From Sphyrna mokarran (taxonomy: Eukaryota): DNA of 64,000 nt. Below the pieces are notes generated by a model. It was not told the DNA's origin and ran no database searches. It saw nothing but the letters and a program-made list of their open reading frames with translations. Shown one piece after another: positions 1 to 64,000 of this stretch. The stretch covers positions 69,936,001 to 70,000,000 of the forward strand of contig JAGIQG010000009.1 in the NCBI GenBank assembly GCA_024679065.1, in the 5' to 3' direction. Positions within the stretch are counted from its first letter, which is position 1. Each line of letters opens with the position of its first letter. The position numbers and the translations under genes are program-made.

Positions 1-3000
1 TGAGCTGTTCAATGCTTCAAAATAAGTAATAAATAGTATCTACAATGAATTAAACTGCTGATTGACTGCATGTGAATGTTGTCAACCAATGAAGCAATGA
101 GTGTACTAGGTGGTCTGGCTTGGCTTAAGCATTCAAAGCCTGTCGGATGCTAACTTTTTAAATAAACGTTTAATGTGGATATGCTGCCAAGAATACAACC
201 TAAGTATATCTTAGAAATTTGAACTTGAAGTATAAAGTGAGACTTATGCCAATGATGTTTTTGCTTTGTACACTGAGGGCATGTAATTACAACCCAAAGT
301 GGAAGACTTACAGATTTGTTTGGCTCCCCTAAGTATTTACTTGTTAAATTATTACCTGTTTTTCTTGTTTGTCCTCTATAATAAGGATTAGTTGTTGCAT
401 GAGAACTGGGGCATATTTGCAATCCGATTGCTTTATTTGTTGAATATTTCAAACTGTAATGATCTAATTTCATATCGTTTGTGTCAAAACAGACACCAAT
501 CACAGCATCTGGAAACATTGTGCTTTTACTTTGTTTTAAGAGAGCCACATACTCCAGGAATACTGAGTTACTGAAATATTAACACATAGAAATTTACAGT
601 GATGAAGGGGCCACTCGTCCCATTGTGTTCATACTGGCTGATTAGTAGCCGTCAGTCTAATCTCTCGATCCGTAATTTTGATAAGTGTACGTCCAAGTAG
701 TTAGAGGATCTCTTGTCAATACCAGTAAGTTCCCAAACCCAGCCACAATTATTAGAACCATAGGAATATCCACCCCTACTATTCCACACCCTTGTGGTTC
801 CCAGTGAATCCTGCTCTTTATCTGCACTAGTTCTTAATGTATTCTGAAAAAGTCTTTGGGTTTCTTTATTTGCCAATATCTTGATGCCCTCTCTTTACTT
901 TCCTAATTTCTTTTTAATGTAACCTCTACACCCTTTTTTTTACTCCTCTGAGATTCTTCATAGCACTGAGCCCTTGGTATCTGTCATAAGCTTCTTTTTC
1001 TTTCTTCTCCTAAGCCTCTTGACAGCCAGTGGCTCTGGATTTGTGAGTCCACATTTTTGAGGAACATATTTGACCTAAACTCTTGGTATCGCTTCCTTAC
1101 CTTCCTCCCATTGACAGCTAAGACCAGTTGAATAACCACTCCTTTTCTCTGATGTGCTTATCAAGAATACTGGATGATTGTCAATGATTTTGCCAGGATA
1201 TTTTTGAAAGTTCTCGTAGACATCAAAGTATATTAGAATCCTACAGCAGCAAAAACAAGCCCAACTAGGAATGTACACTCACCATGTTTTGGATATGGCT
1301 TGCAATACCTAACTCTCGGTATCTGAGGACCAAAATGCAATCAGTCAAATTGAGCAGTTTGACAGGATTGCCTGTTTTTGTATGTGTTTGACATGATTTT
1401 GCAATGCCATGCTCTGGTTGTACAAAGTTGATGTGGCTATTGACTTGCTAGATTTTGGCAATGTAACAAAAATTCAGTTCATCTGAATTGATTTTCCCTT
1501 TTCTAAAAGAACATGATTCAGCTCGAGCACACATGTTGTTGCACTTCTGGGAATTGCAGCTGCACTCTTCTCCTTTTACCCTTTTCACCACTGTGCCTGT
1601 TTTTAGTGCTTGGCTCCGGGAAGAGCATTTTTGTTTCCTCACTTTCAGGCACTCCCTTTCAAACATGTCTTCTTTGATTTGAATTAGTGTCCAATAGGAT
1701 GGGAGATAGTAAATCTATGCTAATATTGTAACAATCAACACTGATACATGTGTTTGGAAGAAAATGATGATCTTATAAAGCATTTGTCCATCTCTGGGGG
1801 ACTGTACACCCCAAATTAGATATAGATTTTATCATGAAGTGCTTCCAAAGTTATTTTTCACTTGATTAAGCTGACTGGCCTATAAATGACATGCAGGAGG
1901 CCTAAACGTGATTTTGCTTCTTCCTGTATATTTTCCTGCATATTTTCAGTTGAATAATTGGGCTGAATAGTCAACATAGTAGTCAAAAAGAAGTTATAAT
2001 CCCAAAATTCATAATTTGTAGATTGCAGCAAGTGTACAGTCTGTCTTGTGCTGTTTTAAAAACTATTAAGGCACTCCAATGTCATCTGTACATACAATAA
2101 AACATCCTGGCACATTTACCATCACTTGAGTATCAAGAAGCCATTGTTTCTCTCTATTGCCAAAAGCTCCCTCCTTTGCTTAGACTGAACTGGACAGTGG
2201 AAAAACTTTGCTTTCTGTTTTATCTCAATCTATATCTTACATGTACTCCATCACCAAGACCACTTGCTCTTTTGCAGCATCTTGTGTCCCACATCAACTT
2301 AGTCCCAGTGTCCTTGCAATCTTTAATCTTTCCATTTGATGAGATACATCCAACACCCTGCCTTTTGACTAGCCTTAAGTCCAACTTTGTACCTCATCCT
2401 TGACTTGTTACTCTCTCCTTCTCTCTAACTTGAGGAATGTTCTGAAAAGCTTCATTTTCAATCAAAATTTCAGCAAACTCTTCTAACGTTTGTGCTCATG
2501 ATCATCCATATTTATCTGCTTAATTTCTTCAATTTACCAAGTGATCAGTTACATTATAAATATTGAAATGCCAAATTATCCCATGTGCTTCATTGTGTAC
2601 AGGATAAAAAATAATCAAGCATGGGTTGTTATTTAATTCCTAATCAATTTTGGAGGTAGTCAAAGCATTTGTCTTCTGTATTCGAAGAGGACTGTGTAGT
2701 ATTTTTGTTAGGACTAATCTGTCAGGCACCCTGACCCATAAGCACATTGGAAAAGGAGCAGCAGTAGATCATTTGAGCCTGAGCTGCCATTCAATAAAAT
2801 CATGGTAGATGTTTTGTGGGCTCAGCTCCACCTTCCAATAATCCTTAATTCCTTTACTGCTCAAAAATTTATCTATGCTTGCTTTAAGATGAACATTCAA
2901 CAAGGTAGCCCCAACTGCTTTACTGCGTAGGAAATACCACAGATTCATAACTGTCTGCTGGAGAATTTCACTGCACACCACCCCACCCCGCACCAGCCCC

Positions 3001-3988
3001 ACCCAGAAATCCTAGGTAAAAATTTCAAACCATAATTGCCCTGCAATGGAAGCCATTCAAAAGTACAATATACATAGCAAACTGTCTTATAATCATAATC
3101 CAGAACAGGTCAGAATTAAACTACTACTAACTTCTGGATAACTATACAAAATTCACTCTAAGCCCCACCATTGACAACCCAACCCCATCCTGCTGCTCCC
3201 CAGTTCTACCCACTTGTCTTACAAACTTACCTTCTCCATGGCTTTTCCAATGTGGCTGGACCTTTTAAACTTGCCTGCTTTATGACAACTAGAACTGTAA
3301 AAGAAGATGTGGTTTTACTTTCTCTCCAACTCTTTGCCTGTGGCACCTGCTGCATTATAATAAATGAATTTGAATCCTACCACAGAAACTAGGGATTTAA
3401 ATTCAAATCAATAAGCATGAAACTACCAGATTGTTGTAAAAACCCATCTTATTCACAAATGTCCTTGAGGGTAGAAAATTGGTTATTCTTACCTTGTCTG
3501 CCCTACGCGTGACTCAGATCCATAGCAATATAGTTAACTCAACTGCCTTCTTCAATGATCTGGCAATTGTCAAGAGAATGGCTTGCCACCATCGTGAGGG
3601 CAATCAGAAACAGACCTTCTAACAAGATTACAAACAGAATTTGTGATTCAAATGCCCTCAATTACATCATGCCGCAAACTACAGAGCAATTAATTCTGCC
3701 GTCGACAGGTGATCCAGTCTCAAGTGCATCAGCCACGAAGTGTTCTCATTTGTGTTCTAATCTGAGACTGGCACTAATGATCAGCTTTTGTGCTCACTTG
3801 GTTCTCAATATGGGATAAATTGCAGTTTCACTTCAAAATATTGCAGGTTGAAATTTGCCCAACATGTTCGCACAAGGCTTCAGATTTGTTATGTAATTTA
3901 TAAAAACATGAGGCTTTGGGGTTATGATCTCACTTGGTGTCATATTGGTTACGAGTTAATAATTGATTTTCTTCCTAAATCTTCAAAG

Positions 3989-4084
3989 GAACTCGAAGGA
4001 ACTTCAAAGTTTGCAAACCTTAACAGCCGTGTGAAGGAAAACAAAAAGCAGGGTCAGAAACAGCTACAGATGCAGAAGCAAATA
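3989..4084 (+). CDS. RGL1: mirror copy of exon 10
   Basis: Reverse complement of 39743-39838; likely artefactual duplicate. Confidence 0.6.
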
Positions 4085-5476
4085 GTGTGTCATCTAGTTA
4101 TTCCAAGACTTAACAATTCTCAAACTTCAAATAGTGATTCATTTTTACATAATTCTTCGCTTTATATGAAGCTATTAACCAGTTCTCCTTTCCATTTCCA
4201 ATGAGGACGCCAGTATTGCTGTTTGATTGGTTGCATTTTAAAAGCTATAATTATTGGCACTGTGCTAATGTTTATAAATGTAATCATATATTGAAAACAT
4301 GTATTGTATCATTTTAGATCTAAATTGTTCCACATTTAAGATGATCCAAAGCTAGTATGAATAGAATCTTCCTCATAGTCTAGAGGGTAAAGGCACAATA
4401 CTGACTCAATTGATGCTGAGTACACTGATGTTCACAAGGGTAGCAACTGGGGCTCACATTTAGTCACCTATTTTAGGATAAAGAAGGAAGAACTAAAATC
4501 CAAACAGAAATAGGTAATTAGAGTCAGCTCAAGTCTGTTAGGCTGAATGTATTAGTTCTGGGGGTGGTTGTATAACCCTGTGAAAAATCATGCAAGTCAA
4601 TGCACTGGATTGGAAGAATGAGATGGAATTTCAGTGAAATGCAAGATTGAGGATTTGGCAGGAAATCTATACACAGAAGAGGTGTGGACACTTGGTTTAA
4701 GATCAATAGATTTTGAACTCAGGAAATCAAGGGAGATGAGAATCAAGCCAAAAAGTGGAGTTGAAGACAGTCACTTGTTAACTTATTGAATGGTGGGAGC
4801 TGTAGGGTCTACTCTAGTTGTTACTTGTGTTCTTTTGAATCTCCTTCCGCGCTATAAAATAACACAACTAGTTGGAACTTCTGATAGCTGACCATTAGCT
4901 CCTGCTGGGAAGCTGCATATCTGATCATTATTTAAGGTTTCAAATGATCTCAGCCTTTTGATAGAATAAGGTACCAATGATCATCCTATAGGTCACCATA
5001 TGAAGACAAGTTCCAGCCATGAATTTCTGGTAACAAAGGAGAAAAAGAAAACAAAATGATGGAGAATAACATAATGTTTTGTCTGCACTTACAATTAAGT
5101 GAACTGTTTATAATTTGGGGTTAGTAGAGGCAAATGTTGTATTTGACCAATGCTGTTTACATTTGTTATTGTTTTGTACATAATTACTTATCACTTGAGT
5201 GTTTACCATTAGCAAGAGTGGGTAATCTATTTATAAGCCCTGATGTGTGAGAGAATTCCCAACCTTCAGGTGATTGATATTGATCAACTCAACATGGGAG
5301 ATCCAGCTCTAGCTTTCTATTCCATGGTATAATCTGTAATTAAATAGACTCATATGTTTGGGTTGCAAAATGATTTAGTTGCATACTAAAGGGAATGGTT
5401 TTAAGTATGGATAGTATGTTTAGGAAATATGACATGCATATAAAATGGATTAAACAATTTTGCTCCTCTTTTATAG

Positions 5477-5563
5477 GATGTGAAGCAGGGAACTGTGCCC
5501 TACCTGGGGACTTTCTTAACTGATCTAATTCTGTTAGACGCTGCTCTTCCAGATTATGTTGAT
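5477..5563 (+). CDS. RGL1: mirror copy of exon 11
   Basis: Reverse complement of 38264-38350. Confidence 0.6.
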
Positions 5564-5904
5564 GCAAGTCTCTTTACAACATATTAAGATTTCTTCTTTG
5601 CTGTGGTTACATTTGTTGTGCAAGTTGTTTGGAGATGGGAACCAAAGTGATAGTAAAAGAATTAATGAGATTAATGAATGAAGCACATTAAAGAGAATAC
5701 ATGCACAGCTTTGATTTGATATTTTGCACTATGAATCAGTCACTTGCACACAGTGATTTGCATACAGCTTATTCTCAAAGCAGCCAGTTGAGCGTAGCCC
5801 TATTTATTGTGTAGCCTGAAAATGTTATATAAATTGCACACTTTTTATTTGCGCAGGTAAGATACTATTAATTGTACATTTTTTTCCATTGCATTCTAAA
5901 TTTT

Positions 5905-6185
5905 AAGTTTATTAATGTCACAAGTAGGCTTACGGCAATAAAGTTACTGTGAAAATCACCCAATCGCCACATTCTAGTGCCTGTCTGGTTACACTGAGGG
6001 AGAATTTAACATGATCCAAGCAGCTAGCCAGCATGTCTTTCAGATTCTGGCAGAAAGCCAGAGCAACTGGAGGAGACCCATGCAGAGAGGGGAGAACATG
6101 CAGACTCCCCGCCACAATGACCCAAGCCAGGAATTAAACCTAGATCCCTGGTGCTATGAGGCAACAGTGCTTGCCACTATCTCCC
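5905..6185 (-). mobile_element. tRNA-derived SINE, shark HE1-like (mirror about 37642-37922)
   Basis: Minus strand tagtggcaagcactgttgcctcatagcaccagggatctaggtttaattcc (A/B-box-like head), then ggagtctgcatgttctcccc core. Confidence 0.8.
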
Positions 6186-6457
6186 CGAGCTTGCCTACTT
6201 ATATAATAAACTTGGTGTTTACAAATTTGACTGTAGCAGAGGATTCTGTATAATTTTGCAAAATAATGCCCAGTCAATGCAATGCATTTATTTCTGTTGT
6301 ACACATGATTGAGTTTTGGCTACATTTTAATTTGGAACCAGGTTTACAGGACTTGGATTTCATTCCTAGGAATCCTTTCAAGTTCACAATCTTGTAGTGT
6401 GATCTGATCTTTCTACAAGTCAAATTAATTTTTGCTGTTCTTGTTTGTCTCATATAG

Positions 6458-6490
6458 AATGGTTTGATGAACTTTGAGAAGAGACGGAAG
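6458..6490 (+). CDS. RGL1: mirror copy of exon 12
   Basis: Reverse complement of 37337-37369. Confidence 0.6.
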
Positions 6491-6785
6491 GTTAGTATAA
6501 ATTATTGTACCTTTTCAAAAACTTTGACAGTTGTATTTGGGGGGGAATGGGGAGTATGCTTCTGTTATTGGGTTTGGAAGTGGAAATCCAAAACTCAAGG
6601 TCTGAAACATAAAATTCACTAAAAATTGAATGAAGGAGGAACTTGGCATGGTTGTCTTTTCAGGAAAGCTAAATGCATGGAAAAGGAATAAGAGAATGTT
6701 TGGAGTCTGATGAAGACAGGAGAAGTATAAATGCCAGCGCACAAACAGTTGGGCCAGATAACCTATGTCTATGCTATTAATTTGA

Positions 6786-7985
6786 GTAAGAAGCCTTACA
6801 ACACCAGGTTAAAGTCCAACCAGTTTATTTGATAGTAAACCCACAAGCTTGCAGGGTTTGCCCCTTTGTCAGGTGAGCAGAGAGTTCTGGTCTCAAACAG
6901 AGTGTATAAAGACACACACAGTTTACAGATTATTGATTAGAATGTGAGTCTTTATAGCTAACCTACTATTCAAGTTTTAAAGATGCAGACAATGTGAGTG
7001 GAGATAGCGTAAGGCATAGGTTAAACAGATGTGTATTGTCTCCATTAAGTGAGATATTGCAAGTTCATGCAATTCATGAGGGTTACAGATAGTGTGACAT
7101 GAACCCAGGATCCCGACTGAGGCTGTCCTCATACGTGCGGAACTTTGCTATCAGTCTCTGCTGAGCGATTCTGTCGTGTGTCGTAAAAGCCGCCTTGGAG
7201 AAGGCTTACCCGAAGATTAGAGGCCAAATGCCTGTGACCGCTGAAGTGTTTTGCCAACAGGAAGGGAACAGTCTTGCCTGGTGATTGTCGAGCGGTGTTA
7301 TTCATCCATTGTTGAAGCATCTGCATGGTCTCCCCAGTGTACCATATTTCGGGACACCCTTTCCTGCAGTATATTAGGTAGACAACATTGGCTGAGTTGC
7401 AAGAATATATGCTGTATACCTAGTGGATGGTGTTCTCACATGGTATGATGTCACCCATGTCGGTGGTCTGGCATGTCTTGCAGAGGTTGCTGTGGCAGGG
7501 TTGTGTGGTGTTGTGGTCACTGTTCTCCTGAAGGCTGGGTAGTTTGCTGCGAACAATGGTCTGTTTGAGATTATGCGGTTGTTTGAAGGCAAGAAGTGGG
7601 AATGTGGGCATGGTCCTGATGAGATGTTCGTCTTCATCAATGATATGTTGAAGACTCCGGAGAAGATGTCGTAGCTTCTCTGCTCCGGAGACAGTACACA
7701 TCTCTTTAAGCTATGCCTTACGCTATCTTCATTTACATTGTCTGCATTTTTAAAAGTTGAACAGCAGGTTAGCTGTAAGGACTCGCATTCTAATCAATAA
7801 TCTGTAAACTGTGTGTGCCTTTATACGCTCTGTTTGAGACTAGAACTCTCTACTCACCTGACAAAGGGGCAAACTCCGAAAGCTTGTGGGTTTACTATCA
7901 AATAAACTGGTTGGACATTAACCTGATGTTGTGAGACTTCTTAAAATGTTTACCCCAGTCCAAAGCTGGCATCTCCACATCATGA
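6786..7985 (-). mobile_element. 5'-truncated Penelope-like element: decayed GIY-YIG endonuclease (about 7083-7692) between inverted ends
   Basis: Minus-strand [31 protein letters not shown] with stop/frameshifts; 6787-7043 inverted to 7687-7943; flanks ctattaatttga / ctgttaatttga. Confidence 0.88.
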
Positions 7986-9005
7986 CTGTTAATTTGATGC
8001 AGTTTGCCTACCAGCATCACGGCTAAGTAAAGCATGCACTAGTGGTGTTACATGAATCATATTATAATTCAGTGTTTTGTCAAGACTGAAGGTATTGCCT
8101 TAATCCTGAGACTGGTTGAATAATTCCTCAATATTCAGATAGCAGTTTCTTTCAGAAGCGAAACATTTGCAGCAAGTCATGGCATGTCAGTAAATTGAAG
8201 CAGGATTGCAGCTCCTGGTTTTAGCATCAGTGAAAGGTTTTTAACGTCCCATTTCTGACTTTGCTCCTATCAACTTTACAAACACGCTTTATTGCTGTGA
8301 TTACAGTTGAGCATGTTTTGTGCTATTTTCAATTTATGCCACGGAGAACCTGCAAATGCTAACACAATAAAAACCTAACCATGTGGAAGGCAGTGACACT
8401 GCATTCCTAAAACTGCAACTTGAGCTCTAAATTTTTAGCCTAATCCATAAATGAGATGGGATCCTATCTGATCCACTTTGCACCCTGTCTGGTTTAACTA
8501 GTTCATGAAATCAGGAGGGATACAAAATAGGCATCTATCCCAAATCTATACATCCTCCATCTAGGTGGATACGACTATAGTTTTATCAACTGACCAATTT
8601 TACATTTTACAATCCAACAGTGCTATATTTTTGTCAAATTTTCACCTGGATAAAGTCTTCCTCTGGTACCTGTCAAACTGTCACTGAATGCAAGATAGAA
8701 CAGAACAGCCAGAGCCAATGAGGAGAAAACTCTGCAGCGTTTAGGTTTCAGAATGTTTTAGCTACACATTGTCCAAAGTTCATTGTTGAATAATCTATGT
8801 GGAAATTCATTGCTGATGCACAGCAAGGGCCATTGATTCCCAATGAAAGGTTTTGAGACATGAGCCACTATGCAACAAATCTAGCAAACAAAATGTTTTA
8901 AAATAGTTTTGGCACTATTCAAAAATCAATGACTCAGGTAAAGCAGTAGCAATTACAGCAGCTTTGAATCTCAACTTCCAACTTTTTTTTCCATGTTCAT
9001 TTTAG

Positions 9006-9127
9006 GAATTTGAGATAATAGCACAAATTAAACTGTTACAGTATGCTTGCAATAACTACAGCATCAATCCAGTCCAGAAGTTTCTAAAATGGTTTCACGG
9101 TCAACAATATTTGACTGACAAAGAAAG
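9006..9127 (+). CDS. RGL1: mirror copy of exon 13
   Basis: Reverse complement of 34700-34821. Confidence 0.6.
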
Positions 9128-9214
9128 GTAAGAGGGTGTTGCAAGCATTGCTGGTCAAACCATCAAGGGTTTCACCATTAATGAGCTTGACAGTTCCCTG
9201 GTTATAAATATTTT

Positions 9215-9860
9215 TGTGATGGGAATCATACAGCACAGGAAAAAGTTTATTCAGCCTATCTTGTCTGTGCCTACTCAAAGATTTTTTTTAAAAAAAGCCA
9301 CCTGTTCTGATCCCACATTTTAGCAACTGGTCCGTAGCCTAAATAATTTAAGAAGGTACCTGGATTATAACCTGAAAGTATCTGCCTCTACCAGCAAGAA
9401 TTCAGACAGTCACTATGCTCTGGGTAGAGAAGTCCATCTACCAAACACCTTAAATCTGTGCGGCCTGGTAATAGACGTCTCCTATAGGGGAAGTTGGGCT
9501 TTCCTCATAGCCTCAATTTTCAAGAACTGACAACATTCTTGTAAATCTCCTCTACTCCAGAGGAATTATGTTGTTCCTGTAACATGGCAGTCAGGATGGT
9601 ATGTATTTCTAGTTGTTGCCTAACTAGTGTTTTATATGGGTTCCAGCATTACATCCTTGCTTTTGCAGTCTATATCTTGTCCAATAACGGAAACATTCCA
9701 TATGCCTTTTGTATCATAACCATCTGTATTGCCATCTTCAGCGACCCGTGGAATGGACTCCAAAACGTTGCATTTCATCTACCCCTCCCGTTTATTTCCT
9801 ATTCCCTTGCATCAATTTGCACTTCAGGTTGAAATCCATTTGCCAGTTTTTCCACTCGCT
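9215..9860 (-). mobile_element. old CR1-type LINE fragment (mirror about 33967-34612)
   Basis: Degenerate similarity to the 12265-13120 element; boundaries approximate. Confidence 0.6.
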
Positions 9861-10679
9861 TAACCAAATCATTTTGGGTAGATTTACAAACACCGCCATC
9901 ATATACATGTCATTATATCAGTATGTAGTAACATGCACCAAACTAATAAGCCAATAGTTATAGAAAAAAAATGGGACTGTGATTGAGAAACCATGTTTTG
10001 AGTTTCTACTTTGAACACTTTTGCTGATCCAGATATAAATTGTGCTACTTTTTGAAGTTTCTGCTCAAACATGTTTGTGCACTATTGACCTTTATCACAT
10101 GCAATTGGTCAACATTTTAGAAAGTGATTTTTTTAAATTTATACAAAGTGTTTGCCTCAAATTATTCCTTGATGTACTGCTGTTTTATTAATTATCTCAA
10201 AAACCCTAAAGTTTAATCAATATCTCACCCTCCACCTGGACTTGAAATGGACTTATTGAATGCTTTATATAGTTGCATTGAATTGCAACAGTTGGCTTCT
10301 TAGTAAATGAACAAAAAATGAGCTTAAATATTTTTGCACCTTTTACACCACCTTAGGCTACAGACACACCTGCTGAATCATTACCTGGAATGTTTCATTT
10401 GAGCTGGGAGTATGGCCATTTTGTGGAGGGGAAAAACTTTTTTTATTTTCCTTTTTGGAATGGCTTGGTTGATTTTGGGAAGATTGCACTAGAAACGTTG
10501 GCAGCACAAAGTCTTGTCCTTTTAATGTTTTGTCTGCTCCCATCATTGCCAATCAACAGAATCTGCTCCTCATTTTGGTATCTGTTCTCCTAGCACATGA
10601 GTGTTGGTCACTCAGTGAATGATGGACCAACTTCTTTCATTAACTATGAGTAGCCTCCCAATGTCAGCTGCGTGCACTC

Positions 10680-10910
10680 ATGGGTCAGTTAACTCAGTTG
10701 GCGAGATGGCTGGTTAGTGATGCAGAACAATGGCAACAGATCAGGTCCGATTCCAATTTTTGCTGAGGTCAGTAATGAAGTTCCTGCATTCTCAACCTTG
10801 CCTCTTGCCTCAGGTGTGGTAACCCTCTGGTTAAATCACCACCAGTCAATACTCTCCATTCAAGGGGAGAGTAGTCTTTGTTCATCTGGGACTATGTTGA
10901 CTTTACCTTC
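10680..10910 (+). mobile_element. second tRNA-headed SINE family (relative at about 52655-52825; mirror about 32917-33147)
   Basis: taactcagttgg head, gattcc B-box-like motif, ctctggttaaatcaccaccagtc and ggactatg..actttacctt shared with 52655-52825. Confidence 0.6.
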
Positions 10911-11358
10911 ATGTGAAAATACAGATGAGGCCAGGAACTACTGGTGATTTTGCAGCCTAATGCTAAGAATTGCACTTACTATTGATATTGCTTTATTTTC
11001 CTGTACCTAATGTTCAGGTTGGACGATCTTGTTTCCTTCAGTGTGTCGCACAAAAAGGCTATGACAGTCATGGTAGCTCTCTTCTAAGAATGTCTGACAC
11101 ATGAAATTAAATTAATTTCCATTTGCATTTCATGCAGTACAAAAGATTGCAGTTCCAGTAGCGAGAACCAGCACTTAATCATTAATCAAAGTGTAATGTT
11201 CTCTTCCTGAAAATAATTGCCTTTTGTAAGCAAATTAATCATTCATGCAAATTTTTTGTTTGTACAAATGAGTTTTTCAAAATGCTAGGAATATTAAGCA
11301 AAGACATCTTTTTTTTAAATGAACCTTGTGCGAAATATGTTTATCTGCCATCCTGCAG

Positions 11359-11457
11359 CAATTGTGTGTCCTGTGAGCCAAAGGCAATTCCTGATGTTAG
11401 TCCCACATCACCAAAACCCAGAAAGCAAATAGCAAAAGTGTATCATAAACAGAGCAG
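11359..11457 (+). CDS. RGL1: mirror copy of exon 14
   Basis: Reverse complement of 32370-32468. Confidence 0.6.
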
Positions 11458-12264
11458 GTATTTCATCTGGTTGCTTTCTTTGTAATAAGTGCCAAGACAG
11501 ACATGGTGGGCATCAGCTCCACCATGAAAGTATATTTTAATTTGTGGCCGATATTATTTTACTGGAGTGTGAAGATTCAGTGGTTGATAAAATTTAGCTT
11601 GAGACAATATGATAACGGTTGGTGTTGTTCCCGCCTCGAGCCTATATCTGTTGTCGACTAATTGATAGAGGCTGATTGCTAATGACTAATCAATGACTCC
11701 ATTATTATTGTATCATTTGATTGGACCAGATAGTCTTGTCCAGCAATTCCTACGTATCAAATGATAGTCAGTGTATAAATGGCTAGACCTTTTCAAATTT
11801 GCACTTAGGGGAGGAATCTCAAAAATGGATTAAAATGAAAGGCATTGTTGTGTGCTTACATAATAAAAACTGAATGGAGTTGATTACTTGAATGCAAATC
11901 CAATCTACATTCCATTTTCTCTCAAGTTTAAAATTAACATGCAAGTGTGTGTGCATCAAGACTACAAAGACATTTTGTTCTCAGATTGTCCCTGTCACAG
12001 TAAAGCAGCATCTTTTATTTATCTCCACATGGGCAAGGACTAAAAATATGGAGGTTGAGGGAGAATCACTCCTTACTACTGTATTGTACCTTGCAGTAAT
12101 CTGTATTGCAAATTGTGATTGTTTTGGTCATAGGCAATACTGAAGTTGAGGCAGAGAAACATACATTCATTTCCTGGTATATCATCTTTCTACATAATCA
12201 TCTTGGTTCTATATCATCTTTCTATATAATTGGGTTGGTTTTAGTTGCATGTTATAAGTTCATA

Positions 12265-13120
12265 ACATATAGGAGCAGAATTAGACTCTTTGGCCCATTG
12301 AATCTGCTCTGCCATTCAATCACCCTTCAACCATTGCCAATGAAAAATCTGTCTAACTCCTCAAATTTACTCACTGTCCCAGCATTCACCACACTTTGGG
12401 ATAGCGAATTCCACAGATTCACAACCCTTTGTAAGAAGTAGTTTCCCCTCAACTATTTGAAATTTGCTACCTCTTACCCTAAGACTATGATCTCTCATCC
12501 TAAAATGCCACAAGAGAAAGCATCTTTTCCACATCTACTTTATCCAAACCTTTTATCATCTTGTATACCTCTTGACCTCCCCTCATTCTTCTAAATTCCA
12601 GACAGTATAGGCCTAAACTGTTTAATCTCTCTTCATTCAACAAGCTCTTTATCTCTAGAATCGATCTGGTGAACCATCTCTGAACTGCCTCCAATGTCAC
12701 TACATCTTTCCTCCAACAAGACCAAAACAGTGCACAATACTCCAGGTGCGGTTTCACCAATGCCTTGCATAGTTGCAACAACACTTCTGTATCTTTATTC
12801 TATTCCTTTAACTATAAATGCCAACATTCCATTTGCTTTCTTTATTATCTGCTGTACCTGCATGCTAATTTTCTGTGATTCATGAATAGGATATCCCAGA
12901 TTGCTCTGCACCAGAGCACCCTGAAATCTTTCCCCATGTAGGTAATAAGTCACCTTCCCATTTTTCTGACCAAAATGCATGACCTCGCACTTGTACACAT
13001 TCAATTCCATGTGCCACATTTTAGTCCACTTTCCTAACCTATCTGTAGCCATTTAAGGTTCTTTCTTCCTCATTTCAACTTACTGTCACACCTATTTTTG
13101 TATCATCTGCAAATTTGGTT
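12265..13120 (-). mobile_element. CR1-type LINE ORF2 3' fragment (mirror about 30707-31562)
   Basis: [45 protein letters not shown]; in-frame stops. Confidence 0.9.
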
Positions 13121-16100
13121 GTAGAGTCTTTGATGCCTGTATTGTGTCGGTTATTGTAGCTTAGTTGTTGTCACGCTCCAAGAACCGTAATGAATACTCT
13201 ATTTGATGTCACAGGTTGTAAACTGTCTGTTCTTGCTTCCCCTATAACATTTAACGCCTATTGTTAACTTCAGAGACCTGGGCATAATCAGTTATTCCCA
13301 CTGTTGCAGATCCTTGAAGGAAATTATTGGCTAATGCTGTGAGTGCCTGTTCAGAAGTTCCGAACAATTTTGGCTGTTGCTTTCTTTAACTAATGACATA
13401 CTGAACATGGTCCACTGCATTTGCCAACAGTTTTGTGCAACAGCATTAACTGTGAGTTTGATGTTTTGTGTTTTGCCTATCTGGTCCTATCATGCCAGAA
13501 CATTGCCATAACTGTTGTTGTTGAGCTTTTCACAATATTGCATTTGGAACCTTTTGGGAATGGGTCTCATTTTTGTTCTGCTTCATCTGGCTCTAGTTAG
13601 AACATGCTATTTATAGGGACAATTTTATTTCTCAGATTGTCTAATGGCAGATGACATTGATTCCTATTAAAATTAATTGCATTTACGTGGCCTATTTGTT
13701 AACCTTGACTCATCCCAGTCAGAGAACTAAATTCAAGTTTCACTCAAAAGATTTAAGCTTATAATCTAGACTGATTTTTCGAAGTGCAATGCTCGACAAG
13801 GTGCTGCTCTGTGGGAAGTGCAGTTTCAGATGAGACTTTTACACAGAAAGTCCCCATCTACTCTCTCAAATGTGAATGATCTAATGGTACTCTTCAAAGA
13901 GCAGCTGAGAATTTTTTTATAAACATATATCCTTCCTCCAACATAAATAATATTAATTGATGTTCTTCAGATCCTGTACACTGCCATGTTTTCTACAGCT
14001 TCTCAGTTACTATACAGTCTAATTGCTTATTTGACGAGTTTGCAGATGAGAGAGAGCTTCTTAAAGCTTGACTACATCCCACGGTTTATCTCCTGTGCTT
14101 CAACTGTGACTCCCATCATGCCGATCCACTGCTAATTCAGGTTGAACTCAGGTCCACAATACCACAAAAAGTTTCACCTTCTTGGCATTAAACTATAGGA
14201 TCAGCTACAATTAAGCAATTAACTACTTGAGTCTGAGTTCTGCTGTTTGGTAAGGTCATTGCTGATTTGTGATCAAACTCTTAGCTCCCCCACCCTCCTC
14301 ACCTTTGGCATGATCCAGCATCAACTCTCATTTTGAGATGAATGGGATCAAAGCTTATGGGGAGAAAAAACGATTAGATTGATCAGCCATGATTGTGATG
14401 AATGGCAGAGCAAGCAGGAAGAGCCAAATGGCCACTTTCTGCTCCTATCTTCTATGTTTCTGTTTGAATGAAATTTCCAAATTTTGTCATCCTTTCTATA
14501 TGGAAGTGTTTCCAAATTTTAGTTTTGACTGATCTGACTCTAATTTTTAGGCAGCCTGAACTTTTTCAGCCAACAAAAATACTACTTTGTCTATCTAACA
14601 GTTCCCCTTAAACTTTGATCAAATCATTTGATTGTCTGATGTAGACCTGGTTTTTATAATTGCAAATATGAGGACACCAAGCATCATATTAAGGCTCATT
14701 TTGATTGGTCACTTATGGTACAGAAGGAGGTCATTTGGCTTGAGTCTGTTCCAAGTTTTATGTTTACACATGTTGTGTATCACTACAACCATCACCAACA
14801 TTACATATAAAGTGTGCCTCCTCCACCAATGAAGTCATCATTTATGCTTTTGTCACTTTTTCAGATGCCTTAACCCCTTGTACTATGTTATCCCTGAACT
14901 TTATCTCATTCAAAATCTGTTTTTTTGTTTTCTAATTTCTTTTGAATCATTCTCACCAACCTCCATTGATTCCCTATCCTACTTCCTGGAATCCTTCTGG
15001 TTCTTTGCCCATACCTCGCTCTGTAATTTTCTCTGGCCTGGGGGGACCTCTACAGAGATTCTGCTGATTTGATTCTGATCATCTTTGAATTCCAACCTCG
15101 CCTCCACATAACAACTGGCAAAAGACTCCTTGGCATGTTAGATCCTTCATCCTAAATTGTTCTGTGTGTGCCCATCATGAGCCTCCAGAAATCTTATCTG
15201 TCGATTACTATGAAATGCTTTGAAACATTTAATCACCATAAAGATGGGATGTAAATGTAAGTTCCTGTGTATATCCTTGTAAAAGACCGCTGTGTAGTTT
15301 CTATCAAGTAAGTGTAGTTTTGCCGTTAATTTTTCTGAAAGATGAATTTTATTAAGTATACATCGGGAAATTTTGTGCACTATATATTTAATACCAGATT
15401 TTCACCTAAGAGATTAATGGCAGGGTTTCCACTGAAAAGTCTAGGCTGCGGTATCATCTGAATACATAAAACAACAAACCTCACAGATTTTTCTGGCAAA
15501 AGAGGAAAGATCTCCGCAGGAAGCAATTACTGTCCAGGGTCTTGACAGAGCAATTTTCCTACCTCCATCTCAGTGAGGAATTAATTATGCATCAGATCCA
15601 CACTGCAAACTCTTTTCTCCCTACCACCATCCCCCCTCCACCCACCTGAAACAAGACATTCTGCAAAAAAAACCCCAGCTTTTTGGAGTCTGAGGACATT
15701 TAGCAGTAATTATTGAGATTGTAATTTAAAAAAAAGTCATTCAACAAATAAGCTTTTCAGGAGTTTTTGCAGAGACTAATGATATGAAGTTCACTAATTT
15801 GCATATAGATAATACTGCAATCTTGCAGAATTTACGGAGAGCATAGAGTGACAGGTAATTCCTGGATATTCTACACTGAGAATTGTTGGCTTCAGTGACT
15901 GGATTCTGTTTTGCTCTCCATACAAAATCTATTGTTTAAATATGACAAAACAAGCCCTTTGCTGTACATTGCATATAAAACAACCTTATTTTCTGGCTTC
16001 AAAAGTCATAGTTTTTCCATAACGCTTGTACTTTCAGTCCTGTGGTGCTATGCTTGTATTAGTAGCCTCAATTTTTCATCTAACAAATGCATTTTTTCTC

Positions 16101-16591
16101 TCTGCGATACATATGATCCTCACAAGAAATCAGACAGGCAATATGGGTTGTGTTGTGAAGATTTTATGCGGGTTTATGATGTAGTAGGTCCCATGTGGTT
16201 AACGACAAAGAAGGCGACTGCTGAGGCAGCACTGTTCACTTTTAGCTTCACCATAAAATCAACCCTGTTTGGAAGAATTTTTCTAGGTTTCCAAGGACAA
16301 TTAAGGCCAGAATTCTCTGATATATGCCTTGCCACGACTGTCAGTGACAATAGTGTTGAGGCAGCAGTGACCAGTGCTACATGCCATTCATCTGTTCTTA
16401 TTTCAATAAGTTGCATAATCAACTATGGATGGGAAAAGAATATGTACCACTATTTCAAAATTTATCCATGTATTGGGCCATTGTTGGCTAACCAAGTGCC
16501 ACTTTAATCAGCTGTAAACTCTTTCTGTAGAATGCAATGACTTTAATAATCTTTTAGTATTTTTGTTGACCGATCCCCTTCCTTCGTGCAG

Positions 16592-16790
16592 CCTATTTCT
16601 AGGAGGAGATGTTAATGTGAAAGGCACTCCAACTAAGAGCTCTGACCAGCCTAAACCCGCCAAGAGTGGGAGTTCAGCAGAGAGCATCAAGTCGATCAGC
16701 ATTTCATCAGATTCCAGCAGTTTGGAAAGCGAACAGCCCTGCACTTCATACGCTTATGCTCAAGAAGGACCCCAGAAAAAGCTAACAGAG
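16592..16790 (+). CDS. RGL1: mirror copy of exon 15
   Basis: Reverse complement of 27037-27235. Confidence 0.6.
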
Positions 16791-18303
16791 GTATTTCTCA
16801 CAAAACATATTGTGGGAATTCAAAGCAAGTCCTGCCATCCCCACACCCACCACTGTACTTTGACCATCAATGGGGATACAAGGGTGCTCACCAATATCTA
16901 AACTGATCACTGGTTCTGCCTGCCCAAATGCAACATGCCTTTCTTCATGGGCATATAATGTCTGATTGGGCTAACACACCTCTTGGGAACAAGCTATCGT
17001 CCTTAATTTGAATGTATTTAAGGCGACAACCTCATAATTGGCTTCTGCATGCAATATGCAACCCCAAATTACACTACTGGTCAAAATTTCAGATTTGCAG
17101 GTAAGACTTCTGTCTCAACAAATTTCAACCCATGTTGTTTATAAAGCTATCAGATGCCAGAAAATTTATAATTAACTGCATAGAATGCAAACTGATATTG
17201 TTTATATGAAATACGAGCTTGTTATGCATAGATTTTATTAAATATGTATCGAGGCAGCTTCACATGATTGTCACAGTAAAACCAATATCATGAAGTTAAG
17301 TTTGAAACACCTTTGATAGTGCAGGCTGATTTTTATGGTAAATATAACACACAGGCTGTTGTGACCATAATAACTTCTAGTGTGTAATCCACAAAAATAG
17401 CACTTTGGATCAAAATCTAACAAACTACTCCACCAATAACAACAAAGCAATGCAGCTCTGCTTATCCATCAGAGTCCCACTTGACTGCCTGCTCTGTTTC
17501 TTTTCTACACTTGATCTTTAGTTATTGTTCAGCATATTCTCCAATGGCGAATGGTGTTTCTTGGGAGATTATCAATGACCTGGATCGTCCCTTTTAGTAG
17601 AATATGTTGATGACCCATTCCTTGGAAATTTCAGTAATTCGGATGTTTTAAAATATATAGATTTTATAGATTCACCTCTTTCAGTTTGTGTAATCCATCT
17701 CTCCAATAATGTTACTGCATTGCCCATACCCTGTATCTCAAGAGTTATTTGGCTTTTAATTTCCTTCTATCTTTCATGTCTTCTTGTCTCCTTTTTCTGG
17801 TGCTTTGCCTCACCTGCACAAAGCATCACCACTGGATGTATTTAATTTCAATCAGTGTCAGTGGGTGCTGCAAGTGAGTCACCAGGTGAGGCAAGCAGGG
17901 TAACATTTCTGAGTATGGGAGCATTCAACAGCATGGAAACCAAAATCCCAAAGGGACTATTTGATGATTTAAGTACAGCTTAAATACCTGAATGTAATGG
18001 CCCACTAGGCACTTATACATATGTGCTAAATGATAACTGCCAATGTTGGCTTGGTGACTAGTAAACATTAGGTGGCATCGTTCATCAGCACGGATTTTTG
18101 GCTAGGTAGAATCACAAGGTAAAGATTTCAGTATAACTAACTACCTTGAAATTGTGCATTCGTCAAGGCCAAACTATTGTGTCCACAATGTCTCCACTTC
18201 TGAGGGAATGGCAGAAAGTTTGTGTCAAAATAAATATAACTGGGAAGAAGGACCTTTCTGAAATATAATCATTGGCAATTTTTTTTCTAAAATAATTCTG
18301 CAG

Positions 18304-18798
18304 TCATCCGAATCCTTGTGTTCTGTGGACATCTCCTCCTCCTCAGGAATTACATTGCAAGAATCATCACCACCAGCATCGCCACCGCCAGCATCATCAG
18401 AGTCACAGCTGTTGGTATCATCATCATCAGAATCGCTGCTGGCAGTATCGCAGCTGCCAGGATCGTGGCTGCCAGGGTCGTGGCCGGCAGGATCGTGGCT
18501 GCCAGGATTGCGGCCACCAGTATCGCGGCCGCCAAGATCTTGGCCGCCAGTATCGTGGCCGCCAGTAGCCTGGCCCACCGTAGCACTGCTGCCAGGAGTG
18601 GGGCCGCTAGAATTGCTGCCATCAGTTTCACCATCGCCAGTATCACCACCATTACCCGAGCCTACCAAGGTTCACAACCATTTTGCCTCAGTCACTTGCT
18701 ACAATGAAGGTCCCGTGTTCGACAAGCTGCAAGAAGATAGCTGTATCATCTGGGTCAGCCTAGAGAATGATGATGGAAATCTATACAAAAGTGTTTTG
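18304..18798 (+). CDS. RGL1: mirror copy of exon 16
   Basis: Reverse complement of 25029-25523. Confidence 0.6.
18403..18642 (+). repeat. coding 15-nt minisatellite, about 16 units, consensus near TCGTGGCYGCCAGKA (mirror 25185-25424)
   Basis: Units read directly, e.g. TCGTGGCTGCCAGGG, TCGTGGCCGGCAGGA, TCGTGGCTGCCAGGA, TCGTGGCCGCCAGTA. Confidence 0.9.
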
Positions 18799-21711
18799 GT
18801 AAGTACGTGGATTGTTTTCTTTATTCATATTCAAGTTGTATAAAGATTGTTAATTTCTGCCAGTATAAACATAAATGCAAGAGAACGTTTATTTTTGAGG
18901 GGAAAATCTGGCCTCTGAACCATTTGTTCCCACACAGTCACGCTCAAGATGACTTGTGTGACTATGACCAGTACTACTTCACTGTCTACTTTCCATGTCA
19001 CTGAAGCTTTTGATTCCTGAGCACTCTGACATTTCACTTTTTTCATGGAATATTGGAGCATTTTCTTTGAGTCTGGAGTCTTTTTTTAAATGTCCTTACT
19101 CATTAACTATACAGAGCACAACAAAATGTAGCACTTTAGTATGTTTATTTAAGGGTTTAAGCTGTTGTTAATTTGTACCATTTCCTCACCCCTTGTGCAA
19201 CAAATGCAGTTAAGAGATACAAATTGAAATCTAAGTCACTTGATTACCGCATGACTAACTATGGGTACTCTGGTCCTCCTGTTGGCTAATTGATTAATTT
19301 TAGCTCGGCATTCCTTGAGGCTTGCATGGAATTTAAAAGGATAGAGAATAGAAGAGAGCAAAGCAAAAATGGAGGTGGTGAAAGGGTACAGTTTAACTGT
19401 CAATGATAATTGTTTAATTACACTGCTTTTATCTCTTAACCAATTTCGTATCCATGTTGCCACTGCTTCTTTCATCCCAGTGGCTTCAATGTTGCTTGTG
19501 CTGTGCAGCACTTTAGCAAACAGCTTTTTGAAAATCCATAAGTACCACACTGATCTTTGTACTAATCCTCTAGTCACTCATTAATTCAGTGAAGTTAGTC
19601 AAACAGATTCACGCAGCTGTCATTTGACACATTTTTTCCTGAACAATGAAGATGGCAATTAACTTTCTCGAACAGATATGCAATCTGCAGGTTTGATTGG
19701 AGGAATTTAGCCTATCATCTTCATTTGGATTGAGACATTTCAGTGTGTACAACCAATTAATTACACATATTGGTATAGATATACCTTGTGTCCGTCATTG
19801 CACCCGAGATAAGACAGCCGTTAGAAGTTGAAACTATTTCAATTCTGCTGTTGTTCAAGACAATCTTCCTGACCCAGTTTGGTTAAGATGTTGTAGAAAT
19901 TATTTTTCACTTGAGATTGAATAAAATCAACAAATTAAAATATTGTTTCAAACTGAAAATTTGCAATGCAGCATGCTTCATGAATGCTGAAAGGAATTGC
20001 CCCATTTAAGATTTAATAGGTTGGAGTTGCACTTGTAATCAGTACTGCCATCAATGTACAGAGACATGGTTAGTTAATATCGACTTCCTTTAAGAAAGAT
20101 CCAGATAAGTTTAATCATTTTCTACACAAGCATTCGGAATATATCACAATATTCTTTCATAATGGGGAAGAGCTTTTCTGATGCCAAAGAAACTTTTCTA
20201 TCATAAGGTACTAATCTCAAGAATAACAGGAAACTTGGAATGTATGGAACATATGTTTCTCTGTTCTATCTGTCTTCACCAGGTTACACTCTGACTATGC
20301 TGTGAATATGATGCCAACTGGCAGAGATCCAGCTTATGAATTCATAGCAAAACATTGCCATATTTGAAATTGGCACCAGTAAATTCTTTTCAGTGCTCAA
20401 ATTAATAGTCTGTCATGGGGATGGAACTAAGGTACATAAGGAGCAATCTCGGGAGACTAAGCATATGTTCACCGATATGCATCCTGACAGGTTAATCAGA
20501 ATGTGTGTGAGATCACTGCAAACAAAGTCTGCACCAGTAACTGGACTTGTTCTTGGGCAACTGACCATCCCCAAGAGTTCTGCTACCATATGATAGCATG
20601 AAATTCATTCTTATGAACAATAGATCATCCCTTTCTCATGCTGGAGGATATTATCATTAATCAGAAGTGCAAATTTGTTAATTTACAGTATCTTGAATGC
20701 CTTGCAATTCATCCTGGAATGGCAGGATCTTTAATGAGTCCAAAATATGATTCCACTGAATATACCAATTAAAAGATACAAAAGGTTGAAATTCTCAGAT
20801 AAGTCAACCTTGATATCGACAATTGCAAATTGGTAAGATCTCGTACTATAACATTGCTGCTCTCCCATATGTTTATAAAGAGCTTTGTTTCTGAGTGGCT
20901 GGAAAAATTGAATTTGTAAACCATGGACTGCAGCTCAAAAGAAGAAAAACATGCACAGTTTCTCAACTGGGAAAATTCCCTAATTCTCCCAAACAAATAT
21001 CCAGATCCGTCATGTTCTTCATCTCATGGGATCAGCCATTTGCTGGACTGCTCAAACTTGAGCTGGGAGAAATAAGCTCCAGATATAATAAGACTGAACA
21101 AAAACCAAAAGGAGATTGTTTTAAAAAAATAACATTGCTGCATATTTTGGTCACTTCAATATCCTGTTTACCTATGCAAGTCCAGTGGTTCAAAGTTTCT
21201 GAACTCCATTCAGGGACTAAATGCTGCTTAATGTCGCAATCATTTTTATGAATTACTTTTATATAAACATGAACTAATATTATATGTCAGATTGATAATT
21301 GAGCTTTTAGCTCTATGAACAATAAATGTCAAAAATAAGCAAATGGTATAGGGGGAAAGAATGGAGCATTTAAATTGATTTTGTTTCGGACAAATTTATT
21401 TGCTTTAAACTACAAATATAGGTAAGATTGCCTAGGAATCCTTGTGGTGAAACACCGGGCTCTGTTTCTCTCAGATATTTAAGCGTGTTCCTTTACTTCT
21501 CATAACAAATGGATTTCGGTGCATTAAAGGCAAGTTTTTGCAATACCAGTCCTAAGACATTACAGTTACATAGATGGATATTATTTCTCTGTAATTTGTA
21601 CAGTGTTCAATATAATGCCACTATATATCTACTGAGCAAAAACAGCCATTTTTTAAGGGCTTGCACTTTTTTCATTATTCCTAAAGAAAAGTAAATGTTC
21701 TTTCTATTTAG

Positions 21712-21826
21712 GTAACAAATGAAGATAAAGCACCTGTGGTTATCCTGAGAGCCATGTCCAAGCACAACCTTGAACCAGAACTGATGGAAGATTATCAGCT
21801 GGTACAGATTACCTCAAAAGATAAAG
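21712..21826 (+). CDS. RGL1: mirror copy of exon 17
   Basis: Reverse complement of 22001-22115. Confidence 0.6.
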
Positions 21827-21863
21827 GTGAGAGATGGGAATTGTATCTCAATTTATGATAAGT

Positions 21864-21963
21864 NNNNNNNNNNNNNNNNNNNNNNNNNNNNNNNNNNNNN
21901 NNNNNNNNNNNNNNNNNNNNNNNNNNNNNNNNNNNNNNNNNNNNNNNNNNNNNNNNNNNNNNN
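21864..21963. other. 100-N scaffold gap at the palindrome centre
   Basis: Exactly 100 n, flanked by ...tatgataagt and acttatcata... Confidence 0.99.
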
Positions 21964-22000
21964 ACTTATCATAAATTGAGATACAATTCCCATCTCTCAC

Positions 22001-22115
22001 CTTTATCTTTTGAGGTAATCTGTACCAGCTGATAATCTTCCATCAGTTCTGGTTCAAGGTTGTGCTTGGACATGGCTCTCAGGATAACCACAGGTGCTTT
22101 ATCTTCATTTGTTAC
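22001..22115 (-). CDS. RGL1: exon 17 (115 nt), RA domain: [38 protein letters not shown]
   Basis: ctatttag|GTA and G|gtgaga; DKAP..KHNL..YxLVQ motif. Confidence 0.93.
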
Positions 22116-25100
22116 CTAAATAGAAAGAACATTTACTTTTCTTTAGGAATAATGAAAAAAGTGCAAGCCCTTAAAAAATGGCTGTTTTTGCTCAGTAGAT
22201 ATATAGTGGCATTATATTGAACACTGTACAAATTACAGAGAAATAATATCCATCTATGTAACTGTAATGTCTTAGGACTGGTATTGCAAAAACTTGCCTT
22301 TAATGCACCGAAATCCATTTGTTATGAGAAGTAAAGGAACACGCTTAAATATCTGAGAGAAACAGAGCCCGGTGTTTCACCACAAGGATTCCTAGGCAAT
22401 CTTACCTATATTTGTAGTTTAAAGCAAATAAATTTGTCCGAAACAAAATCAATTTAAATGCTCCATTCTTTCCCCCTATACCATTTGCTTATTTTTGACA
22501 TTTATTGTTCATAGAGCTAAAAGCTCAATTATCAATCTGACATATAATATTAGTTCATGTTTATATAAAAGTAATTCATAAAAATGATTGCGACATTAAG
22601 CAGCATTTAGTCCCTGAATGGAGTTCAGAAACTTTGAACCACTGGACTTGCATAGGTAAACAGGATATTGAAGTGACCAAAATATGCAGCAATGTTATTT
22701 TTTTAAAACAATCTCCTTTTGGTTTTTGTTCAGTCTTATTATATCTGGAGCTTATTTCTCCCAGCTCAAGTTTGAGCAGTCCAGCAAATGGCTGATCCCA
22801 TGAGATGAAGAACATGACGGATCTGGATATTTGTTTGGGAGAATTAGGGAATTTTCCCAGTTGAGAAACTGTGCATGTTTTTCTTCTTTTGAGCTGCAGT
22901 CCATGGTTTACAAATTCAATTTTTCCAGCCACTCAGAAACAAAGCTCTTTATAAACATATGGGAGAGCAGCAATGTTATAGTACGAGATCTTACCAATTT
23001 GCAATTGTCGATATCAAGGTTGACTTATCTGAGAATTTCAACCTTTTGTATCTTTTAATTGGTATATTCAGTGGAATCATATTTTGGACTCATTAAAGAT
23101 CCTGCCATTCCAGGATGAATTGCAAGGCATTCAAGATACTGTAAATTAACAAATTTGCACTTCTGATTAATGATAATATCCTCCAGCATGAGAAAGGGAT
23201 GATCTATTGTTCATAAGAATGAATTTCATGCTATCATATGGTAGCAGAACTCTTGGGGATGGTCAGTTGCCCAAGAACAAGTCCAGTTACTGGTGCAGAC
23301 TTTGTTTGCAGTGATCTCACACACATTCTGATTAACCTGTCAGGATGCATATCGGTGAACATATGCTTAGTCTCCCGAGATTGCTCCTTATGTACCTTAG
23401 TTCCATCCCCATGACAGACTATTAATTTGAGCACTGAAAAGAATTTACTGGTGCCAATTTCAAATATGGCAATGTTTTGCTATGAATTCATAAGCTGGAT
23501 CTCTGCCAGTTGGCATCATATTCACAGCATAGTCAGAGTGTAACCTGGTGAAGACAGATAGAACAGAGAAACATATGTTCCATACATTCCAAGTTTCCTG
23601 TTATTCTTGAGATTAGTACCTTATGATAGAAAAGTTTCTTTGGCATCAGAAAAGCTCTTCCCCATTATGAAAGAATATTGTGATATATTCCGAATGCTTG
23701 TGTAGAAAATGATTAAACTTATCTGGATCTTTCTTAAAGGAAGTCGATATTAACTAACCATGTCTCTGTACATTGATGGCAGTACTGATTACAAGTGCAA
23801 CTCCAACCTATTAAATCTTAAATGGGGCAATTCCTTTCAGCATTCATGAAGCATGCTGCATTGCAAATTTTCAGTTTGAAACAATATTTTAATTTGTTGA
23901 TTTTATTCAATCTCAAGTGAAAAATAATTTCTACAACATCTTAACCAAACTGGGTCAGGAAGATTGTCTTGAACAACAGCAGAATTGAAATAGTTTCAAC
24001 TTCTAACGGCTGTCTTATCTCGGGTGCAATGACGGACACAAGGTATATCTATACCAATATGTGTAATTAATTGGTTGTACACACTGAAATGTCTCAATCC
24101 AAATGAAGATGATAGGCTAAATTCCTCCAATCAAACCTGCAGATTGCATATCTGTTCGAGAAAGTTAATTGCCATCTTCATTGTTCAGGAAAAAATGTGT
24201 CAAATGACAGCTGCGTGAATCTGTTTGACTAACTTCACTGAATTAATGAGTGACTAGAGGATTAGTACAAAGATCAGTGTGGTACTTATGGATTTTCAAA
24301 AAGCTGTTTGCTAAAGTGCTGCACAGCACAAGCAACATTGAAGCCACTGGGATGAAAGAAGCAGTGGCAACATGGATACGAAATTGGTTAAGAGATAAAA
24401 GCAGTGTAATTAAACAATTATCATTGACAGTTAAACTGTACCCTTTCACCACCTCCATTTTTGCTTTGCTCTCTTCTATTCTCTATCCTTTTAAATTCCA
24501 TGCAAGCCTCAAGGAATGCCGAGCTAAAATTAATCAATTAGCCAACAGGAGGACCAGAGTACCCATAGTTAGTCATGCGGTAATCAAGTGACTTAGATTT
24601 CAATTTGTATCTCTTAACTGCATTTGTTGCACAAGGGGTGAGGAAATGGTACAAATTAACAACAGCTTAAACCCTTAAATAAACATACTAAAGTGCTACA
24701 TTTTGTTGTGCTCTGTATAGTTAATGAGTAAGGACATTTAAAAAAAGACTCCAGACTCAAAGAAAATGCTCCAATATTCCATGAAAAAAGTGAAATGTCA
24801 GAGTGCTCAGGAATCAAAAGCTTCAGTGACATGGAAAGTAGACAGTGAAGTAGTACTGGTCATAGTCACACAAGTCATCTTGAGCGTGACTGTGTGGGAA
24901 CAAATGGTTCAGAGGCCAGATTTTCCCCTCAAAAATAAACGTTCTCTTGCATTTATGTTTATACTGGCAGAAATTAACAATCTTTATACAACTTGAATAT
25001 GAATAAAGAAAACAATCCACGTACTTACCAAAACACTTTTGTATAGATTTCCATCATCATTCTCTAGGCTGACCCAGATGATACAGCTATCTTCTTGCAG

Positions 25101-28100
25101 CTTGTCGAACACGGGACCTTCATTGTAGCAAGTGACTGAGGCAAAATGGTTGTGAACCTTGGTAGGCTCGGGTAATGGTGGTGATACTGGCGATGGTGAA
25201 ACTGATGGCAGCAATTCTAGCGGCCCCACTCCTGGCAGCAGTGCTACGGTGGGCCAGGCTACTGGCGGCCACGATACTGGCGGCCAAGATCTTGGCGGCC
25301 GCGATACTGGTGGCCGCAATCCTGGCAGCCACGATCCTGCCGGCCACGACCCTGGCAGCCACGATCCTGGCAGCTGCGATACTGCCAGCAGCGATTCTGA
25401 TGATGATGATACCAACAGCTGTGACTCTGATGATGCTGGCGGTGGCGATGCTGGTGGTGATGATTCTTGCAATGTAATTCCTGAGGAGGAGGAGATGTCC
25501 ACAGAACACAAGGATTCGGATGACTGCAGAATTATTTTAGAAAAAAAATTGCCAATGATTATATTTCAGAAAGGTCCTTCTTCCCAGTTATATTTATTTT
25601 GACACAAACTTTCTGCCATTCCCTCAGAAGTGGAGACATTGTGGACACAATAGTTTGGCCTTGACGAATGCACAATTTCAAGGTAGTTAGTTATACTGAA
25701 ATCTTTACCTTGTGATTCTACCTAGCCAAAAATCCGTGCTGATGAACGATGCCACCTAATGTTTACTAGTCACCAAGCCAACATTGGCAGTTATCATTTA
25801 GCACATATGTATAAGTGCCTAGTGGGCCATTACATTCAGGTATTTAAGCTGTACTTAAATCATCAAATAGTCCCTTTGGGATTTTGGTTTCCATGCTGTT
25901 GAATGCTCCCATACTCAGAAATGTTACCCTGCTTGCCTCACCTGGTGACTCACTTGCAGCACCCACTGACACTGATTGAAATTAAATACATCCAGTGGTG
26001 ATGCTTTGTGCAGGTGAGGCAAAGCACCAGAAAAAGGAGACAAGAAGACATGAAAGATAGAAGGAAATTAAAAGCCAAATAACTCTTGAGATACAGGGTA
26101 TGGGCAATGCAGTAACATTATTGGAGAGATGGATTACACAAACTGAAAGAGGTGAATCTATAAAATCTATATATTTTAAAACATCCGAATTACTGAAATT
26201 TCCAAGGAATGGGTCATCAACATATTCTACTAAAAGGGACGATCCAGGTCATTGATAATCTCCCAAGAAACACCATTCGCCATTGGAGAATATGCTGAAC
26301 AATAACTAAAGATCAAGTGTAGAAAAGAAACAGAGCAGGCAGTCAAGTGGGACTCTGATGGATAAGCAGAGCTGCATTGCTTTGTTGTTATTGGTGGAGT
26401 AGTTTGTTAGATTTTGATCCAAAGTGCTATTTTTGTGGATTACACACTAGAAGTTATTATGGTCACAACAGCCTGTGTGTTATATTTACCATAAAAATCA
26501 GCCTGCACTATCAAAGGTGTTTCAAACTTAACTTCATGATATTGGTTTTACTGTGACAATCATGTGAAGCTGCCTCGATACATATTTAATAAAATCTATG
26601 CATAACAAGCTCGTATTTCATATAAACAATATCAGTTTGCATTCTATGCAGTTAATTATAAATTTTCTGGCATCTGATAGCTTTATAAACAACATGGGTT
26701 GAAATTTGTTGAGACAGAAGTCTTACCTGCAAATCTGAAATTTTGACCAGTAGTGTAATTTGGGGTTGCATATTGCATGCAGAAGCCAATTATGAGGTTG
26801 TCGCCTTAAATACATTCAAATTAAGGACGATAGCTTGTTCCCAAGAGGTGTGTTAGCCCAATCAGACATTATATGCCCATGAAGAAAGGCATGTTGCATT
26901 TGGGCAGGCAGAACCAGTGATCAGTTTAGATATTGGTGAGCACCCTTGTATCCCCATTGATGGTCAAAGTACAGTGGTGGGTGTGGGGATGGCAGGACTT
27001 GCTTTGAATTCCCACAATATGTTTTGTGAGAAATACCTCTGTTAGCTTTTTCTGGGGTCCTTCTTGAGCATAAGCGTATGAAGTGCAGGGCTGTTCGCTT
27101 TCCAAACTGCTGGAATCTGATGAAATGCTGATCGACTTGATGCTCTCTGCTGAACTCCCACTCTTGGCGGGTTTAGGCTGGTCAGAGCTCTTAGTTGGAG
27201 TGCCTTTCACATTAACATCTCCTCCTAGAAATAGGCTGCACGAAGGAAGGGGATCGGTCAACAAAAATACTAAAAGATTATTAAAGTCATTGCATTCTAC
27301 AGAAAGAGTTTACAGCTGATTAAAGTGGCACTTGGTTAGCCAACAATGGCCCAATACATGGATAAATTTTGAAATAGTGGTACATATTCTTTTCCCATCC
27401 ATAGTTGATTATGCAACTTATTGAAATAAGAACAGATGAATGGCATGTAGCACTGGTCACTGCTGCCTCAACACTATTGTCACTGACAGTCGTGGCAAGG
27501 CATATATCAGAGAATTCTGGCCTTAATTGTCCTTGGAAACCTAGAAAAATTCTTCCAAACAGGGTTGATTTTATGGTGAAGCTAAAAGTGAACAGTGCTG
27601 CCTCAGCAGTCGCCTTCTTTGTCGTTAACCACATGGGACCTACTACATCATAAACCCGCATAAAATCTTCACAACACAACCCATATTGCCTGTCTGATTT
27701 CTTGTGAGGATCATATGTATCGCAGAGAGAAAAAATGCATTTGTTAGATGAAAAATTGAGGCTACTAATACAAGCATAGCACCACAGGACTGAAAGTACA
27801 AGCGTTATGGAAAAACTATGACTTTTGAAGCCAGAAAATAAGGTTGTTTTATATGCAATGTACAGCAAAGGGCTTGTTTTGTCATATTTAAACAATAGAT
27901 TTTGTATGGAGAGCAAAACAGAATCCAGTCACTGAAGCCAACAATTCTCAGTGTAGAATATCCAGGAATTACCTGTCACTCTATGCTCTCCGTAAATTCT
28001 GCAAGATTGCAGTATTATCTATATGCAAATTAGTGAACTTCATATCATTAGTCTCTGCAAAAACTCCTGAAAAGCTTATTTGTTGAATGACTTTTTTTTA

Positions 28101-31100
28101 AATTACAATCTCAATAATTACTGCTAAATGTCCTCAGACTCCAAAAAGCTGGGGTTTTTTTTGCAGAATGTCTTGTTTCAGGTGGGTGGAGGGGGGATGG
28201 TGGTAGGGAGAAAAGAGTTTGCAGTGTGGATCTGATGCATAATTAATTCCTCACTGAGATGGAGGTAGGAAAATTGCTCTGTCAAGACCCTGGACAGTAA
28301 TTGCTTCCTGCGGAGATCTTTCCTCTTTTGCCAGAAAAATCTGTGAGGTTTGTTGTTTTATGTATTCAGATGATACCGCAGCCTAGACTTTTCAGTGGAA
28401 ACCCTGCCATTAATCTCTTAGGTGAAAATCTGGTATTAAATATATAGTGCACAAAATTTCCCGATGTATACTTAATAAAATTCATCTTTCAGAAAAATTA
28501 ACGGCAAAACTACACTTACTTGATAGAAACTACACAGCGGTCTTTTACAAGGATATACACAGGAACTTACATTTACATCCCATCTTTATGGTGATTAAAT
28601 GTTTCAAAGCATTTCATAGTAATCGACAGATAAGATTTCTGGAGGCTCATGATGGGCACACACAGAACAATTTAGGATGAAGGATCTAACATGCCAAGGA
28701 GTCTTTTGCCAGTTGTTATGTGGAGGCGAGGTTGGAATTCAAAGATGATCAGAATCAAATCAGCAGAATCTCTGTAGAGGTCCCCCCAGGCCAGAGAAAA
28801 TTACAGAGCGAGGTATGGGCAAAGAACCAGAAGGATTCCAGGAAGTAGGATAGGGAATCAATGGAGGTTGGTGAGAATGATTCAAAAGAAATTAGAAAAC
28901 AAAAAAACAGATTTTGAATGAGATAAAGTTCAGGGATAACATAGTACAAGGGGTTAAGGCATCTGAAAAAGTGACAAAAGCATAAATGATGACTTCATTG
29001 GTGGAGGAGGCACACTTTATATGTAATGTTGGTGATGGTTGTAGTGATACACAACATGTGTAAACATAAAACTTGGAACAGACTCAAGCCAAATGACCTC
29101 CTTCTGTACCATAAGTGACCAATCAAAATGAGCCTTAATATGATGCTTGGTGTCCTCATATTTGCAATTATAAAAACCAGGTCTACATCAGACAATCAAA
29201 TGATTTGATCAAAGTTTAAGGGGAACTGTTAGATAGACAAAGTAGTATTTTTGTTGGCTGAAAAAGTTCAGGCTGCCTAAAAATTAGAGTCAGATCAGTC
29301 AAAACTAAAATTTGGAAACACTTCCATATAGAAAGGATGACAAAATTTGGAAATTTCATTCAAACAGAAACATAGAAGATAGGAGCAGAAAGTGGCCATT
29401 TGGCTCTTCCTGCTTGCTCTGCCATTCATCACAATCATGGCTGATCAATCTAATCGTTTTTTCTCCCCATAAGCTTTGATCCCATTCATCTCAAAATGAG
29501 AGTTGATGCTGGATCATGCCAAAGGTGAGGAGGGTGGGGGAGCTAAGAGTTTGATCACAAATCAGCAATGACCTTACCAAACAGCAGAACTCAGACTCAA
29601 GTAGTTAATTGCTTAATTGTAGCTGATCCTATAGTTTAATGCCAAGAAGGTGAAACTTTTTGTGGTATTGTGGACCTGAGTTCAACCTGAATTAGCAGTG
29701 GATCGGCATGATGGGAGTCACAGTTGAAGCACAGGAGATAAACCGTGGGATGTAGTCAAGCTTTAAGAAGCTCTCTCTCATCTGCAAACTCGTCAAATAA
29801 GCAATTAGACTGTATAGTAACTGAGAAGCTGTAGAAAACATGGCAGTGTACAGGATCTGAAGAACATCAATTAATATTATTTATGTTGGAGGAAGGATAT
29901 ATGTTTATAAAAAAATTCTCAGCTGCTCTTTGAAGAGTACCATTAGATCATTCACATTTGAGAGAGTAGATGGGGACTTTCTGTGTAAAAGTCTCATCTG
30001 AAACTGCACTTCCCACAGAGCAGCACCTTGTCGAGCATTGCACTTCGAAAAATCAGTCTAGATTATAAGCTTAAATCTTTTGAGTGAAACTTGAATTTAG
30101 TTCTCTGACTGGGATGAGTCAAGGTTAACAAATAGGCCACGTAAATGCAATTAATTTTAATAGGAATCAATGTCATCTGCCATTAGACAATCTGAGAAAT
30201 AAAATTGTCCCTATAAATAGCATGTTCTAACTAGAGCCAGATGAAGCAGAACAAAAATGAGACCCATTCCCAAAAGGTTCCAAATGCAATATTGTGAAAA
30301 GCTCAACAACAACAGTTATGGCAATGTTCTGGCATGATAGGACCAGATAGGCAAAACACAAAACATCAAACTCACAGTTAATGCTGTTGCACAAAACTGT
30401 TGGCAAATGCAGTGGACCATGTTCAGTATGTCATTAGTTAAAGAAAGCAACAGCCAAAATTGTTCGGAACTTCTGAACAGGCACTCACAGCATTAGCCAA
30501 TAATTTCCTTCAAGGATCTGCAACAGTGGGAATAACTGATTATGCCCAGGTCTCTGAAGTTAACAATAGGCGTTAAATGTTATAGGGGAAGCAAGAACAG
30601 ACAGTTTACAACCTGTGACATCAAATAGAGTATTCATTACGGTTCTTGGAGCGTGACAACAACTAAGCTACAATAACCGACACAATACAGGCATCAAAGA
30701 CTCTACAACCAAATTTGCAGATGATACAAAAATAGGTGTGACAGTAAGTTGAAATGAGGAAGAAAGAACCTTAAATGGCTACAGATAGGTTAGGAAAGTG
30801 GACTAAAATGTGGCACATGGAATTGAATGTGTACAAGTGCGAGGTCATGCATTTTGGTCAGAAAAATGGGAAGGTGACTTATTACCTACATGGGGAAAGA
30901 TTTCAGGGTGCTCTGGTGCAGAGCAATCTGGGATATCCTATTCATGAATCACAGAAAATTAGCATGCAGGTACAGCAGATAATAAAGAAAGCAAATGGAA
31001 TGTTGGCATTTATAGTTAAAGGAATAGAATAAAGATACAGAAGTGTTGTTGCAACTATGCAAGGCATTGGTGAAACCGCACCTGGAGTATTGTGCACTGT

Positions 31101-34100
31101 TTTGGTCTTGTTGGAGGAAAGATGTAGTGACATTGGAGGCAGTTCAGAGATGGTTCACCAGATCGATTCTAGAGATAAAGAGCTTGTTGAATGAAGAGAG
31201 ATTAAACAGTTTAGGCCTATACTGTCTGGAATTTAGAAGAATGAGGGGAGGTCAAGAGGTATACAAGATGATAAAAGGTTTGGATAAAGTAGATGTGGAA
31301 AAGATGCTTTCTCTTGTGGCATTTTAGGATGAGAGATCATAGTCTTAGGGTAAGAGGTAGCAAATTTCAAATAGTTGAGGGGAAACTACTTCTTACAAAG
31401 GGTTGTGAATCTGTGGAATTCGCTATCCCAAAGTGTGGTGAATGCTGGGACAGTGAGTAAATTTGAGGAGTTAGACAGATTTTTCATTGGCAATGGTTGA
31501 AGGGTGATTGAATGGCAGAGCAGATTCAATGGGCCAAAGAGTCTAATTCTGCTCCTATATGTTATGAACTTATAACATGCAACTAAAACCAACCCAATTA
31601 TATAGAAAGATGATATAGAACCAAGATGATTATGTAGAAAGATGATATACCAGGAAATGAATGTATGTTTCTCTGCCTCAACTTCAGTATTGCCTATGAC
31701 CAAAACAATCACAATTTGCAATACAGATTACTGCAAGGTACAATACAGTAGTAAGGAGTGATTCTCCCTCAACCTCCATATTTTTAGTCCTTGCCCATGT
31801 GGAGATAAATAAAAGATGCTGCTTTACTGTGACAGGGACAATCTGAGAACAAAATGTCTTTGTAGTCTTGATGCACACACACTTGCATGTTAATTTTAAA
31901 CTTGAGAGAAAATGGAATGTAGATTGGATTTGCATTCAAGTAATCAACTCCATTCAGTTTTTATTATGTAAGCACACAACAATGCCTTTCATTTTAATCC
32001 ATTTTTGAGATTCCTCCCCTAAGTGCAAATTTGAAAAGGTCTAGCCATTTATACACTGACTATCATTTGATACGTAGGAATTGCTGGACAAGACTATCTG
32101 GTCCAATCAAATGATACAATAATAATGGAGTCATTGATTAGTCATTAGCAATCAGCCTCTATCAATTAGTCGACAACAGATATAGGCTCGAGGCGGGAAC
32201 AACACCAACCGTTATCATATTGTCTCAAGCTAAATTTTATCAACCACTGAATCTTCACACTCCAGTAAAATAATATCGGCCACAAATTAAAATATACTTT
32301 CATGGTGGAGCTGATGCCCACCATGTCTGTCTTGGCACTTATTACAAAGAAAGCAACCAGATGAAATACCTGCTCTGTTTATGATACACTTTTGCTATTT
32401 GCTTTCTGGGTTTTGGTGATGTGGGACTAACATCAGGAATTGCCTTTGGCTCACAGGACACACAATTGCTGCAGGATGGCAGATAAACATATTTCGCACA
32501 AGGTTCATTTAAAAAAAAGATGTCTTTGCTTAATATTCCTAGCATTTTGAAAAACTCATTTGTACAAACAAAAAATTTGCATGAATGATTAATTTGCTTA
32601 CAAAAGGCAATTATTTTCAGGAAGAGAACATTACACTTTGATTAATGATTAAGTGCTGGTTCTCGCTACTGGAACTGCAATCTTTTGTACTGCATGAAAT
32701 GCAAATGGAAATTAATTTAATTTCATGTGTCAGACATTCTTAGAAGAGAGCTACCATGACTGTCATAGCCTTTTTGTGCGACACACTGAAGGAAACAAGA
32801 TCGTCCAACCTGAACATTAGGTACAGGAAAATAAAGCAATATCAATAGTAAGTGCAATTCTTAGCATTAGGCTGCAAAATCACCAGTAGTTCCTGGCCTC
32901 ATCTGTATTTTCACATGAAGGTAAAGTCAACATAGTCCCAGATGAACAAAGACTACTCTCCCCTTGAATGGAGAGTATTGACTGGTGGTGATTTAACCAG
33001 AGGGTTACCACACCTGAGGCAAGAGGCAAGGTTGAGAATGCAGGAACTTCATTACTGACCTCAGCAAAAATTGGAATCGGACCTGATCTGTTGCCATTGT
33101 TCTGCATCACTAACCAGCCATCTCGCCAACTGAGTTAACTGACCCATGAGTGCACGCAGCTGACATTGGGAGGCTACTCATAGTTAATGAAAGAAGTTGG
33201 TCCATCATTCACTGAGTGACCAACACTCATGTGCTAGGAGAACAGATACCAAAATGAGGAGCAGATTCTGTTGATTGGCAATGATGGGAGCAGACAAAAC
33301 ATTAAAAGGACAAGACTTTGTGCTGCCAACGTTTCTAGTGCAATCTTCCCAAAATCAACCAAGCCATTCCAAAAAGGAAAATAAAAAAAGTTTTTCCCCT
33401 CCACAAAATGGCCATACTCCCAGCTCAAATGAAACATTCCAGGTAATGATTCAGCAGGTGTGTCTGTAGCCTAAGGTGGTGTAAAAGGTGCAAAAATATT
33501 TAAGCTCATTTTTTGTTCATTTACTAAGAAGCCAACTGTTGCAATTCAATGCAACTATATAAAGCATTCAATAAGTCCATTTCAAGTCCAGGTGGAGGGT
33601 GAGATATTGATTAAACTTTAGGGTTTTTGAGATAATTAATAAAACAGCAGTACATCAAGGAATAATTTGAGGCAAACACTTTGTATAAATTTAAAAAAAT
33701 CACTTTCTAAAATGTTGACCAATTGCATGTGATAAAGGTCAATAGTGCACAAACATGTTTGAGCAGAAACTTCAAAAAGTAGCACAATTTATATCTGGAT
33801 CAGCAAAAGTGTTCAAAGTAGAAACTCAAAACATGGTTTCTCAATCACAGTCCCATTTTTTTTCTATAACTATTGGCTTATTAGTTTGGTGCATGTTACT
33901 ACATACTGATATAATGACATGTATATGATGGCGGTGTTTGTAAATCTACCCAAAATGATTTGGTTAAGCGAGTGGAAAAACTGGCAAATGGATTTCAACC
34001 TGAAGTGCAAATTGATGCAAGGGAATAGGAAATAAACGGGAGGGGTAGATGAAATGCAACGTTTTGGAGTCCATTCCACGGGTCGCTGAAGATGGCAATA

Positions 34101-37100
34101 CAGATGGTTATGATACAAAAGGCATATGGAATGTTTCCGTTATTGGACAAGATATAGACTGCAAAAGCAAGGATGTAATGCTGGAACCCATATAAAACAC
34201 TAGTTAGGCAACAACTAGAAATACATACCATCCTGACTGCCATGTTACAGGAACAACATAATTCCTCTGGAGTAGAGGAGATTTACAAGAATGTTGTCAG
34301 TTCTTGAAAATTGAGGCTATGAGGAAAGCCCAACTTCCCCTATAGGAGACGTCTATTACCAGGCCGCACAGATTTAAGGTGTTTGGTAGATGGACTTCTC
34401 TACCCAGAGCATAGTGACTGTCTGAATTCTTGCTGGTAGAGGCAGATACTTTCAGGTTATAATCCAGGTACCTTCTTAAATTATTTAGGCTACGGACCAG
34501 TTGCTAAAATGTGGGATCAGAACAGGTGGCTTTTTTTAAAAAAAATCTTTGAGTAGGCACAGACAAGATAGGCTGAATAAACTTTTTCCTGTGCTGTATG
34601 ATTCCCATCACAAAAATATTTATAACCAGGGAACTGTCAAGCTCATTAATGGTGAAACCCTTGATGGTTTGACCAGCAATGCTTGCAACACCCTCTTACC
34701 TTTCTTTGTCAGTCAAATATTGTTGACCGTGAAACCATTTTAGAAACTTCTGGACTGGATTGATGCTGTAGTTATTGCAAGCATACTGTAACAGTTTAAT
34801 TTGTGCTATTATCTCAAATTCCTAAAATGAACATGGAAAAAAAAGTTGGAAGTTGAGATTCAAAGCTGCTGTAATTGCTACTGCTTTACCTGAGTCATTG
34901 ATTTTTGAATAGTGCCAAAACTATTTTAAAACATTTTGTTTGCTAGATTTGTTGCATAGTGGCTCATGTCTCAAAACCTTTCATTGGGAATCAATGGCCC
35001 TTGCTGTGCATCAGCAATGAATTTCCACATAGATTATTCAACAATGAACTTTGGACAATGTGTAGCTAAAACATTCTGAAACCTAAACGCTGCAGAGTTT
35101 TCTCCTCATTGGCTCTGGCTGTTCTGTTCTATCTTGCATTCAGTGACAGTTTGACAGGTACCAGAGGAAGACTTTATCCAGGTGAAAATTTGACAAAAAT
35201 ATAGCACTGTTGGATTGTAAAATGTAAAATTGGTCAGTTGATAAAACTATAGTCGTATCCACCTAGATGGAGGATGTATAGATTTGGGATAGATGCCTAT
35301 TTTGTATCCCTCCTGATTTCATGAACTAGTTAAACCAGACAGGGTGCAAAGTGGATCAGATAGGATCCCATCTCATTTATGGATTAGGCTAAAAATTTAG
35401 AGCTCAAGTTGCAGTTTTAGGAATGCAGTGTCACTGCCTTCCACATGGTTAGGTTTTTATTGTGTTAGCATTTGCAGGTTCTCCGTGGCATAAATTGAAA
35501 ATAGCACAAAACATGCTCAACTGTAATCACAGCAATAAAGCGTGTTTGTAAAGTTGATAGGAGCAAAGTCAGAAATGGGACGTTAAAAACCTTTCACTGA
35601 TGCTAAAACCAGGAGCTGCAATCCTGCTTCAATTTACTGACATGCCATGACTTGCTGCAAATGTTTCGCTTCTGAAAGAAACTGCTATCTGAATATTGAG
35701 GAATTATTCAACCAGTCTCAGGATTAAGGCAATACCTTCAGTCTTGACAAAACACTGAATTATAATATGATTCATGTAACACCACTAGTGCATGCTTTAC
35801 TTAGCCGTGATGCTGGTAGGCAAACTGCATCAAATTAACAGTCATGATGTGGAGATGCCAGCTTTGGACTGGGGTAAACATTTTAAGAAGTCTCACAACA
35901 TCAGGTTAATGTCCAACCAGTTTATTTGATAGTAAACCCACAAGCTTTCGGAGTTTGCCCCTTTGTCAGGTGAGTAGAGAGTTCTAGTCTCAAACAGAGC
36001 GTATAAAGGCACACACAGTTTACAGATTATTGATTAGAATGCGAGTCCTTACAGCTAACCTGCTGTTCAACTTTTAAAAATGCAGACAATGTAAATGAAG
36101 ATAGCGTAAGGCATAGCTTAAAGAGATGTGTACTGTCTCCGGAGCAGAGAAGCTACGACATCTTCTCCGGAGTCTTCAACATATCATTGATGAAGACGAA
36201 CATCTCATCAGGACCATGCCCACATTCCCACTTCTTGCCTTCAAACAACCGCATAATCTCAAACAGACCATTGTTCGCAGCAAACTACCCAGCCTTCAGG
36301 AGAACAGTGACCACAACACCACACAACCCTGCCACAGCAACCTCTGCAAGACATGCCAGACCACCGACATGGGTGACATCATACCATGTGAGAACACCAT
36401 CCACTAGGTATACAGCATATATTCTTGCAACTCAGCCAATGTTGTCTACCTAATATACTGCAGGAAAGGGTGTCCCGAAATATGGTACACTGGGGAGACC
36501 ATGCAGATGCTTCAACAATGGATGAATAACACCGCTCGACAATCACCAGGCAAGACTGTTCCCTTCCTGTTGGCAAAACACTTCAGCGGTCACAGGCATT
36601 TGGCCTCTAATCTTCGGGTAAGCCTTCTCCAAGGCGGCTTTTACGACACACGACAGAATCGCTCAGCAGAGACTGATAGCAAAGTTCCGCACGTATGAGG
36701 ACAGCCTCAGTCGGGATCCTGGGTTCATGTCACACTATCTGTAACCCTCATGAATTGCATGAACTTGCAATATCTCACTTAATGGAGACAATACACATCT
36801 GTTTAACCTATGCCTTACGCTATCTCCACTCACATTGTCTGCATCTTTAAAACTTGAATAGTAGGTTAGCTATAAAGACTCACATTCTAATCAATAATCT
36901 GTAAACTGTGTGTGTCTTTATACACTCTGTTTGAGACCAGAACTCTCTGCTCACCTGACAAAGGGGCAAACCCTGCAAGCTTGTGGGTTTACTATCAAAT
37001 AAACTGGTTGGACTTTAACCTGGTGTTGTAAGGCTTCTTACTCAAATTAATAGCATAGACATAGGTTATCTGGCCCAACTGTTTGTGCGCTGGCATTTAT

Positions 37101-40100
37101 ACTTCTCCTGTCTTCATCAGACTCCAAACATTCTCTTATTCCTTTTCCATGCATTTAGCTTTCCTGAAAAGACAACCATGCCAAGTTCCTCCTTCATTCA
37201 ATTTTTAGTGAATTTTATGTTTCAGACCTTGAGTTTTGGATTTCCACTTCCAAACCCAATAACAGAAGCATACTCCCCATTCCCCCCCAAATACAACTGT
37301 CAAAGTTTTTGAAAAGGTACAATAATTTATACTAACCTTCCGTCTCTTCTCAAAGTTCATCAAACCATTCTATATGAGACAAACAAGAACAGCAAAAATT
37401 AATTTGACTTGTAGAAAGATCAGATCACACTACAAGATTGTGAACTTGAAAGGATTCCTAGGAATGAAATCCAAGTCCTGTAAACCTGGTTCCAAATTAA
37501 AATGTAGCCAAAACTCAATCATGTGTACAACAGAAATAAATGCATTGCATTGACTGGGCATTATTTTGCAAAATTATACAGAATCCTCTGCTACAGTCAA
37601 ATTTGTAAACACCAAGTTTATTATATAAGTAGGCAAGCTCGGGGAGATAGTGGCAAGCACTGTTGCCTCATAGCACCAGGGATCTAGGTTTAATTCCTGG
37701 CTTGGGTCATTGTGGCGGGGAGTCTGCATGTTCTCCCCTCTCTGCATGGGTCTCCTCCAGTTGCTCTGGCTTTCTGCCAGAATCTGAAAGACATGCTGGC
37801 TAGCTGCTTGGATCATGTTAAATTCTCCCTCAGTGTAACCAGACAGGCACTAGAATGTGGCGATTGGGTGATTTTCACAGTAACTTTATTGCCGTAAGCC
37901 TACTTGTGACATTAATAAACTTAAAATTTAGAATGCAATGGAAAAAAATGTACAATTAATAGTATCTTACCTGCGCAAATAAAAAGTGTGCAATTTATAT
38001 AACATTTTCAGGCTACACAATAAATAGGGCTACGCTCAACTGGCTGCTTTGAGAATAAGCTGTATGCAAATCACTGTGTGCAAGTGACTGATTCATAGTG
38101 CAAAATATCAAATCAAAGCTGTGCATGTATTCTCTTTAATGTGCTTCATTCATTAATCTCATTAATTCTTTTACTATCACTTTGGTTCCCATCTCCAAAC
38201 AACTTGCACAACAAATGTAACCACAGCAAAGAAGAAATCTTAATATGTTGTAAAGAGACTTGCATCAACATAATCTGGAAGAGCAGCGTCTAACAGAATT
38301 AGATCAGTTAAGAAAGTCCCCAGGTAGGGCACAGTTCCCTGCTTCACATCCTATAAAAGAGGAGCAAAATTGTTTAATCCATTTTATATGCATGTCATAT
38401 TTCCTAAACATACTATCCATACTTAAAACCATTCCCTTTAGTATGCAACTAAATCATTTTGCAACCCAAACATATGAGTCTATTTAATTACAGATTATAC
38501 CATGGAATAGAAAGCTAGAGCTGGATCTCCCATGTTGAGTTGATCAATATCAATCACCTGAAGGTTGGGAATTCTCTCACACATCAGGGCTTATAAATAG
38601 ATTACCCACTCTTGCTAATGGTAAACACTCAAGTGATAAGTAATTATGTACAAAACAATAACAAATGTAAACAGCATTGGTCAAATACAACATTTGCCTC
38701 TACTAACCCCAAATTATAAACAGTTCACTTAATTGTAAGTGCAGACAAAACATTATGTTATTCTCCATCATTTTGTTTTCTTTTTCTCCTTTGTTACCAG
38801 AAATTCATGGCTGGAACTTGTCTTCATATGGTGACCTATAGGATGATCATTGGTACCTTATTCTATCAAAAGGCTGAGATCATTTGAAACCTTAAATAAT
38901 GATCAGATATGCAGCTTCCCAGCAGGAGCTAATGGTCAGCTATCAGAAGTTCCAACTAGTTGTGTTATTTTATAGCGCGGAAGGAGATTCAAAAGAACAC
39001 AAGTAACAACTAGAGTAGACCCTACAGCTCCCACCATTCAATAAGTTAACAAGTGACTGTCTTCAACTCCACTTTTTGGCTTGATTCTCATCTCCCTTGA
39101 TTTCCTGAGTTCAAAATCTATTGATCTTAAACCAAGTGTCCACACCTCTTCTGTGTATAGATTTCCTGCCAAATCCTCAATCTTGCATTTCACTGAAATT
39201 CCATCTCATTCTTCCAATCCAGTGCATTGACTTGCATGATTTTTCACAGGGTTATACAACCACCCCCAGAACTAATACATTCAGCCTAACAGACTTGAGC
39301 TGACTCTAATTACCTATTTCTGTTTGGATTTTAGTTCTTCCTTCTTTATCCTAAAATAGGTGACTAAATGTGAGCCCCAGTTGCTACCCTTGTGAACATC
39401 AGTGTACTCAGCATCAATTGAGTCAGTATTGTGCCTTTACCCTCTAGACTATGAGGAAGATTCTATTCATACTAGCTTTGGATCATCTTAAATGTGGAAC
39501 AATTTAGATCTAAAATGATACAATACATGTTTTCAATATATGATTACATTTATAAACATTAGCACAGTGCCAATAATTATAGCTTTTAAAATGCAACCAA
39601 TCAAACAGCAATACTGGCGTCCTCATTGGAAATGGAAAGGAGAACTGGTTAATAGCTTCATATAAAGCGAAGAATTATGTAAAAATGAATCACTATTTGA
39701 AGTTTGAGAATTGTTAAGTCTTGGAATAACTAGATGACACACTATTTGCTTCTGCATCTGTAGCTGTTTCTGACCCTGCTTTTTGTTTTCCTTCACACGG
39801 CTGTTAAGGTTTGCAAACTTTGAAGTTCCTTCGAGTTCCTTTGAAGATTTAGGAAGAAAATCAATTATTAACTCGTAACCAATATGACACCAAGTGAGAT
39901 CATAACCCCAAAGCCTCATGTTTTTATAAATTACATAACAAATCTGAAGCCTTGTGCGAACATGTTGGGCAAATTTCAACCTGCAATATTTTGAAGTGAA
40001 ACTGCAATTTATCCCATATTGAGAACCAAGTGAGCACAAAAGCTGATCATTAGTGCCAGTCTCAGATTAGAACACAAATGAGAACACTTCGTGGCTGATG

Positions 40101-43100
40101 CACTTGAGACTGGATCACCTGTCGACGGCAGAATTAATTGCTCTGTAGTTTGCGGCATGATGTAATTGAGGGCATTTGAATCACAAATTCTGTTTGTAAT
40201 CTTGTTAGAAGGTCTGTTTCTGATTGCCCTCACGATGGTGGCAAGCCATTCTCTTGACAATTGCCAGATCATTGAAGAAGGCAGTTGAGTTAACTATATT
40301 GCTATGGATCTGAGTCACGCGTAGGGCAGACAAGGTAAGAATAACCAATTTTCTACCCTCAAGGACATTTGTGAATAAGATGGGTTTTTACAACAATCTG
40401 GTAGTTTCATGCTTATTGATTTGAATTTAAATCCCTAGTTTCTGTGGTAGGATTCAAATTCATTTATTATAATGCAGCAGGTGCCACAGGCAAAGAGTTG
40501 GAGAGAAAGTAAAACCACATCTTCTTTTACAGTTCTAGTTGTCATAAAGCAGGCAAGTTTAAAAGGTCCAGCCACATTGGAAAAGCCATGGAGAAGGTAA
40601 GTTTGTAAGACAAGTGGGTAGAACTGGGGAGCAGCAGGATGGGGTTGGGTTGTCAATGGTGGGGCTTAGAGTGAATTTTGTATAGTTATCCAGAAGTTAG
40701 TAGTAGTTTAATTCTGACCTGTTCTGGATTATGATTATAAGACAGTTTGCTATGTATATTGTACTTTTGAATGGCTTCCATTGCAGGGCAATTATGGTTT
40801 GAAATTTTTACCTAGGATTTCTGGGTGGGGCTGGTGCGGGGTGGGGTGGTGTGCAGTGAAATTCTCCAGCAGACAGTTATGAATCTGTGGTATTTCCTAC
40901 GCAGTAAAGCAGTTGGGGCTACCTTGTTGAATGTTCATCTTAAAGCAAGCATAGATAAATTTTTGAGCAGTAAAGGAATTAAGGATTATTGGAAGGTGGA
41001 GCTGAGCCCACAAAACATCTACCATGATTTTATTGAATGGCAGCTCAGGCTCAAATGATCTACTGCTGCTCCTTTTCCAATGTGCTTATGGGTCAGGGTG
41101 CCTGACAGATTAGTCCTAACAAAAATACTACACAGTCCTCTTCGAATACAGAAGACAAATGCTTTGACTACCTCCAAAATTGATTAGGAATTAAATAACA
41201 ACCCATGCTTGATTATTTTTTATCCTGTACACAATGAAGCACATGGGATAATTTGGCATTTCAATATTTATAATGTAACTGATCACTTGGTAAATTGAAG
41301 AAATTAAGCAGATAAATATGGATGATCATGAGCACAAACGTTAGAAGAGTTTGCTGAAATTTTGATTGAAAATGAAGCTTTTCAGAACATTCCTCAAGTT
41401 AGAGAGAAGGAGAGAGTAACAAGTCAAGGATGAGGTACAAAGTTGGACTTAAGGCTAGTCAAAAGGCAGGGTGTTGGATGTATCTCATCAAATGGAAAGA
41501 TTAAAGATTGCAAGGACACTGGGACTAAGTTGATGTGGGACACAAGATGCTGCAAAAGAGCAAGTGGTCTTGGTGATGGAGTACATGTAAGATATAGATT
41601 GAGATAAAACAGAAAGCAAAGTTTTTCCACTGTCCAGTTCAGTCTAAGCAAAGGAGGGAGCTTTTGGCAATAGAGAGAAACAATGGCTTCTTGATACTCA
41701 AGTGATGGTAAATGTGCCAGGATGTTTTATTGTATGTACAGATGACATTGGAGTGCCTTAATAGTTTTTAAAACAGCACAAGACAGACTGTACACTTGCT
41801 GCAATCTACAAATTATGAATTTTGGGATTATAACTTCTTTTTGACTACTATGTTGACTATTCAGCCCAATTATTCAACTGAAAATATGCAGGAAAATATA
41901 CAGGAAGAAGCAAAATCACGTTTAGGCCTCCTGCATGTCATTTATAGGCCAGTCAGCTTAATCAAGTGAAAAATAACTTTGGAAGCACTTCATGATAAAA
42001 TCTATATCTAATTTGGGGTGTACAGTCCCCCAGAGATGGACAAATGCTTTATAAGATCATCATTTTCTTCCAAACACATGTATCAGTGTTGATTGTTACA
42101 ATATTAGCATAGATTTACTATCTCCCATCCTATTGGACACTAATTCAAATCAAAGAAGACATGTTTGAAAGGGAGTGCCTGAAAGTGAGGAAACAAAAAT
42201 GCTCTTCCCGGAGCCAAGCACTAAAAACAGGCACAGTGGTGAAAAGGGTAAAAGGAGAAGAGTGCAGCTGCAATTCCCAGAAGTGCAACAACATGTGTGC
42301 TCGAGCTGAATCATGTTCTTTTAGAAAAGGGAAAATCAATTCAGATGAACTGAATTTTTGTTACATTGCCAAAATCTAGCAAGTCAATAGCCACATCAAC
42401 TTTGTACAACCAGAGCATGGCATTGCAAAATCATGTCAAACACATACAAAAACAGGCAATCCTGTCAAACTGCTCAATTTGACTGATTGCATTTTGGTCC
42501 TCAGATACCGAGAGTTAGGTATTGCAAGCCATATCCAAAACATGGTGAGTGTACATTCCTAGTTGGGCTTGTTTTTGCTGCTGTAGGATTCTAATATACT
42601 TTGATGTCTACGAGAACTTTCAAAAATATCCTGGCAAAATCATTGACAATCATCCAGTATTCTTGATAAGCACATCAGAGAAAAGGAGTGGTTATTCAAC
42701 TGGTCTTAGCTGTCAATGGGAGGAAGGTAAGGAAGCGATACCAAGAGTTTAGGTCAAATATGTTCCTCAAAAATGTGGACTCACAAATCCAGAGCCACTG
42801 GCTGTCAAGAGGCTTAGGAGAAGAAAGAAAAAGAAGCTTATGACAGATACCAAGGGCTCAGTGCTATGAAGAATCTCAGAGGAGTAAAAAAAAGGGTGTA
42901 GAGGTTACATTAAAAAGAAATTAGGAAAGTAAAGAGAGGGCATCAAGATATTGGCAAATAAAGAAACCCAAAGACTTTTTCAGAATACATTAAGAACTAG
43001 TGCAGATAAAGAGCAGGATTCACTGGGAACCACAAGGGTGTGGAATAGTAGGGGTGGATATTCCTATGGTTCTAATAATTGTGGCTGGGTTTGGGAACTT

Positions 43101-46100
43101 ACTGGTATTGACAAGAGATCCTCTAACTACTTGGACGTACACTTATCAAAATTACGGATCGAGAGATTAGACTGACGGCTACTAATCAGCCAGTATGAAC
43201 ACAATGGGACGAGTGGCCCCTTCATCACTGTAAATTTCTATGTGTTAATATTTCAGTAACTCAGTATTCCTGGAGTATGTGGCTCTCTTAAAACAAAGTA
43301 AAAGCACAATGTTTCCAGATGCTGTGATTGGTGTCTGTTTTGACACAAACGATATGAAATTAGATCATTACAGTTTGAAATATTCAACAAATAAAGCAAT
43401 CGGATTGCAAATATGCCCCAGTTCTCATGCAACAACTAATCCTTATTATAGAGGACAAACAAGAAAAACAGGTAATAATTTAACAAGTAAATACTTAGGG
43501 GAGCCAAACAAATCTGTAAGTCTTCCACTTTGGGTTGTAATTACATGCCCTCAGTGTACAAAGCAAAAACATCATTGGCATAAGTCTCACTTTATACTTC
43601 AAGTTCAAATTTCTAAGATATACTTAGGTTGTATTCTTGGCAGCATATCCACATTAAACGTTTATTTAAAAAGTTAGCATCCGACAGGCTTTGAATGCTT
43701 AAGCCAAGCCAGACCACCTAGTACACTCATTGCTTCATTGGTTGACAACATTCACATGCAGTCAATCAGCAGTTTAATTCATTGTAGATACTATTTATTA
43801 CTTATTTTGAAGCATTGAACAGCTCACTAAAATAGATCCATTGGGCCACATGCAACATCTTACCTTCATCAGCAGGTCTAAATTTGTCATACAGTTATTT
43901 TCATTGGAGGATATATCCAAAAGCTCATGAAACATTGAAGTACTGTGCCTAGTCAAGAGAATAAGACAAATTACTCATGAGGGAATAGAAGGAGATTAAC
44001 TAATGGCTGCTAAGGACTCCGACATTGACAAACAGGTAACATAGACAATGGAGGATGATGAGCATTTTGGAAATTTTAGAGAATTTAATGTTAATTCAGA
44101 CTTGCGATTGTTGAATTGGATTAGCTATCCTTTGGCAAATATTATTGGCAGCAAGAGAAACTGTCAAGAAAACCAAAAACAGGATTAAATTGTCTGCAGC
44201 ACTGAGATAAAAATTACAGGTGTATGCTCTCAAAGATTTATTACACTTCCTCAGGAGATAAAGGACTGTTTTTTCTATACTTCCAGTATCCTATATGAAA
44301 TCAAAAAAGAGAAAAATGCTGGAAAATCTCAGCAGGTCTGGCAGCATCTGTAAGGGGAGAAAAGAGCTGACGCTTTGAGCCCAGATGACTCTTTGAATGT
44401 TCAGCTCTTTTCAGATTCCAGCACCCACAGTAATTTGCTTTTATCCACCATCTTATATGGCTGGCACAGCATCATTTTGGGAGAATAGTGGCAGGTTATA
44501 TCTAAGAGCAGATCAGTTTGGGAGCATAGTAATTTAAAGTTCAAGCTGAACAGCTTTATTAAGAATCAGAATTCCTACAGTGCAGAAGGAGGCCATTCAG
44601 CCCATGCAACCTGCATCAATAACAATCTAATCTAGCCCTAACCGCATGGATTTACCCTGCTAGTCCCTCTGGACACCAAGGAGAAAAACCATGCAGCCAC
44701 AGAATGTGCAAACTCCACAGTCACTCAAGGCTAAATTGAACCCAGGTCCCTGGCGCTAGCCAAAGGAAGAACAATTCTAGCAATTAGCCAATTGTTAGGA
44801 GTGCACAGCAAGTACCTCTGGTCATCTTATTGATGCACGTAAAACTCACTATCCAGTACTGTATGTTTATCAGAAATATTTCATAGCTACCGTGGAAAAG
44901 GAACTTACTTTGATACAAACGCCCAAGTCTTTTTCAACTTGAATATTTGAGTTGACTGCATTGCAGACACAATTGCATGCAGAGATGAAAAATTCTTCAA
45001 GATCTTACATTTCTGTTGGAAAACAAAAGAGTTCTGTGTAAGTAACAGCAGTTCCCATTTGCTGATAAGACAGAACCTGAAGTATCAACAGAAGCTCAGC
45101 TGTGAAAATAACAGCAGCAAAAACAGATTATGGAAAAAACATTGTCACACTTCACGCTCGTTACTCCCTTATTTTTCCTCTACCACAATCTCTTCAGCTG
45201 TGGTCAGATGGTGTGTTTGAGAGGAAGAGGGGGAAGGAGGGGAGCGGGAAGGGGAAGGGTGGAGGGAAGAGGGGAACGGGGAAGGGGGTAAGGGAGGGAG
45301 GGGAAGAGGGAGAGAAGGGAAGAGGAGAGGGGAAGTCTCTGCCCATTTTGTTAGGTTGATGAATTGGTGACAAATATTGTAACTTCTAACAAAGAGCAAA
45401 AAAAGGCTAGTGAAGGCAGCACAAGATAATCTTCTAAAGAAAAGCAGATAAATCAGAAAATTGAGTACATTTTTATTGGCTACATTTTGACTAAAATAAA
45501 ACTGTTGATATCCAAGTTAGCTGATCTCAACTAGGATAGCAGCAGCAGTGCCCACTATACACTTGACTCTACAAAAGGAGTCATGATGTAGAGATGCTGG
45601 CGTTGGACTGGGGTAAACTCAGTAAGAGACTGGCAACACCAATTTTAAATCCAACCGATTTATTTGATAGTAAATCTGCTAGCTTTTGGCCTTTGTAGCC
45701 TTCGTCAGGTGAATGAGATGTTCTCATTTGCCTGACAAAGGCGACAAAAGGCCTAGATTAGATTGTTATTGATGCAGGTTGCATGGGCTGAATGGCCTCC
45801 TTCTGCACTGTAGGATTTACTTTCAAATAAATCGGTTGGATTTAAAATTGGTGTTGCCAGACTCTTACTGAGTCTACAAAAGGAAGCAGGAGAAATTAAA
45901 TCAGTCATAATTCCCACTCCCGAGGGCAGGAAACAGTTTCTGGGATTGTTGCCAGGTTCCAAAACCAGCCTGGTTGAGAGGTTGGGTAAGAGTTAGTAAA
46001 AATGTCATTGATGTGTGATTTTTATGGAAGCAGCCACTTGAAAAAGACATGGAGTCAGGGATCCCAGGCAGGCATTCAAACCTAGAGGGGCATCAGCCTT

Positions 46101-49100
46101 CCAGCTCAAGGAGGACAGCCAGCTGCTGCCAAGGAGAAGTAATCGAGGATGTTTCAAAATGAAAAAAAAATCTGATTTCATTTTAGATAAAGCAGCAAAG
46201 GCCACCAACAGGATGGGACTACCTCTACAGGGTGGCCTTTGGTTCTGCCTGTACCCAATTAGGCAGGGAGGACGTGTCAACCTATCTGGAGTTTTGATAC
46301 ATGCGACACTGCCACAGGGTGTCTACCAGGCTGCAGCCAATTGAACTGCACCTGTCATGTTATGGAACTGGAGACCAAATGGAAAATCTCATTCAACCTC
46401 CTGTCAATGATCCTAAAAAGCGCAACCAAGGTGGGCATCCTTGTTGAGCCTCAAACCTATCTTCCCCAAAATGAGCAGGAAGACAGAACACCAAACTGGC
46501 ACTGATAACTTTAGACCCAGTCTGCCTCTATTGCTGACCTAAAAGAGAACCTGCTCCCAATCTCTTTCAATCCCCCCATCCCCTGTCTCTGCATGAGATG
46601 AACAGCCAATTTGATAAGATGCTGAAGGGAAGTCACTTGGGCATGGGGTCATTCACCAGCAAGAATCGACGGAAAGGAAGAATAAAATATAAACATTAAT
46701 TACAGCCAGAAGTGGGAGGGATGCAACGGACAAACTGTAATACCCGACTTCATTGCAGAAATGCAGTTAATAACCTGAAATCAGTTTGCATTGTTCCTTC
46801 ACGTGATTTGTTAGTATTCAAATGCAAACATTAGCAGAGGCATGATCTGTTAGCTACATAACACCAACCTCTTCCTCTTCAGACATCCTGCAGCTTTATT
46901 AACTGTTTGATTTCCTTGAGAAAACATAAAGCCCAGGTTGAAAGCTGGGCAGAGGTCTTGACCCAGAGCTCAACCAACAGTGTCTTTAGATCTTTAAAAA
47001 CACAGGGCAGTCACATGGCTGCCACACATTTCATATAATTAAATGATGCCCGACTGTGATATGACTACGGGATCTTTAATGCACGGGAGCTGGCAAAACA
47101 GCTTCTGTAATAGGCACTGCAAATTACGAAGGGGCTGCTTATCCAGCTTACTCTCTTATTTGCGGCCAAAGGATACAATGTTTAGCACATACTGGGTTTT
47201 TGTTTACAAAAGCAAATTATACTGATTTCAGCTTTCAGACTCACTGTGGAAATTATGATTGCCATGATGCAACATTCTACAGAAGCAATCAACTTTTCTT
47301 CCTCAGAAACCTACCTCACTGCCTCACCCACTATCCATGAGGTTTTCTGTACTTGTTAACATTCAACCCAAATTGCTTGCATGCTGCTTTCCACATCCTT
47401 GTGGGATTTTGTTTTTTGCATAGAGATCAATAAACAGTGTCATACCTGAGCAATGTGAATCCACTTGTCAATTATTTTAGCCCTCTGCTGTGGTTTCAAC
47501 TGGAGATCCTTTAATATGGTACTGATGACACACTTAGTGACGAGATTGAATTGAGTGATGGTAGCCTGGACTGTAGGTGCTGGATGTTTGTTTTCCTTGT
47601 TATCTCTTCGGGACCAGATGTATCCCAGGCAATGATGGGGGACCACCTTTTTGAACAGGTACTGATCAAAAATAAAAATGAATAACTAAAGATGTTTTTA
47701 TTACCATGGACCTTTAGAATACTGAAGTGCAAACAAAACTTGTCCAGATAAAAGTCAACCAGCTTCACTGCTTTGTATATTTAAAACTAAAATACAAAGG
47801 TTAAACAGTGACAATGTATAATTCTCACAAATACAGGAGTGCATTAGTGGAGTGAAACATTCAATATCTGTTCAGCTCCTGCTAACATTGGATGGTGTAT
47901 ATATAATGAGTGGCTGATCAATACCACACAATTTGCACAACTACCTGAGACAAATTTCTACCCCATAAGTGAGTGACAGATTATTTTTGACCAGATTATC
48001 TACTTTACAAAAGCCTCTCATACACCAATTAAAATATTTGGTAACACTTAATGAGATCTTCAAATTAAAAGGTGAAAGTGAACCACAACAGCTACAACTA
48101 TATTACTCAGTCATATGGAGATGGGATTCAAGACATAGTCAGAAACAAGGGGCAAAGTTAGGATGGTTACCAAAATCTTAGTCAAAGATTTATGTTTTAA
48201 GAAAGGCCATAGCAGGAAGAGACAGAAAAGATTTGGGGAGGAAATGCAAGCATGGAATATAGGCAGAAAATATTAGAGTTGGACTTGTGCTAATAGGATA
48301 CAGTGTTTTTAAATCAGAGATGATAACTGGGAAGGCATGCACCTCTAGTGCCAGCTGAAGATGGACTATGCCTTCATTCTCCCTCATGATGAATGCTGGG
48401 AAATTTATGGCTTGTTCACGCACAACTGAATGAACTGCCAGTCTAGCAATGCAAATGATAAGACAAAAGGTCAAGAAAAATGGCGGAGAGGTAGAGTTAG
48501 GCATTAAAGTACCTGTAGAACTGACTCCCATGTCTGCTGATTATATTGCCAAAGAGGCAGCATGTAGTTGAAGTAGGTGAGTGGGTTCAGGTTACTAAAG
48601 CAGCATGTACTTTATTACTTGGATCCAGTAATGTTTAGAGAGGAAGATAGCTGATGTGGACTAAAGGAATATATTTATAGAATGTTTCAATGTTAAAAAG
48701 CTGCCCTCTTCCAATATTCTAAAAATTAAGATGTCCTGCATAGACTAAGCATTTCAATTAAACAAATTTCTAAAACATTTTATTTTGAAACAACCATAGG
48801 TTGCAATTTTAATGTAATTTGTCCAGATGGGATTGGGCAAAAGACTCATTTTACAGTCTATTTATACCCTCCATTAGTCTATGTTAAATTGGTCTCGTCA
48901 TAAATGATAACATTGAATACAGCAGTTAGGACTTGTACATGACATTGGTAAGGCCATACTTGGAATACTGTGTACAGTTCTGGTCACTCTATTATTATAG
49001 ATAGGATATTATTAAACTGGGAAAAGAATGACTAGGATGGTACTGGGACATTATGGTTTAATTTCAAGGAGAAGCTGGGACTTTGTTTACTTGGAACATG

Positions 49101-52100
49101 TGGGGCTTAGGATAATCTTAGCAGTTTATAAAATAGAAGGGCACAGATAAGACAGAGAGTCAATATCTCTTCCCAAAGTTGGGAAGTCTAAAACTAGAGG
49201 GCATTGGTTCATGGTGAGAAGGGAGAGATACAAATGGCTGCAGAGGGGCAATTTGCCTCCCTCTGCCCTCCACAGTTGGTGGGCACCTGGAAAAAGCTGT
49301 CAGAGGTAGTTACATGGATAAGAATGGTAGAGTGGGATATGGGCCAAACATGGGCAACTGGGACTAACTTAATGGTTAAAAACTGGGTGGCATGGACAAA
49401 TTGGGCTGAAGGGCCCGTTTCCATGCTCTAACTCTCTAGGATACTCAGGCAGACTGGTTGCACTTTGACTGCTATACACCATGAAAAGTTTGCCAAGCTT
49501 TTTCCATGCAAGCGAGACCTGTGTCAGTCTTTATCTGAAAACTAAAAAGGAAACTGCACTGGCCTGCTCATATTTGTTACTATTTTTATGCCAGCTGTGA
49601 ACATTGCAGTTTTAATCCTGCAATACTATTACACAATGGGCAGAAGTCTAACAGGAGATGTTAAAAATAAAGGGGTTTTCAGTCACCCCAAGGCTATTTG
49701 TTTCACATGACTTTCACCTTCAGAGAAACAAAGGCAGCTGTTGAAGTTTCATTGAAAGATATTCCAATCTTGTTACTGAAGTCACATGTCAAACATGCTC
49801 TGGTGTCTTAGAACACTGCATTGTGTGTGAATTCAGTTATAGTGACTGCTAATGATATGAAGAGAGATTGGATCATTGACTACCGTCCAAAACATCACAC
49901 GCAGAGTAATGGGCAACTGGTCCTGACAGAAAGACCCTAAGTTCACGTTTACTCACAGCATCCATGTACGTCAGCTGTTCTGCAACAACGTCTGACGGAA
50001 AGGAGAGGATGTCCTGTTTCTTGTCAACTCCCCCTATCTCTACATCCCCTTCCTCTCCCAGTTGGAAAGTAATGTTTCCATAGTTACTATCTGTATAATT
50101 GAAAGGAGACATTTATTTTGTGCCCAAAGTTCATGGCACTTAACTCAAGTTTCTAAAAACAATACACTTCTCAAATATGCATAATTAGAAAACTGGTCTA
50201 AAATATTCTTACAGCTGTATTTTTTAAAATCTAGATTCAGTGAAATTAATCTTGAACAATGTTATAATCAAAGTCTCTTAATGGAGAGCACTTGAGCAGC
50301 AAGAAAATATTTATTAATGTGTTCCCATTAAGCAGTCCTGATAGATGGGAAGCTAATCTGTGTCTGAGTAAATCTTCCACCGCACTTAGTATGTTCTTAT
50401 TTCATAGAGCAAGTCACAGAATGGAACAAAGATACCATTGATAGCAACAGCTACAAGAAATTGCCAATAGGCCACAATAAATGCTGCCAGGCAAAAATCA
50501 GATCATACTGCATCTTCCTCTTAAAGTTACATTATGTATATCTGTGCTTGTGTATTCTATAATCATAGCGCCTCGAATTGTTAGTGTAAGGAGAGGGCAG
50601 GAAAAGATTGGGATTAGAAAAGGAGAGGGAAACATTTCAGAGTCCTTTCCAGAAGCACTGAAAGTTCTGGAAAAGCCTTTCCAATACTTTGGCATACAAA
50701 AGGTCAAGACTGAAATGGGACCACAACAGAAAAAAGACCCTCTTCCAGTCAATGTCAGCATAACACTCAACTCTGATTCATTTTTAAACAAGCTTAGCTT
50801 AATTATAAATTCAGAATACAGAAACAATTTCAAAAAATTGCAAAAGGAAACCCAAATGAACTTCAAAACCATTGGGCATAACTTTGCATGAACCTATGGT
50901 CAGCGAATGTTCTGAATTAGTTTATTTAAGAATGCCAGTAATGTGAAAAGCTATACACAATACATAACATATAAATAAACTAATTCACAACACCACATCA
51001 TTTGGAAATGATTCTTCCAACCTGGCAGAATACTCAATTGGAGTATGTGTGGGTAAAATGGTGTTGCTGTAACAACATGTATTGCATGTTGGAGATTATA
51101 ATTTGTCAATAGTGTTTTTTTTAAGATCTGGTAATGTTTAAAATATCATTGTACCAATTTCATTAATTCCATTACAATCCAGAGTATAATTAATCCATTT
51201 TATCTTTCAGAGCGACTCAAAACCTTTATCTTTTGAGTTACCATTCAGTTATAGAGTAGTTTAACTGGAAATTATCAAAGTATGTTTATGAAGATATTCC
51301 AAAGTGAAACACAGGTCAACCATTTGGCCAAAGGTGACGGTGCAAGTTCGAACTCTCAAATGGATCCATCTGCTGCAATCTCATTTCTGAACATTTCTCT
51401 ACCCACCAAATTGAAGTAATCCATGCACCAATGGTTTTCTAACTTCAGTGTTTAAACGTTGCACAAAAGGCTGACTGGAGTATTTCCAACACAACAAATA
51501 AAATTGATTCCTCTGAAAGGAGGTTCGAAGTGAAACTGGCTCTGGTGCCGATGTTAAAAAAACAAACACTAGAATGCTCAGCAGGACTGGCAGTATGTGG
51601 AGAGACTGTTTCAGATCAATGACTTATCATCATTGGAATTAAGATTTTTAAGGGAGGAACAAAAGGAAAGGGTGGCGAGGAGAAAGAAACAAAAGATTTA
51701 TCTTTGCAATACAAAAATTAATATCTTACAGTCAAGCTCCCGTTCTTCTGATTGTTCCTTCTCAAACCGATCAAGAAGGTTCTGCATCCGTTGCTCAAGC
51801 TCCGATCCTGGCATGGCCTGCTTCAAGTAGGCAATTATCTTCCGAATGCATGTGTAACTTGGAAGATGGCAGAAATCTTCTGAGTACAGGTCCAGCCAGT
51901 TTTGTAGAACTGAGACTATAGTACTGGAAATAATTATACAAATGAAGAATTAGTAACTGTCCATCAATGAAAACTAAGTTAGTAATCTTCAACTTTAACT
52001 TTGTAGATCAAAACTGTTTTTGAATGTATTCTTTCGATATGGGTCAGACCAGCATTTCTTTGTACCTCCCTAGTTAGCTGAGACCAAGTGGTGGTAAGCC

Positions 52101-55100
52101 GCCTTCTTGAACTGCTGTTCAAGAAGTGGCATGTCTTTGAACAGAACTTTGAGGGTGGTGGTGTTCCCTAGGTATTTCTTCTTGGGGAAATTTTGCTGAT
52201 TCAACCTCCTGAGGCTCATCAAACAAAGCCAGACAAACCAAAAGGAGACAATTTTTCCAACAGCTTCTTAAAAAGAAAAAGATAGAAATGTTGAAGGGGA
52301 AGGATTTAACAAGCTGAGATACACAACAGACCATACTTAGTGGAACATGGAGCTCCAGAAGAATTTTAGAGATTCACAAGGATGAGAGAGATAGGAGGCC
52401 GTGGAGAAATCAGGATTATTCAAAAAATCAAATTCAGGCTTTGGTAAAGCAGGAAACATTTGGGTCAGCAAATAGAGATGGACGAATTCCAGATGAGATT
52501 AAATTTACAAAGGGGAGTTTAAAGTAGAAATTGTTTCTTTGTAAAGACCAAAGTGAAAAATTCTTCTTAAAGTAACATACAATTTATACTGAAGTCATCA
52601 GTTTTTCATTTGGAAACTCTTCTACAAATCTGCACTGTTTACTATATCTGACTGGAAGTTGGTTTAGCTCAGTTAGCTGGACAGCTGCTTCAATGCCAAC
52701 AGCATGGATTCAATTCCCATATTGGCTGAGATTATGCACAAAAGCCCCATCTTCTCAGTCTTGTCCCTTGACTTAGAATCCTCAGGTTAAATGTTTGAGA
52801 AGGAGAGCAGCCTATAGTCATTTTAGACTATGACAGTTTACCTTTTTTGCTCCATTAACTGAAACAGAAGAACATGCCTCTAAAAGTTGCACACATCTGT
52901 TTTCAGTAATTCTATATTGTGTGGATTCCACACATGCACAGACTCTACTGAGGCTAACCAATTTCATTCCTATTAAAATGGGGGTGAACGGGGGAGGTGG
53001 CAGTCGCCTGCTGTGTCACATGCAGTAGTAGTCTTATGCTGTTCGTTAATGAGATGACTCATTCTTAGAAATATTTTGCACTGCAGGGACAATTTTTACT
53101 TCATCTGTATTCAGCATGACAGCATTCAGGTCATAGATTAAATCCAAGGATAACTGTTCTTTCAAATCAATTCCAAAACTAGTGGCCTAAATTTTTAAGG
53201 ATATTGAATCAATTTAAAGTGAAGCACTGGAATTTTTGGAAATATCAGTAAATTCCGTCAGTGAAGTCAGCTGCATTACCTGAACTTTGTTAAGTGATAG
53301 TTTTTAAACAATTACATAGGAATTCCAGAGTTTAGAATCAAAACAGCTGAAAGTACAGCGGTCAATGGCAAGACAAAGGAAATCCAAGATGCACAAGAGG
53401 ATCAGAAATCTCAGTAATAGGTTTAAGAAAAATATCAAGATAGAGAGGGGAAAAAAGCAATGGAAATGTTACATATATTTCAGAAAGTTACCTTCACTAG
53501 AGGAAACAGTGGCTCGACGACTGAAATAAGACCACAGGAAGAAACTAGGATGTTTTATTGCACCAAGAATTTGTTTGTCACTAATTTCTTACTCTCATTT
53601 CCTTTCGTGAAAAGAAAATTAAGTACAGAGACATGTCCCATTCTCTCAACTCTAAAAAAAACTCAAGCTCTTAACGGACCATTCCCAATTCAACCCTCAA
53701 ACATAAGCTTCCAACTGAACATTTGACTTAGAGCTTCAGTGTATATAGTATTGTCCATGATATACAGAACTCAGATTCAAAGCTTAATTCTACATTATTG
53801 CTTATGGGCTGTTTAAAAGTTTTTGCTAATACCTTTGTTTTCTGTTACAGCATGAGTTTAGAGCTTAGGTAAAGAGCAACAGAAATCAGAATAATCTTAG
53901 GTTTAGGTCTCCAGTGAGTTAATTGATCTGATCCAGGGAATTAAAATGACACAAGCAATCTTGAAAGGAAAAAATAGGTACCTATGGTTTTTTTTATTAA
54001 TCTATGAATTATTCATAATTGCATGAGAGATGCAATCTGCTAATGAATGATTCCATTTGGAAGTGTTTCTTTCTTAACACAAAGAATCATCAGTTTGGAC
54101 CGTCAAGGCTTCCCTACTTGCAATTTGCCACAAAGCCCAAATCAAGTCATTTTAAGCATCTATACGCCATTGGCTGCTCACCATGAAAAAAAAACTGAAG
54201 CTTCACTATTTAAAGTTTTGATTAGCTGGTTTTGTGAATGGCCACTCTCCAGATGCATGACTGCATTAGATGGCAGTTTTTGAATCTTTCACAAGTGGTG
54301 TGGCCAGGGATGGGGGTTAGAAATAGTTGAGGTAAACAGAATTCTGGATATTTATGTTGATGCAATTTTATCATGCACCATTGAACATCTTCACGGTTGG
54401 ACTATTCTCCTTGGCGAGGCAGCGGCTAAGAGAAGTTCGAATAGTTATGTCCAAATCATGAGGGGGGCTGGAAAGATTAGATAAGAAACTGTTTCTGTTA
54501 ATCAAGGGATCAAGAATGAGAGGGCAAGAATTTAAAGTGATTTGCAAAAGAAGCAAAAGAAGGAAAAAATACCACTCAATGGGTGGTTTGGGTCTGGAAT
54601 ACACTGTCTGGAATTGTGATGGAGGCAGGTTCAAATAAGGCGTTCAATGATGACATTAATATAAACAATGTGCAGGGATATAAGGAAAAGGCAAGACAAT
54701 GGCCCTAAGTATAATGTTCATTTGGAGAGCCAGGTCAGTCACAATGGATTTCTGCTGCAATAACAATTTTTAGAGGCAATCCAACAGTTTAACATGGTAG
54801 ATATGGTCTGGAATGGTGTTTGCAGCACTCTTATGGGAGACCACCATGAGAAAGTTTCCATATAATTTTTTTTAAATATAGGAATGGCAACAGTTCACAA
54901 TCTTGTATTCCAAATGAAGTAGAATTTAGTCATATCAAATTAAACTTAATCTTTGATTAGTGCACTTGGTTCTGGTGAACTTAGATTCCCACCTTCCTCA
55001 CTGGTCACAAAGAAAAGTGATTTTAAACAAATATTTGCATCCAAAAGTGGCAATCATTTAAAAAACAGGAGACATTGGGATTCAATATTTCAACCTTTCA

Positions 55101-58100
55101 TCAGCTGGTTTGCTTTAATGCATCATCTTTTGTTCTGTACTAATGTATTTTTTATTTAGAAATATTGAGGGGTAAGACAAATACAGAGAGAGTCAGTAAT
55201 GTGATTGTTGTAGTCTGGAATGGTTTTCACTACAATAATATATGAAGCTAATCCTAAATGATTCTTACGGGTAGAACCAGCACCCCAGCAATTCCCTTTT
55301 ACACAGATTCTGACTCAAGCAGAGTTTAGTCAGAGATTGGATCAAACTTCTTGACTGAGTTCGTTTCTGAGGAACATGACTTTCTATTTTCCTTGCACTT
55401 TGGACTATCAAAGTTTTCATGGCTATGGTCATAAAGCAGGTATTTTTAAGCAAGTATTTACATTCAAAATTCAACCCATTCAACTACACACCCCTCACCC
55501 CAACCCTTAAGCTGAAGGTGCAGTATTTCAAGCCTTCATCACCTGGGTTTGTCAAATACCCTTCATGGCCTGGCAAATTCTTCACTTTTATAATCAAGCT
55601 GGGGGATGAATCCTAGTTGAATGAAGTGTACAAGAGGACAAGGAGTACCAGACTGGCCTAAAAATGTGATGCAAACGGAGTGAAATTACCACACAGGGCT
55701 ATTTGCTGCTGAACAACATAAACAGCAAGGTGATACACTATGTATCAGAGCCAAGCTCTGCAGTCTTGCCACATCTAATCGTGAATGGTGGTGGACAATT
55801 AAACAGGTGGAAGCAGATCCACAATTTTCCCCATTCTCGGCACATCTGTGCAAAGCTGAAGCAGGATTTGCAATAACGTTTGCCCAGAAGTGCCACGTGG
55901 ATGATCCATTTTGGCCTCTCCTGTGAACCAAGGATCATTGATGCTGATCTTCAGCAAATTTGATTCACTTCATCTAATAAACATCTGAAGTCATTGCATA
56001 CCACAAAGGTAAGGACCACCAACAACATTACATCAATAGTACTGAGGATTTGTGCTTGAGAATTTGCTGTGCCCCTACCTAAGCTGTTCCAATCCAGATA
56101 CAACACTGGAGTCTACCCAACAATGTGGAAATATGCCCAGGTAGGTTCGGCAGCCCAGCAAATCACGGAATAACCTGCGCACAAGTGTTGAGTTTGGATT
56201 CAGTCATTGGATCAAACTTACTTTTTGACCGAGTCGGTTCCTGAAGGACACAGCTTATTATCTTCCTCGCACGTTGGGATATCAAAGTTTTCAGAGCTGT
56301 GGTCATAAAGCAGTTAATTTTAAGCAAGTATTTGCATTCAAAATTAAACCCATTCCCCACCCCCCCTACTCTCCTGTTTAAGATGCAGTACTTCAAAAAC
56401 CTTAATCAGCTGGTTTTGTTGAACAGAGCAACCCTTCATGGCCAGGCAAATTCCTCACTTTTATAAATCAAGCTGCAGAACCAACACTAGTTACAAGTGT
56501 ACAAGAGGACAATCCAAGGCTGACCTAAAAATGCGGCGTTCAACCTGATGAAACTACAACACGGCTATTTGCTCCTAACCACATAAACAACAAGGTGATA
56601 GACTGTGGATCAGAGCCAAGCTCTGCAGTCTTGCCACATCTAATTATGAATGGTGGTGGACAATTAAACAACCCACTGGAGGAGGCAAGTCCATATTTAT
56701 TCCCAACTCCCAGCACATCTGTGCAGAAGACAAAGCTGAAAAAGCATCTGTTTCAATGCCAAGATCCCATGGGATGTGGGAGACAGCCACATCCCATGTA
56801 TGGATCAAAAAATAGTCAATGACTCGCTACTTCTGCAGGTATTTTGCTCATGTCAACCATGCCCACCACTTGAGGAAAACACCAGATAAATCCTGGCCTA
56901 TTCTGGAGGCAACCTCAGCAATGGCACCAGTAGTACTGACTGTGTGTTTGCTGAAACATCCCAGTGATTGGCAGGCAGTTCTGGACACCAGACAACACTA
57001 TTTATTGGATCAGGTCCATGGCAGCAGGCGACTACCAGCAACATGCCATCATTTCTGCTGGGTACACTTGCAGTCACTGGAGAGTTTTCCCCCTGATTTC
57101 CCATTGACTCCAGTATTGCTTGGATTTCTTGATGCTGACGGCAGTCACTCTGACCTTGCCTCTTGATTTCAAAACTAGTAGAAGGGCTTTGCTTTCACCC
57201 ACAAAACCTCCCCCTCCCTCTCCCAAAACACAGGCATACAAAAAGTTAACTGCCTCTAGTAATAATAGAAACATTAGACAAAAAAAATTATTTGTCACAG
57301 GTATAGCTTACATAAACACTACAAATAAGTTATTGTTAAACTCCCCTAGTCACCATAATCCGGCACCTGTTAAAGTCAACGTACTTCCTAACTAGTCCAT
57401 CTTTCAGAATGTGGGAGGAAACCCACACAGACACAGGGGGAATGTGCAAAGTCCAGTGACACAAGCTGCAAATCGAACTGGGTTCTTGGCATTGAAACAG
57501 ACGTGCTAACCACTGTATTACCACACCAGGCTGTCAATCAATTCCTCTCACATGATTGCTATAGTATTTGCTACACTATTACATGCCTTTATGAGCAAGT
57601 TCCTACATTAATCTACAGGAATTGCTCGCTCTCCATCCATTCACATTTACGTTGTCATGTTCTGAATGAATTGCTGTCACACATAAGATTAAACTTACTT
57701 TATGACTACTGTAATGTTTCCTGGAGAAACATGATTTTCATTTTCCTCGCTATTTGGAGTGTCACAGTTTCTGCAGGTGCAATTGATCACAAAGAAAAGT
57801 GATTTTACACAAATGCTTACATCCACAAGTCATTTAAAAAAGAGGAAACTGGGATTCAATGTTTCAACCTTTGATCACCTGGTTTACTTAATGCATCATC
57901 TTTTGTTCTATATCAATGTATTTTTTATTGAGACATACTGAGGAATAAGACAAATACAGAGAGAGTCAGTAATGTGATTCTTGTAGTCTGGAATGGTTTT
58001 CACTGCAATGTTATATGAAGCTCTTCATAAATGATTTTTACAGGTAGAACCAGCACCCCAGCAATTCCCTTTTACACAGATTCTGACTCAAGCAGAGTTT

Positions 58101-61083
58101 AGTCAGAGATTGGATCAAACTTACTGTTTGACTGAGTTAGTTTCTGAAGAACATGACTTTCTATCTTCCTCACATTTTGGGCTGTCAAAGTTTTCATAGT
58201 CATAAAGCATGTCATTTTAGGCAAATATTTGCAATCAAAATTAAATCCATTAAACCGCCATCCCTTCTTAAGCTGAAGGAGCAGTATTTCAAGCCTTCAT
58301 CATCTGGGGTTGTTGAATACCCTTCATGGCCTGGCAAATTCCTTACTATTATAATCAAGCTGTGAGGTCAACCTTATTTGAATGAAATGTACAAGAGGTC
58401 AAGGAGTGCCACACTGGCCTAAAAATGTGACACAAGTCTGGTGAAACTACAGCACAGGGCTATTTGTGGCTGAACAGCATAAACAGCAAGATGATAACTG
58501 TGGATCAGAGCCCAGCTCTACAGTCTTGCCACATTTAATCGTGAATGGCAGTGGACAATTAAACAGGCGGAGGGGGGTCCACAATTTTCCCCATTCTCGG
58601 CACATCTGTGCAAAGCTGAAACAGCATTTGCAATAACCTTTGCCCAGAAGTGCCAAGTGGATGATCCATTTTGAGTGAAGTTGGTAGTTAAGGCGGCAAA
58701 TATGTTAGCATTCATTTCAAGAGGACTAGAATACAAAAGCAGGGATGTATTGCAAAGGCTGTATAAAGGTTCTGGTTGCACCACATTTAGAATATTGAAA
58801 GCAATTGTCGGTCCTACATCCAAGGAAGGATATACTGGCTTTGAGGACAGAGTCTGGAGGAAGTTCATGAGGATTATTTTGTGATTGAAAAGTTTGATGA
58901 ATAAGAAACATTTAGAATTCTGGGTCTGTACTCAAATAGAGCTTTCAGCCCATAACAATCCCACCCTAACCCTGTAACCTCACGTATTTATCCTGCTAAT
59001 TCCCCCCACACCCCCCCCTCTCCCCCCAACACTAAAGGCCAATCTATCTAGCTTGCACATGTTTTGGATTGTGGGAGAAAACTGGAGCACTTGGCAGAAA
59101 CCTACACTGACACAGTGACAACGTGCAAACTCCGCACAGAAGCGACTGAATCCAGGAATTGAACCCAGGCCCTTGGCGCTGTGAGGCAGCAGTGCTAACC
59201 ACCATGCCATCCAAAATAACGATGCCCAATATAATTGTTACATTTTAGATTGCAGCTGGAGTTGGAAGGTGTATAATGAGACAAAGTCCAGAGTCAGAGT
59301 TTATCAAATCATCATTAGGGTGCACAGTGAAGGTTTCATTTGTATTTACAATTAAGGTTTTGGGTGAATTTTCAATCTTTGTCAGGATTTGGTGTTTGGT
59401 GAAAAGCAACATTGTGTTTTACTTATTTTGGAAGCCCCTAACCCAGAATGGAGGGCTGGAAGCTCTGCCAGAGTCCTTCATTAAAAAGTTTGCGAAGTCT
59501 GAAGTCAGGATCTCAGAGGGTAGACTTGCTGCTCCAACCTGCTGCTTAGTACTTACTGCAATTTGCAGCCAGTTAACATAATCAGTGATCAAGAAGCTGC
59601 TCACTCAGTCACAACAACCTCCTGTGGTGTGGTGATCTGAATCTGCTGGTTAGTCAACTAGATGAGTAAGCCACCAAAAATGTGAGCCCAGGCCTAATTG
59701 CCTTGCCTTGAAGCTTCCTTTGACAAAAGGAACAAGTTAATCAGCAGACTGAATCATAACTAGACTCAGGGTTACACACAAGAGAGACACAAGAGAACAA
59801 TTTGGAACTTTGGTGTTTCTCCATTTAATCAACAAGGAAGCAGTTTATCTGTTCAAGTACCCACAAGACATGTCACCTTCAGCAATGTTTTTGTGCAGTT
59901 GTTCCAAATCATGCCCCACCAATGTTTAGATGTGGGCAGAAGGAAAGGGAGGGTGAAATTTATGGTATTCAGAACTTCATTTTGAATGGACTTGTCTTAA
60001 ATTACTCTAGAAATAATGGAACAAGGTATATCCCTGCAGAACTGCTTATTTGTCCATTCTATCAATGAAAGTCCATTAATTGAGTTTGTAGTTGGGATAC
60101 TACAGTGATCTGTAGCATTGTTACTGATGTAGGTTCCACACATACCTAAAACTGAAGCTTTTGTATAAGACCTGTTTCTTGTCATGAGCTTTATTTGAAT
60201 TGTTAGATTGATGAAAATGATGATCTTTGAACCTTATAATTGTGAAAATACTTGTTGAAGAATCAATCTTTTGCAATAATTTTGGTCTGATACAGTCATA
60301 TCCTGGAATAGTTTAAATTAGAGGGTCATTAGTTGGAGCAACATCAAGGGCCGAAGGGCCTGTACTGCACTGTAATGTTCTATGTTCTATTATAAGGATG
60401 AGGGGGGAATCTCATTGAAACTTATAGAATTCAGAAAGGCCTGGATAGAGTGGGTGAGAAGATGTTTCCATTAGTAGGAGACCGGAATCACAGGGCACAA
60501 ACTTAGGGCTGACCCTTAAGAACCAAGATGAAGGGGAATTTCTTCTGCTAGAGGGTGGTGAATCTATGAAATTCATTACCACAGAAGACCAGGTGTATTT
60601 AAGGCAGAGAATGATGGGTTTGAATTGGTAAGGAGATTAAAGGCGAATGTGGTCGAGAAACATATCAGCCATGACTGAAATGTGGGGCAGATTCAATGGA
60701 CTGAATATCTAATTTTGTTCCCATATTTCATGGTCAGTATGCTAATCCCATGACCAGTGACTGTTGGTATTCCTGGAAGATGAGCTTCAGATTAACAACA
60801 TGGAAATAATCTGACCAAAAAAATCCTTTTCTGCCATTGCCATTAAACAACAGATGCCACTTATTTGTTCTCACCCGTCCATCAAGAGTTCCAGCACACG
60901 ATCAGCAGTAGTAAAAGCTCTATATGTTGCGAGGAATATGCTGATATAGGTGAAATCGTTGTTGTCAAAAGCTGTTAATACATTTTCGATAAGCTTTCCT
61001 AAGGTCCCAGCCTTAATTATACGGACTCTGCGTGTTTCAGACCGACTGACGGTGTGACCTGGAGGCACCTCGTCTCCTTCCAC
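22001..61083 (-). CDS. RGL1: RalGDS-like gene (RGL1-like), exons ~3-17; first exons lie beyond 64000, terminal exon missing at the gap
   Basis: 15 exon positions with phase-compatible splice sites translate to REM ([23 protein letters not shown]), RasGEF ([37 protein letters not shown]) and RA ([14 protein letters not shown]) motifs. RGL1-type strings [13 protein letters not shown] and TSPKPRK are present. Exact orthology (RGL1 versus a diverged paralogue) is untested. Confidence 0.88.
25029..25523 (-). CDS. RGL1: exon 16 (495 nt): Ser/Pro-rich repeat linker plus RA domain start ([19 protein letters not shown])
   Basis: ttctgcag|TCA and TTG|gtaagt; open for 165 codons, phase 0 to 0. Confidence 0.87.
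27037..27235 (-). CDS. RGL1: exon 15 (199 nt): [39 protein letters not shown]...PQKKLTE
   Basis: tcgtgcag|C and GAG|gtattt; LFLG, TPTK and SGSSxES motifs. Confidence 0.87.
32370..32468 (-). CDS. RGL1: exon 14 (99 nt): [32 protein letters not shown]
   Basis: cctgcag|C and AG|gtattt; phase 2 to 2; SCE and TSPKPRK motifs. Confidence 0.85.
34700..34821 (-). CDS. RGL1: exon 13 (122 nt): [40 protein letters not shown]
   Basis: ttttag|GAA and AG|gtaaga. Confidence 0.95.
35842..37041 (+). mobile_element. mirror copy of the Penelope-like element
   Basis: Reverse complement of 6786-7985. Confidence 0.85.
37337..37369 (-). CDS. RGL1: exon 12 (33 nt): [11 protein letters not shown]
   Basis: catatag| and |gttagt; NFEKRR motif. 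Confidence 0.93.
38264..38350 (-). CDS. RGL1: exon 11 (87 nt): [29 protein letters not shown]
   Basis: ttttatag| acceptor; donor is gcaagt; [13 protein letters not shown] RasGEF signature. Confidence 0.92.
39743..39838 (-). CDS. RGL1: exon 10 (96 nt): [32 protein letters not shown]
   Basis: EGTSKFA motif; cttcaaag| acceptor, |gtgtgt donor. Confidence 0.85.
43864..43948 (-). CDS. RGL1: exon 9 (85 nt): [28 protein letters not shown]
   Basis: cttgactag|G and AAG|gtaaga; phase 2 to 0. Confidence 0.88.
44560..44758 (-). mobile_element. HE1-like SINE, truncated
   Basis: tgcaaactccacag..aattgaacccaggtccctggcgct core plus CR1-like tail ggccattcagccca. Confidence 0.78.
44909..45012 (-). CDS. RGL1: exon 8 (104 nt): [34 protein letters not shown]
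   Basis: ttccaacag|AAA and AA|gtaagt; NFSSL...LKKTW motif. Confidence 0.95.
45219..45335 (+). repeat. polypurine G/A tract
   Basis: About 117 nt, almost all G/A, with many GGG runs. Confidence 0.9.
45580..45872. mobile_element. short palindromic Penelope-terminus element with 12-bp TSD tctacaaaagga
   Basis: Start gtcatgatgtagagatgctggcgttggactggggtaaa matches the end of the 6786-7985 element; arms are inverted; TSD at 45568-45579 and 45873-45884. Confidence 0.82.
47446..47661 (-). CDS. RGL1: exon 7 (216 nt): [20 protein letters not shown]...[14 protein letters not shown]
   Basis: tgatcag|TAC and CAG|gtatga; conserved RalGDS-family GEF segment. Confidence 0.95.
48900..49440 (+). mobile_element. 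CR1-type LINE 3' fragment
   Basis: [18 protein letters not shown] and a CR1-like tail gggctgaagggcccgtttccatgct. Confidence 0.8.
49957..50090 (-). CDS. RGL1: exon 6 (134 nt), ends [19 protein letters not shown]
   Basis: tatacag|AT and GCT|gtgagt; RasGEF AEQLT motif. Confidence 0.92.
51730..51923 (-). CDS. RGL1: exon 5 (194 nt): [64 protein letters not shown]
   Basis: tttccag|T and T|gtaaga; REM WLD..EDF and MPGS motifs. Confidence 0.92.
54370..54770 (+). mobile_element. CR1-type LINE 3' fragment
   Basis: Degenerate similarity to the other CR1 tails; boundaries approximate. Confidence 0.6.
55348..55422 (-). CDS. RGL1: exon 4 copy A (75 nt): [24 protein letters not shown](N)
   Basis: gaccatag|C acceptor, weaker AA|gtttga donor, open frame, phase 2 to 2. 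Confidence 0.55.
56222..56296 (-). CDS. RGL1: exon 4 copy B (75 nt): [24 protein letters not shown](N)
   Basis: gaccacag|C acceptor, AA|gtaagt donor, phase 2 to 2; joins exon 3 to exon 5 in frame; resembles the RGL1 SPxCEED segment. Confidence 0.8.
57285..57530 (-). mobile_element. HE1-like SINE
   Basis: gaggaaacccacacagacacaggggg..tgcaaa..aatcgaac..gtgctaaccactg. Confidence 0.75.
58125..58199 (-). pseudogene. exon 4 copy C, pseudo-exon: [24 protein letters not shown]; acceptor AG deleted
   Basis: Open frame and gtaagt donor. Upstream reads gctttatgac-tatgaa where copies A/B read gctttatgacca(t/c)agc, a 6-nt loss removing the AG. Confidence 0.7.
58945..59210 (-). mobile_element. HE1-like SINE
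   Basis: ggaattgaacccaggcccttggcgctgtgaggcagcagtgctaaccaccatgcca. Confidence 0.85.
60380..60730 (+). mobile_element. CR1-type LINE 3' end
   Basis: aggatgaggggg..ctcattgaaacttatagaat, gagggtggtgaatctatg; same tail family as 31240-31560. Confidence 0.75.
60875..61083 (-). CDS. RGL1: exon 3 (209 nt), REM domain start: [70 protein letters not shown]
   Basis: cccctag|GTG acceptor, GG|gtgaga donor, phase 0 to 2. Confidence 0.93.
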
Positions 61084-61889
61084 CTAGGGGATGCAAAGAT
61101 AAGAAGATCAATGCCATGCAAAAGTACAGTAACAAGGACATTCATTTCCATAACATTTTACATAGTGTAGACATTACAAGATGCCTCACAGAATCATTAT
61201 TAAATGAAATTGAGATTAAGTCTTGAAGAGAAATACTTGATCAGAGCTATACATTTTTAAAGAGGAATCTTTTAGCAGTAGAGGCAATGAGTTTAGGAAG
61301 GAATTCCAGAATTTAAGGATTAGGCATTTGAAGGTCTGGTCACCAATCACAGAATGAAACAAAATCAGGGATAAACCATAAGAGTGCATGCATTGCAAGA
61401 CTGGAGGTGGTTACAACGCAAGGGAGGCTGATTTTGTTCAGTATTATTTGACATTAACTGGTTATTTCATGTACTATGGAAACCATTTCATGCAAAATAG
61501 TTAAAGCCAAAACATTACGTACATGTGACTAGTTCACTGATGATTGGAGGAATTAGTGCACTGGAGCATGAAAAAATGCAGAGGGTAACCCCCCAATAGA
61601 TGACAAAAGAGAAAGCTTCCCAATGGAGCCAAATAAGAATGTTCCAAGTTCCAATGCTGTCCAGCTGGAGCAGGACAAGGGGGTTCCACAATTAAACTCA
61701 TGAATAGGGAGGAAAAGAAAAAAGCCTTTGTTGGGTAAGGTGTCAGGGAGGGGTAATACCTTAGATGGGGGAACACATGGCATCCTTTCAGGGCGGTTTG
61801 TCCATCCTTTGTCCCTACTTGGCACTCAGCTCTTACCTGTCGGCTCCCGTAGCTGTTTGCATACAACAGCAGGAATCTGGATAGGGATC

Positions 61890-62590
61890 GCAATCGTTTA
61901 CAATTTATATAGATGATTTGGAGTTGGGGACCAAGTAAATATCTAAGTTCACAGATGACATGAAGATGACTGGTGGAGCAAAGTGTGCAAGAACATCTGC
62001 AAAGGGATATAGATGGTTTGTGGGTAGAGCATGAAGTACAAATGTTGTTAAATATGAAGTCATCCATTTAGGTAGGAACATCAGCAAATTGGATTACTAC
62101 TTAAATGGTAAAAAATTGTAGCATGCTGCTGTGCAGAAGAACCTGGTGTCGTTGTGCATGAATCACATAAAGTTGGTTTGCAGGTGCAGCAGGTAATTAA
62201 AATAAATGGGATTTTGTCCTTAATTGCTGGAGGGAGGGAGTTTAAAAACAGGGAGATTATGTTGCAGCTTTATAAGGTGCTGGTGAAATCACACCTGGAA
62301 TATTGTGTACAGCTTTGATTTCCTTACTTAAGGACATAATGGCACTTGTTGAGGGGATGCAGAGGAGATTAATGAGTTGGTTCTGGAGTTGAAGATTGGG
62401 TTATGATGAGACTAAGACCATGCTCACTGGAATGAAGAATGAGGTAGGAATCTTACAAACATAAAATTAAGAGAATTTAGGAGAGAAGCAGAGAAGTTGT
62501 TTCCACTGGCAGAAGAAACTAGAACTTAGGGGGCATAGTCTCAAAATAAGGGGAAGCAGATTTAGGACTGAGTTGAGGAGTAACTTCTTC
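61890..62590 (+). mobile_element. CR1-type LINE ORF2 fragment
   Basis: FTIYIDDL..SKFTDD, EVIHLGR, LVKSHLEYCVQ; degenerate. Confidence 0.85.
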
Positions 62591-62659
62591 ATACAAACAA
62601 AACACTTCAGAGAAGGAAGCAAGAGTGCAGGATGTAGTGATACAGTCATGGCTAGAAAG

Positions 62660-63500
62660 ATCAACTTAACGCAAGATAAGTCCATTCAGTAGTCTGACAG
62701 CAACAGGAAAGAAGATGTTCTTGAGTCGGTTGGTATGTGACCTCAGACTTTTGTATCTTTTTCCCGAAGGTAGGTGGTGGAAGAGAGAATATCCAAAGTG
62801 CATGAGGTCCTTAATTATGCTTGCTGCTTTGCCTAGGCAGCAGGAAGTGGAGACAGAGTAAAGGGGTGGGAGGCCTGGTTTGCGTGATGGATTGGACGAC
62901 ATTCACAACCGTTTGAAGATCCTTGCTGTCATGGGCAGAGCAGGAGCCATACCAAACTGTCCCGAAAGAATGCTTTCCATGATGCTTCTGTAAAAGTTGG
63001 AAATTTTCTTAGTCTTGAGAAAGTAGAGGTGTTGGCGGGCTTTCTTAATTACAGTGTCAGCACTGGGGGGACCAGGACAAGTTGATGGTGATCTGGATAC
63101 CTAAAAACATGAAGCTGTCAACCTTTCTACTTTGTCCCTGTTGATGTAGACAGGTCCCTGAAGGAGATGAATTCTCCTTTGTTTTGTTGACATTGAGGTA
63201 GAGATTATTGTTGCTGCATCAGTTCAGATTCTCTCTCTCCTGTACTTTGTCTTGTCATTGTTTGAGATCTGACTCACTACAGTGGTGTCGTCAGCAAACT
63301 TGAAAATCAAATTGAAGGGGAAATTAGTCACCGTTATAAGCGTATAACGAATATAGTAGGGGGCTGAGAGAAAGCCTGTGGGGCACCAGTGTTGTGGATG
63401 ATCGTTTAGGTGGTGCTGTTACCTATTCTTACTGACTGTGGTCTGAGAGTTAGGAAGTTCAGAATCTATTCGCAGAGGGAGGTACCAAGGCCTAGGCCAT
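62660..63500 (-). mobile_element. Rex1/Babar-type LINE 3' fragment
   Basis: FKFADDTTVV near 63270-63310; IIKD..H.GYSLFHHLPSGKRYKSLRSHTNRLKNIFFPVAVRLLN C-terminus. Confidence 0.8.
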
Positions 63501-63524
63501 GGAATTCAGAAATAAATATACTCC

Positions 63525-63650
63525 TCATACACGTAGACTGTGCAGCTAAATCCCCCTCCAATTCGATTTTCAAGTTTGCTGAAGACATCACCGTAGTGGG
63601 TCGGATTTCAAACAGTGACGAGAGAGCGTATAGGAATGAGTGTTGGAGAC
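63525..63650 (+). mobile_element. second Rex1-type RT fragment, opposite orientation
   Basis: SNSIFKFAEDITVVGRISNSDERAYRNE. Confidence 0.75.
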
Positions 63651-64000
63651 TGAGCAGTAGTCAATAAATAGATGTCCTTGTTATCTAGGTAGAATTCAGT
63701 GAAGCAGTTGAGACTACCTCATTGAATGTTTATAAGGCTAAGATAGACAGATTTTAATCAGTAAAGGAATTGAGGGTTGTGAATAGGCAAGCAAGAACAG
63801 CTGAGTCCACAAAAGGATCAGCCATGATTTTATTGAGTGACTGTCAAATTCAAGGGGCCAATTGGCCTACTCCTGCTCCTATTCTTATGCTCTTATATTC
63901 TGGAGTTGGAGATGAAACGGCCAGAGTTAGACAGGTGCTGCTAGTACTGTGATGATAATGACAAAAGGACAATATTAAGTAAGATTATGCATCTAAGGAG

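Follow-up and report, generated by a model that had tools for sequence, protein, structure and literature searches.

The RGL1-like gene and its exon-4 slot

The window, meaning the whole stretch of DNA that was analysed, comprises 64,000 nt of Sphyrna mokarran JAGIQG010000009.1 (forward-strand 69,936,001-70,000,000), and its minus strand carries an RGL1-like gene. With exons numbered according to the scheme of the preliminary description of this locus, exons 3 and 5-17 join into 729 codons with 0 stops (Table 1). These 14 exons, running from 61083 to 22001, are matched in order by Mustelus RGL1. All of their acceptors are AG, and their donors are GT but for one, which belongs to a GC-AG intron at window position 38263, 3' of exon 11. 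Leaving aside the exon-4 copies described below, the exons of the gene amount to 2188 nt with 0 frameshifts and canonical ends. Exons 1-2 were not found within the 64-kb window, and the 3' end of the gene is lost to an N gap.

Both domain matches and grouping with RGL1 orthologs bear out the identity of the gene as RGL1. Pfam RasGEF_N matches exon 3 (E 2.8e-11) and Pfam RasGEF is found on exons 7 and 8, which gives the order of REM followed by CDC25 that is typical of the RalGDS family. The RA domain of this family is represented by exons 16-17, which align to residues 907-1006 of Mustelus RGL1, where Pfam places RA at 949-1034; the exon-16 ORF by itself has no Pfam match. The names listed for homologues are RGL1 or uncharacterized, with one exception, and the exon 3 protein had no match when used as a query against 55 longer candidate proteins. 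Exon 16, with 165 codons of which 77 are alignable to Mustelus, contains an in-frame 15-nt tandem repeat of 8.9 copies (25252-25384). Additionally, small in-frame gains relative to Mustelus are seen in exon 10, which opens with 2 additional codons (39838), and in exon 14, which has a few (32370-32468).

The end of exon 3 and the start of exon 5 are both phase 2, and the slot between them can therefore take zero, one or several phase 2-2 exons. The exon-4 copies lie in this slot, within the REM region, as had been proposed.

Table 1. Coordinates of the gene's exons, the exon-4 copies and the duplicated blocks in the window
Feature	Position	Strand	Remarks
Exon 3	60875..61083	-	REM first half, 209 nt, phase 0 to 2, AG/GT
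Copy C	58125..58199	-	Mustelus units 3/5/7 type; donor GTAAGT intact, ancestral acceptor gone
Copy D	57699..57776	-	Mustelus units 4/6/8 and Cetorhinus unit 2 type; open frame, GTAAGT donor
Copy B	56222..56296	-	Mustelus units 3/5/7 type; AG and GTAAGT intact
Copy A	55348..55422	-	Mustelus units 3/5/7 type; acceptor AG intact
Copy E	54950..55000	-	51 nt, in frame; AG present, donor reads TTAAGT
Remnant F	54087..54116	-	Reads stop-GSLDGPN-stop-stop; decayed, with stops
Exon 5	51730..51923	-	REM second half, 194 nt, phase 2 to 1
Exons 6-17	22001..50090	-	CDC25/RasGEF domain, linker, RA domain start
Block with C and the intron as far as D	57784..58673	-	85.6% identity over 916 nt to 55002-55913
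Block with B	56190..56750	-	Identity of 74-77% with both the C block and the A block
Partner block with A and the intron as far as E	55002..55913	-	From self-comparison

Six exon-4 copies and their splice sites

The preliminary description reported a tandem triplication of exon 4, with three 75-nt copies (C, B and A). The three homologous 75-nt stretches, their open frames and their peptides are as it gave them; however, not all three are intact exons, and triplication is an understatement, as three more copies (D, E and F) had been overlooked. A protein profile of homologous units detects five copies in the window and a DNA profile adds a weak sixth, remnant F (54161-54091, E 0.0016), giving six copies in the transcription order C, D, B, A, E, F. 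The proposed tandem exon duplication and frame symmetry hold up well. In self-comparison, blocks of 556-916 nt with 74-86% identity (E 6e-93 or better) unite homologous exons with their flanking intron, on one strand and within one intron, and the copies are phase 2-2. Homology of the block containing B stops ~30 nt past the B donor; the D-type partner of B is thus missing.

Only copy B (1/6) keeps both the ancestral acceptor and the ancestral donor, a count that rises to 3/6 when fallback AGs are included. The slot is therefore not a cassette array with intact splice sites on every copy, and lost splice signals, indicative of decay, are found in C, D, A, E and F. Copy C has no AG ahead of 58199, where the sequence reads ...tttatga followed by CTATG, and carries a 6-nt deletion relative to A and B. 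Copy D has AC at the ancestral 78-nt acceptor position. In copy A the donor reads GAA followed by GTTTGA, a 4-nt deletion relative to C and B, which have ACA or AAA followed by GTAAGT. With the U1 motif as pairing partner, the A donor reaches -1.7 kcal/mol, whereas B, C and D each reach -5.6 and the 13 constitutive GT donors span -2.8 to -10.5. Copy E is a chimera: its upstream intron is D-type, and its coding part is the 3' portion of an exon of Mustelus unit 10 type.

Internal AGs provide two of the damaged copies with fallback acceptors. An AG within copy C would yield an in-frame 57-nt exon (C57, 58181-58125), and an AG 6 nt further into copy D an in-frame 72-nt exon (D72, 57770-57699). 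Each is preceded by an AG-free zone (82 nt for C57, 45 nt for D72), and the donor strength of both equals that of B. With these fallback acceptors and full GTAAGT donors, C and D may still be spliced. The pyrimidine share of the C57 acceptor is 0.50, under all 14 constitutive acceptors, whose range is 0.55-0.85; the acceptor of copy B, at 0.55, is pyrimidine-poor as well.

Positions 1-43826 of the window form a perfect inverted repeat with arms of 21,913 nt (100%) and a 100-N gap at its centre (21864-21963). This 21.9-kb palindrome, which mirrors exons 10-17 and truncates the end of the gene, is almost surely a scaffolding artefact. As an origin of the exon-4 copies it is ruled out, in agreement with the preliminary description: the copies lie beyond 43826, outside the mirrored region, and are only 74-86% alike. 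Elsewhere in the window, 35840-37040 holds an element with 257-nt terminal inverted repeats of 91% identity (35884-37040), which looks like a DNA transposon derivative and has shorter relatives at 45579-45877. A decayed stretch at 62700-63640 is, by eye, LINE reverse-transcriptase-like and includes a 95-nt inverted pair.

Exon-4 arrays in RGL1 models of other sharks

The first of 242 exon-3 matches is isoform X14 of Scyliorhinus torazame RGL1, whose 1210 residues include an insert of 407 in the exon-4 slot. The insert between the exon 3 and exon 5 matches was measured in 119 further proteins, the best of 1203 matches. Among these listed homologues, it has <=30 residues in 111/119 (exactly 27 in 103) and 146-432 residues in 7/119, all of them shark models; a sheep model (1/119) has 53 residues, formed by an unrelated extension. 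Some database models lack exon 4 (1-residue insert in P0021 and P0025; 1/119 listed).

The long inserts are built of 25-26-residue units. In automatic gene models (RefSeq/UniRef), there are 6 units in Heterodontus francisci (P0157), 8 in Cetorhinus maximus (P0156), 12 in Mustelus asterias (P0155) and 16-17 in Scyliorhinus torazame (P0001, P0151-P0154; union 18). A single unit is found in Heptranchias, Pristiophorus, Pristis, Rhinoraja, Leucoraja, Callorhinchus, coelacanth, sturgeon and tetrapods. Presence or absence of the array thus divides Galeomorphii from Squalomorphii and the remaining vertebrates, given the groups to which we take all species except Mustelus to belong. The array had been called lineage-specific; according to the database models, it is common to galeomorph sharks. 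No canonical carpet-shark RGL1 was seen among the models examined, and four diverged RGL1-like models of Stegostoma tigrinum (P0270-P0273) have ~7-10 units in inserts of 186-253 residues. Two of these, when compared with Mustelus, were ~47-50% identical to it. The literature searched, mostly non-subscription and in main texts, yielded no description of an RGL1 exon array in sharks; visible as it already is in automatic models, the array is apparently undescribed in print.

Unit order is conserved between mackerel and ground sharks. In the unit tree, copies A, B and C of the window group with Mustelus units 3/5/7 (support 0.955) and copy D groups with Cetorhinus unit 2 and Mustelus units 4/6/8, while in Scyliorhinus, Mustelus and Cetorhinus the first units cluster together, as do the last units (0.946 and 0.829); with units of only 25 residues, the deeper forks of this tree are weak. 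Searched with protein and DNA profiles, the window contains no match to either the first- or the last-unit type. The block formed by C and D, or A and E, matches a repeated pair of units in Mustelus and catshark, which points to duplication of a two-exon block. The window gene is thus like the galeomorph models in gene, slot, unit types and repeated two-exon block, identity to Mustelus units being 80-83% for A and C and 71% for D. However, those models have 6-17 units, whereas the window gene has six remnants, one of them intact.

The five catshark models have 13 units in common and differ only in five YENSD-type (A/B/C-type) units. This suggests that units can act as cassettes, the one part of the earlier proposal on their use that has found some backing. 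Since the units are included together in the models of relatives and those of the A/B/C type vary in catshark, the sequences look like a cumulative cassette array rather than a set of exclusive exons.

The inserts encoded by the arrays are polar, acidic and Ser/Thr-Pro-rich, with ~1-1.5 cysteines per unit. Their hydrophobic share is 0.13-0.17, compared with 0.30 in the CDC25 region, and N+G+S+P make up 0.38-0.44. Composition of this kind predicts a disordered spacer that is looped out. Pfam REM coverage extends over residues 1-102 in the single-unit Heptranchias protein and just over 1-61 in that of Mustelus; the Mustelus array had no usable match in the protein atlas. Like the window gene, single-unit vertebrate RGL1 and Rlf/RGL2 (4JGW) have the REM-CDC25-RA layout, but vertebrate RGL1 of this kind has one 26-residue unit and no array. 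In Rlf 4JGW, a stretch between the REM halves can be aligned with the exon-4 segment, although it is shorter and gaps are needed. In SOS1, CDC25 alone contacts the substrate and REM is allosteric, according to PMC6767298. By analogy, the RGL1 linker would act on regulation rather than on catalysis.

Three further models, P0008, P0033 and P0055, are RalGDS-like proteins in which the entire REM region is repeated 2-4 times, and may be merged tandem paralogs. P0034 and P0038 are diverged RGL1-like proteins with one exon-4 unit each; P0034 is long-branched and pairs with Heterodontus (support 95). Were P0034 and P0038 galeomorph, they would represent a second collapse to a single unit in a fast-evolving copy.

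Probable erosion of the array in a fast-evolving gene

The window gene has diverged rapidly. A quick tree of 13 RGL1 rows, which leaves out five long or partial rows, places it as sister to Mustelus RGL1 (support 97), and with all 18 rows the galeomorph placement is unresolved. Its branch length is 0.42, compared with 0.0075 for Mustelus, a ~50-fold difference. Divergence is greatest in the REM and linker exons and least in parts of CDC25 (exon 13, 37/40). While Mustelus and Cetorhinus agree at 68/69 positions in exon 3 and 61/64 in exon 5, the window gene agrees with Mustelus at only 50/69 and 38/64. The Stegostoma models P0270-P0273 are likewise fast-evolving, RGL1-like and galeomorph, with an exon-4 array, and fast RGL1 duplicates seem to be recurrent in galeomorph sharks. 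Unlike the window gene, however, the Stegostoma models keep their ~7-10 units in frame and lie on a separate, longer branch.

Of 14 runs with matches to the window, none is recorded as RNA; contigs from 4/14 (X1, X2, X5 and X3) match it at 85% likeness and cover introns. Run X1 accounts for 63% of sampled words, and some of its contigs are 88-94% alike on non-repeat intron, which fits at least two related loci and hence a paralog. The window gene is likely an RGL1 paralog, the alternative being an accelerated ortholog. A contig of run X5 (piece 29) crosses the A donor with 9/210 differences and 4 extra letters, as expected for an unbroken donor, although the place of the 4-letter gap is not given. 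This piece is closer to A than C is, which is consistent with recent loss of the donor. None of the indels listed from the contigs (12/135) lies at a lesion site, and the joints listed (15/759) include no exon-exon joint. Contig depth in run X3 ranges from several hundred to ~9,000 on non-repeat sequence of 51650-58940 and on exon 3, and is 6-9 on 59258-60208. Depth is not copy number, and this may reflect strong amplification of an array-bearing RGL1-like locus in a relative.

Substitutions among the copies may retain a record of past coding. Copies A and C differ at 11/75 positions (0.147), about as much as their upstream flanks (52/365, 0.142). Nevertheless, of the 9 changes across 23 comparable codons, 6 are silent (simulated neutral P ~0.013 for <=3 amino-acid changes). 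Assigned to branches, amino-acid-changing and silent changes number 3/2 for A, 9/3 for B and 0/3 for C, with one ambiguous. The silent excess between A and C (pS 0.47, compared with an intron divergence of 0.11-0.14) comes from six changes and may be noise. Copies A and C were probably under purifying selection formerly and remained coding through much of the time since they separated; changes so skewed towards silent sites indicate that their splice sites were probably lost recently. Copy B, the most altered of them in protein terms, has evolved fast, like the exons that the gene uses, yet has retained its sites, length and frame; its 9:3 ratio is close to neutral, and the substitution pattern by itself shows no selection. 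At ~19% divergence, the neutral chance of B keeping its AG, GT, frame and length is roughly 0.43 x 0.22 x 0.46, or ~0.04. For A, C and D, the chance that each would lose a core site within the neutral time set by their coding changes is roughly 0.003-0.06. The preliminary description had named inert duplication as the outcome that would undo it, with only B ever spliced and A and C diverging at intronic rates. This is partly what the locus presents: B alone has the ancestral sites and A and C differ at an intronic rate, but the silent-skewed changes speak against copies that were inert from the start.

Taken together, the copies are best explained as the eroded remains of a galeomorph exon-4 array in an otherwise intact, fast-evolving and likely paralogous RGL1 gene, from which mainly B would be spliced (probability about 0.6). 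With both ancestral splice sites kept in B alone, the array is probably on its way back to a single exon rather than working as an either-or switch. The phase 2-2 exon 4 would have allowed copies to be added without a frameshift, and unequal crossing-over would have multiplied exons both singly and as two-exon blocks. The units of canonical shark RGL1 would be spliced serially, stretching the variable REM linker to an insert of ~150-430 residues, and the A/B/C-type units, with their purine-rich acceptors, would be skippable cassettes. In the window gene, deletions would have taken the unit types of both ends and joined others together, after which point lesions would have silenced C, D, A and E recently. 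The predicted product has, like that of other vertebrates, a single 25-residue linker, here encoded by B alone, with minor in-frame forms possible via the 57-nt and 72-nt fallback acceptors or by skipping.

RGL1 couples Ras to Ral, and nearly all vertebrate homologues examined have one short exon-4 linker. An exon-built insert of up to ~430 residues in the middle of REM is unexpected in this setting, the more so with its unit order kept between mackerel and ground sharks, and the window gene adds the reverse stage, a diverging copy in which the array sheds splice sites along with units. A bolder and distinctly tentative version is that the shutdown was selected, the fast duplicate reverting a conserved, length-tunable array (up to 18 exons) to one unit through an independent splice-site hit in each of the other copies. 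If so, these genes would offer a natural gain-and-reversal series for REM linker length in a Ral GEF.

It is rather unlikely, though worth weighing, that the slot is still a live, reduced cassette in which C57, D72, B and, weakly, A are variably included through the fallback sites, for 0-4 units per transcript. All combinations of these four (16/16) are stop-free and in frame, C57 and D72 use the first AGs after AG-free zones with donors as strong as that of B, the C branch has 0 amino-acid-changing substitutions, and the catshark models vary in A/B/C unit type. However, the fallback AGs are former coding bases rather than retained acceptors, and an in-frame fallback is expected by chance at 1 in 3 per site. 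Moreover, C57 has a pyrimidine share of only 0.50 and the donor of A is weaker than 13/13 constitutive GT donors.

That no copy is used, with exon 3 joined straight to exon 5 and all six copies inert, is improbable. The 3-5 join is in frame, database models without exon 4 exist and the changes in B are near neutral. Even so, the sites, length and frame of B have survived ~19% divergence against a rough chance of 0.04; furthermore, the insert is short in 111/119 homologues listed, of which only one lacks the unit. Even less credence is given to the view that the lesions stem from misassembly or from a private allele, with the species itself having an intact C-D-B-A array that is spliced serially. 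The scaffold does contain a 21.9-kb palindrome, perfect and centred on an N gap, and in the X5 contig, from another organism, the A donor is seemingly unbroken. Yet the 2188 nt of other exons are free of frameshifts and have canonical ends, and the lesions, spread over five copies, consist of base changes and of deletions of 6 and 4 nt, with no homopolymer slips among them.

The preliminary description favoured a cassette or mutually exclusive array, and a three-way switch would have mattered, homologous exclusive triplets being nearly unknown in vertebrates. Joint inclusion of the copies carries no frameshift or decay penalty, as all 16 patterns remain open. Steric exclusion needs a very short intron, of ~50 nt, and the introns between the copies measure 348, 1402, 799 and 347 nt. 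A scan for upstream docking and selector sites put 0/4 copies above shuffles. An AT-rich stretch at 60243-60272, whose pairing with the B and A acceptor regions is weak, was rejected as a docking site, upstream pairing being not above shuffles. Downstream, B (0/30) and C (1/30) beat crude shuffles and A and D do not, and the best sites of the four copies are all different. Exclusive sets usually arise from equal-length homologous tandem exons, as PMC8373072 states; however, the same paper reports that tandem duplicated exons mostly become constitutive and that homologous exclusive triplets are nearly absent in human, SLC12A1 being the only three-way set, in which joint inclusion leads to a frameshift. 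With 6-17 units at once in the models of relatives, a proxy for transcripts, no frameshift penalty, no tight spacing, introns all of the GT-AG type and no common complementary site found in these scans, it is most improbable that exactly one of C, B and A enters each transcript.

The RGL1 array shares internal-exon tandem duplication with SCN-alpha 5a/5b, SLC12A1 4a/b/c and Dscam1. In the SCN genes, tandem exon copies were later lost too, according to 10.1101/2025.08.16.670673. Unlike the exons of these exclusive systems, RGL1 units add to one another in relatives, and no mechanism of exclusion came to light in the window. A closer likeness is offered by the exons of CD45/PTPRC, which are frame-symmetric and serial, as the RGL1 units are, and vary the length of a polar spacer. 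The variable exons of CD45/PTPRC are extracellular and glycosylated, whereas the RGL1 insert lies within the REM of a cytoplasmic GEF and is mostly broken in the window.
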